Below the pieces are notes generated by a model. It ran no database searches. It was not told the origin of the DNA and saw only the letters and a list, made by a program, of their open reading frames with translations. From Botryllus schlosseri (Eukaryota), in contig CM119371.1 of the NCBI GenBank assembly GCA_051294905.1, positions 8,558,001 to 8,622,000 on the forward strand: DNA of 64,000 nt, given 5' to 3'. Position 1 is the first letter of the stretch, and every line of letters begins with the position of its first letter. Of this stretch, positions 1 to 64,000 are shown piece by piece. A program made the position numbers and the translations under genes.

Positions 1-976
1 TCAGGAGGCATGTTAACGTGTCTAAATACCCACGGAGTTCTTACGAATTGAATCAAACTGCAATAAACAGCACTTGCTTGACTAGACTCGGGACTGGTAT
101 TGAAGAATGACACATAGTATATTGTATACATTGAATATTTTGACTGATTTTCATCACTTTTTCATCAAGTAACTAGAAAGCTGCGGAATCTGAACTCGAA
201 CCGTAATATATTAATACCGCCTATTCACATTTTCATTATGTTCTTGTTCTAAAGGTCGGGGTTCGACAATTGATCCAGCCAACTCGCTCGCAGTCCAGGA
301 AATAAAACTGCTCGATAAGGAAGGTGGTAAGCTATATTAATGACGTTTACTGTGCTGCCTCAAAAGGCTATGCGAGTGTTGGTCAGTAGTTCTGAATGTT
401 GTAGGGTCGTTTACTGGCAAGATTTCAAAAAAAATGCTGACCAGCATCGTACATTTGTTTGAATTGCAGTTTTCGCATGGCAAAGTCCTCTTATCAAAAT
501 ACGAGTTATTGGTAAGCAACGGGACTGTTCGGTGTATGTAAGAACTATGAGTTTTTTTTATAAATATTTAGGTTAGACTCTATACTGCCAAATATCGATT
601 AATATGTCGGTTGAATTTGATCGAATATCTCGTCAAAGAAAATATCCACTTGCAGGACCTAGCTTTCACGTATGTGACTTTTAGTTTTTTCGTACTCTTA
701 AACTAGGGGTCGGAACCTTCGGTTATTTTGATGATATGGTTTGGCAGTCTTGTAAATTGATGTGATACTTGATTTGCATTTCATCTATCAGTATTGCATC
801 AACGCGTATCATTTTCAAAAGGACCATAATAAATATTCTTATGGAATCAAGCCCATGCGTCGTTAAGACGGTGGCGAATTGTGAAGTAAAAATGACCAAT
901 TGATATCAGGTTACAAAATTTTCTGTAGATGACGATATTATCCAGGCTGGAAGAAAGGAATTGACGTGCGTAACTG

Positions 977-1580
977 CAGGGTTGTAACCAAGCCATAAGG
1001 TTCCGAGTCACAAGTCAATCTCAATCTTATCGTTTTGACACGAGTCAAGTCGAGTCATTTTCAATTCACTAGCGAGTCAAGTCCGAGTTCAAGTCACGGA
1101 ATAGAGTGTCGATTTTGAGTCATCGTGTTTGACTCGAGTCCGACCGAGTCCAAGTCATTCTGTTCACTGCTCAGTTCCGAGTTGTGTCATGTGAAACTCA
1201 CTTTTTACAACTCCGCGTGGTGTTATTGAATGGTCCGCATTCATAATATACTAGTTTTCTTCATTTTTAGCAGTTTCTGGTAACATTTTTAGGTGCCAGT
1301 AATGATTGACGAAATAATAATCGTAGTGTAATAACTCTACTATTCTTCGAAATTACAATTAAATGCCTGTCTTGAAAGACCCAGTCTCAAGTCATATGAC
1401 TTGGACCGAGTCATGCGTAATGACTCTAGTACAAGTCGAGTCAATACACAAATCGACTCTCGAGTTGAGTCGAGTCATTTTACCTTTTTCAGAAAATGAC
1501 TCGAGTCAAGTCGAGTCACTAGAAAATCGCGAGTCGAGTCTGACTCGAGTCGAGTCATGACTCAAGTCCTTACAACCCTG
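977..1580. mobile_element. Non-autonomous hAT-type MITE, family A (GAGTC/GACTC-rich subtermini)
   Basis: TIRs CAGGGTTGTAA...TTACAACCCTG; perfect 8-bp TSD CGTAACTG at 969-976 and 1581-1588. Confidence 0.9.
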
Positions 1581-4500
1581 CGTAACTGTAGGTAGAACCA
1601 TTACCGTATTGCTACTTTCGCGCCTGTTTCAGGGATTACTTATATGCCGCAAAACTGTAAAACCCGTGTACTGTTGTGTACGGTTGTTGGTTTTGCTTCA
1701 ATGACCCTACAAAGTTTCGAAAAATGTCAATGCGTCGGACGAGTAATGATATATTTACGATCATTACAACAGGATTGGCTTGTCCTGTCTTCTGGGGTAC
1801 GCGAATCCGGTTTGGTAGATAATTTAAACAAGGTGGTGAAATGGCATGTGCGCAGGGCACCAGTGTCATTTCACCAAGATCTGGTCCACGGAAAAAGCCC
1901 GCCAACGTCAAGCTATTATGGTGTGAAGATGCCAGTGGGGCTACCCCTATGTCATCGACAATAGAAGACTTTGTTCTTCACGTATTAGGAAAACCAGTGG
2001 TTTCGTGTGCTGGAAGTGTTAGCTTTCCAAATCGATTTATCAGCGTGTTCGCGACTGTGTATATATTGTGGATGTACATTTCACCAATCTACGCTTCTTC
2101 AGATAACATCTTGTATAGTCCTGGAAGTTACGGAGCTGGGTCAAAGCGTTCATGTCTTCCTGGGATGGAACTTGAAGACTTGAACTCGAATGGTAGTGGC
2201 CGAGTTGTTCAAGCCCCCAAAGGTAGAACTGTCTAACGCGTTTGCTATCTGCATATAGAGTTAATGTAGTATCTGCGCGTTGCGAGGCCAATGGTCTTGT
2301 ATTTATAGTTGGAAAGTCAACATTCTTATACAGTATTATATTAGAAGTAGTGGGTCATTGATATTGAATCCTCCCAAGAGTACGGCATTACGGTATCGAG
2401 GCACGGAATTTGTTGAGATCACTTTCTCCAGGTATGGGCCACTTGTATATTGAGAACTCTGATATTTGTCTGACTTGAAAAATCACTGGATCGGACATCA
2501 AAATGGCATCACTTCATCATTTGAAAGCCTCTTTTGTTTTACACACCTTACGCCGCAACTGACGGGTCATCACCAAGCAGTGTTAGCAACGAGTGTGATC
2601 AGTAACAATTTATTTTCTGCCATTACAGAAAGATTGGGTCTTCCTGTGTCTTTTGGTGCTCGTGGTTCCGATTTCGTGGACAATTTGGACGAAACAATTT
2701 GGAAAAAGCCAGACTATGGTGCGATGACCTCTCCGCAAGATACCAGTGGCATTTCACCGAGAGTTGGTCCTTGGAAGAAGCCCACCAAAGTTAAGGTCAT
2801 ATGGTGTAAAGATGCCAGTGGTACTGCCCGGGTCATCGAAAATAGTAAGATATTTTTTCATCTATTACTAAAACAGGTGCTTTCGTGCAATGCCCTTCAC
2901 ATTGACAATCATGGAAGTGGGCTATTTCCCAATCGATTGCCGTTCTCGCCCATGTTCTTGTTGAACAAGACACCTGATAGTTGGCCGAGTAATCATTGAG
3001 GAGTATAGGCGGCGACATCTGACCCGACTGCTGTGTGCAGGTTGGTATGTTGATCGCCGCTTGTAAATCAGACCTATGATGGAGGTGATGAACTAAAAAC
3101 CGTTGCTACTCAGTTAACGTACAATTATTAACATGCATGACCTAAAACTTTATTTTAACGAAATCATGCCCTATGAAGAATTCCAGTAGTTACACCACAC
3201 GTCATGTTGAAAATATTTATATTTTTGGTAACACAACGCAAGATACTCAACTACATTCTCGGGTAGAAAGTGTCTGTCCTGACTTAAGCTTGTCAGGAAT
3301 GGAGAAAGAACGTTCTACGGCAGCAGTTGTTGGCTGAAAATATTGCACGTTGACCATAACACCACGTAAACCTGTTTGTTTCATTGTACCCTTTTGATTC
3401 ACAATGAGATGTCAATGGGTAATCTACAACGGTGTACCTATAAACGAGGCTACATGCTGTAAAACATCAATTATAATATAAGTTCACCGACAACGCAAAA
3501 TCTACGATAACAACAAATGAAGCGGTCAAAAATATTTTGGCTGTTTTTATAACTTGTGGTGATCCCTAATTAGGCAGTCAATGCTTTCTCTCGGTTTCGT
3601 CTGTTGCACGTTACATTGTTGCTATTGTCTTGTCACTATCCTAACGGTAACAATAAAGCCGCCGAATTATTTTGATATGTCAAAAAAATCGCCCTAATGA
3701 TAACCGGTACACATGACGTGCACATTGTGGCTGCATTCGATGGCAGTAGTCTTACAATTCAGATTTGGAGGGCCACAATTTTGGAATTTGACCTTCAATA
3801 ATTCAGTCGAATCGTACCCGATTTTCCAGCGAAGAAGTGGATAATGCCCATTTAGGGATAAAAATAGAGATTTGTTTTCCACTTTCAATTTATCAGTTTC
3901 AGTTTCATAAAGTTCGTGCGCTACGCGATTCTCAGTAGCGTGTTCTTAACAAATTTGATTCCTTGCACAAGCACATTTAGGCCGAGCTTTGTTTTAATTA
4001 TATTGGCAATTCCGCAATCCATAATGCCTAATTTTTATTAGAAAAGATACCCGACTGCGCCCTCCCTACCTGAAAAGGCGAGCAGAAAGGAGTGATATTC
4101 AGAAATATGCACTTTTTTTATCAGAGGGATACGGTAAATTGCTCTTCACTGCATACGTGGACGTGGAAAAACAATCGGGAATCCCCATCGGAAGAAAATC
4201 GGGGGGATCCAGTGGCTATGGTAATTTTGAATTTCGATAGCAATTGTAGGCCTACATAAGACGCCATAGAAAGATATTTACTGCTGCAGATGCATATCAC
4301 TTTAAGAATCCTCGACTCACACATTAAATTGTAAAAAACTGATCATACTCGGAAGTATTGAATTGCGGTTCTGCCAAGAATCAACCATCGTCTATTTCCT
4401 ATTTTAGGAGTGCTATATCCTATTTTAGGAGTTCTAGAGTACGGTTTGACTTATAGGACTTGTAACTCCACTGGTTAATTATTCTTCTACTTACATTTTT

Positions 4501-5293
4501 CAGTTTTAGTCAGAATCAGACCTGCAATATTAACCTTATAAAGAGCTGTATTTTACTGCACTGTGGGAGAAATTAATTCTATTTCTAATGAGTAAGAACG
4601 ATAAGAAATTTGACCGCCTCTGCCTGCAATCATTAGATTTGCAATCGTGGCTCGCTCTTCTGGTTTCTTGAGCAATCTCGATATCGAAGCTATAGTAACT
4701 GAAAGTGTCTTTGAAATCTCAACAGGCCGCCTTTGACATCCATTACAGATAATGCCATATACCTCGTCGCAAATTACTGACATAAGCACGCTCACGTCGT
4801 GTCACATCAATCTCGGATATTGACGCGCGGTTGACTTGCATTGGGAACATGTATCGTAGCGAAGATTAGTCGCTATATTTGCCCTCCTTGTGAAGAAATG
4901 TCCTTCATTCGCCCCGGCATCGTCGCTTTAGAAAATTTAACCTTTCCGACTAAAATGATCAATAATACCACCCAAGACGTTGAATTTTGACCTGAAAGAA
5001 AGACGAGGGGAATACATGGAAGTCTCTGAAAAGTGACCTTTTTAGTCGGAACCAGCGAAATATTGTTGGGTAGTTGGCAATTTGGGAGTGAGTCACAATG
5101 ATGTCCTTCTTTTTAGTATATACATCAAAATTTATAAATACATAGAATAAGCTGTTTTCACAATCTCGCTGAACTCGCTGAACTAACTCTTATGGTACGA
5201 GAAAAAAGTCCTTGTTTTCCCGATTCAAAAATATGGTCCCCACGTTACAGGTGTTCACTTTTATGCTCTTGACCAATGGATTGTTAATTTTAA

Positions 5294-5536
5294 GATGGCG
5301 ATGTGTCGGAATCGATCACTGAAAAAAAGAAGTGTTGGAAGAAGTGGACAGTCCGCATTTCAAAGTTGGTCATTGGGATCGGCTGCATCGCTATAATTTT
5401 CTGGATAGTGATCATCGTGATAGAGATCTTGCGAGCTCACGGGTTCACTATAAATTTGTTTTGGGACCCATTCAAACAGGCCCGAGGAGATCCCGATTGG
5501 CTTTTCCTGTTCGACCAAGCACCAAAAAGTGGCTGA
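5294..5536 (+). other. Probable exon or pseudo-exon encoding a basic stretch plus one transmembrane helix
   Basis: Acceptor-like TTAATTTTAAG| precedes the frame DGDVSESITEKKKCWKKW...LVIGIGCIAIIFWIVIIVIEIL. A GTGAGT donor lies upstream at ~5088, but the flanking frames contain stops. Confidence 0.35.
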
Positions 5537-8500
5537 GAGCACGGTAATGATTGAAGTGGGATCCCCGCGTTTTACATTGGAGGTAGATTTTGATCTGCCT
5601 CCAATAAACGTGTGCTGGGTATATGTTATGTGTGTGCAATTGTACAGGACAGGGGTAGGTTGAGACAGTGACATTGTGAGGCTGCCAAAAATTGATGTTT
5701 ACGAGATCGTGGTGCGAAATGGCGGCGATTTGGCAGTTGTGTTTGAACAGTAGAGCTCTTACTCACCAATCCATTCACGCACCTCTGCTGACCATTGATC
5801 AATTGAAGTATACAACAGATGGATGTGGTAAATTGTGAAGTTGCGATAATTTGATGTCGTTTAGGTGATCGTGGTACGAAATCGCATCGATTTAGTAGTA
5901 GGGTTTGTGATGTTGTCTACTGCGGCGTATGCTGTCGCGGTGATTTATAATTAGCCATGGAGCCCCATGCTGATCAAGCCAATTGAGGCAAACCCGTGGG
6001 AAACAAATCCATTTTCTTCCATTTAAACTGCATACTTCATTGTTCAGGGAAAGCCTACTGGTAGATCAATGATGTTATTGTTGAAACGAAGAATATTATG
6101 ACGCATCTCACTATGAACTAATATGGCGTGGAGTTCCCTCACGAGCCATCGTCACATATCTGGTTAGAACGAGTCTTATTCAAATAATTAGTGTCGTTAT
6201 CGACTCACTGAATTAGGCTAACCTATTATCGTCATACCTGTCCTAGAAATGTGTGTAAATGTGTGTATGCCGCTTGCTTTTTATATATTCTCTGCTTTAC
6301 TTATTATTCAGTGTATTACGTGCCTCCATTTTACATCGTCTAGGCATTGAAGGGTGTCTCATTTCAAAGACTACTCCAAGTCGTTTCGACACCTTATCAT
6401 CTTTTCATTTTATCGCAGTTTTGTGGTGTTTTGAATTGATGAAAATATCAATAAACTGGTACTGATACTGTAGTCCTGATCCATGAGGATGAATGCTACC
6501 TATTACTTTGTTAATGTAGTTTTGAGGTCTATACCTCATTTCAAAGATAAGCCAGTCACGGGTTCATATAAATTTATCACGAATTCGCGCCACTGCTAGA
6601 TGTGGATGAAGCAGACGTAGTTGAAAATACATATCACCCCATATCGCAACGACGTGCAGTTCTGCTTGATCTCAGCGTGTTCCAATATCGTACCCAAATT
6701 GCCTGACAAATGGACATATGGTTAATTCCCATGCTATGCAAGAGCAATCAACCCTTTGAGTTCGATTGTGATGTGACGAGTAGCGTGGATAACGTGCGAA
6801 AAATGGATTTGCAATTTGATTCAATGTCTTCTAAAATAAGAACCTTTCAAAATGGTTGGCGTTCACACGAACCTGAACCTTTTAGAGGTTCACACCATCC
6901 TTATTGATTAGGCTACCTTGTTGTTGAGTAACATCGGATAACAACCGTTGGGCTACTGCTGTAGCAAGTTATCGGACTGCTTTTTAGATAGTTCCACCTA
7001 ATGTGTAGTGGCGTAAGCCATTGCTCGGTAGTCGCTAATATGCAACCTGCAATTTTCTAAGTATCCACGTTCTAGTAATTAAAGCAGGTTACCATGTTAC
7101 TCTATGTAATTTTCGATAGTATCTATACGTAAGTAGTTTTTGCATTTTCATTTTCCACCTGAACTTGATGTAGTTTTGAAATGCCATGGAAGTCCTTAAG
7201 GCTGTCACGACTCGAGTCGCGATTTTTTCGCGACTTTACTTGACTCGATTTTTTTAATGCGTAAAATGGCTCGACTCGAGTCAATGTGTGTATTGACTTT
7301 ACTTGTACACCAGTCATTGAGAATGACTCAAAAATCAAGTCATATTATTCGAGACTATGGGACGACCAAGACAGACATTTCATAGTACCTTCGAAGAATG
7401 GTAAAGTCACCACATAATGGTACTTCGTCCATCAGTCCTGATACTTGGAAGATAGAACCCGATATTATGAATTCGAGCCATTGTATATCCCTCGAGCAGA
7501 GTTGGGATAAGTAAATTGATCCGGATCGTACTCGGAACCGAAGGGTGAACACAATGATTCGGATTCGGACTCGAGTCAAAACTAAAAAACAGAGATTGAC
7601 TTGTGAATCGGAACCTTGTGACTTGGTTACAACCAGGGCTTTGAAGCCGGAGCTGGAGCAAGGAGTCGGAGCCCTGGAGCCGAAGCTCTACCTAAAATCC
7701 AAGAGAATCTGGAGCTGGGGGTGCAGCCGGTTCTTTGAACAGTAGCTCCGGCTGCGATGTATTTCATAACATGCTATGCATATACCGATGGCTGAATTCA
7801 CATAATTTTACGATAAGTGTTAAATTATTTTAAGAATTGTTGCCTCGTTGGAACCACCTTTTCTGACTAACCGGTAACAATGTTTATACATAGGCGCCAA
7901 ACCTGGGTAGGCTGGATTTGCCGCGCTCACTCCGTAATCACTGTATTATGGATATACCCTCAAATTCGTAATCAGCACAAAACCGATGAATAATTATGTG
8001 GTTCGAAAATTAATGTAAACCATGCATGTCACAGAACGGGATTGGTGCCTATATGAGATGAGCAATATACTCAATTAGGAATAAGACGAATATATAAGTG
8101 ACGTCATAGGATATAACCATGACCTTGCTGCACAAGTTGATTTAGACGCCGAGATACATTGTCTCCTTTCTGGATTGGACGAGCAACTGCATGTCCCTCA
8201 TTGATAGTTTTTTAATCGTAGCGCCAAAATGGATGGTGTGTTATCGTTTTTGCTATGAATTGAAATTCATTCAAGCGCATAATCGTTTACTCAAGCATCG
8301 TTTCGCGAACGTAAATAGATCGCTATAATACTAGTCCGCATAGCCCACAATTGCCGCGATGCTAGCTAGTCAATGCGGTGTCCAAACCCTGCCCTGGTGT
8401 TGAACATAACAGGGCAATTAGTGATTGGATGCGCGATTTCCGATTTCTAATCATCAATTTTGTGTATTCATTCTTGTCTGCTTAATGCACTCGTATTCTT

Positions 8501-9319
8501 GACTTGTTGCATAGTGTCACTTGCGAGCCTGCAGTACAACTCGTTACTGACTTGTACAATGCACTAGTCAGACTCGAGTCACCTTTTTCTTATGACTTGA
8601 CTAGACTCGAGTCACTTTTTGAAAAATGACTTGACTTGACTCGGCGTATCAGAAATGTTGATTGACTCGTGACTCAGTGCAAAATTCACGAGTCAATATC
8701 AAGTCATCAAGTAGTCGGTGTCGATAAAAATCTCTTTATCTTGCATATGTTCGGATCGTTCGCGAAACGCTGATGTATCCCGTGAGAGCGACCAATAATT
8801 CAATGATCGTACGTTTTACTGATCCTCCATTATTCTCTAACAAATAAATTGGCCGCAAACGAACTGATCGAAGCTTACAGCTTACGCTATCGCTAACTAG
8901 TGTAGTAAAGTAATTTAGAGCAAAATGTCTATATCTGTTCTATGTTCCTACCTAACAAAACCTCTTGTTTAATTGAAATTAAATTCGAATATAGTTTATA
9001 TAGTCGATCCTCAACTATTGGCGCATGCGCGAATTGTATCATATCAAGTTGTAAATGGGTCATGTAGCCTTTCGCATCTTATCAATTCCTTTCTCTATTA
9101 TTTATTTTGGTAGGTAACTATAAACTGAGACCATGCAATTACTTACGTAGTTAGCATTTCTACGAATATGTGAGCGATACAGCCGCTTCTTCCGTGTATA
9201 TAACTCTATATTCGTTCATCGTTTCAAAATCAATGACCACTCAACCAGTATTTCACACAGCTAGCAAAATGCAATGACGTAATCATGTCTAATACTTCGA
9301 AAACTTCGGCTTGAATTGT

Positions 9320-9997
9320 GACTTGACTCGTGACTTGACTCGACTTGACTCGATTTGACGCGACTTGACTCGACTTGACTCGACTTGACTCGACTTGACT
9401 CGACTTGACTCGACTTAACTCTACTTGACTCGACTTGACTCGACTTGACTCGACTTGACTCGACTTGACTCGACTTGACTCGACTTGACTCGACTTGACT
9501 CGACGATAGATTGATCCTGGCACGGACATATTTAGGGCAATGAAGGAGGAAATGCTCGACGGTTTCTTTGATCCCGCATGCATCACAAAGGCCATTTTGA
9601 TGACATTTAATTCTGTGTAGATGACCGTTCAGCCTAGAGTGACCAGTCTGCAGTCTAATTAGGATTCCAGATTCCCTGCGTGACAAATCGATAATTGGGT
9701 TAATGTCCCTGATTGACTCGACTTGACTCGACTTGAATCGACTTGACTCGACTTGACTCGACTTGACTCGACTTGACTCGACTTGACTCGACTTGACTCG
9801 ACTTGACTCACTTGACTCGACTTGACTCGACTTGACTCGACTTGACTCGACTTGACTCGACTTGACTCACTTGACTCGACTTGACTCGACTTGACTCACT
9901 TGACTCGACTTGACTCGACTTGACTCGACTTGACTCGACTTGACTCGACTTGTCTCGACTTGACTCGACTTGACTCACTTGACTCGACTTGACTCGA
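9320..9997. repeat. 10-bp minisatellite (GACTTGACTC)n in two blocks, 9320-9504 and 9711-9997
   Basis: Directly visible, roughly 45-50 units including occasional 9-bp variants. It produces the spurious SSRVKSSQVE ORFs. Confidence 0.95.
9505..9710 (-). mobile_element. Internal fragment of a non-LTR retrotransposon ORF2 (post-RNase H zinc-knuckle region)
   Basis: Open frame ...LIRLQTGHSRLNGHLHRIK...CDACGIKETVEHFLLHCPKY. It contains an RLxTGH motif and C-x2-C-x7-H-x4-C, typical of I/Nimb/Ingi/Tad1-like LINE C-termini. Confidence 0.8.
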
Positions 9998-11334
9998 AAT
10001 GACACCCAACACTGCAATGCACGACGTTGAATCAAGTTCTCAAATATTGATGCACCACCAAATTGTCAGTAACACTAATTTGGAGTTTATTTGATTCGTT
10101 TGAAGGGGAACCTCCTATACTCACTAAACCTGATCGACGATGTACGGACTGGTAACGAGCGCACAAATATCGAATTTGAAGCCATTCGGTATATTTCGTA
10201 AAACGTGAATTTCTGCTGATAAGGTCACGACATGCGCTCATTTCTGCGGTTACATCTAAACACATCGCACCATTTCAAGATTAAATTGTACTGTATGGCT
10301 TAATATTAACGAGCGCAGTACCGGTATTAAAACATCACACCACTGTTTTAATTCTGTATCATGTGCACAATGTACAATAGTACTTGCAATGGCATGAAGT
10401 AAATTACGTTCTCATGCGATTATGACGTCATAGACAGATGACACGAAGTAATTATCACGTCACAGGACTTTGCATATCCCCACAAAATGATGGTTCCTTG
10501 CGACGGCTACAACCGAACCATACTTGCCGGAGCTGGAGCAGTGATATCAATGAGCTCCGGAGCTTGGAGCCGGAGCTAATTCATCATAGAAGAGAGCTCC
10601 GGAGCCGGGGCTGGACCAGTTTAAAATTTACGACTGCTCCAAAGCCCTGGTTACAACCCTGGATATTCCTAACTCGACTTGCAATTGAGTAGAAAGTCAC
10701 ATCGTTAGTACTATTTACACTTGAGTAGCAAGGCTGAATACTTTAACCACCTGTAAGTGGAATATAGTCGACTAAATTAGCGAAATCGCGCCGGCTGGCT
10801 ACCATTAGAGGAAAATATTGATTCATATCTTGCGCAAGGGCACATGCAATCCCGCGTGTGATGTCTGCAATGCACATGATCGTGTATTCAAACTGACTGC
10901 TGCGACTCATGATACTTTGCCGTGCATATCCATGGATGACGAATACTCCGTACTTGTTATGGCCTATGGTTAAACAATATGACATGACAAACCAAAAATT
11001 AGGTGAGTGTATTATGTGGTTAGCACGCATTAACGACTGTGTTGTTACGATGTTTCCGGGGGCACTTTACCTCAAACAGAGTTGGCCGGCTCAGCAGTTC
11101 GCTTTTCGGTGTATTCAATCGTGAGTCACGTGTTGCGAATCCATCCGTTGGTTAGTAATCTAAAAATTGTATACAATGGCAGCCGAGGCCAGCATAGCGA
11201 TAAAAATAAAAAAAAACTTCGACCGCAAGGGCGCAGTCAAGGGCTTCCGCGAATGGATCCACCAAATTCCTTGTCGACATTTACAGAGAATGCAATATAA
11301 GTCAATTATTTTATGTTGTGCTTGTCAGGTCTCA

Positions 11335-11530
11335 ATAGCAATTTAATGTAATTGAAATTGTAATTGAGCAAATTTTTTGTCAAATTACAATTACAATTAC
11401 AATTACACAAAATAAAAATGCTTAAATTACAATTACATTACAATTACATTGAAAAATGTAATTAATTACATTGAAAAATGTAATTAATTACATTCAATTA
11501 CAATTACAAATTACAATTGATCCAACTCTG
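11335..11530. repeat. AATTAC/GTAATT-rich degenerate repeat (probable MITE remnant)
   Basis: Tandem AATTAC units, an inverted GTAATTG block and a terminal CCAACTCTG. Confidence 0.55.
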
Positions 11531-12886
11531 TTGCATACCGACCCCACAATCTCCCTTTGTGATCCATATACCGTTAACGTATCTTTGCGAGCAAAATTTC
11601 GCTAAAAAATGAGCGATTTCCAGCTATCATTCAAATTCAAACGCCAATTTCTCGAACCTGCCAATAATAGGTTGATCACGGATCCCAACATCAACAGAAT
11701 CCGAATCTTCGGCAACATTTTAAAAATGTATGAGATGCCGCTTTACGAGATCGTTTTGTGACTTCAATATCGATGCTAAAATAAAATAATGAACCATATT
11801 AAATATAGTAAGGCGCGGTTAACGTTTAACCAGGTTTAACATCAACAAATAGACGTTTACTCAGGGATATAAATATATATCCGTTGTTTTACCGCACACC
11901 AAATTGAAGAGTTCTCAGCTATACTTGACTTGATCGCTGTGCTGTACACTGACGACCTCATGCATAGGCAATCTCGTGCGGTCTGTGATATCGAAAGTGG
12001 GCGTCAACATGATATGCTATTTTCAAAATCACTTGACAAAGCTAAGCACAGTTCACAAACGCATTTATTTTCTCGGGAAACAATCAGCTCATGCACTTCC
12101 TTGTGATTCGTTCCTATCTGCTGCTCCCCTCTATTACTATAGAAAAAATGGGAAACATTGCTGACACTTTATTTAGAAACCCGTACACGCGAGGCCTGGA
12201 CGAGCGAATAACAATTCTAAACTTAAGCGAGTTGGCTTTTCGAACGTACAAGCTATCATCAGTGGTTCTCATCATGGGGATCGCGAAACCTCCAACTATG
12301 CAAAATAGTTTATAACCTAGTTTGAATTTCTTTTTAATTAGAGAATAAATCACACGCTTCATCAATGCTAAAACTTCAGGACTCACAGAAACGGAATAGC
12401 CGTCTGAGATGAAATATTCTACCACGCAAACTCATTGTATTGTCAAATGCCAATAAGTTACTGTTCAAAGCTCCGCTCCCCAGACCCGCCTTTCAAATCT
12501 ATTGTTACAAACTTGATATTAGTGCGCCATATGGGACGGGCTTACGTGATGTGTATATGACACTATAACAAGGCTTTCAAGCAGGCCGGAATGTTGAATT
12601 GCTTTAGCTATTGAGCCGTCTTTTTTCATACATTGTCAAATTGTAAAAGAAGTGAACCAGTTAACTATAGCTCATACCATCATGTTGAAGATATATGCCA
12701 TGTAGCGTGAAATGATAGAATAGCGATACAATTGCTGCTCGCTAAATAGACCCACACACATCTGGAAAGATTTCGGCTGACATTAGCAATGAGCCAGCCC
12801 ACTACGTCAAGGTTTGAGCTAAGCGCCGGATTAGGTCATATCTATTATTGCATGGTTGCAAGGATAGACTACATCAAAATTAAGTA

Positions 12887-13851
12887 GGGGAGATGTGGTA
12901 CCGATGGATCAAAAATTGGAAAATGTTCGCTGGCCCCAAAATGTTCAGCCGAAAACAGCAGATCTTTTGCTGGCTGAGCACTTTGATACAAGCTCTACCT
13001 ATCGCGCACATATACATGAATATCCGTCTCTTTTCATAAAATATTTATGGACGTTTAAAATTTGTTGCTCGAACGTGTCATCGGTCCCCACCCGGTGGGT
13101 CCAATGGCACGCGACCCGGGGACCTATGACACATATACCCTGAAAAACTCAGATGTGACACCTTTTCTTGCTCAGTATTATAATATAAGCTACAGCAAGC
13201 CAAAGAAGAATTTTCGGTCGCAACGGTCAAAAAAATGGATTAAATATTGACTCAAATGTTGTCATAAAATCGGGTTTCGATTTAGGCTCGGACTTATAAA
13301 TTTGAGGGTACATACATATTGCCCGAAAATCGACAGCGTGACTTCCAAAGACCTCGTTATAGCGATAAAACATCATATTCAATTATTACAAAAATATTTT
13401 CTGTACGTAGTCATGTTTCATTTGTTTCATGATTAGAATGCTTGATTATTTTGCTTGATTTGGCTATTGTATCATCGGTCCCCACCCTAATAATTTTGTA
13501 CATGAATCGAAAAAAATTCCACTCAAGGAAAGAACTGAAAAAAATAATAGGTTCCATTATATAGCCTGATACAAGCCCTAGACTTCACAATAAAAATGAT
13601 TGCTGGTTTGTTCGTGTTGAAGGTTACAAAGAAAAATGTATATATCGATCTAAGTTTAGTTTACACCCCCCAAAACAAAAAACATCTGTGAGAGACCCCA
13701 TAGTTCGCGCACGTCGAATTTTTTTGTACGTGAGGAAAGATGTTGCCAGCGTGCAATTGTAGAAGAGTTCACGGAGTGTAATCATGGAATTATCATAGAG
13801 AATTTTCAAAGTATTTTCGGTCCCAGTGATCCATCGGTACCACATCTCCCC
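12887..13851. mobile_element. MITE with 25-bp TIR and TA TSD (family D, copy 1)
   Basis: TIR GGGGAGATGTGGTACCGATGGATCA at both ends, flanked GTA|...|TAC. Confidence 0.9.
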
Positions 13852-13933
13852 TACCTCTACTGCATGCAGAGACTTGATGGTTTTCGGGATATGGGACCTT
13901 TATAACAAATGCAGAGATTTGATAAATTACCAA

Positions 13934-14322
13934 TAGGTCTGTTCAAAAATAACTTTTTTTCTGAATCTTGCGGGTTACGTGATTAAATCGTTAGGTTGCC
14001 TTAATTGCCTTGATTGGGGGATAATCCCAGGATTGTCATCGAAAAACTCAAATAACTCCGCTTCTACGGCTTGGAATTGAGTCAAATTTGTTTTGCATCG
14101 TTATTGAAGACAGCGCAACAATTTTATGGGGTTGGAAGAAAAATTTGAAAAATTTTTTTTTTGCATTCATAGGCAAATTCGAAATTTTCAAACTCTGCGA
14201 AATCCGCGAATATTGGTTGGAATGAATTCAAATTTGGTGTGCGTCGTTTTTCAAGGCAACCTAACGATTTAATCACGTAACCCGCAAGATTCAGGAAAAA
14301 AAGTTATTTTTGAACAGCCCTA
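13934..14322. mobile_element. Short foldback/hAT-like MITE with ~70-bp TIRs
   Basis: TAGG(T/G)CTGTTCAAAAATAAC...GGTTGCCTT is inverted at the other end; TSD ATTACCAA/ATGACCAA (7/8). Confidence 0.85.
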
Positions 14323-16041
14323 ATGACCAAAGAGGGGGAGCCTTCGAACAGGCGGCCCCCGGGCGACCGCCCACCTTGCCCACCCTAAAAGCCACCACGG
14401 ATGTTGACCAACCGACGAAGCACATGCTTGGTAATTCTCGATGACTAAATTTGCCTAATTCGAAGACTTTGGTCCCACTCATTCTTGGCCGATTTAAACG
14501 GACAAACGGCTTTGTCTGAATTAGGCCGAAAATCAATGGTTAGTTTTATTGTAATGCTCAAAGACAGATAATATTGTTTTGTCGCGTATTTAATGAATTG
14601 CAGCTGCTCTACTGCAGTAATTGGCACTGATCGCAAAAAAACGCACAATACTTATATGCTTATCTTTAGGTTAATTGCACTGTACAGTACTGTATTGAGA
14701 TACCAGGCGATTCAATAATTATCATACACTACTAGTTGCATTAGGCTACTCTGTAAAACAGACACATAGGTTTAAATAGTACACTAAGTACAGGGATTCT
14801 TCAAGGGCTGAAGGACTATTTTCACCTGATAAAAGTACCCTCGATAACAGTAGGAAATTAAAATCTAAAAGCAGATAACTGGCTGAAGACTATTCGACTA
14901 AACTTTTAAGAGTTCACTGTGTATTGTTAATGGATGGATCGAGTTTGTTTCATCCTAATAATTTATTTTTTGTTAAAACGAACGAAGGACTGTTTATTGT
15001 AGGCTACTGTAAGACTTGCGAACATGTGTCCCTTTTGCGCAGAGATATGTCCGATCAAACCGGAGTCTTTACGGAAAATTTTCACTTATATTCAGTTCCC
15101 AACCAATGTGTCCAAATTCATGGGATTGGATTGTCAGTTCATGGAGAACTTTAACACGACCATTGTTTCGGTCCTGGTCAAATTTACAATACCGCGTCGC
15201 GTAATCTGTGATATCTGAACGTTGGGTTAGGACCATACCATGATTTTCAAGCGTGGTAGACTCACTACGCCACTTTATCACTCCCATAATATCAATGGTA
15301 CTGCTCAAGTAGTTTGTCTACATAAAACTTCCCAAAATGTGATTGAATATGTGATCTGCAGTGGCAGCTAACTTCATTCGCAATTTGAGAACATTCGGTC
15401 AATATTTCTGCAAATAGTTATTCCGATCATATTAATAAAATGACCTTAAATTGTGAACTCAAAGATTCTAGAAAAGCTAAACCTTTCGGACCTAAAAAAT
15501 GCTCTGTTTATTTGCACCTTCCTTACATTAGGAAATCAAATTCGATCATCGGTGAGCCATTGGTTCTCATAAATGGAACCTCGGATAATCTTCATGACGA
15601 AAACTCCGATGACTGAAACGCTGAAGTTGTACTACCTGGGACATATCAGAGCTACATAATATAGCAATACACGTGTCGATGTGATAGTCGGTATGTGGTT
15701 CGCACATCCCGGCGTTTGCAGACAAAAAGTCGTCCTCATGTCCTACGGTTGATTAGAATAAATGATTATGTTTCTCCAACGCCATCATCGCATTCATTTG
15801 GCATATGCCAAAAATAATACGGCCTGGATATGGGCTGATATATCTCGAATTCTCCTTTGTCCATAGCTGCCTAAATGGATGGCTCACAAAAACCTTGTCC
15901 TGGCGATCTGAGCCGCACCTCATAAATGCCACCTGCATAAATAATTAAGCTTCCCAGGACGAAATGCAACTTCAAGTCGCACACAAGAAGTTCGAGGTCT
16001 GGTGCATTTCTGCCATTCCGAAATCTCGTGACTACATAAAA

Positions 16042-17933
16042 CAGGGGTGGGCAAACTTTTCAGCTCGCGGGCCGCATTCAACATCTGAATCCATTCGCGG
16101 GCCGCACTATCTAAAATTGGGATTATAAACCAAAACGCAATATTGATATTTGATTATATAGCGAGGACATGGGGATAATAGATGTGCTTATTTAAAACAA
16201 GACAAACTTTGCTTTGATGATATCGTGCACGCGTCAGAAACATATAGTGGCGAGATTGCATAAGCTGGCGGACCTCAATAACCAATTTGTCAAAACTATA
16301 GAGATGAAAGTCGGTTGGCCCGATTCTTAGAGCAGGATTGAAATTTAAATCTGTGAGCAGCGATCTGTTCATAGATTTACTAATTCCACTTTTGGTTCAG
16401 CTCCAGGACACACTTTGCTGACAGCATCATAACCATATTAGCTTCGAACACGATTCTACTATGTGTAGATAAAATATAAATAAACCCATTGTACGCATAC
16501 AGACAACGAATCTACCTAAGACACGCCTGAATGGAGTGGCCAATCTGAAATCCCACTGGTGATTCAAATTATGTTAGTATCCCACTGGTGATTCAAATTA
16601 TGTCAATCTCGTTGCAGCTATCCCGCTGTGATATTAAGTAGCCTATTTACCTTAGATCAGTGGTTCTCAAACTTTTGAAGACACGCCCCCCCCCCCCCCC
16701 CTTTATGATGGTGAAATATTTCGCGCACCCGAATCGTCATATCACAGAACGCAACCAGGATGCTAGCAAGCCTAGCGGGTAGTTTGATGACATCGAAGGT
16801 TATGACTGTGGATGGATGAGAGATTTTCAAATATGTAATTCAGACTAAATACAGAGCAATAGGCCTATCTACATGTCGCTAGATGTCCCGACAAATTACC
16901 CGACGTAAGGTTACGCATTCGTGCGTCACAGACGACGCAAATTTGTCGGGAAATCTGTCGGGTAAAATTGTCTCGCGAGGTTACCCGATAAAACAGCAGG
17001 GGAAATCGCCTATATCGGGTAACGGAAACGTTCGTTCTGAGATTTTAGTTTGGTTTAGGTATTTCCATGGCTGTATAATTGATCTTAAGTCTGTTTTATA
17101 ACATTATAAGTGACTTTTAGCACCTGTGGGTATAATTATATCGTCGAATGGCGATATGTCTAAAGTACCGTACGAAACGAACCTGATATGGAAGAGCCAA
17201 TTTAGCATCCGATACAAAACCACCCGCTTTGTCAAACATATTATAATTTAGGCTGTAAAAATGTTTGTTGTAGCATATTTGTGAACTTCAAGTGTTCACT
17301 AAGGTTATTCACGTTGAGAACCGGTCCTATTCGGAATATATACATGGCACATCAATAGGCTGCCTAAGGTTTCACAGTTCCAAACGACTCCTTTTGCAGT
17401 GATATGCGTTCTTATTCGCCTCTGACAACTATGCAATGGAAAACATCACATGGATGAATGTTAATAAACTAATTATAAACTCTCGAATGCAATGCAATGT
17501 GTAGTTTCGATAGATAAACCTGTGACATGTAAAACGGCGAATCTGTCGGGTAAGCTGTCACCATTCGGGGAGTCCCCCTACGTAATAATCACTGTCGGGT
17601 AAATATAATGGACATGTAGATAGCTCTAATAACTATGAATTGGATGTAAATAGCGTGGTGCGCGAAAAAAATTTTCGGTTGAGCTCAGCTTCGCGCCCCC
17701 CATCAGATGTTTTCACGCCCTCAAGGGAGGATCCAAACCACTTTGAGAACCACTGTCTTAGAATTATCATGGTGAAATATACTAAGAAAAAGTTAATCAA
17801 GTCCCTGCATTATTTCGATTTTTAGTACACATTTTAATAATATTTTTAAAAAGTTTCGTTAGACTCTCGCGGGCCGCACAGAACGGTGTTGCGGGCCGCA
17901 TGCGGCCCGCGGGCCTTAGTTTGCCCACCCCTG
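16042..17933. mobile_element. Buster/Charlie-type hAT non-autonomous element (family E, copy 1) with nested insertions
   Basis: TIR CAGGGGTGGGCAAACT; GCGGGCCGC subterminal motifs; degenerate TSD ACATAAAA/ATATAGAA; collinear with 31004-32183. Confidence 0.85.
16861..17627. mobile_element. PIF/Harbinger-type MITE (3-bp TSD)
   Basis: Imperfect TIR AG..CTATCTACATGTC; TSD AAT on both sides; absent from the paralogous position in copy 2 (~31890); TCGGGTAA subterminal motifs. Confidence 0.75.
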
Positions 17934-18773
17934 ATATAGAAGATGTTCGGTCACGAAATAACAACAACACACAACCAAGTAATTCATAAAAACGGACCAG
18001 CACCATGGACATAAAAGTATTGATTACGGGCCCTAAACTTTCAAAGACACCAATGAATCTGACCATGGGGCCAGTAGTTACAAATCCGACAGTAATATGT
18101 GCAATTCCAATTTCATTGACCGTTTTCAACCTTGTATTTTTTTCGTGCTATGCGCGAATAATCAGCATAACAGATTCACCCCCGAAAACAAGAACACCAT
18201 CGTAACGATAATGGTAGTCGCCCCCGCCCCCAGAACTTTGATTTATCAAACTATTGGGGAGCTTAAGACTAGCGTTTTGGAGGCGCTGACGAAGTTCTGT
18301 TACGGTCCCGTATTTTTTTTCCTGCCGTCTTTCAAACACCGTCTTAGAAAAATAGAATCTCTTGGGCATTTCACGGTAAAGTCCCGTGAAGAGTCGAGTC
18401 CCATTTTTGAGATACATCCCAACTATACCTATATAGGCTACCCCGTTGTGCATATTTTGCATATACCTCGCAAATCCGTCCCGTAACAATATCCTTAGGA
18501 ATTGGGAGAAAAAAAGACGCTGTCAGTAAAGTCTCTACTACCGATGCTTCCAGTTCTGGACATATCGACAATCCAGTATATTCCTGACTGTACGCGTCTT
18601 TGAAAAGCCGGATCTAAGCGGCTTAACCCACTTTACGTCCACACACAAGTCTTGCAAACTACCACACAATAGCCCACAATAGCCCATTTGTTATTAGCAC
18701 GCTTAGCGTGGCTTTATTACAAATGCAATGGTACAAGTACAATTGTCACATGTCTTGCTGCGCGCATCAGCGA
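17934..18773 (-). pseudogene. Degraded coding-like continuation (possible ectodomain) downstream of the TM exon
   Basis: ORFs 18148-18489 and 17797-18129 are in the same frame separated by one TAG; further stops and frameshifts lie upstream; truncated by hAT family E. Confidence 0.3.
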
Positions 18774-21700
18774 TCAGTCATTTTCTTGTGTCTCGTTGAG
18801 CTCGATCCAATTGAAGAACTTGGATCCGTTAATCCAAACCCCCACCAATTGAATGTGACGGGAACGCGGCGTCGTAAAAAATATTGCGAGCACTATCGTC
18901 GCAATGATAATCAGCACGATCACGCAGCATGCATACTTTTTACCGCATTTTTTAAGCCACATTATAGAACACATGCCATCATCATCTTCGGTGTCCCCGC
19001 CGATAGGATCACTCGTCGGCGTGTCGTTATCTAAAAGCAACATGTTGACAGTCCACAAATGTAGTAAGAGATCGAATAGAACACATTAAATTGTCTCTAC
19101 CTTGTCTCATATATATACAACGTAAATATATTTGTAAAATATTTGGATTTACGAGATTACCAACGTAACATAGCGATCCGATTTATTCGTCGGAACTGTC
19201 TTCCATGAAAGTTCGCTCTCGCCTTCATTGTTAGGGTTTAAACCAGGGTCGGATCTGAAGTCAGTAGTTTACATCCACTTTCTACAACTATAACAAATTC
19301 TGCAGTCATAAAAGAAGCTCACCACCTACATATACCTGCCAACCAGCAATGCCTCCGTAATATACCAAGCCTTATTCCCGGGAAGCAAAACAGAAGAACG
19401 ACAAATACATCCGTATTAGAATTAGACATCACGTGACGTGTCGTTTGCGCAGCGTGAAAATGCGCATCTGTGAACTAATTAGCGAATGGCAAGAATCAGC
19501 AATATTAAATTGTAAGCCGATCTATTTCTCGGCAACTCCCAGTCTAACGATAGTAATGGATGACATTGACCGAGAGGCTGTCCGTCTCAAAATAAAAGCT
19601 ATACTCACTGTAGCCACTGGTCGACGCAGCAGTATTGGTATCCGGCGAGTTTTCCTCTTTACTCCGGACAGGCTCTTCCAATAGAGTCGTAGAGTCGCTT
19701 GGGCACCCATTGAATCCGAAATCATCGCCGCCCGCGCTTACAGGAGGTAATGCTTCTGTAACGATAAACATTGATGCATATCATTTAATGTCTTGACAAG
19801 TCCAGCGATGATCAAATTTGCCAATGATGGTGCCACTATAATAGAGGTAATGATCACTTTCACCTGACTGCGAATGGATGAAGATATTCTTCACGAAACA
19901 GAAAACTACTTCAAGTAAAATACTGGACATTTCACTAGTTGTTAACACATTTGATTCGTAGATGAATCCTCAATCTCTGATGTTGGCAGCTTTCAAATAC
20001 TCAGCTAACGCAGAATAACAAAATTACCGACATGAACATTAGGGCACTTCAAAAATGACTTTTTTTTTCTCAAATCGTACTGGCTACTTGATAAAATTGT
20101 TAGGTTACCTAATTTGAGCCTACACACAAAATTTAGTTCAGTTTCAGCCAGTAACCGCTTTGCTACAGGAGAAGAAAGTTTCTACTTATATTATATAAAA
20201 ATAAATACTAAAAAAATTGAAAATTTTCTGTTCACCCCATGAAAGTGTTAGTCTGTCTATAGACACGATGCGCACCAAATTTGGTTCGATTCCAACTAGT
20301 GGAAGCGGAGTTATTGCCGTCGAAAAATTTGGATTTGAATAAAATAGTATTTACGGTGATCCATTCTTTGTTCATTTATTATAGTTGTGCTTACCGTAAA
20401 TACTATTTTATTCAAATCCAAATTTTGCGACGGCAATGACTCCGCTTCCACTGGTTGGAATTGAACCAAATTTGGTGAGCATCGTTTCTATACACAGCCT
20501 ATCACTTTCATGGGGTGAACAGAAAATTGTCAAATTTTTTGTTATTTATTTTTATATAATAAATAGAAACCTTCTTCTCCTGTGGCAATACGGCTAGTGG
20601 TTGGAATTGAACCAAATTTGGTGTGTAGGCTTAAATTAGGTAACCTAACAATTTTATCAAGTAGCCAGTACGAGTTGAGAAAAAAAAGTCATTTTTAAAG
20701 AGCCCTAATGAACATAGCTGCTATTTATAAAACATAATATTCCGCTTCCGTGATATTTTTCTGCATTTGGCTACACACAGATTTCATGACAATTACGCTC
20801 GTGGAGTGATGCAATTCCAAGTGAGGAATTGTTCCAGATGTTAGTTTGACTAAAAATTAAAACTTTCAAGTGGAGTAAAATTAATAAAAGATCCTAACTA
20901 ATTAAGCAAGTAATCGACGTCCGTAAGAACTACTTCAGTACTCCCAAAAGATTAGATTTTACTGACCAGCTCTGGTCACTTAAACATAGATAACTAGTGT
21001 CACAAGTCACACCATTAGCTGCCGGCACGACTTGTTCAGTTTCGTGCAACGTCAGAGATTCTTCGTCGCCAGCAGTTACAGGTGCCACAAGTTCCAGTGC
21101 GCCCTTCGAATCAGATTGATCACTCTCCAACTCACGCAAGATTTTTCCTGAAATATTATAATAGCTCTAGTAAACATAAAAACGTACAGTGACTGCAGCA
21201 ATACGGAAAATCACACACTGCAATCAACATCGGTCATTTAGAATATCTTAACCTGTTTTCTCATCCGGTGGAGTTGGGACGTTGTAGCGTACGTCCGTCT
21301 TTTGTGACCCAATACCACCATCCATTCCAAATTCGACGGACGGGCGAACGCCTTCCTCGTCGGTTTGATCTCGTATGCGGTCCCGCGATATGTTCACTGT
21401 AATGCAAGGATAGCAGCTATCACCGCATAGAATTTACTGTAATTTCGGGTGTGATCGGACGCGGGGTTTTCGTTTGAAAACGTACCGCGTCACTAATTAG
21501 GCTATTATGTATGGGCGGCGTCATTCGGACAGACGTAGGTTCTGTTGCAGGTAGATATATTTAGAAGGTTCAATGCAACCTGAATAATGAGTGAAAACAG
21601 TGGTAAAACACTTGTCGGGCTCATAAAGATTTCCTAGCAACTCACCAATCCTGGCTGAAAATTCTGGGTTTTTGTAGGGCCAATATGAACTCTAGATAAA

Positions 21701-22837
21701 TAAGAAATTTACCAAGAAGTTGGCATATAATCAGGATAATACGCTTCCGTTTACTCACATATACCAGTCTTTTAATAACGGAATGACTAATAACTCTCAG
21801 AAAACAAATGTTGGCGTGAACAGAAAGCTGATATAGCAAGCTAATGTATGTGTAAGTTAGCATCGTAACATTTCTTGACGTCATGTGTTCGCGTTTACAT
21901 ATATTCACACGTAGAAAAAGACTATTTGATCGGCAGTATACGCAAACTCATTTGATTCAACGTCTCCTTATCGCGTTTCAGATATGTTCATTGTTCACCG
22001 CTCCCATGAAGCTAGAGTTCATCAGCAAAGAGATGTTTTCGTGGTACTCAATTAGTCCAAAATATATTTGACCGAAAGTATTAAAATTTTCACCCCCTAT
22101 GGCCCCTTTCGAACGTTTTCGCCTCCCAATCATCCCTTCGTATTGTTAGCCAGCCTCGTCTATAAATCGTCCTCCTGGGGTCGATGTCGCCCACTTGAGG
22201 AGCAACTGTCATAGGTGTTGCCATTCGAGTGAGCTCGGAACCTACTATGTGTTCGAAGCATCGATAGCTGGCAGAGGTTTGTCAGAACTTTATGGGGATT
22301 GACAAGTGTTTGATAAATTTCAACGCTTTATAGCTGGTGATTGTAGTACGTTTCAACTGTGATAGTGAAAAACGAACTGCAACGCATTGGCAATAGCGAA
22401 TAAATGCGTATGGTGATCAAACTAGAAAATCCAAATGAAATAAGTGTATTCCATAAAGAGGACAGAGTCTTTGAAAAATCCCGGACAAGGACAAATTGAC
22501 TTTTTACAATAAGTGTAGTGTGTCGGATTGCTAACCCGTTCTTTTCTATAATGGAACCACAATATGTTCACCATTAGAAGGAACATCATGGAGCGGCAAA
22601 CAACTTACAGCTACCCGATAAAGGTATTCGCAATAATGTAATTCTAGATATTTTACGCTCATGATGTGATGGTTAAAGTCAAATTAATATATCATAATCG
22701 ATCTTACCGCCATCGCCACCACGAATGATGACGCGATCCTCATCGAAACATTGTTCCATATTCCCTAGCAGAGGCTCGGTAATAGATGGCTTCTCTGAGC
22801 TGATTGTCTTACCTTTAGCTCCTGATTGTGTATCCAT
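18774..22837 (-). CDS. Predicted multi-exon gene (possibly pseudogene) for a single-pass, type II-like membrane protein of unknown family
   Basis: GT-AG, phase-1/phase-1, stop-free exons at 21253-21396 (144 bp), 21013-21147 (135 bp) and 19609-19755 (147 bp), then an exon from 19030 with KKCGKKYACCVIVLIIIATIVLAIFF. Candidate first exon has ATG at 22837 and phase-1 GTAAGA donors (exon end 22813 or 22708). Confidence 0.5.
20040..20707. mobile_element. Foldback element: ~315-bp inverted arms around a ~35-bp spacer
   Basis: Near-perfect palindrome with TAGGGC...GCCCTA termini; perfect TSD ATGAACAT at 20032-20039 and 20708-20715. Confidence 0.92.
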
Positions 22838-23306
22838 TACGATCAATAAAATCAATAATATATTAAATCCAAGAGCGGAAAACTTAACCTGCGAAAATAA
22901 GTAGAGCTGACTTAAGTTCGTCGATTGGTACAGCAGCTGTGCCAACATGGTTTAAATGAATCCCCGATTCACATAACAGCAGAGGCGAGTGGTTGGATGC
23001 CGGATGGCAATTAATAGGAAATGGAGTAATCACCAGAATACAGACAACTACCCACTGATGACTTCTTGAGATAATTGTGGTAGCACGACAGCAGTGCGTA
23101 TAGCTGAAAGCAGTTAGACGTCCATTGAGTATAGTCTACTGCAGTGGTTCCCATCCTGCAGGCCTGAAAGATCGGAAGGGGGCGCGATGAAGCGGCAACT
23201 GAAAAAATATTTCGCGCCTTCCGCGATTTACCTCCAATTCACGCGTGTTTCTCTAATATATACACCGAATGTCATTATTTTTAATTCCCTCATCAACAGT
23301 TATAAC

Positions 23307-25069
23307 TAGTGATGGTGTGAACGTGAGGTTCGCGTTCGCGTTGTGTGTGTGAACCTCGGGAATTTAGAGGTTAGCGTTAACAATCGAACCTTGGTAGGTT
23401 CTGCACTGTGAACCTTTTTCATATATTACAATTTTAACTTCATTATAACATATTTGGTTTCAATGTATTGTATTTCAACTGCGGGCCACGCTATACATCG
23501 CGCTGACAGCATAAAAAGTCGACACTAATCGACCAAGCACCTTGAGAATCTCAAACATGTTTTTTGCTTTGTTACAAAAGTTTGCTCGAAATATCCAGCT
23601 TTCCGTGTGTGAATATTTAGCGACTCTCTGCTATGAGCATGACCAGCAATCACACAACATCAAGAGCGAAATAACCTACATGACGCTTATTTAACCAACG
23701 TACCAACGAAATTGATGTCGTTGTCTGATATACGGGGTCAATTTTGATTTCATATGTTTATTCTATCATAAAAGCCATATCCGTGCGATGTGGATGTTGG
23801 CTATACTGCTGTATAACTTGTTAAAGAGGTAATATCGGTAGCAAGTAGGGGAGATGTGGTACCGATGGATCACTGGGACCGAAAATACTTGAAAAATTCT
23901 CCATCATAATCCCATGATAACACTCCGTGAATTTGCCTGCAGTTACATGCTGACAGAATCTTTCCTCACATGCCAAAAAATTCGACCTGCGTGAGTTACG
24001 GGGCCTGTGACGAATGATTTACGTTTTAGGGGGTGTAAAGTAAATTTGGATCGACATTTGCATTTTTCTATATCACCTTTCAGACTAACAAACCCGCCAT
24101 CATTTTTGATGTGAAGTATAGGGCTTGTATCAGGGTATATAATGGCACATCTTTTTTTAATCAATACCATCCTCGAGTGGACTATTTTCAAGTCAATTAC
24201 AATATTTATGGGGTGGGGGACCTATGGTACCATGGCCAAATCAAGCAAAATAGATGGGCCAACTAATCACTTAACAACAAAACTCCCCTACACATATATA
24301 GGCTATAAATCATTGGTACCTACGGTGTTTTATCGCTATTACGAGTTATTTGAAAGTCAAAATGTCGATTTGAGGGTAATTTGTATGCGGCATTAATTTT
24401 GTAAGTTTAGGCGTAAATCAAAACATGATTTTATGTCAACATTTCAGTTGATATAATCTATTTTATTCCTGAAAGTCGCGACGAAACATTCTTCTTTGGC
24501 TTGCTGTAGAGTACACAACAAAACAAGTTAAAAATTTGAGTTTTTGAGCGTGTGTTTCATAGGTCCCATGGTCGTGTGCCGTTGGACCCACCGGGTGGGG
24601 ACCGATGACACGTTCGAGCAACGAATTTTAAACGTTTATAAATATTTTTTGAAAATACGGATATTCATGTAAATGTCGGCGATAGGTAGAGCTTGTATCG
24701 AAGTGTTGAGACAGCAAAAGATCTGCCATTCTCGGCTGAAGATTTGAGGGCCAGAGATCATTTTGCAATTTTTGATCCATCGGTACCACATCTCCCCTAC
24801 AGAATCCCGTTTTACACTCTGCTCAATATCAACGTATAGCAATACAATACGCAGACACCGAATACATTGTCTGGTCTGGCCTAGACCGTTAATGCATAAG
24901 CTTATATTCCCTTCCAAGTCCTTGTAGAAATTGTTGTCAAATCGACGGAAGATAATAATTTTATGGGATTACTATATCATTTGATTGTCCCAGTTATTAC
25001 ATTCGGCGATGTTTAAAATGTACATAACTAATATCCCTCCATATAGCATTTGTATACAGACATCAACTA
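23307..25069. mobile_element. Interspersed repeat with GTGAAC subterminal motifs (reverse copy at ~56850-57590), host of family D copy 2
   Basis: Long reverse-complement similarity between 23310-23845/24800-25030 and 56880-57585; ends approximate. Confidence 0.65.
23848..24797. mobile_element. Family D MITE copy 2 (opposite orientation)
   Basis: Same 25-bp TIR; GTA|...|TAC flanks; empty site visible in the paralog near 57075. Confidence 0.9.
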
Positions 25070-25185
25070 TACCTATTCATAGAAACAAACAGCAACTTGT
25101 CTAATATATATTTCTGGCATGTTTGGAGGTCAATCAGAGCCACAAGTAAGCTACCTTGAAGCCGCGGTTGGGAATCATTGGATTG

Positions 25186-26200
25186 CAGTGGTTCCCACCC
25201 TTTTTGTCTTCGCGGACCCCTTTTGAACCTTCACGGACCTCCGCGGACCCCCTCAAAATTTAGTTCAAGCTTAGTTCAATTATCGTGCAACCGTCATCTG
25301 TCTCGTGCAAATATCCGATGCAAGCTGGTGATAAACAGCAACCAAATGACCATTCTTGAAAATAACATCATACTATAAGAAGAAATTGGGTAGAATTATA
25401 TTATTTCCAAGCTAATTCTGCAGCTGCATTTCTTGAAATGTATGGTCAAGTCTTGACAATTCACCCCTTCAATTTGATTCATATCCACAAAGATGGGTAG
25501 AGGCGAATGTACCATAATACCGTGTGACGCCTTCAACGACACCTTCGGGTATAATCGCAACATATGGCACCAAATGGAGAAACATATTTTTAATGAAGTG
25601 ATCACGTCCAGATTATAGTCATTTTTATACAGCACAGTGATTCTCAAAGTGAGTTCCGCCGTCATTTTGGGGTCTGCGATACCATTTTCTAGGACCGCAA
25701 TAAAAGTTCTACAAAATTCACACGATCCAAAAAAATGAGATATAAAAAATTTCAGTAAACTCATTAATTTGAACCAAACCGGATGATGGCCCGACATTAT
25801 CACGCTAAAGTAGAGTATTTTGATGCGGAACTTATTCTTTAAATCGGAAAAACTTCGCGGTTCGCGCGACAAGAAAATAGCTGCACATAATTTTCATAAC
25901 ACTGATTGGTGCTTACTAAGCCGATATCGAAATATGTTAATCAGCCTTGCCTTTGCCGTTAGTTGGTTGGTTCGTGAATTTGTTAGTTCGGTTGGTTCGT
26001 GAATTTGTTCGCTATTTGCAATTTGGCGATTAAAATGAGTTAGCACAGTATAAGATATGTCATCTCATACAGACATTCTGTTGTTGTAGGTTTCAAAACA
26101 GTTTAAAATAAGTTACAAGTTGTGTATCAGTTCCTTTGCAAATTTAAATTCTCGCGGACCCCCTGAAAATGTTTCGCGGACCCCCGGTTGAGAACCGCTG
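25186..26200 (-). mobile_element. Internally deleted hAT (Buster/Charlie) with transposase remnants
   Basis: TIRs CAGTGGTTCCCA / TGAGAACCGCTG; CGCGGACCCC motifs. Minus-strand remnants W...YPKVSLKA and FASTHLCG resemble the hAT dimerisation motif FxSTYLCE. Confidence 0.7.
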
Positions 26201-26399
26201 GATTAGAGCTTACGTTGTCGTAGACTTGTAGTATTCTATCTGTAGCAGTGCCTTTCTGCTCAGTACTAGTCGTGACGAACCTGTTGCATAAATTAGATAG
26301 GAATGATATATTACTTTATATAATTATATTACTTGTTAACAATTGGTACAGGCTTCAATTGTATCGTACATGAATATTGGATAGGTAGATTGTGTATCC

Positions 26400-27647
26400 C
26401 AGGGGTTCTCAACTTCCCTCGTATAACGGGCCGCATTTTCATACTAAAAGACGCCGCGGGCCGCAGAACTTTATCACCATGTATTTGTGAACCACTATTA
26501 AATTTAGGCTACTGTAGCCTATTTACCAGTCTTATACGGGAATTTACTACATTTTCATGCATTCTAAGGCAATAATGGAGAGCGTTCGTAAGTTTGCAGT
26601 TGCTGTTTTGTGTAAGGATATCTATCTTCAAGTGTTTCAAGTAGTCTAAATTCCTTCATGGAGCGTACATTCTATTCGTTGCCATGTTGGTATGTGTACC
26701 CTTCAAACCCTTCCACCAGAGAACCGAACTCGCTGTTTCAATGCGTGAGAGAGAGCAAGTATAAAATTACGGTGACATTTTCGTTGCAGAGGTCATTATC
26801 ACTTTTAGCTCTCAGTGCTATAACAAGTCAGACGTTCGGGGACATTTCTGAGCAAACCAATCAACTCTACCTCTTTCCTTCCATGACTGGACCCTTACAC
26901 CAATAGTTACAGAAGTCAGCTTTGTCAAATTGATGTTTTTCACTGGTCCCCTTTTCACGTTTGCCCCGTCAGCATTTCCTCTGGAAATATGTCCACTCTG
27001 ATAAAACGCACCTGGATAATTAGCTATGCAATGTGTCATGTGTGTGCACTGTGCAGTGTGCATTGTGTGCAGTCGATGGATTCGTCCAATGCTAGGCCAA
27101 AGTAGTCTATGCGTGTCAACGTCTTTCAAAACATGCGATAAAAGATCGACTGAGATAGCTGTTAGGCCTACTCTTCTGGTGACTGTTGAGTGCTGAATCA
27201 GACAACTGTAGCCTCGAAATTTGTCAGGTGATATTGAACTTGCTGCTAAGTTCCGGAAACAGCGAATATTCGCACAGTACGTTAAATTTTTATTGAAGTC
27301 ACACATTCTCTAGCAGACTCTTCGGTTTATCGATATTCCAAGCAATTTTGAACAATGCGTCTGTCACGTCGTCGGCAATTTTAAAAATGCCTCGAAATAA
27401 TATGGGTTGCTGGGCTTGACACCAAGCTAGCAACGTTTTCTCTAAGATCAGGCGGTATGTATAACTCCAGACGAAACTGTCGTGCTACCATTTGAAGCTT
27501 CTAGGCTTTGTTACAACAACTGTTCTTCGACAAATGTGACACATCGGTCTTCCATAACGATACTGTAGCAGTAGTTATTGCGTTCATATTGAAAGATGTC
27601 GCGTGCCGCAAAAGAATCGTCTGCGGGCCGCGGGTTGAGAACCCCTG
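26400..27647 (-). mobile_element. Degraded hAT element with transposase remnants (GTF2IRD2/SPIN/Charlie-like)
   Basis: TIR CAGGGGTTCTCAAC; TSD GTGTATCC/GTGTATTC. Minus-strand remnants are CHIC (BED-like), STVTRRV and a frameshifted ALDESID (catalytic DE-S-x-D region). Confidence 0.8.
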
Positions 27648-28877
27648 GTGTATTCGATCATATCAATTTGCTTCAACTACTGAGATATCATATTTCGTCA
27701 TCTATTCGGCGGACAGTTACTGATGTGGACTAGTAGTTCTACGCATACGTGATCCATAAAATGTCCAGTTTATTGTATGAAAGTACCTTGATATTCGTTA
27801 ACCGATCCATAATTCATTGTAAATCAATCTGAACTCAAGCCATCTCGCAAAATGAAATGGCTTGAATCATGTCCTGAATTTAAAAAATTTGACAGGACTT
27901 CGACTTGACTAGTGACTTGACTTGACCCGAGCCACCTCAAAAAATCGAGTGACTTGAGTTGACTCGAGTCAGAATGTGCAATGAATCAAATTGACGTGAC
28001 TCGAAGTGATTGATCCCAGCACTGGACAAATCACCTTGCTCATTTCACACTACCAACAGACGTACTATGACTGCGATATGCCGCACGAAAAGACCTGGAA
28101 TATACTGGAAATCGCGATACGACTAATACGAGGTTATCCACAATATGAAGGAATCGAGAACGAATAATCGTGCATACTGAGCGGTTTAGCGAGTCAGCTT
28201 GTCGCTAGCTTCTCATCAAAGGAGACGGCTTGAACTTCAAGTTGAATAGAACATGTTTTCAGGACCAATGTTACCTCAACGAAGTTCTGAAAATTTTGTT
28301 TCATCAATTGACAATCCTTCAGAATTTTGCAACTTGAAATTAGGGTATAAAGTCTTAAAATATGTGGAGGACCGGTGCTGGTATACGGACCGGCGGCTGA
28401 GAACCATTGCTCTACTTGGATAATTTTGTATTGCTTGAAATACACCTCAAAGTCTGAAAATTGGCATTGTCCTAAACAATCGCAGCGACGCAGCTCAATG
28501 ACCATAACAACGGCCCTTGCGTGGTTGCGATTGTTCAGAACAATGCCGATTTTCAGACTTTGAGGTGTATTTCAAGGGGCGGCTCCATTGCCCTGATTAG
28601 ATTTTAATGTATATTTTCGGAATTAGTGCGACAGTAGCTTTCAAATAAGATCAACTTTATTGAATTTAAGCGCGCGGGTCGTCAGCTATGGGATTGCCAA
28701 TGATGGTGAGTTCAGATTGCTGAGCAGTAATAACCTCCGGGCAAGCAAGCGTGACAAAGGGTGTTGCGTATCTATCCGTACGTTAGTTATCTATAATGGT
28801 TCTGACGAGGTAGAATGGACACTTGGTGGACACATGAAAGCATGCTGCCTTCTAGTCTAAACAAGTGTCGTGAGGAA

Positions 28878-29389
28878 TAGGGCTGGGCACAATATTTCGA
28901 GTACTCGAATCTGAATCTAGTGTATATTATATTTTAATGATTCGAGTCGAGTAGTGAAAGGCGATCTTTTTGGAATGCTGAAATTATACGCTCCTCGTTA
29001 CTGAAGCTGAATTTAACACCGAGAATTATACTCATTTTCATTGTTGAAGCCTTGAAAGTTTGAATATCCGCATCGTAGTATACGAAAATGTAGTACAAAG
29101 CTACGAAGGTTACTGGAAACAGGTCATTTCCGAAGTCATGATCATCCCACAACATTGTCAAGAAGTGCAATGAAATAAGAATTGTCGAAAAATTACCCCA
29201 AGGCATCTTCAATGTGATGGATAACAGGTATTATATTCTTTGTGGTGGCATAAAGGGTACATATTTGAACTATGAAATGTTACATATTGTTATGACCTCA
29301 TAATGACCGATACTCGATTACTAGACTCGAAGCATAATACGTTATTTAGAAACGAATCACTCCGGTATAGTCGATGTTTCCCAGCCCTA
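28878..29389. mobile_element. hAT MITE family F copy 1
   Basis: TIR TAGGGCTGGG; TSD GTGAGGAA/GTGAGGAC; TCGAGTA/CTCGA motifs. Confidence 0.85.
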
Positions 29390-29483
29390 GTGAGGACGTA
29401 TAATAAACCTTTCTGAAAACGACTGTTGAATCTCTGTACCCTTTACATCTCCAGTATCAGAAGGTCTTTCACAGATACAGTAA

Positions 29484-29848
29484 TATAATCTATGTTTACA
29501 AAATTCCCTTATTTGGTATATTCAATTTTATTTTTAGTGGTTTTGTTAAAAATAAACACGCATATGCAGAATTGACAGTCGTTAGCAGCCACGTTGAAAT
29601 ATTCACCCGACATAAAAACAACAGAGGTTAGAAAACGATACCGTCGGAGCAGTCAAAGCCTGTTTTTCCTCTTCAAATAGATTGCAGCGGCACTTTCTCG
29701 TTTCCATGCTCTTATTTAATAGCTGCATATTCCAGAACAAAAAGGCTACTGCTGATAGGCCTAAAATTATGACCTTGGATTGAATATTCGTTAATCGACG
29801 CTAAGGTATAGTGCCGTTACGACATCAGGAGAAACAACATTACCCATT
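29484..29848 (+). repeat. ~365-bp direct duplication, copy 1 (copy 2 at 33141-33504)
   Basis: Collinear and highly similar by eye; no TIR or TSD found. Confidence 0.9.
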
Positions 29849-31003
29849 ACCCAGTAAGGTTGGATATTTAGGTATCTACCTATCTTTTAGTGAGTCAATC
29901 TGGCAAGACAATAACTAATATGATATTCGTAATCAGCAACCTCGAATCTATCATTGATACATATACACAATAGTCAAAATCCGCCCGACATCATTCATAA
30001 CAATCACATGGAATATAAATTTAATTACATTTGACCTTGGTTACCCAAGAATTTATATGCGGATGACAAGAACGACTACGTTAAGAAGGTTCTGGAGTAT
30101 AATCCCGATTCAACAACACATCAGCTATTAAGACATGGTGATGGGTAGCGTTATTTGACATCCTTTTCAGTTTTCCGTGTGGCGGTAATAACTCTGTTAA
30201 CAGCAGCCAGAAGGTCATGTAAATGTAAATCTCTTTCTATTCTTTCGACACGAAGAAGCTCAGTCTCCATTCGAAGCTTTTTAATCCGCAGTAACAATAT
30301 CGTCATCGTGACATCTTCATCCCTTAGTGTATTGTCGTGTCGAGTAGGAGGGCTGGATCCACATGGTGGTGTAAGTGACAGGTCTGTATAGGTCAAGGTA
30401 AGATAAGTAGGTGGATAGTTATTTACCCTGAATCAGTATTTAAGAATACATGATGAAAACGTAAGCATACTACTCTACATACGGAGTCAACCTAGTTTTG
30501 TGGGGCGGGAGATCCCTATACGGTTGTGCGGAACAGGATCGACAAAATTTACGGTCCTACTCCCATCCTCTGTTTCTAAGCTCTGGTCCGACTCCGGTCT
30601 GACTCTTAGGTCGGATTCCTGAAATGAATGGGATCCGGTCCTAACAATCTCCGATAATACTTGTCTACTCACAGGATAGTATTGATACTGATTGAAACAA
30701 TGCAAACAGGACATCAAAATCTCACAGAGCGAACCCAACCCTTTTCTGAAGTAATTATACCAACTTGTACTTAGAATGTGGTTTATTTCCATGAACGTTT
30801 CTCTTAAGTATTGATATTTTTGTGGTGGAGAGGTTAAGGCAGTCATATTATTAGTATAAAGTATTGATCCGGCTCCTATACGACTGCGGCCGTAACAGAA
30901 AAAAGTAGCCTACTAATCCGGCTCCGAACCAGATCCGGCCAAGAATTCGAAAATTCAGCCGGTTATCCTACCCGGCCGCGGTCCGTGCTTCGTCATACTA
31001 TAC

Positions 31004-32183
31004 CAGGGGTGGGCAAACTTTTGAGCTCGCGGGTCGCATTCAACATCTGAATCCATTCGCGGGTCGCACTATATAAAATTGGGATTATAAACCAAAACAC
31101 AATATCGGAATTTCAGTATATAGTGAAGACATGGAGATAATATATATGCTTATTTAAAACACGCCAAACATTGTTGTGGTGATATCGTACGCGCGTCGGA
31201 AACTGTGGCGGGATTTCATAGACTGGTCGACCTCCACAACCAATTTGTGAAAACTATAGGGATGAATGTCGGACAGTCGATTCTAAGAACAGGATTGGAA
31301 TTTAAATTTGTGAGCAGCGCTCTGTTCATAGATTTACCAATTCCACTTTTGGTTCAGTTCCAGAACATACAATGCTGACAGCATCATAAAAATGTTAGTT
31401 TCAAACACGCTTCTACTATGTGTAGATGATATATAAATACCCTAATTTTACTCATATAGAGAACGAATCTACCTTAAGACACGCACGAATCGTTTTTATA
31501 AGCACATCACTGAAATATTCAAAATGGCAGCGGCCAATCTGAAATCATACTCGTGATCCGAATTATGTCGTATGGTATTTTTGTGATGTTCAGCTATTCA
31601 AACAGCGCGGGCCTTGAGATCGGGCTGTCGCGCCAGAAGGTAAATCATAACAAAAAGTTAATATAGGAAGTATTTACCTCAGAACAGTGGCTCTCAAATT
31701 TTTTAAGACACGTCCTGCTTCCTCATGACGGTGAAAGATTTCGCGACCCCTTATCGTCATATCACTAAACGCAACCAGGATGCTAGCAAACCTAGCAAAC
31801 CTGACGAATAGTTTGTTAGCATGGAAGGTTACGAGTGTGGAGTGTGGATGAGAGATTTTTAAATAGGAAATTCAGACGAAATACAGAGCAATAGTTATGG
31901 ATCGGGTGTGAATCGCGCTAAGCGAGAAAAAAATTTCAGTTGAGCTCAGCTTCGCGCCCCCCCTTAAGATGCTTTCACCGCCCCAAGGGGTCGTGACCCC
32001 AGTTTGAGAGCCATGGTGAGAATTATCATGGTACATATACTGAGAAAAATTTTGATCAAGTCGCTGCAATAATTCGATTTTTAGTACGTATTTTATCAAT
32101 ATTTTTAAGAAGTGTCTTTAGACTCTCGCGGGCCGCACAGAAAGGTGTTGTGTGGCCCGCGGGCCGTAGTTTGCCCACCCCTG
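31004..32183. mobile_element. hAT family E copy 2
   Basis: TIR CAGGGGTGGGCAAACT; perfect TSD TACTATAC at 30996-31003 and 32184-32191. Confidence 0.92.
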
Positions 32184-33140
32184 TACTATACGGACGCATA
32201 CGGACATTGAAAATCGATGTTTTGAAAGTTGCCATTTGAATATACTTCGATGGCACCGGTTGTATTTTGTATATGAGTCACAGATCAACAGGAAATTGAA
32301 GGTAAGAATGTAAGTCGTACAAGTTAATTGTACGCACATACTGGCAGAAAGCTCACACATACATGCAACATTGCATCAACTACGACGACGTGAGAAAAGC
32401 TCATTGTTCAGACAAGAACAAGCAAACGTAATTCTACGCGAAAAGCGGCAGAAATAGTTACGAAGACATTCCAAGTGAACACGGTCCAGCACCACATGTC
32501 CCCACGGGTCCATAACTGGGGCGTTGTATTGAAATTCAACCGTTGCATTTGAATTTATTTATAGTTGGTTCAATAACGACAATACGTCGTGAGGTGGCGG
32601 TAAAAAAACGTCTTCGTTGTCTGTGGTCTTATGTTTGCAGGGCGGATTGTCGTGTGTCAAGTCGAGGTGGTATACGCAAGGTCGGGTCGATTGAAGGAAA
32701 GATGTACGCAGCAAAGTATACAGCATCGTTCTGGAGTCAGATTACACTGGTCAACAATTTTGAAGGAAAAATTTGTTGACTTTGATTTTGCAATTGATTT
32801 AGGCTAATTTTGGCGTGCTGATTCCAAAAATGCCGTTGGTTTTCTTCCATCATATATATATAATATATATGCGATTTGAGCTAAAGGCAGCTCGGGTCGC
32901 GCGAGGCCTGCATGTCTAATCAGTGCGCTAAATCCGAAAAATTAAACTCTCTCTCACGGATTCCAAAGTATTTTGATTAATACCGAAAACTCAGATTTTG
33001 CGGGCAAGTATCATAGACCTACTAATAGATGGAATGATCTCTCCAGAAATTGTTCAAATACTTATTGCTTTACACAATTGCGTTGTCGCTTCAAACAAAC
33101 TCCTTTCAGTTGTTGTTGAAATTTTTATCGAACACTTTTA

Positions 33141-33504
33141 TATAATCTATGTTTACAAAATTCCCTTTTTTGTTATATTCAATTTTATTTTTAGTAGTTT
33201 TGATAAAAATAAACACACATATGCAGAATTGGCAGTCGTTAGCAGCCACGTTGAAATATTCACCCGACATAACAACAACAGAGGTTAGGAAACGATACCT
33301 TCGGAGCAGTCAAAGCCTATTTTTTCCTCTTCAAATAGATTGCGGCGGCACTTTTTCGTTTCCATACTCTTATTCAACAGCTGAATATCCCAGAACAAAA
33401 AGGCTGCTGCTGATAGGCTTAAAATTATGACCTTGGAATGAATATTCGTTAATCGACGTAAAGGTAGTGCCGTTACGACATCAGAAGAAACAACATTACC
33501 CATT
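33141..33504 (+). repeat. ~365-bp direct duplication, copy 2
   Basis: Matches 29484-29848. Confidence 0.9.
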
Positions 33505-33972
33505 CATCTGCGCATAGGCGCGTGAAATATCGCTAACGAATCTCTTGGCAGTCCCATACAAACTACGGAATTTTCAAAATGCGCCACAAGAACTATACTA
33601 GAATTACTCACTTTTTATAACTAACTAGATTCCCTTCCGAAGCCACAATAATAGGAATTGGTGAATTGGTAATTAGTAGGGCAAGTTTTTGTTGCACTGA
33701 AATCACGAGAAAGATGCATTTAATTTTCACAAAAGTTGCAGTAAAAAGTTACATTTATAATTTTTTTTGAAATAATAGGGTTTGAGATATTCGAAAGATT
33801 CCTCTGTATAACCTAGTTCCTGAAGACCAGTCAAATTTGTTACTTTATGGCCATTTAACGCACGGTCTGGCGAAACCGCCAAAAATTACATTTTCTGCGG
33901 CACATAGCAAGAAAATTACGCAATGCTGGAATAGCTTTCAATACAACATCCATTGTAGTAAAATATTTATTC

Positions 33973-34017
33973 AACTCGAAGACTTTTCGGGTGCCTCTTT
34001 TCAAGAGTTAACGGCAC
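33973..34017 (-). ncRNA. Minimal type I hammerhead ribozyme variant (U3-A8 core)
   Basis: Exact reverse complement of the motif at 34776-34820. Confidence 0.75.
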
Positions 34018-34199
34018 ACTAAAGGGATTTAAACAGAATGAAAAGCAAAACCAAAAAGGCGAAGTATGACGCGACAATCAGAAATTACATACCATGAAGT
34101 CCGCAATGTAACGATAGCAACAATAACAAACTTGAAGAGTACGATACTAGTAACATAGCATTTTTAAACCAAACAATAACAAACACGAATTAGAACGCA

Positions 34200-34727
34200 C
34201 TAATGGGAAATTTGTAAGATATACAGAAAATATTTTTGCCTACATAAAATAGGCTTGGTCAATTGGATGATTGTTGATTCTAGGGCTTTCCAATGAAACA
34301 AGGATCTGCCTCGCGCAATGACTGTAAACATTTGGTCATTATAGTTTTGAGCACAAGAAGGGTTCTCACTTAAATGTTGGCCAATTGCCGAAGCGTATGC
34401 TTGGTAATCGTCGTAACAGTCGGTTTTGGCGGCTGATTTGCATTGTCGTGCGAACTTCGTACGGTCATTTGCGCAAGTTTTTGAGCGAATCAATTTGGGA
34501 ATGTGTTGCGTTATCCGTTCAAACAATCTTTGTGATGTACGTCCCACATACCTACTATCACAGTGGCACTTAAATTCGTAGACGACGTTACTTGCATTTA
34601 AAGCAGGAAGTACATCCTTTCGGAAGTTTGGCAGAAGTGGTTTGGTTGGATACACCACATGCGCATTTACACTATAATAACAACGGTGCACGGCCGATTT
34701 GATCAACTTTTTAAACCGATTCGACAC
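34200..34727 (-). pseudogene. GIY-YIG endonuclease domain of a Penelope-like element (truncated ORF)
   Basis: SNVVYEFKCHCDSRYVGRTSQRLFERITQH...SAIGQHL...LESTIIQLTKPILCRQ, i.e. the VY..C.C..YVG.T.R..R..H...H...E signature. Confidence 0.92.
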
Positions 34728-34775
34728 ATTGCCTAGCCATTGCCTAGCTTTTCATTCTGTTTAAATCCCTTTAGT

Positions 34776-34820
34776 GTGCCGTTAACTCTTGAAAAGAGGC
34801 ACCCGAAAAGTCTTCGAGTT
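34776..34820 (+). ncRNA. Minimal type I hammerhead ribozyme variant (U3-A8 core)
   Basis: GTGCC-gtt-AACTC-TTGAAAA-G-AGGCACC-C-GAAA-AGTCT-TC^GAGTT: stem I AACTC/GAGTT, pseudoknot GTGCC/GGCAC, quasi-palindromic helix III AAGTCTT. Confidence 0.75.
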
Positions 34821-34940
34821 GAATAAATATTTTACTACAGTGGATGTTGTATTGAAAGCTATCTTCAAGTTCTGTACCACAAACCAACTGTTCAATGCCG
34901 GAATTATTTCCAAAAAAAAGCCAAATAACATAGCTATAAC

Positions 34941-35489
34941 TAGGGCTGGGCAAAACCAAGTACCTGAGTGATTCGATTCTGAATCACGTAAAACGCTTCG
35001 AGTCGAGTCGAGTATTCCAGTATCACTCATTATGACGTCACAACAGAATATAATATGTCAAAGTTCAAATATGTACCTTTTATGCCGCCACAAAGAATAT
35101 AATGACTGTTATCTAGGCTTACCATATTTCGGAAACGAAAAAAGAGGACACTTTTTCAGAAATTTCAGACATGCAAAACTGGAGAAGAATTCTCGAAAAC
35201 CGGTAAATTTCTCCCACTTCATGATCGGTTGACTAAAAAAAAAAGGTCATCACTTCCGCTCAGAGCTCAAAATCACGTTTTTCACTCCACATTGCTAGGT
35301 GGATGGTTTCAAAGCTTCCTTAGTGGAAAATGGTATCAAAACTATAATTCTCGATAGTAAATTAACTTTTAGTTGCGAGGAGCGCATAATTTCAGTACTG
35401 GAAGAACTCATTTTTTACTACTCGACTCGAATCATCACAATTAATACTCGATTCAGATTCGAGTACTTGAATCATTGTGCCCAGCCCTA
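34941..35489. mobile_element. hAT MITE family F copy 2
   Basis: TIR TAGGGCTGGGCA; perfect TSD GCTATAAC. Confidence 0.9.
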
Positions 35490-37244
35490 GCTATAACCCC
35501 CTCTCCATAAAATAAGTCGAATAACACACCCCAAACCCCTTAGGTCTGCAAACGTGACCCAAGGCATTACAAAAAAATTTACTCTCGGCGACTGTAACAA
35601 AAGCAATAGCCTGAAAAAGGTGACTCAGTGAAAATGTAATTTTCCGCGGTCTCGACTGTCCCTCGTTAAATGGGAAACAATATTTCAAATTTAAACGACA
35701 GAATTAATGAAGCGAACTATTAAGATTTTGTTCGGGCAAGGTCGTGCTTGGCAGGGGTAGTTGGACTTCTTGTTTGAAAGCCATTCTGTCATAGATAACA
35801 GTGAGATGCAGCTAACCCATCATATCGCTATTTGTTATGCAAATCAAAGAGAGTAGAACCTTTTGATAAAAGTTGCAGTAAAAATTGGCATGACAAATAG
35901 AGAAAAGTTGCAAAAAGTTACACTATATTATAGTCCCTATGAACAGCTTGAAACATCATAGTTGGCCTACATAGATTTTGAGTATCTAGGAAGGTGTCGG
36001 CAGCTGTAAAAAAAGTTGCAAAAGTTTCAAAAACTAGAAATTAGCAAATAAATATTGGATATAAAATAGGCATTTCAAAATAGAGAGGATTCCAAACAGA
36101 AGGGGTTTCGATCACGTAAACCGGCACAATGGCTACGCCCCTGATGGTAATAATAACTCTGATCCAGCAATGGCTGCGAGAACATCACAATCAGAGAACC
36201 GGTATCACGAAAGACGCAAAACGACGATACGAGTGTACTTGTTGCTCGGCAACCATTTCTCCATGCGCAACTGAAACTATATCTAGAATTACCTAGTTTT
36301 CACAATCAGTAACTAGAACTAGAACCAAAATTATTCAAAAAAGCAGTAGTTAGTTCACCAGCAAACTAGCTAAATTGGTAGTTCGTAAAAGTATTTCTCC
36401 TGATCGAGCTACAGTATAACAAGAACGATTATTGCCTGCGTTTTCCTACTCTGATCATGGCCAAAAAAGCAGTTGCAACATAGATTAAGATGTTCGATGT
36501 CGGCTATGTCCAGAAGTCTAGCTAGACTCTCGCAAATATACTGAACACGGCAAGGGCGACATCCTTTTCATGACAAGGAATTTTCCACAGTCGTGAATTA
36601 TGTCCATAAAGCGGCGACTGAAAGCTTTGCAACTGCGGCGCGCTGCTAACAATGACACCCCGCCAAGATGATTTCTTTGCAAAGCGCTTGATGCGAATAC
36701 ACCGGAATCTCAATAGTATTGCTATAGATGGTATTCCGATTCTCTCGACGCAATGTAGTTTATTTCACTACATGCATGTACATTGTACAATGTGCATTTT
36801 GCATGCTGTGACGATGCGGTGCATCGTTATACAACGACTGACCCCTTATCAAACAATCGCAGTGGGCAACTTGATTATCGCCTACCTGCAACAATAGAAT
36901 CATTTGCATGATAAAAGCCTGACGGCGTGAAGACTTGTGTCATTCTGGGAAAAGATATCCGTTTTCATTGTATTTTTCCTAATTTAATGGAGACGCAATA
37001 GTTAGTGGCTGAACAAAAAACATTGATCGGCGGTTCTTAACTGGGTTTCGCCAAAACTCCAGCGGCTAATTAAGCCAGTCTTGGGGTTTCGCTGGAGGCC
37101 GAGACACAACCTTAACTCATGCATATAATTCGTGATAACACGCCAGCCCGCGGAAAGTTTCGGCGAGTCTACAACAGCGGTTCCCAACCTTTTTGTTTTC
37201 ATTCCCAACTTCAGATTTTTTTCCGAGCATTCATTCCACACTAT

Positions 37245-37763
37245 CAGTGTTCCCTCCAATTTAGTAAGAGTCTGCAGCGCACACTCCCAACTTACTGCGC
37301 AGACTCTTGGACAACAGTCCGCAACCACTAAAAAAAGGTCATTACTTCGGAATTTTTGTGCGCAACTTGGATTTTCTGTGCGCAGAGACCTTGTCAGCAC
37401 TGCGCATTTGCCCACGTGCGCAGCCTAGAGGGAACATTGCCCACTACCCAAAACTTTTGTCATCACGGAGCAGCTATTTGGTTGGTTGAGTACACACAAG
37501 ACACACATCCACGCCAGTACGCAAGATAATAGCCTACAACTGCATCATGAAACGTATTATGAACCGATACCGGTAACTATATAATGTCCCCTCTAATTTT
37601 TGCCGAGTCTGCGCCGACTCATCTAGGCCTACTCACTGCGCAGACCCTTGGACAACGGTGCGTAACGACTAAAAATAGGTCATAACTTGGGATTTGTTGT
37701 GCTTAACTTAGATCTTCTGTGCGCAGAGACCGATCGCGCGTGCGCAGCTTAGAGGGAACATTG
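37245..37763. mobile_element. Two neighbouring ~190-bp hAT MITEs (37245-37439 and 37578-37763)
   Basis: TIR CAGTGTTCCCTC / GAGGGAACATTG; TGCGCA motifs; TSD CCGGTAAC flanks the second copy. Confidence 0.75.
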
Positions 37764-38522
37764 CCGGTAACCCTCAAAATTTATCGAAAGCGTTGTTTCA
37801 CGTCATACTGGTCGTGCGGGATACGTTTGTTATTGCGTTGGTTATCCAGAGTTGAGATTTTGTGAAAAACACGCAATAAAATTTCCGATACATACATCCC
37901 AGAGCAGCTGACGGTAATCGCGCATGTCGCTCTGTAAATGTATAGACTGTCCCGTATAGAATGTTCAACAAATGTATCTATTCCCCATCAGAAACCATTG
38001 AATTCCCAACCGGTTGGAAACCAATTATCTACAATTTCATCATCATTTTAAGGCATCTCAACTATTCTGACTAGCGGCTCCCTATGACAATGAAAAATAG
38101 TTCGGGCCACACTAACTCGCACTGCCAATACCCAGAGTGGGGACTTGGGAAGTAGATGATTGTAATGATAGATATGACGGAAATAAGATTTTCTGAATGA
38201 TTGTGAGTAATACTGTATTGAACGAGTGACGCAAAAACTGTTGTTCTACTCGTGATGAACAGCGCTCTACTTTTTTCAAATCATTACCTCTATTATTTAG
38301 GTTGTCATTACAAATATGATGAAAATACGAACAGCAACGAAATAACGACACTTATGGCATTAGTAATTAGACTCGCCGTAATCGATCTGTTTAATAACTG
38401 GGCCAGACATATCTAATAGCTGTATGCCACACAGTAAGTCCAAAATCCTTCTGATAAAGCGCCCCTGCTGTGAGAAAAATAGCACAGCTCTTCTAGTTTA
38501 TATCGTGATCCTAATTTGGTGA

Positions 38523-38528
38523 TATAAA
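38523..38528 (+). promoter_or_regulatory. Candidate TATA box upstream of the CPEB-like ORF
   Basis: TATAAA about 330 bp upstream of the ATG; motif match only. Confidence 0.25.
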
Positions 38529-38856
38529 CAGCCGAAAGCCGCACATTGTTGAATCGTCTATCGCACGCTTTCCATCGTGTCTAGAAGTACAATGATCCGA
38601 TCGGTAATGGGTGCTTCGTGTTCAATAGTCGTAGCGGCTACAGAAAAGCTGTCGAACCAGCTTTTTTCGGAGTGTGTAACTCATTCTGTCGTTCATCATA
38701 TGGATGAATCATTGGAGGTAGGACATAAATCGCATAGAATGGATTATGCGTTATCTACTGAAGTTGTGGGTAGTGTCTTAACGTGGTTACACATTTACAG
38801 GACAGGCCTTTATACTTGCTGTTGCTGGAAGACAACGTTTTGGACGTCGCGTCGGC

Positions 38857-39978
38857 ATGGATTTGGCACGAATGATCGCTATGGGTGACACCGAAGTTAT
38901 ACAGCAAACTGATTTTCTCGATAAAGTCTTCAATTTCGATGACCACTCACGGTTGTCCATGACGGATATTGAAGTCGCGGACGCGCTATTTTCTCTTGAT
39001 GAGGATCGTAATGATGTATTCGATCAATTGCAGTCATGTGAATCGTCCGAAAGGGACATTATGACCGAGGAATCTGAATACAACCACAGACGACAAGCAG
39101 GCGTCATCAGCATTGGTCAATGGCGTGAAATGAGCTTTGATCCGGCTGCTTCACGTAACCGCGAGAAGATGCTAACATGGACCGGCTTTGCGTTCCCGAG
39201 TCCTCAGTCTCTGACACTGCCTTACTCGTGTAAGGTATTTCTTGGTGGGATTCCACCGCGCATAACCACGGGCGAACTCCACGAAAATTTCCGTCGTTTC
39301 GAGTTGGCACGAGTAGAGTGGCCCACCGTGAAGATCTCAAGAACGAAATCGCAAATTGGTTACGTTTATCTTTTGTTCAAGACGGCACGCGGCGTTAGCA
39401 AGCTGCTGCAGAATTGCGTATACGACAAACGGAAAGGTGGCTGGTATTTTCAATTGACTGGAGAAAGATTCGGTCGCTGGCAGAGTCAAGTTATGCCTTG
39501 GTCTGTTGACGACAGCCACCACATTCGCGTTACGTCTGTTAGTCGTGGCCACGAGGATGAGTCCGTTTTTGTGGGTGGATTGCACGGAATGATTACAGCT
39601 GAAAGGCTTTCGCATATTATGGACACGCTATTCGGTGGCGTCATTTATGCTGTTCTTGACGTCGACCGTTACAATTATCCAATAGGTAGTGGACGCGTCG
39701 TTTTCAGTTGCCGAAACAGCTTTCGAAAAGCCGTTGAGGCCGCTTTTGTCGGAGTACGAACTGATCGCTATCTGAAAATAATTCAGATTGACCCGTACTT
39801 GACTGTAGTGGAAAATTGTAACGTGTGCCGTTCCACCGCTTCTAACGTTAATTGCTTTAAATATACATCGAAATGCATTACATATTTATGTACTAAATGC
39901 GAGAAGAAACATCATTGCAAGGCCGTGCCGAAATACGAGATGATGTCAGTTGTGAAATGTCTTTCTCCTTCATCATAA
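38857..39978 (+). CDS. CPEB1-like: Cytoplasmic polyadenylation element-binding protein, CPEB1/Orb-like (2 RRMs plus divergent ZZ-type zinc finger), intronless, 373 aa
   Basis: LTWTG...YSCKVFLGGIP, GYVYLLF, QVMPW, VFVGGLHGM...LFGGVIYA..D.D.YNYPIGSGRVVF, AAFV...IQIDPYL, then CxxC..C..C..CxxC...H. These are collinear with the CPEB1 C-terminal half. Confidence 0.95.
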   Translation: MDLARMIAMGDTEVIQQTDFLDKVFNFDDHSRLSMTDIEVADALFSLDEDRNDVFDQLQSCESSERDIMTEESEYNHRRQAGVISIGQWREMSFDPAASRNREKMLTWTGFAFPSPQSLTLPYSCKVFLGGIPPRITTGELHENFRRFELARVEWPTVKISRTKSQIGYVYLLFKTARGVSKLLQNCVYDKRKGGWYFQLTGERFGRWQSQVMPWSVDDSHHIRVTSVSRGHEDESVFVGGLHGMITAERLSHIMDTLFGGVIYAVLDVDRYNYPIGSGRVVFSCRNSFRKAVEAAFVGVRTDRYLKIIQIDPYLTVVENCNVCRSTASNVNCFKYTSKCITYLCTKCEKKHHCKAVPKYEMMSVVKCLSPSS

Positions 39979-40006
39979 TTCGACATTTGTTTTGATTTAA
40001 TATTAA

Positions 40007-40116
40007 TTTTAATACTCCCGTCTTTTAAGCCGTATTTTTCATCGTTTCTATGGTATGTTCAGTTTTTAACGTCTCTGCTTTTAAAAAAATAAGAATTTTC
40101 AATTTTTATGTTTTAT
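40007..40116 (+). promoter_or_regulatory. CPE-like motifs in the putative CPEB 3' UTR
   Basis: TTTTAAT 40007-40013, TTTTTAT 40103-40109, TTTTAT 40111-40116. The AT-rich context makes chance matches possible. Confidence 0.4.
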
Positions 40117-41748
40117 GTTGATGGGATGGGAAATGTAGAATGAGGAAGTATGATACGATTGATATTATCTAGTTGCGGTACAACTTAAACCGACGAGAAA
40201 ATCATCAGACATTTTACAACATGTAATATATCTTCGCTGAATAATCAAACTTTTCCGAGACTGCTCAGTGCGTCTCAATCCGTCATTGTGACGTCGAGAT
40301 CCGTAGTTTTACCGATTGAAGACGATAGGGGATCTAAAATCGCATCGCTCTAACACAAAGGTTATTAACCTTTTCTCCTACAGTGCCCGTTTTCAAACAT
40401 TGCCTATGGCTGGCGTCCTCCACTCAATATTTTAAGGACTCTAGCGAAATGGGTAATAGGTTGAAGTCCGGTCGATGATTTCGGATTGGGACGTTACTAT
40501 TGGAAATATTTCGCGCTTGAATCGGGCGTGAGGAACGTTCGACAAATTAGTGATATAATATTTGTAATTATAATAATTATGTACCTCTCAAATACACGTA
40601 TGATTAATTAATCAATTGGGCGAAATACCTTCAGAACATCTTCAATGTATAAATGGGCTCTCACTCTCAAAAATGACACATTGCCTTTTCGATGTCAACA
40701 CGCCGTGCGCTGCTGGTCGAAAGATTTTGTAGAGAAAATTCTGAGCTGCGTGACGAGAGTGTTTTCACGGGAAATTGGCGATCTAAAAGTACGCGTAATG
40801 TATTTGATATGAATTATAATAAACCACTGCATTCATGAAACATGTTGCAAACATCGTCGGTATATGTTCTTGCGCAGCGTGATGAAAAAATTTGAGGTTT
40901 GATGGATTTTGTCGACTGTTACTTTGCAATGAGAACTCAGGGATATATAAAACTATTATTCAACTCAGGGCCGGGCAGACCTGCTTCATGCGCGAGCAGC
41001 ATATATCAACAATCTTCGCTTTAAAAGAGTCAGAACGCAAAAATTCAAAAATACGAATTCATGACGTCGCAATGACATGCAAGCTATCAAATGAAGTTTA
41101 TTATTGTGTGGTAATACGCTGCGTGTCCACCTTGACTGCAAGGTGTTTGAAATCCGACCGATATGGCGTCTTAGCAGTGCGGTGCAGTTCCTTCAAGTAC
41201 TGATGATAATTTAAGGAAAATTTCAGCACAATAATCTGGACGACATTTTATTGGCCAAACTCTGCAGTTATTGCTAGCATTGACAATGCTAATGGAAGAG
41301 CCGTATTCAATTCACCATTGTCAGCCCGGAAATGATGAACTGTACTGGCGTAATAATTATCGTGTTCGTGTTCATTGTTTAAGTCAATGATTTATCATTG
41401 ATTGATGACCAGGCATCCATTGTTGTGAGTGAAACGTTTATGGAACTCGATTCCAGAGTCTAATTGCAAATTACCAGCCCTGTAGTTCGCTGACCTCACT
41501 GCATATATGCACTTTCGTACGAAAAGCCCAGAAGCAAGTAAAGTCGAGCTTACGGAAATCGGCTGCAACAGATACTGACGAGGACGCGTGCAAGAGAGAG
41601 TGAAAGACGTGTATGGAAGTCGTCCGCAAAAATCGTACAAGCAAAAAGACCAAGCAAAGGACAATATTCATGATCGGGCGCAAATGACCTTATCGGTGAT
41701 AAGCGCCAAATATTGATCAACTACACACACACACACACCAGCCCTGTA

Positions 41749-42005
41749 TCGTCGCAGTGGAATCAAAGTATCTTATGTCCAGTTTTCAAATTTTGAAGCT
41801 TCCTTTTTTAAACTTGAAAAAAATCGACTTTTCGAAAATTTTTGTATTTCTTTCGGTCATATCTTAGCCATGGTTATGTCTGTCTCAGTGTATCAAAGTT
41901 AATCGGGCCCAATATATGGCTGAAAGAAGATGAAAACTTCACTCAAAGTTAATTTTCCCAAAATGTATAAAATGGACATAAGATACTTTGATTCCATGGC
42001 GACGG
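41749..42005. mobile_element. Tc1/mariner/pogo-type MITE
   Basis: ~32-bp imperfect TIR (C/T)CGTCGC..TGGAATCAAAGTATCTTATGTCC, flanked by TA. Confidence 0.8.
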
Positions 42006-43687
42006 TATAGTACCGCCTTACACTAAATTTTACATGTCTTTCGTAAACCACGAGGAAAGAAACAACACGAAAACAATACGGATATCGTTAATGCACGATA
42101 AAATGCATCAATTTATAATCAGGGTGATCCTCTCTAACAAAATAGGGAAACGCATGAGCATTCTGGAATTATTAAAGAGCCGCAATCAAAGTCGGAAAGA
42201 GCTTCAGTTCGCCCACCCCTGTACTATATAATCAGTAGGGGAAGTTTTTGTTGCACTAAAATAGCGAGAAAGTTGCAATTAATTTTATCAAAAGTTGCAG
42301 TTATCAGCTTTGTTAAATTATTAGGGCATGAGATACTCGAAAGGCTCCGTTGTATAATCTAATTGCTGCAGAGCCGTCAAATCTGCTACTTTGCAATTTC
42401 ACGGACTGTCTGGCGGGACTGGCAGAAACTACATTTTTACCGGTGGACAGCAATAAAATTACGCAATGCGAGATTAATTTTACCCCAAAAGCCAAACATC
42501 ATAGAAACAGCCCCATCCCCCGTAAGATAAGTCAAATAACACCTACCAAACCCCTTTGGGTATGCAAACTTGACCCACGGCATTGCAGGAAAACTCACTC
42601 TTAGCGACCCTGAAAAAGGCGACCTAGTAAAAATGTAATATTTGCGGTCTCGCCCGGCGTTCGTGAAATGGGAATTGAAAAACAGCGTTATCTTATTCAC
42701 GTTGATAGTCGATAATGTTTCCTCGCAAACGTATGAAAACCGAAGGATAACAAGTTATTTCGTGGCAATCTTTCGCAGCTAGGCAAACTCGGATTCATTC
42801 AGTGACGCATAAACGCATAACACAACGAAAACAAAGACTAGAAAAAAAGTTTGAAGTCACACTAATTTCATGTGATTTGATAAGCAAGTAGTTAGGGATT
42901 ACGGCAAACTGCGAACGTGGGTGACATTAGCATGTAAGACGGGTAACTCTCTGCGAGCCGCTCAAAATCCCGTCTCCAGTCGTATGTTGCTCGCCCCTGA
43001 ATAAAAACCAACCTATAGGTAGAACTGTTTTGCGTCTTGAGCGATCATTATTACACCGTTCAACAAAATGAAGAAAAAAAATCGGCAAAACATCTAGCAG
43101 TCTTTCAAGATTGCTGGTTATGCATATCACATTGACTTTGCCATATTGACTCTAGTTTAGGAGATACGTATATCCCTAAAAACAAATTACTTTATTTACC
43201 GCTTAATATTGCACATGATAGAAAGTAAATAGTAGACTTTGAATGTCTACGATGCGGATCAACTGATAATTGTCTAAAAATAACTCTCATGTCGTCATTA
43301 GTACTTCAATCAGCATGAAAATGACTTGATGCGAAATCATTGTTTGTCAAAAGAGCAGTCGGCCAAGCCTAAAAATATTATGCTTTCTAACAACGGAAAT
43401 GTATTATTCCTGTACCGGTTGGCCATTCTATCAAGAAAAAAGAGAAATATAAAGCTATCAAATTTGTCCGTGAGAAGCTTTACTACAATAGCCTACTCAT
43501 ATGCCACCCATGTCTTTTATCTCGTAAATCAGTGGTTCCCAACCTTTTTCCACCCACGTACCATTTTGAGGTTTTATGCATTGCTCGCGTACCACCTATA
43601 TAAGTTACGCGCGTTTCCACTATTTATGACGTCTACTCACGTATTTGACCTATGCGAGGTGTATTGACAAATTCTATTAAACTAGAC

Positions 43688-44966
43688 ATGGGATGTCAAA
43701 CATACGGCCCGTGGGTCGGATCCGGCCCGCATAGCAATTCTGAGTAGATTGAAAAAATATTATATTATCCATCACACCCACATTAATAAACAAATTACAA
43801 CGTCCGCGTTGACAGTTAAATATCTTGTATTCATCACAAGGCATACGCAGGGATAACGCCAGATTATGCCTAAAGCAGGGGTGGCCAACCTTTTTGCCAT
43901 CCACATTTCGACTACTCGTGTAGCCAACGGCCGCATTCCAGAGCATAGTCGTAATGAACGAGTTGCTGGATGCCAAATACCCAGGTTAAAGTGTCTATGT
44001 CCATTTCTGGTGAACTCCGAACGAATGTATTTAATGATAGGCTTACTATGCGCACCAAAATCGCGAGCGGTCACTGGTAATGTTAAGGAATGAAGTGCTC
44101 ATAGTCGCGCGAAGCGAGAAAAAAATTCAGATTCACCAATGAATTTCGTCATTGATGTTAGTAGTTTTACATATTACCGTCAAACATTTATCCTTTCTCA
44201 TCCCGTGTGATCAGATTCACTGGTATAGAGTTGATGTAGCGGGTGTTTTCGAAAATTTAATGCAAGTTATAGATTATGATGCATCTTCGGGTGGGCCAAT
44301 TGGTATTAGTCACTTTGTAGCAAGCTGTTATTTCTTGACCTCCCATCAGGATTGTTAGTATAGTGTGGAGCACAAGATTCCGAGCTGATATTTCCATGCG
44401 AGGTGCATCATTTTCCATTGATGTTCGCATCTGTATTGTGGGGCTCTGATTGCGAAGGGTGCCACTATATTGAAATCGAAAAATGTAGTGGCATTGAATC
44501 GCGCCCAGCGCGAAGAAAATTTCAAGATTAATTAAAATCTTTCAAGAAATCGGGAGTCAATTCGTAAATTCGAATTGCATGTCGATGGCCGCCAACACAT
44601 ACTAATTGAATTGCGTGTCTACGGCCGCACAAATTCCCTCTTACTGCCGCAGGTTGGACACCCCTGGACTCAAGCGAAGGGAGCACAGAAATATGTCTAC
44701 TTGTATCGCCGGTAATGCCATTGCGTTCAACCGAACAAACATATCGCATTTTCGCCAATTTCATTGCTCGCAAATAATGGTGTTGCGACTCGCTAGAATG
44801 AAACCCCTACGATCCGTGTATTATCTATATATGTTTGATAATTAAAGTATTTCCGCGAGAAGCAATGGCACGAGGCAACATCTTGGATTCCGTTGACAGG
44901 TCCAGCCCGCGAGCGATTTCACGACTTCGATCCGGCCCGCGATGCAATTTGAGTTTGACACCCCTG
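43688..44966. mobile_element. Older nested hAT MITE containing a further hAT MITE at 43876-44666
   Basis: Outer TIR ~CAGGGGTGTCAAAC with CGGCCCG motifs; inner TIR CAGGGGTG(G/T)CCAACC with TSD GCCTAAAG/GACTCAAG (6/8). Confidence 0.7.
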
Positions 44967-45488
44967 AACTATATATAGGCATTATCATTTATCACCCAGG
45001 GTTGATGGGATGTATGGAATTGTTTTTCACCACCAGCCACAAGAAGAACAACATGGAAATAACAACACACATTCAAAAGTCAATTTATTTAATGCGATGG
45101 CTGCATTTCTTTATTTTCCACTAGCTTGTCGACGCATCAGCTTACAGCGCATCAGCTTACAGCGCATCGAAAGTCATATATGGGCGCAACAAGTCGGTTT
45201 CGTTTCTTCGACTTAACGGTCACCAGGGAAGAAAATCATTGCTCGCATTCCCACGTATAATGGAAAATTAGCAGCTGATGGGGAATAGCCTGAGACGACG
45301 GCTTCCAAAAACTCAAAATCAACCTCAGCTGAACTAGAAACTCCCTTCGGTCGAAAAAAAACAGAATCTACTCGCGTACCACCTGGAAGACCTTCGCGTA
45401 CTGTAATAATAGCTGCTTCTTTACTAAGCTCAGCAACAGACTGCAGAGTACATGTTTATTACTCGTCGGTCTACAACACACTGATTAA

Positions 45489-46430
45489 CCCTTACGAGGT
45501 GGGCGTATCATATATGATATGGCATGTCTCCGACACCGATTTCTACATGTTGACACGCCCTAGACATCGGGTACTACGTATTTTGAAAAGTTGAGACTTT
45601 TCTGATGTATCTGGTACCTTACTCAAAAATTTTAGTTTATAAAAATAAACAAAAAATTAAAAATGAAATAAAATATGGTGATCACCTGAAACTTCCGGAT
45701 ATTTTCCGAGTGGGAAATATTGTCGGAAAATCTGCCAGAACATCAGAAGTCGACACGTAAGGTTTTCTGTGTAAATTTTCACCGTTTCAAACATCAAAAC
45801 GTTTTCTGGAGAGTTTTCTGAGGGGGATTTGTAAATTTTGGTCACGCTTCAGTGATTTTCAAGATCTAGGTCAAGTTCAAGTGCAAATTCAGTCGGCATA
45901 TGAGTCATAAACAGGTTTACTATGCCTGCAAATGGTTGGATATGACAAAAGAAAGCATATTGCGTTGTTTTATGCCATAAACCGGACTGTAGGGGCCGAT
46001 TGAGTCTTGATCATGAACTTGACCTTGATTGACCACTCACTGACCACGCCCATTTGTAAATTTTATATCTATTTTCCATTTTTCGATATCTGACGAACCG
46101 CGCGGTTTACAACCATGCTTGACGGCTTGTTTGAAACCAGGCAACAGTGACTACGCACTGAAGCATCACATTCCTCTCCCTGACGCCATCCTGAGGGTCA
46201 GCCTTGAAAATTGAGAGAGAGAGATTTTTTTGAGGGAAAGCTTGTTTATTTAAACTTATTAAAAAACCTCAGACATGTCATGGGGTGTCGATCAAGGGTA
46301 GAATCGATAGAGGGCTATACTCCGCCCACTTTTAAACTGGAACGGCCCAGATACAAGACCTGGTGGGGTCACGGTGAGAATTTGAAAAGTGAAAGTCAAT
46401 TCTGCAAAATATGGCCCCACCTCGTAAGGG
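45489..46430. mobile_element. Non-autonomous piggyBac-type element in the 3' LTR
   Basis: TTAA TSD (45485-88, 46431-34); 15-bp TIR CCCTTACGAGGTGGG; removing it restores an exact 150-bp LTR. Confidence 0.95.
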
Positions 46431-46497
46431 TTAATGAAACAAGGATGCAGGCTGGAGCCTTGGAAAACATAAACGGAAATAATCAGATATTACAACA

Positions 46498-46507
46498 TCT
46501 TCCTTCC
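46498..46507 (-). promoter_or_regulatory. Polypurine tract
   Basis: GGAAGGAAGA directly abutting the 3' LTR on the minus strand. Confidence 0.85.
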
Positions 46508-46560
46508 AATAGTTTAGAAGTAAGAATGGCACAGTGACTACAATACTACACAAGGAAAAG

Positions 46561-49500
46561 TCAGTATTGAAGCCGATTCGGAGCCTTGACGAGCCTGCCG
46601 GATCTCGTGGTAATAGCACGAGTGCTGCCATCACTGATTGCTGTGGCATCACCAATATGCATGTCGTTGGATTTGGATCGAATAGGAGTCTTGATAAGTC
46701 TGCAAGGCCTTGTGGTAATTGCTCGAGCGCCGTCATTAGCCATTGAAGACGCATCACCAATATCCATGTCGTTTGTTTTCGTTTGCTCGGCATCGTCGAG
46801 TGTAGCTCGTTTTGTTGCGCTGGTTTCACGTAGATGGATTCTGTTTCGTACCAATTCATTACCCTTTTCAGTTTGCACCCTGTACGAACGTTCATTTTCT
46901 CTGGTCACCACTTTAGCTGGGGACCATATTTTATCATCTTTGTTGAATACACGAATCTGTTGTCCCTCTATCAATGGAGGGAGAGCCTTGCTGCGAATGT
47001 CAGAATAGTCCTTTTGTTTCTGCAGTCGAGCTTGCACATGGTCTTTATAGATCTCTGGTTTGTTGCTGATACCGTGACTTGGCATAGCTGTAGGGATCGG
47101 TCTACCAAATATCAGCTCGGCTGGGCTAGGTAGAACACTGTCCAGTGGAGTTGCTCTAACATTTAATAGTGCCATATGGATATCTTCTCCCCCTTTCATG
47201 CATTTGCGAAGAATTGGTTTCAGGTATCCAATTTGTCTTTCGATGAACTCGTTTGATTTTGGAAAACGGGGCGAGGATTTGGTATGTTTGACATCCCACA
47301 TGTGACAAAATTTGTCAAACTTGCTGAGGTAGCATGGACCGTTGTCAGAGACGATTTCTTGTGGCACGCCAAAAAGGCTAAAACTTTCTTTGACATCTTC
47401 GATTACGTCTTCGCTGGTGCTTGAAGACAGTTTTTTTCACAACCGGGAATCGACTGTAGTAGTCTGAAATTATAATGAAATGTTCACCTTGAATTTCAAA
47501 AAGATCTGTTCCCAGCTTGGTCCATGGCATATTTGGTCGCTCATGACTGATAAGCGGTTCTCTTGTTTGTCGCGGTAGAGCCTCCTGACATAATTCACAA
47601 TTTCTGCAGAGATTTTCAATGTCCTTGTACAGCCCTGGCCAATAGACACTTTCCCGGCTCAGAGCACGCGTTTTCTCAATCCCTTGATGACCTGCATGAA
47701 GCTGCGACAGTATGTCATTCCGCATAGTTTCGGGAATAATGACTTGTCGACCTTTGAAGATGATGCCATCTTCAACTGCTAGTTCGTCCCTATAAGTCCA
47801 AAAGCTTCTCAGTTCATTTGGGATGGACTTGATATCTTCTGGCCAGCCAATGAAAATACATTCAGATAGTTCGTGTAGGACGTGGTCTTTGGTTGTCTCA
47901 GTTCTCAGATCTTTTCTCTTTTCTTCTGAGAAGTGGATCATGTCTATGTCCGTGTTCTCGATTGACCACATTGAGATTTCTTCCACGTGCGAGTCAAGGT
48001 CAATATATCCAGCATTGGCTGTATTAGGCATTCTTGACAGGGTGTCTGCTAGAGTCATTTCATTGCCAGGTCTGTACTTAACATCAAAGTCATATCCTTG
48101 CACTTTCAACATCATTCTTTGCAGCCTTGGGGGTGCGACCCGTAGAGGTTTTTTAAAGATCATTTCCAGAGGTTTGTGATCTGTGACCACGGTGAAGTAT
48201 CGACCATAAAGATAATGGTGGAATCTCTGTATGCCACATATAACGGCAAGGCATTCTCTTTCTATATTGCTGTAGTTTGCTTGAGACGTCGTGAGCGTTT
48301 TACTGGCAAATGAAATGGGTGCCCCATCCTGAATCAAGGCTGAGCCCATTCCTTTCATCGAGGCGTCTACTTCCAATGTGACAGGACGTTGCGGGTCATA
48401 ATATCTCAATGCCATGCAGTCGGAGATACCTTTTTTCATTTCGTTGAAGGCTTTCTCGTGGTCAGTATCCCAGGTGAATGGCGTATCTTTTTTAGTCAAG
48501 TCTCTCAGAATGGAAGAGCTAACCGAAAAGTTTGGAAGATGGTTAGCGAGGAAGTTGGCCATCCCAAGGAACCTTTGGAGATCTAGCTTGGTTGTTGGTG
48601 ACGGCATTCTCAATATGTCTCCAACCTTTTTAGGATCAGGGTATACTCCGTTGTCGGTGTAAATGCGTCCAAAGAATGAGATTCTTCTTGACTTCACGAT
48701 ACATTTACTCTGATTAAATTTGAAACCTACTTGCATTGCAACTTTCATGAATCTCAGGACACGTTCATCGTGTTCGACTTCTATGCTGCCGTAGATGACT
48801 ATGTCATCCGAGATTCCGACGCAACCGTCACATTTTTCTAGAATGCTGTCCATTCGGGCTTGAAAGATATCCTGACTTACTGATAGCCCAAAAGGTAGTC
48901 TCATGAAGCAATATCGACCAAATGGAGTTCTGAATGTGGTTAGTTCTTGAGACTCCTTGGCCAGTTTCACACTCCAATACCCCGCCTTCGCATCCAGTTT
49001 GGTAAAGAACTGGGCTTTGCATAGGGCTGGAGTTATTTCTTCCACTGTGGGAATATTGTGCGGATATCGTTTCAGTGCCTTGTTAAGTTTGTGTGGGTCG
49101 AGGCACATACGAAGATCACCGTTCTTTTTCACTGCATACGCTAGTGAGGAGCACCAATCTGTATGTCCCTCTACTTTGCGAATGACTTTCAAGCTCACCA
49201 TACGCTCTAGTTCAGTTTTGATCTTGTCTTTTAAATTGAGAGAGACCCTTCTCGGTGGATCTATCGACGGTATCGCATCCTTCGTCACATGAAGATTCTC
49301 TTCTCCATTGAACTCTCCAATGCCATTAAAGCACCCAGGAAATCTTCTAGTAAGATCTTCCACTGTGTTCAGAGCGTCTCTGTCTGATTCACTTTTAATA
49401 TCGTCGATATTAAACTGGATGAGGTCAAGTTTCAAACAGCCTGGTAACCCAAGAATTACTGGTCCGGGCACATCCACAACGTAGAACTTGAGCTCAACCG

Positions 49501-50656
49501 GTTTGTGGTCAGTTTTCTTTCTTATTGATAGCGTTATTGATCCATGGCAAAGAAGTTTCGTACCGGAGTATCCTGTCAATCGAACGTTCGGTTCGTCTTG
49601 TAGGATTTCACCGTATGGCTTGCTTCCAAACATCTGTTTGTATGTTCGTATCGGTAAAGTGTTACCACCAGCTCCTGTGTCGAGCTTGGAGTAGAGCTTG
49701 CCAGTTACTCTTGGCTCTGTGTATTTCATTAACAGAGGTATAATGACCTCTTTACAGTCCTCATCACATGCAATGTCATTGATCAATATATGGTGGAACT
49801 CAATTCCAGCTTCATCATCACTGTCCAGCTGTATCTCGTTGTGATAACTCTTTGATCTTTTGTTTCTGTGGTATTTTCTTTGAAATTGCTGTTCACTGTC
49901 TTGCTCTTCTGCAGATTCATCGCGTTCATTTTGAGCATGTTTGCAGGTTTTCATCCAGTGGCCCAATTTACCACAACGATGACAAGTGGCATTATATGCA
50001 GGACAACTTCTCGGTCTGTGATTTAGGCCACAGCTTGTACATCGTTTACCTTTCTTTATCATGTCTATATTGTCATTGCACATTCCACTGCCAGTATTTC
50101 CAGTAGTCATCCTGGACAGTGAGTCACTTGACGCTTGGATCGCTTCATATTCTCTCCCCTTTTCTAGAATTTCAGCCAGACTAGCACCTTTAGGTTTAGT
50201 CATCAATTCCTTTCGAAAGTTCTCGAATGGAGTGGAAAGGATAATCATCTCGATCAGACGTTCATTCAACTCCTCAATTCCAAACTCGCAACGAGAGGCC
50301 TTCTCCCTCAAGCGTGAGATAAATCCAGTAATGGTTTCTTCAGGTCGCTGCCTGATTTGAGAGTACTCAAGTCTGTGAATACGAAAGTTAATCTTGATTG
50401 AAACGTCAATCTCACTTTCTATCTGCTTCCATATTTCTTTTGGATCCCTCTGATTCTGCTGTGTGAGGCCAGAATTCATGATTCTGCGCATTCCCTCGTC
50501 GCCAAGTGCTATTTTTATTTTTATGGCCTTTTTCACGTCGTCTGTGATCTCTTGGTCCATAAAGAACAACTCCATTCTTGCCTTGAAGGCTCTAAACGAG
50601 TCCACGAGCGGTTCATGTTTCCAGTCCATATGCGGCATTGGAATATTGCTAGCCAT
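46561..50656 (-). CDS. gag-pol: Single gag-pol polyprotein with one +1 frameshift in the integrase (A7 run, 47431-47437)
   Basis: Twin knuckles CTSCGLNHRPRSC/CHRCGKLGHWMKTC; protease LDTGA; RT LDAKAGYW, RLPFG, ISDD; RNase H VDAS..ERE..TDHKPL; integrase HAGH..CELC, TDLF, SDNGP, IER. Confidence 0.95.
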
Positions 50657-50717
50657 TGTAGGTAAGGTCTTTGAAGAATGTAGGAGACAAAACGTACCTT
50701 TTCAACATAGACGCCAA

Positions 50718-50731
50718 CACCGCTGCCACCA
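50718..50731 (-). promoter_or_regulatory. Primer-binding site, tRNA-Leu type
   Basis: TGGTGGCAGCGGTG directly after the 5' LTR is complementary to the 3' end (...CACCGCTGCCACCA) of animal tRNA-Leu(AAG/TAG). Confidence 0.85.
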
Positions 50732-52377
50732 TGTAATAATAGCTGCTTCTTTACTAAGCTCAGCAACAGACTGCAGAGTACATGTTTATTACTCGTCGGT
50801 CTACAACACACTGATTAATGAAACAAGGATGCAGGCTGGAGCCTTGGAAAACATAAACGGAAATAATCAAATATTACAACACGTACCACTAGTGGTACGC
50901 GTACCACAGGTTGGCAACCACTGTCGTAAATGGACAAATACCTGCTGAGCCAACAAAGTGGTCATAACTAGTATCCCTATCAAACGAGAAGTGTGAAGCT
51001 GATATCTTTGATGAACATCAGATATTCGAAAACGAATGGAAGATTCTAATCTCGTACGGAAAGAGCTCAATGAGAGGAAGTCCCTCAACGATGTAAGAAA
51101 AAAAAAACTTTTTGAAAAATCACTAAAAACATGAAAGCACATGAAGCAAACATGAGCATGGAGGTTCACCTCCTGTTCAGTCATCTTGATTTATTTCCTG
51201 ATCATATTGATGATTAGAGTGAAAATCCATGTGAAAGGTTCCACCAAGACATAAAAACAACAAAAGAAAGATAGCAGGGCAGATTAGAGTAAAATATTAT
51301 GGCAGAATTATTCCGGAACCTTTTGAAAGACTACAGTACCACAGAATTTGTTCGCAGGTAGATCGCATGTCCAACGATGTATAGGCTACGTTATGTAGGC
51401 TACGTGTCCAAATAATGATTTAATGTTATTGCCGCTCACCGTAAAAGACAGTAATTCCCTGGCTATTGACATTTGAGATACCCACATCAATCGTTCGTGA
51501 TGGAAGGGTACAATTCCCAGACCATCAGAGAAACACTCGAAAAAAAAAGAGTCGTAGGGCGAAACCTAGAACAAAAAATGATGTTACTATTTTTGCGATC
51601 GACGCGGCAGTGTCGACATATAGAACCAATCATAACGCGTTATAAATCATCCGGGATTCACGTCGCATGCAATGATGATACGAAACATTATCTTGCTGTG
51701 AAAATCCCGAAAGAATCCAGCTGAAGGCTTAAAATCAGTTGTCAGTGTCGTCGATTTTTGTCATAATTTTACCACGGCAATGCTTTTAATTTTGCTATGA
51801 AGAAATTTTCAATATTATGTAGCATGAGGACCGGATTTAATCATGATTTAATATGCATAATGACCATTTGGTGACTAAGGACGAGGACAAATTCGAGTGA
51901 CATTCAATAAAAATGGATGCGGATTCGATATTACTTCGAAAATATTCAGTGCTCTGGGCCAACTCGGGTCAAGTTCGGTAATAGAACACAACTTTCAAGA
52001 CGATGACACTGGTGACGTCGTCGATCTACATCAGCTACGTGAGTAAAGTTTCTGTAATCGATAGTCGGTTTCGGATTGTTGAATGTGGGCGTTCGTAATT
52101 ACGTTTGTTCCTTGGCGGTCAATTGTTCACAACTTTCCTGTTGTTGACAATTAGGAAATTTACAATCAGATGTCAGGGTGACGGGAACGTAAGGTGTTGG
52201 TATCGTGGCAACGGATACTGTTTTTTACCAAAATTAATATGGAAAATAATTGTGCTTGGATGGGAGAATAAATACTGGCATGGTCAATTGGTCATGCACA
52301 TGATTTCTATGGTTACCATAGTTCGAGATTCGAGAAAGAGGGCAGAGAGAGAAAGAGTCCCTGGATGCTACATGAAT

Positions 52378-54060
52378 ACAATTCATGACAATGTGAGCGC
52401 AATTAAGAACTACTATAAATCAAATTGCAAAGAGGCTGACATGATGACAGTTGATGCGAGTAAAGCGTTTGACAAAGTAAATCAACAAATGTTGATGAAA
52501 ATCCTGTCCAAACTATACCGCTAACAAGAGAGACTGTTAACACCATCGCAGCTATATATGCAAACCCAACTGCCGCAATTGAAATCAACGGGCTAGAAAT
52601 AGCAAAACTACGATGCACAAGGAGAATCAGAGAAGGATGCCCCCTAAGCATGACACTATATGCAATAAGTGCCGACTCATTAGCTCAGAGGCTAATTGGA
52701 AACCCAGATATTGACGGACTAAGAATTGGGGGAATCACCAAGAAAATAGACCAATTTGCAGACGATGTCAAATTGTACATAGGGTCTATACGCGCAATAA
52801 CAGCAGCGCTCGACGAATATGACATATACCTCAAAACAACTGGTCAAGATATCAACCTTGAGAAAACAGAAATTCTCCCCCTCAACAACAAGTCGAGAGT
52901 AATCCTCCAAAATTCCCGACATGCTGTACTAATGAAACCAACAATCAAGATCCTGGGAATCTACAATGGCGACTATGGCGTTGAAAAGAACCATGATGCA
53001 TTGATAAAGAAGCTGGAAGCAAGTGCAAGGAACATCAAAGCAAAAAAACTGACATTTATTGGAAAAATTCAGGCAATACAAGCATACATGCTATCCAAGA
53101 TAACCTACATTTATTACAATCTACAGATAACTGAAAAACAATCAACGCAGATGGAAAGGATCCTATACAACATCCTATGGAGTCCTGAAAACCTGGAACA
53201 AAAAGCAAGGAACACACTGATCAGGCCAAAAGAATATGGAGAAATAAGAATGCCTCACATAACGACCACGATCAACACCAGAAATGCAAAGCGCCTACAG
53301 GAACTGGCAAAACTCGAAACACCCGAGGCCATTCACAACCTGGGTACCAAGGTGAGGTCAATAAATAAATCACTCTACAACAACCTCTTCCCTCACAGAC
53401 AAATGCCAACACACAAATGGACCGAGAAGAAACGCATATACGACTCATTCGAAAACAAAGAGACGCCAACCTACGAAATGACTCAAAAAGAGATATATGC
53501 TTCACTAATACAAAGAAAAACGAAACACGGTGATCAAGAAGACACTTACTTGAAAGAAATATGGCTCTACAACGACACCATCAAGCACAATATAACCAAT
53601 CACCAAAGAGTAATATCATATCGTATTACCAATGAAGCATATTTTACAGGCGCAAGGAAGAATGAAGCGAAATGGACGAGGAGGAAAGATGCAAAACTAA
53701 AAAACAACTGCAAATTCTGCAAAAGCAGCCTTGAAACTCTATATCATATCTTCACGACATGCCCAAGTTACAAAAAATTTATTCTATCTTGTCAGATCCG
53801 ACCTCGAGGACTCCCTGCAAACCGACATCAACGCTTCTACGGAAGAAATCCTCAGAAACACCTACGAGGGACCGCCCAAACTCATCGCGATTACAACCTT
53901 CATGAAAATGAAATGCGAAATATGGGAGTGGAAAAAAACGCTTGATATTTAAAATGAATAACTCGAAGATATCAATTCAAAAACCGACGAGATCAGAAGA
54001 AAATTGCACAAACCACTAAGAAGACAATGTTATAGACGGTGAAACGCGAAGAAGACCTGA
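52378..54060 (+). mobile_element. 5'-truncated, frameshifted L1/Tx1-like LINE ORF2 (RT plus zinc finger); ends approximate
   Basis: IHDNV...VDASKAFDKV, [frameshift ~52515] IREGCPLS, QFADD, INLEKT, IKILGI, CKFC...ETLYHIFTTC, [frameshift ~53785] KCEIW; strongly A-rich coding strand. Confidence 0.9.
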
Positions 54061-54135
54061 TGAACAATTGAAATCGACCACGCACGAGCAAACGCAAATA
54101 CCGAAATACATAGACAATATGCAGGACGCGATATC

Positions 54136-55445
54136 CTTGACTTGTAAAGGTAGAACTGGGTTCACATAATGTATTAGGGCCCTACCAATTTTCGCGCAAT
54201 ATCCTTCAGCTGATAGAGATATGTAGGCTACGTCTGTAGTCTACATTGGATATGTCAGATTATTATGATATCGATTGCCTTAGCCCACTTGTTGCGTAGG
54301 GCTCCAGAGATGAGTGGCGCTGTTGATACTTTCTATAGGCGCTTCGCTAAAAGCGAGCACGCACCAGCCTTTCCTTGACTTGTAAGGGTAGAACTGGGTC
54401 CACAGAATGTATTTGGTCCCTACCAATTTTCGCGCAATATCCTTCAGCTGATAGAGATATTTCTAGTAAGAAAAATATACTTTTCAAGTAATAAGATTCA
54501 CTCAGATTCACTCAAGACAGCAAATTTAGATAATGTACATATATCATTTTGCAGTAATACAACTAGGCCTACAGTGTTGAGTTTTCACTCCAGTCCCCAT
54601 GAGCACGACGTCGGTGACCTTGACACCAAATTCCGAGAAGGCGAAAAAGTGCAAACTCTGTTGGGCCGAGTGGACAATGGACATTCAGTTATTCACAGAT
54701 GCGAAAATAAATAATGCAAATCCGTTTTACGTAAGTTACATTAGGAATATAAATACAGGCTACAGAATGAATATAATTCAAATATCTGTGATACCACTGT
54801 ATTACTTTTGACGCAAAAGGTCCCCGGCATTCAAAAAAACTGTTTGGTGATTGAAAAATGCTAAACCAAATTCCAACGTCAACATTTATAGTGATATCAG
54901 ATATATTCCAGTGAAAAACAAAGGTATGAATTTGGTGGTAACATTTTGGAATCATTTGGCAGGTATGGCCCGCAAGATTTCTATAGTAACGGATTGAATC
55001 CGGACAGCGATACCAGTTTAATTCGACACTCCTGCTGTTAAACTTTATTCAACAATCAACATTTACCTGCTGAATTCGCGGACCAAGTCCTACCCATACG
55101 GATCAAAGAAAAGCTTGTTATGTATGCTCATGCTCATGCTCAATGCTCCTTGCTCATACTTAACCATAAAAGCAACTATAGAAAGTATCGACACCCGCCA
55201 TCAACAGCGCGACATGTCTCTGGAGCCCGACGCAACAAGTGGGCTAAGGCAATCGATATGATAATAATCTGACATATCCAATGTAGACTACAGACGTAGC
55301 CTACATATCTCTATCAGCTGAAGGATATTGCGCGAAAATTGGAAGGGCCCTAATACATTCTGTGGACCCAGTTCTACCCTTACAGGTCAAGGAAAGGCTG
55401 GTGTGTGCTCGCTTGTACCGAAACGCATAGAAAAAGTCTTAACAG
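54136..55445. repeat. ~238-bp unit present as 1.4 tandem copies (54136-54460) and an inverted copy (~55180-55445)
   Basis: Shared AATTTTCGCGCAATATCCTTCAGCTGATAGAGATAT and flanks in both orientations. Confidence 0.8.
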
Positions 55446-55858
55446 CGCAGCGTTTCTCTGTGGCGCGGTTTCACATTGCTATTGCCGCGACGTCAGCTGA
55501 TCCCACTCTCACCGCTCGGCCGCATCCTTGCTCTTGAACTAGTCTCTCGTTTCGCCAGACAGCATTGTTTCGTCACACTGCTAATCTACTCGACAATGAA
55601 TAATTTGGGGCTGATTGTGGGGGTTCCAGGGCCATGAGTGGAATAAAATTTATATTTTCGCAAGCAGTTCAGCGTCAGCTTTCGATTGATACCCGATTCA
55701 TCAAATTTAATGCTCGGCAAGTCGGTCAAAAATCACCATCAAATTGCCTGTAGCCAAATGGAAACTGTGACGTGATACAATTTCATTGAACCGTGCGATT
55801 TGCTTGTGTCGACACCATATAGGACACTATGATAGTACCGTATGTCCGTATACATCAT

Positions 55859-56092
55859 AGTTTGTTACTGTTGCCATTGGTACAATGCGAATTTCATGGT
55901 TTGTGATTTTGATTGTTGCGTCATACTTTGCCTTTTGGTTTTGCTTTTAAATCTGTTTAAATCCCTTTAGTGTGCCGATAACTCTTGAAAAGAGGCACCC
56001 GAAAAGTCTTCGAGTTTAATAAATATACTGCTACAATGGATGTTGTATTGAAAGCTATATTCAAGTTCTGTACCACGAACCAGCTATTTAAT
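55859..56092 (+). mobile_element. Solo Penelope pseudo-LTR, same family as 33933-34892 (ends approximate)
   Basis: Collinear with the reverse complement of 33933-34135 and with 34747-34892. Confidence 0.85.
55972..56016 (+). ncRNA. Minimal hammerhead ribozyme variant (U3-A8 core), third copy
   Basis: 44/45 identical to 34776-34820. The single change (gtt to gat) lies in the linker between the pseudoknot strand and stem I. Confidence 0.75.
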
Positions 56093-56116
56093 TGCTACAA
56101 TTGATGTAGGCTATGT

Positions 56117-56878
56117 GATGACGTTTAAAATATCGGCATGTACTTCGGCACTGTGACAATGTGGCATGAGTCGTCGCTAGGTATCGTGCACATTAAAGGG
56201 GCACTGCGCTCTAAAAAGGATATGGTCTCAAACTGAAGGCCAGAACGAAAAAAAAATTGGCCGTAGCCATTTCCTTCTGAACGCCACCGTTATGGAGCTG
56301 CGATTTATTGAAATTTCCACAGGACCTTCACGATCCTGCTGTCGCGGCTGCGCGTCATTCCATAACCCGTTACATGTCACGAGGTCTTCAAGGTCGCACT
56401 TGCTCGACGCCATTAAGCAGCCACGGAGGGACGAACTTTAGATAGTTGTTGACATATTTACTTCGTAACATCGGCTGACAACTATCTTAAGTTCGTTTTT
56501 TGTTGTTGTGCCCTTTCAGTTTGAGACCACATCATTTTTAGGCGCATGTATCGTGTACTTTATTATAGGGTGTCACTTCACTGAAATGTAGGATTGGAAT
56601 TTGCAATATGACGTCACGGTCCGTCATAGGTTCACGTTCACGTTCACACGAACCTGAACCTTTCAGGGGTTCGCACTAGGGATAGTGAGAGCTTTTGAAA
56701 GGTTATGTGTGAATGCGATAGTGAACCGCATGACGTCACGCGACGTCATATGGCCAATTCCAACCCTACATTTCAGCAAAGGGCCGCCGTATGATAAAGT
56801 ACACGATACCTAGCATCGACTCGTGTCACATAATGCCAAAATGCTGAAGTACATATTGACGTTTTTCAAACGTCACCA
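56117..56878. mobile_element. Degenerate foldback element with a nested TIR element (~56205-56548)
   Basis: Inverted arms ATCGTGTACTTTA / TAAAGTACACGAT and CTGAAATGTAGG / CCTACATTTCAG; inner TIR TGGTCTCAAACTGAA. Confidence 0.6.
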
Positions 56879-58038
56879 AATGTATCAATTGGGACAATCA
56901 AATGATATAATACTCTCATAAAATCAATATCTTCCGTCGCTTTGCCACCAATTTCAACGAGGACTTACAAGGGAATATAAGCTTTCGCCTTAACGGTCTA
57001 GACCAGACCCGATAATGTATCTGGCGGGTGATTATTGCTACATTAGTATTGAACAGAATGTAAAACGGGTTTCTGTACTAGCTACCGATATCACCCCATT
57101 ACCAAGTTATACCGCAGTACCAACACCCCAATCGCACGGATTTGGTTTTTATGATACAATAAACATATGAAATCAAGATTGACCCCGTCCCCCTGATAGA
57201 TTATTTACTTCAGACAACGATGTCACTTTCATGGGTTGGTTGAATATGCATCATTCGCTGACTACCAACATGTTGTGTATTTCGCTCATGGTGTTGTGTG
57301 ATTGCCGGTCAAGCTCACAGCAGTGAATCACTAAATATTCACAAACGGAAAGCTGGATATTTCGAGCAAACTTTCGTAACAAAATTTTCAAGTTGCAGGT
57401 CATTTTAGCGTTAATATTTTATGCTGCCATTTCAACCAAAGATGTTATAATGAAGTGAAAATTGTAGTATGTGAAAAAAGGTCCACAGTGCAGAGCCTAC
57501 CAAGGTGCGTTTGTGAACGTGAACCTCAAAATTTCGGAGGTTCACACACAGAACGCGAACGTGAACGTCACGTTCACACCATCCATAGTTCGCGCCATCC
57601 CTATAGCCTACCTTATGAAACATTGTATTGATGTAATATTCCAAACAGATTTGAATTTGTTATGTTATCTAATACAAAGTTGAAAGAGGAAGTATATTCC
57701 CCTGCAACAGGGGCGGACAGCTTCTCGAGTCGGCGCCAGATGTCACTTCAAAGCCATTTCTCACCGATAATGACGAATACTATGTGAATTAGAGAACAGC
57801 ATAGTCATACAGGCACCGTCACTTCTGCTTCTCTCTGATCAATTAACACACGGTGCAATCATTAATTAGGATTTAAGGGTGTTTGATAAGCCCGATACCC
57901 CTATATTTATTATGATATCAATTCATTAGGGTTGAGTGCATCGTATATGCCGATAATGCAAGTCTCCTCGCGTCGACAAACTTACGCGTAGCCGCCAGTC
58001 TTGCACGCTGCGCAGTGCGCACACACGTATATAATAAC

Positions 58039-58515
58039 TAGGGCTGAGCAAATTCGAATACATTCGAGTTCCATTATCCTTCGAGTCGAGTATTCCACTG
58101 TCACTCATTATGACGTAATAACAGTATGCAAGATGTGAAAGTTGAAATATATAGCTTTTATGCGTCCACAATGAATATGAAGCCCGTTCTCCGTCACATT
58201 AAAGATAATTTGGTATTTTCCGACCATACCGATTTCATTTCACTTTTTGACAATGTTGTGGGTTGATCATGACTTCAGAAATATGTTTTCCAGTAACCTT
58301 CGTAGCTTTATTCTTACTTTAGCTGCTTCGTATGTACCACTACGCCCAATCGTGATTTCAAGGCTGCCACAGTGGCGAATAGTGGCGAAACTATAATTCA
58401 TGTTGATAAATTGACTATCAGTAGCGAGGAGCGTATAATTTCACTACTCGACTCGAAATATTAAAATTAATACTCGAGTCAGATTCGAGTACTCGAATCA
58501 TTGTGCCAAGCCCTA
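58039..58515. mobile_element. hAT MITE family F copy 3
   Basis: TIR TAGGGCT; perfect TSD ATAATAAC. Confidence 0.88.
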
Positions 58516-58945
58516 ATAATAACATACAGTAACTAAAATTTGACTAAGTAAGCAAGTATAGTGGGTAATTTCGGCAGACTGCGGCCGCGGGCCACATTCT
58601 CACGTAAGACGGGGAGCCATAGCGAAAATTCGCTATGAATATGAATAAAACCATTATCCTGAAATATAAGTTGATGAACGAAGTACCGTTATAATTGATA
58701 GAGGTTCTACATACTTACGATCCATCGACAACTTGAAGGGTTTCTGAAATGAAATGGAACAACTAGAAAGGTTCGACGATTTTCCAACTCGGAATTATAG
58801 ATACATGTATTGTTCATGCTAACTAACGGCGTAAAGGATCGTCACATCCGTGGACTGTAACTGTAAGGTATTGAAATGCATTAAATGTTGCTGGATGAAT
58901 TTAATGTGAGGATAGTCATAAAATGAGCTAGTTTTGACATTGCAG

Positions 58946-59858
58946 CAGCGTTGGGAAGACTCGAGTCATGACTTGACTCGAGTCACCTTTCTCGTATGAC
59001 TTGACTTGACTCGAGTCACTTTGCTAAAATGACTTGACTTGACTTGACTCGGCGTATCAAAAATGTGGATTGACTCGTGACTCGGAGCAAAATTCACGAG
59101 TCAATTTCAAGTCATGAAGTAATCGGTGTTGATAAAAATAATTGTATCTTGCATATGGTCGGATTGCTCGCAAAACGCTCGTGTAACCCGTGAGAGCGAC
59201 TAATCATTCAATGATCTTGCTTTTCACTGTGCCTCCATTGTTCTTTCACAAATAAATTGTCCGCAAACGAAGTGATCGAAGCTTATAGCCTACGATGTCG
59301 TAAACTAGTATAGTAAAGTAATTTATTAGCAACGTGTACATTTCTGTTTTCTGTTCTTACCTTAATCAAACCTCTTGTTTTATTGAAATTGAATTCGAAT
59401 ATAGTTTATATAGTCATTAACCATTGGCGCTGGCTCGAATTGTATCATATCAATATGTAAATCGGTAATGTATTACTTCTTAGCAATTCGTTTCTCTATT
59501 CTCTATTTTGGATAGTAACTACAAACTGAGGCTATGCAATTACTTACGTAGTTTAGCAATTCTACGTATGTGGACGATACAGCACCTTCTTGCGTGTATA
59601 TTTAACTCTATATTCGTTCATTGGTTCAGAATCAATGACCACTCAATCTGTATTTCAGGCAGCTAGCAGAATGCAATGACGAAATCATGCCTCATACTTC
59701 GAAAAGGCAACTTGACTTGACTCGTGACTTGACTTGACTTGACTCGACTTGACTCGAGTCACCTTCGAAAATCGATTGACTTGACTTGACTCGAGTCAAA
59801 ATGTGCAATGACTCGAATTGACTCGTGACTCGAAGATAGTGACTTGATCCCAACACTG
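58946..59858. mobile_element. Family C hAT MITE, complete copy
   Basis: TIR CAG(C/T)GTTGGGA; perfect TSD CATTGCAG; GACTTGACTC subterminal repeats. Confidence 0.92.
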
Positions 59859-59891
59859 CATTGCAGTAGGGTCATTTCATTTGTTTTAGAT

Positions 59892-60163
59892 CAGCCGTTC
59901 TCAAACTGAGAGGCGTGAAACTGCGATCTACTAACTTTTTTCGCGATCCTCGCGATTTACCTCCAATTTATAGTTATTTCTCTGTGTATAATCGGAATAT
60001 CATATTGGAAAATTCTCTCATCAGCAGTCATAAACTTCCATGCCATCCTGTGAATTGGGATTGCTAGCGTTCAGGTTGCGTTTTGTGATATGGCATTAAG
60101 GTGGGCGTGAAATGTTTCACTATCATGAAGGGTCGCGTGTCTAAAAAAGTTTGAGAACAACTG
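59892..60163. mobile_element. Small Buster-type hAT MITE
   Basis: TIR CAG..GTTCTCAAAC; perfect TSD TTTTAGAT. Confidence 0.85.
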
Positions 60164-60472
60164 TTTTAGATGTTCTGGTAGGCTACTGTTATCACATATT
60201 AAGTATTATGTTCCGATGATATTTGGCGGTATATGATTCATTTTAGCTACGGGTACTGGATTTGATAAGAATGGCAGAAGTAGAAAATCCCCTTGTTGGA
60301 TGCTCGGGATACGAGACTGGTACTACCAGTATACTACGGCACTAATCGAATGCTACTATCGAGCTAACTTCTGAGATATCTAGATAAAGGTAGGTTCTAT
60401 CCCACCACTCTGAAATAGCCATATATAGGCGATATTGTGGTTCATTCAATTTTAGAGTTCTTGCGAATTCAG

Positions 60473-60760
60473 TAATTCTCATTCTAATCTAATTTGGAAA
60501 AAAGCTGTGTAGCTCTAATTCTAATTAAAATCTAATTTGGAAAACGCTGTGAAGCTCTAATTCTAATTCTAATTTAATTTGGAAAAAACAATGTCTAGAT
60601 CTAATTCTAATTCTAATCTAATTTGAAAAAAGCTGCGCAGCGTATAGCTCTAATTCTAATTCCATCTAATTTGAAAAAACTGCCTAGCTCTAATTCTAAA
60701 TCCATCTAATTTGGAAAAAATGTTGCTCTAATTCTAATTCTGATCTAATTTTGAAAAGCT
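60473..60760. repeat. Minisatellite, ~6-7 units of ~40-47 bp (AGCTCTAATTCTAAT...CTAATTTGGAAAAA)
   Basis: Directly visible degenerate tandem array. Confidence 0.85.
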
Positions 60761-60837
60761 GAAAATTTTCTAGTTGTTGAAGTCTGGTATGAACAGAATA
60801 GTGAAGGTAACATCACGAAGATACATGATAGCATATG

Positions 60838-61166
60838 CAGTGGTGGCTTTTGGGGTGGGCGAGGTGGGCGGTCGCCCGGGGCCCCCCTGGTCGAAGGGCC
60901 CCCCTCTTTGGTTTTACCGCTTTTTCCAAGGGTTGTAGCGAATAGACGTGGAAATCCTTGTACCAATCAAGAAGATGATTCCGTTCAGATGAGTAAATCA
61001 TCAAATCTCCGTATTTGTTATTAAAGTTCCATATAACGACATCCATGAAGTCTCTGCATGCCTGTTAATTTCGTAGGCGAAAGGGGGGGGGGGCGATTAC
61101 ATACTAATAGGGCCCCCATCCCCCGGAAGTCTCGCCCAGGTCCCCCCAATCGTAGGGCCGCCACTG
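60838..61166. mobile_element. GC-rich-ended hAT MITE (partial reverse copy at ~14327-14400)
   Basis: TIR CAGTGG(T/C)GGC; perfect TSD AGCATATG. Confidence 0.88.
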
Positions 61167-61244
61167 AGCATATGTAAGGGTTGGTGGATAATCGAATAGA
61201 ATTGCTCAACGATTGTTGATTCCACATATTCTAGTATTGAACAA

Positions 61245-62010
61245 CCAAAGATGTTTATATCCATCTACCTTGGATTGGTCCCATTTCCACCCGTTTTGAA
61301 AAACAATTGATTGTCGCGGTCGGGAAGTGTTATGACGCAGTCAAAACCAATGTGCTTTTTACGACTACACAACTGCCACCTTCGACACGCAAAGACGTGC
61401 TCCCCGCACTTCAACAAAGTAATGTAGTGAACAAATATAAGTGCCACTGTGATTGTAGCTATACGTGGGAAGAACGTCAAAGCGTCTGCGGGAACGCATA
61501 AACCAACATGTCCCCAGATTTATCAGAACACGTGCTTTGCGCTCGGGAAAAGCTCACTCTTAACTCATTCGCTTAATCTTGATTGATTGATTAATTGATC
61601 TTGCCGTCGGCAAACATCTGTTGGATAATCCAATTTGTGCGAACAATTATCGAGACGACAGATTTCGCGTCGTTGAGGGGGGCCCTTCACACTTCCATTT
61701 GTGTGCCTTGGAGTCGACTTTTATCAAAATACACCAGCCAAAACTCTGTCTACAAAAGGAGTTCGTGTACCAACTAAAAATAGCACATTGAACGCTCTCT
61801 CATTCAAAACTTCATGCTGGTGACGTCACATTTTGTGATACGATTGTTGATATACAATGTTCCTTCACATTCTCTACTAGTTGCTGACAATTATCCCTGA
61901 CGAGTGTCAGCCGAAAATATTCGGGTTCATTTCAATATGAATATAATATTCAATTGTATATCGAAGTTCTGTACCTCCAAGAAGCTCTTAAAATTATACT
62001 TTCAACATTA
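61245..62010 (+). mobile_element. Second, diverged Penelope-like fragment (GIY-YIG 3' end plus pLTR), frameshifted
   Basis: LPWIG...RKDVLPALQQSNVV.KYKCHCDCS/YVGRTSKRLRERINQH...KHLLDNP...LESTFIKIHQPKLCLQK. Confidence 0.88.
61883..61926 (+). ncRNA. Minimal type I hammerhead ribozyme, canonical core
   Basis: GCTGACA-att-ATCC-CTGACGA-G-TGTCAGC-C-GAAA-ATAT-TC^GGGT: 7-bp pseudoknot GCTGACA/TGTCAGC, palindromic helix III AATATT. Confidence 0.85.
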
Positions 62011-62068
62011 TAGATCCCATGACTTAGTAACCAAACCTCTGTGGCTACATCGAAATATACATTGCAAA

Positions 62069-62465
62069 TAGAGTTGCATTTAAAACAAATTAGTGTTTAA
62101 TACACTTTGCTTCAAAAACGTTTTAAACAGTGTTTTAAACAAAGACCTTTAAAAACTATCAAAACTGTTTTGTTTTTTTAAGTTGTAAAATCATGCAATA
62201 ATTGCGTAAATACTTTCCAAATAACATGTTGTATGAGATTGAGGACGACTACCACCCTATATAGACGACATGGGATGGTTGGAAACCTCAAACTAATCGG
62301 TTCAACAGCTATAGTACGCATATATTTCGCCGAAAGCGCTATCATTACCCTATATTTTCACTTGTTAATGTTAATCCACTATGATGTCACAAAAACATGT
62401 ATTAAACAATGGCCTTGTTTTAAACATATTGTTTTAAATTGATTTTTGTTTCGAATGCAACCCTA
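62069..62465. mobile_element. hAT MITE with AAAACA motifs
   Basis: TIR TAG(A/G)GTTGCATT; TSD ATTGCAAA/ACTGCAAC (6/8). Confidence 0.65.
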
Positions 62466-63096
62466 ACTGCAACAATAAATCATCATAGAAGATAATAACA
62501 TCTGTTCCGATATCGCGCTCTTTCATTTTCGGTTGCGAATGAATCCGTACAAATGAATAAAATATTACATGATGACAGCTTCAACTCTACTATCGTGAAA
62601 CACCGTTGGAGTACAAATCCACCAAATCAGTAAAATACACCGTAAAACATTCATTAGCGAAATAAACGAGCATCGGATCGATGATTCCTGGTATGATCAT
62701 GGTGTTTGTCAAACTCCGCGCCACTTTTGTGGTTACATATGCTGAAAGGTACAATATAAATATGATCATCAAGTTGATCACGTGTCAACAACATCAATCA
62801 TGGATAAAATAGTCAGGTCAAATTCTAAAACGTATAACGCAGTCATTCTGTTCGGACAAGGATAATTTTGCTGATGACGAATTCTTCACTCTTGTGATTT
62901 CCATCTTCTACCATGAACGCATCCTGAACAGATGGATATCTGCATTAATCAAGCATGCGTGTAAGCTATGTAGACAACGAGATGGAGATGTACAGTGCGC
63001 GAGTACCGCACTAAACCATACCAACTGAAATACAGATTATGTTTGCGGATCAGCACTGTAATCGTATGAATTATACGGTTACAATGTACTGGTATA

Positions 63097-63970
63097 CAAT
63101 GGCGTACAAGCATATATGCTGCCGCCTTGGCTCTTGTTCTTAATGCCGCCTTGAGTAGACTGCAGCAAGTTTTGAAATAGTTTCATGTTCAAGCAATCTT
63201 TTCAATAAAAACAATTACAAATAATGTGCCGGCGTGCCGCATCTAAAAAGTTCTATATTGCTTGAGAAGGAGTCCTCACTGTCTCTGCGTCAAGGCTAAA
63301 ATAAAAGACGAAAATGAGGACCAGATGTATTAGGCAAATTAAAGATCAATGGCCGCTTATAAATTGAATTTTCGAAATTTCGCCGAGGGCAAAACTAGCG
63401 ATAATATCTTAAAATCAAGTTTTTAAACGTAGTTTCTTTCTAGAGAAAGAATTGATCGAGCTGATAGGCGATCATCATTCATGAGTAGAACGTAAACACG
63501 GCTTTATCATTGTGAGCTTTGCGAACCTCCCCCCACAGCCCGCAATTGAAACACCAATGGTAAGATAAAGTTTCAGATACAAGCATTCATAATGTTTCGA
63601 ATCAAGTAGGTCTGATTTAGGTAACCATTATAAAACATCAAACGCTGTTGAAGACAGAAGCACAGATACGGTGTCGAATCAAGTAGGGTTGATTTAGCTA
63701 ACCAATATAAAACATCAAACGCTGTTGCATTACGATCAAACGTGGTTTGACTGCTTCGCACCAGCTTCTTAAATCTGTCAATCCTTTTGTCACGTGCAAC
63801 ATATTGTCGACAACAACCACCGATTAAAGTCTGGATCGTAACCAATTAGCTCGTGATGAGTCATCTCTCCGTACTATGCAGACTCGTTTTGCCGCCCCTT
63901 GCAGCCTGCCACGTCGGACGCACACTGCATAGCCGCCACCGCACGCCGCCAACTGGATCCTACGCCACTG
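63097..63970. mobile_element. Probable hAT MITE with GCCGCC motifs
   Basis: TIR CA(A/G)TGGCGTA; degenerate TSD CTGGTATA/CTGTTGTA. Confidence 0.55.
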
Positions 63971-64000
63971 CTGTTGTATGTGAGAATTCCAATATGAAAT

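Follow-up and report, generated by a model that had tools for sequence, protein, structure and literature searches.

The window considered here, a 64,000-nt stretch of the Botryllus schlosseri genome, carries a short hammerhead-type RNA motif in three copies, each associated with Penelope-like element (PLE) sequence. A second, diverged PLE in the same window carries a motif of the same architecture. The features are as follows.

33931..33953, minus strand: first 7-8 codons of the next PLE ORF (ATG at 33953-33951), in the 46-nt stretch past the predicted cut that ends copy 1
33973..34017, minus strand: copy 1 of the hammerhead-type motif, with the same sequence as copy 2; cut predicted between 33978 and 33977; ~185 nt 3' of the stop codon of the endonuclease ORF
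34203..34751, minus strand: last 183 codons of a PLE ORF (GIY-YIG endonuclease part), 5'-truncated where it joins the inverted arm; 57 longer homologues
34776..34820, plus strand: hammerhead-type motif, copy 2, inside the inverted, 5'-truncated arm that starts at 34747; found by covariance model R1 at 32.4 bits, E 2.2e-5
34840..34893, plus strand: PLE ORF start after copy 2, VDVVLKAIFKFCTTNQLF, found by tblastn, 25 nt 3' of the predicted cut, start codon mutated to GTG
55972..56016, plus strand: hammerhead-type motif, copy 3; predicted cut after 56011; R1 31.5 bits, E 3.7e-5
56036..56089, plus strand: PLE ORF start after copy 3, MDVVLKAIFKFCTTNQLF, ATG intact; 78% identity to residues 1-18 of homologue P0003
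61253..61788, plus strand: broken endonuclease part of a second PLE (stops and a frameshift), 41-43% protein identity to the ORF at 34203-34751
61883..61926, plus strand: motif of the same architecture with a canonical core, in the second, diverged PLE; R1 64 bits, E 1.5e-13
61937, plus strand: ATG, start of the second-PLE ORF

Judging from its homologues, the ORF at 34203-34751 is the C-terminal endonuclease part of a PLE. Pfam gave no domain at E ≤ 0.01 for the 183-aa fragment, and its identity came from the 57 longer homologues, found at E ≤ 0.001 and ranging from 94% to 40% identity, for which the precomputed domains are RVT_1 and GIY-YIG. For example, a domain scan of homologue P0012 gave RVT_1 at 1.2e-8 and GIY-YIG at 3.9e-6. 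Both domains are seen in homologues, and the endonuclease part alone survives in this 5'-truncated copy. Of 20 pattern matches to the endonuclease ORF in a scan of viral contigs, none was confirmed. The copy is part of a composite insertion (~33927-35504), which self-comparison places within a repeat that has a paralogue at 42229-42674. The left arm of the insertion runs from 34751 to 33931 on the minus strand, and the inverted arm runs from 34747 on the plus strand. An inverted, 5'-truncated arrangement is typical of PLEs (PMC8557442). In contigs from a public sequencing run, loose ends pile up at 33931, and there are other genomic copies that extend beyond it, like copies 2 and 3. The end of copy 1, 46 nt past the predicted cut and inside the first codons of the ORF, resembles the “tail” of PLE insertions.

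The ORF starts downstream of the motif were located by tblastn with the N-termini of three full-length homologues (P0003, P0006 and P0036). The peptide encoded at 56036 matches the first 18 residues of full-length homologues, as does the same peptide at 34840, which begins with GTG. Since the downstream peptide is the PLE N-terminus, the motif is flanked by the stop codon of one unit and by the next unit's start codon. The distance from the predicted cut to the N-terminus is 25 nt in the family of copies 1-3 (hereafter, the first window family), 15 nt in the second window family, and 3-4 nt in relatives from metagenomes. The initial annotation had assigned the motif to a Penelope pLTR, and its position, ~185 nt after the stop codon of the GIY-YIG ORF and 25 nt before a start codon, bears this out.

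Several other features of the window lie in or near PLE sequence. Beyond PLE codon 18, copies 2 and 3 both run into a common sequence (34897-35504 and 58081-58523) that has no PLE protein match and of which a third occurrence lies at 28878-29391, minus strand; in copy 3, an insert of ~2 kb separates 56092 from 58081. A third PLE endonuclease fragment, at 15404-15796 on the plus strand (up to 50% identity to P0006 residues 637-773), is truncated before the end of the ORF, with no hammerhead motif close by. Inverted repeats of 156-194 nt (54134-54460 and 55200-55460; 88-94% complementary) immediately upstream of copy 3 hold internal direct repeats and probably belong to another mobile element. 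Elsewhere, the open frame at 38782-39978 (plus strand; RRM_7 at 8.9e-20, RRM_1 and CEBP_ZZ) has the domains of a CPEB-like RNA-binding protein exon, a sign of an animal genome, and the 490-aa open frame at 52473-53945 (plus strand; RVT_1 and zf-RVT) encodes a non-LTR-type reverse transcriptase unrelated to the PLE. Two pairs of direct repeats that are 99-100% identical, 45402-45488/50732-50818 and 46431-46497/50815-50881 (5330 and 4384 nt apart), suggest a recent duplication or long terminal repeats.

The motif itself is 45 nt long. In copy 2, on the plus strand, it divides as follows.

34776-80: X strand, GUGCC
34784-88 and 34816-20: stem I, AACUC/GAGUU
34789-95: core, UUGAAAA
34796: G10.1
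34797-803: 7-nt loop, AGGCACC
34804: C11.1
34805-07: GAA
34808-14: helix III, AAGUCUU
34815: C17, with the predicted cut between 34815 and 34816

Searching both strands of the window with the 45-mer finds copies 1 and 2 with 0 mismatches and copy 3 with a single T>A mismatch, which falls in the unpaired nucleotides joining X to stem I; this makes 3 matches compared with 0 in 100 shuffles. The three copies, their strands and their hammerhead parse, all proposed earlier, thus hold base by base. The order of the blocks is that of a type I hammerhead: 5' strand of stem I, core, GAAA, cleavage site, and 3' strand of stem I. Judged against the hammerhead core, U4, G5, A6, A9, G12, A13, A14, A15.1, U16.1 and C17 are all present, and C3/G8 is replaced by U3/A8. 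Stem I has 5 bp, or 7 bp with one G.U in copies 1 and 2. A9 is followed directly by G10.1, and no hairpin can form within the 7 nt that separate G10.1 from C11.1; instead, the upstream GUGCC is complementary to the GGCAC of this loop. Helix III, AAGUCUU, is only near-palindromic, and can form 3+3 bp around a central U.U, or 2 bp when folded on itself.

How specific is this arrangement? A generic type I descriptor was written that requires a CUGANGA or UUGANAA core, G10.1 and C11.1, GAAA, an A...U followed by H, and a stem I adjacent to the cut. It matches only four places on both strands of the window: the three copies and the canonical-core motif at 61893-61926. A shuffled window contains 0.04-0.08 matches; among 300 dinucleotide shuffles, at least one match occurred in 11 when stem I had to be at least 5 bp, in 22 at a minimum of 4 bp, and in 64 at a minimum of 3 bp.

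The motif of the second PLE lies ~95 nt past its endonuclease stop and reads GCUGACA-auu-AUCC-CUGACGA-G-UGUCAGC-C-GAA-AAUAUU-C-GGGU. Its parts, on the plus strand, are as follows.

61883-89: X strand, GCUGACA
61893-96 and 61923-26: stem I
61897-903: core, CUGACGA
61904: G
61905-11: loop, UGUCAGC
61912: C
61913-15: GAA
61916-21: AAUAUU
61922: C17

Compared with the first window family, the core is canonical and the 7-nt loop is different, and the loop is again fully complementary to the upstream segment. The same architecture also occurs in PLE loci from metagenomes. Scanning metagenome contigs with the endonuclease alignment gave 305 stretches, of which 221 encode relatives, and 80 loci were kept. 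A relaxed scan in which positions 3 and 8 were free found 62 motifs, 58 of them in the metagenome loci and four in the window. To avoid descriptor bias, R1 was built from 11 sequences with the first window family excluded, and was searched against the window and the 80 loci (319,621 nt). It gave 91 hits at E ≤ 1, 88 of them at E ≤ 1e-4. The three window copies were recovered at 31.5-32.4 bits (E 2.2e-5 to 3.7e-5) and the second-PLE motif, as 61867-61942, at 64 bits. Helix III in relatives is AAGCUU or AAUAUU, both of which are palindromes too short to fold on themselves, as fits a dimer; only the first window family has a helix III of 7 nt, which can fold back on itself. The relatives would fit the earlier statement that PLE hammerheads with a palindromic helix III act as dimers; AAGUCUU is not itself a perfect palindrome.

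The metagenome loci show some variations of their own. The main PLE family has a UUGAAGA core (U3.G8; e.g., L008:1135-1210), with a small subgroup carrying CUGAAGA and a single copy carrying UUGAAAA. A CUGACGA further upstream in this family was considered as the core and rejected by inspection, having no helix II and no stem I adjacent to the cut. Ten loci (L020, L051, L055, L064-L066, L070, L023, L024 and L003) carry a pair of motif copies in opposite orientation, with a spacing of some hundreds to some thousands of nucleotides, in the same arrangement as window copies 1 and 2. In three others (L006:748-831, L058:1836-1923 and L047:533-631), the motif is broken at the same point, directly past A9. 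Two of these continue with an identical foreign sequence, TGTACTTTCCACG..., and in L006 the remainder of the motif resumes ~430 nt later with a short motif piece repeated. To judge from these sequences, the break looks like an insertion into the motif.

These relatives allow positions 3 and 8 to be compared across homologues. Removing six rows from the 91 R1 hits, namely the three broken motifs and three with E > 0.05 (L004:1863-1944, L014:532-581 and window:25702-25770), leaves 85 motifs and 56 unique rows. The commonest state is the wobble, U.G (71/85 motifs; 45/56 unique rows), followed by C-G (8/85; 6/56), U-A (5/85; 4/56) and U/U (1/85; 1/56). C/A is found in 0/85 motifs and 0/56 unique rows, an absence that is not significant by itself. 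U-A is carried by the first window family, L001 and a single copy in L019; C-G is carried by the second window family, L011 and the subgroup of the main metagenome family. Thus, positions 3 and 8 are pairable in 84/85 homologues, drawn from few independent lineages. C3-G8, which the initial annotation had named as the counterpart state, does occur in homologous motifs of related PLEs (8/85). The same annotation had read U3-A8 as a compensatory double change. Pairability agrees with this reading, but U3.G8 is the commonest state in the lineage, and the change looks stepwise, through the wobble, and not like a clean double change. The base at H17 is never G in the 85 motifs, and U4, G5, A6, A9, G10.1, C11.1, G12, A13, A14 and A15.1 are invariant across lineages with unalignable flanks.

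The helices were examined in an alignment (A6) of 88 rows, 59 of them distinct, with 14 pairs. In A6, 95.8% of cells are paired, and 8/14 pairs change on both sides, a number reached by 0/500 shuffles; these figures come from four to five independent lineages with one family supplying most rows, from an alignment fitted to stem I, and from a structure read from the same sequences. Controls in which the partner strand was slid gave 20-56% pairing. The pseudoknot helix (columns 17-22 with 41-46) is 96.6% paired, with double changes in 5/6 pairs, and stem I has double changes in 3/6 pairs across relatives. The pseudoknot exists in four versions: GUGCC/GGCAC, GCUGACA/UGUCAGC, UCUGAC/GUCAGA and UGACGC/GCGUCA. 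The proposed pairing of the upstream GUGCC with loop II has therefore been kept through compensatory changes.

Existing models do not detect the motif. Rfam gave no hammerhead match at gathering score or at E ≤ 10, either in the whole window or in short stretches, including one of 201 nt. The canonical-core relatives also have no significant Rfam hammerhead match; RAGATH-1-hammerhead comes closest, with 14.6 bits where the cut-off is 56.3. Because relatives with a canonical core are missed too, it is the architecture that hides the motif, and not the UUGAAAA core, to which the failure of searches had been attributed. Nearest-neighbor folding is unremarkable (z -0.68, with a range of -1.27 to +0.20 that is not informative). 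The minimum-energy fold uses the GUGCC/GGCAC pairing, at -7.0 kcal/mol, which can coexist with stem I as a pseudoknot; taken by itself, the nested hammerhead structure has +5.2 kcal/mol. A competing CUCUU/AAGAG hairpin (-3.2 kcal/mol) would sequester U3, U4, A8, A9 and G10.1, but was rejected, not being conserved in relatives. The self-duplex of AAGUCUU is weak, at -1.5 kcal/mol. In the pseudoknotted form, a linker of 0-1 nt must span a helix of 5-7 bp, which should be feasible given general pseudoknot geometry.

How well is the motif conserved between copies, and how abundant is it? Copies 1 and 3 are identical at 44/45 positions of the motif, 28/30 of the adjacent upstream 30 nt, 37/41 of the 41 nt downstream, and 71/84 of the far upstream sequence. 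An earlier claim that the motif is more conserved than the upstream pLTR flank thus applies to the far upstream sequence and does not extend to the adjacent flanks. Since these are about as conserved as the motif, the motif is part of a longer conserved block. In contigs from one public sequencing run, depth is ~150,000-190,000 over 33943-34047 and ~8,000-25,000 over the ORF. The motif region is thus 8-10 times deeper than the ORF, and motif-carrying fragments far outnumber coding parts. None of the 40 variant places listed falls inside the motif, which is not proof of constraint, as 96 further places exist.

Given the R1 hits, the pairing of positions 3 and 8, the covariation of the pseudoknot and the presence of the same architecture in related PLEs, the motif is, on sequence grounds, a genuine PLE hammerhead-type motif. 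We consider it likely that it is a hammerhead-type ribozyme module of the PLE, situated in the pLTR, with a pseudoknot in place of helix II, a cut at C17, and a probable need for a dimer or a cofactor. How might such a module act? U3-A8 is an isosteric replacement of C3/G8, with the other canonical core positions all present. In place of a hairpin helix II, a single G10.1:C11.1 pair closes a 7-nt loop, whose pairing partner lies 3-5 nt upstream of stem I. Covariation among relatives shows this pairing; in three dimensions, the pseudoknot would stand in for helix II. In read-through or tandem PLE transcripts, the RNA would cut itself after C17 (C34815). The upstream unit would then keep the ribozyme at its 3' end, and the downstream RNA would start 25 nt before the start codon. 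With only AAGUCUU as helix III, cleavage would probably be slow and would probably need pairing between two copies, or a protein or chaperone, in line with reports on other PLE hammerheads.

One alternative is that the motif is a descendant of a hammerhead that no longer cleaves, and is kept, or is simply still to decay, as a structured RNA that serves the element in some other way. For example, it might be a recognition site for the PLE protein near the start of reverse transcription, or a 5' leader that affects translation of the ORF 3-25 nt downstream. The commonest state among relatives, U3.G8 (71/85), is a non-canonical core, and the motif is inside a longer conserved block. The copies are also nearly identical, which recent amplification alone could explain. 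Published work points in the same direction: PLE hammerheads cleave poorly in vitro (PMC4209133), cleavage mutants of the anole PLE still insert, with no RNA-seq reads reported to end at the cut (Frangieh et al. 2024, PMC11167929), and Naiad PLEs are described as thriving without canonical hammerheads (PMC8557442). However, the catalytic positions other than 3, 7 and 8 are invariant across lineages whose flanks are beyond alignment, positions 3 and 8 can pair in 84 of the 85 motifs, and H17 is never G. These constraints are specific to hammerhead chemistry and would not be expected of a generic protein-binding hairpin, and we regard loss of cleavage as rather unlikely. Another explanation is chance, with an ordinary hairpin in a repeat (GUGCC...GGCAC with the inner CUCUU/AAGAG stem) over-fitted to the hammerhead scheme. 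The minimum-energy fold is indeed the GUGCC/GGCAC hairpin, Rfam has no match, and stem II is only 1 bp. Nevertheless, a match to the descriptor appears in only 11 of 300 shuffled windows, the motif is exactly where PLEs carry hammerheads, R1 finds it despite having been built from other PLEs, and the inner stem is not conserved in relatives. Chance resemblance is already disfavored, and we consider it very improbable.

A different question is whether cleavage, if it occurs, needs a second copy. The pseudoknot could act as a tertiary contact between stem I and stem II, and the extra U of AAGUCUU could allow a 2-bp helix III with a 3-nt loop, in which case the motif would cleave as a monomer. 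Pseudoknotted hammerheads are fast monomers, and one of them has a 1-bp stem II (Perreault et al. 2011, PMC3088659). The first window family is alone in having a self-closing helix III of 7 nt, and the two copies of the local insertion, being on opposite strands, cannot pair on one transcript. Against this, a 2-bp A-U helix III would be very unstable, and the 6-nt palindromes of the relatives, AAGCUU and AAUAUU, cannot fold back and fit dimer pairing. Monomer cleavage thus seems unlikely, and the reading that we prefer remains a PLE hammerhead module that probably needs a partner copy or a cofactor.

What are the wider implications of a PLE hammerhead of this kind? A Penelope hammerhead with U3-A8 matters little by itself, since it repeats published work. 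Natural U3-A8 covariation was reported in 2011, together with a citation of earlier in vitro activity (Perreault et al. 2011, PMC3088659). Hammerheads have since been described in all PLE pLTRs, with ~1,300 U3-A8 motifs in S. mansoni PLEs, and the supplementary alignment contains a UUGAAAA core in S. mansoni(4) and UUGAAGA in Saccoglossus(1) (Cervera & De la Pena 2014, PMC4209133). Hence, U3-A8 is not the new or hidden variant that it was first taken for; reading it as a compensated core is reasonable, and is already in print. The architecture could matter more: current hammerhead models miss a whole PLE lineage, even with a canonical core. It is possible, although we are doubtful, that this lineage rebuilt its hammerhead by moving the 5' strand of helix II upstream of stem I, in a form that would still work with C-G, U.G or U-A at positions 3 and 8. 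Such forms escape Rfam and published hairpin-based descriptors, so PLE clades or genomes scored as having no canonical hammerheads may hide them. In addition, the 3/8 pair occurs naturally as C-G, U.G and U-A within a single scaffold, which would permit a clean biochemical comparison. Lastly, with the predicted cut 3-25 nt ahead of the start codon, cleavage would set where the coding RNA begins at its 5' end, which bears on the purpose of PLE hammerheads.

How does the motif compare with known hammerheads? By title or abstract, a literature search found no pseudoknotted PLE hammerhead, and the one paper that came up for U3-A8 in hammerheads was Cervera & De la Pena 2014; a pairwise-mutagenesis preprint has nothing on positions 3 and 8. 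A one-pair stem II combined with a pseudoknot to the 5' leader looks unusual next to the sequences of published PLE hammerheads. A 2017 work by Lunse, Weinberg and Breaker is reportedly on PLE hammerhead dimers, and may already describe a pseudoknotted architecture with a 1-bp stem II. PLE hammerheads sit in pLTRs and are believed to work in dimeric form (PMC4209133, PMC6765202), usually without tertiary interactions (2017 review). The closest likeness is to the minimal PLE hammerheads, including the U3-A8 variant of S. mansoni Cercyon, which share the type I order, the pLTR location, a stem I of 4-5 bp, G10.1-C11.1, a tiny palindromic helix III (only near-palindromic in copies 1-3), high copy number, and numerous copies that are solo or inverted (Cervera & De la Pena 2014, PMC4209133). 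In the examined portion of the alignment, however, these have a hairpin helix II of 3-8 bp and mostly an extra base after A9; in S. mansoni, helix II is 7-8 bp, with an unpaired base between A9 and G10.1 (PMC4209133). The window motif, by contrast, has a helix II of 1 bp, with A9 followed by no extra base, and its 7-nt loop pairs with the 5' leader.

The hammerhead of the Anolis Poseidon PLE is likewise placed at the very start of the PLE ORF, and insertions end in a short “tail” past the ribozyme (Frangieh et al. 2024, PMC11167929). The C3/G8 pair matters there: single mutants are dead, and the swap gives partial rescue (PMC11167929). Cleavage was dispensable for insertion in vitro (PMC11167929). 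The Anolis element differs in having a start codon upstream of the cut, a canonical core and a hairpin stem II (PMC11167929), whereas in the window motifs and their metagenome relatives the start codon is 3-25 nt downstream of the predicted cut. Pseudoknots as such are common, occurring in ~40% of hammerheads (Perreault et al. 2011, PMC3088659). A validated natural hammerhead combines a 1-bp stem II with a 6-bp pseudoknot, and Watson-Crick pseudoknots of 4-6 bp tie stem I to stem II, such that a 1-bp stem II is tolerated (PMC3088659). That example is a type II hammerhead from a metagenome, in which a 3' tail after stem II pairs with loop I (PMC3088659); the window motif is type I, from an animal retrotransposon, with base pairs between its closed loop II and the 5' tail of stem I. 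Helices that can be drawn only with pseudoknots are also a property of the non-circularly permuted hammerheads (Eckert & Weinberg 2023, PMC10085705). Those types reorder the CUGAnGA, GAAA and cleavage-site blocks (PMC10085705), whereas the window motif keeps the classic type I order, with only the 5' strand of helix II displaced.
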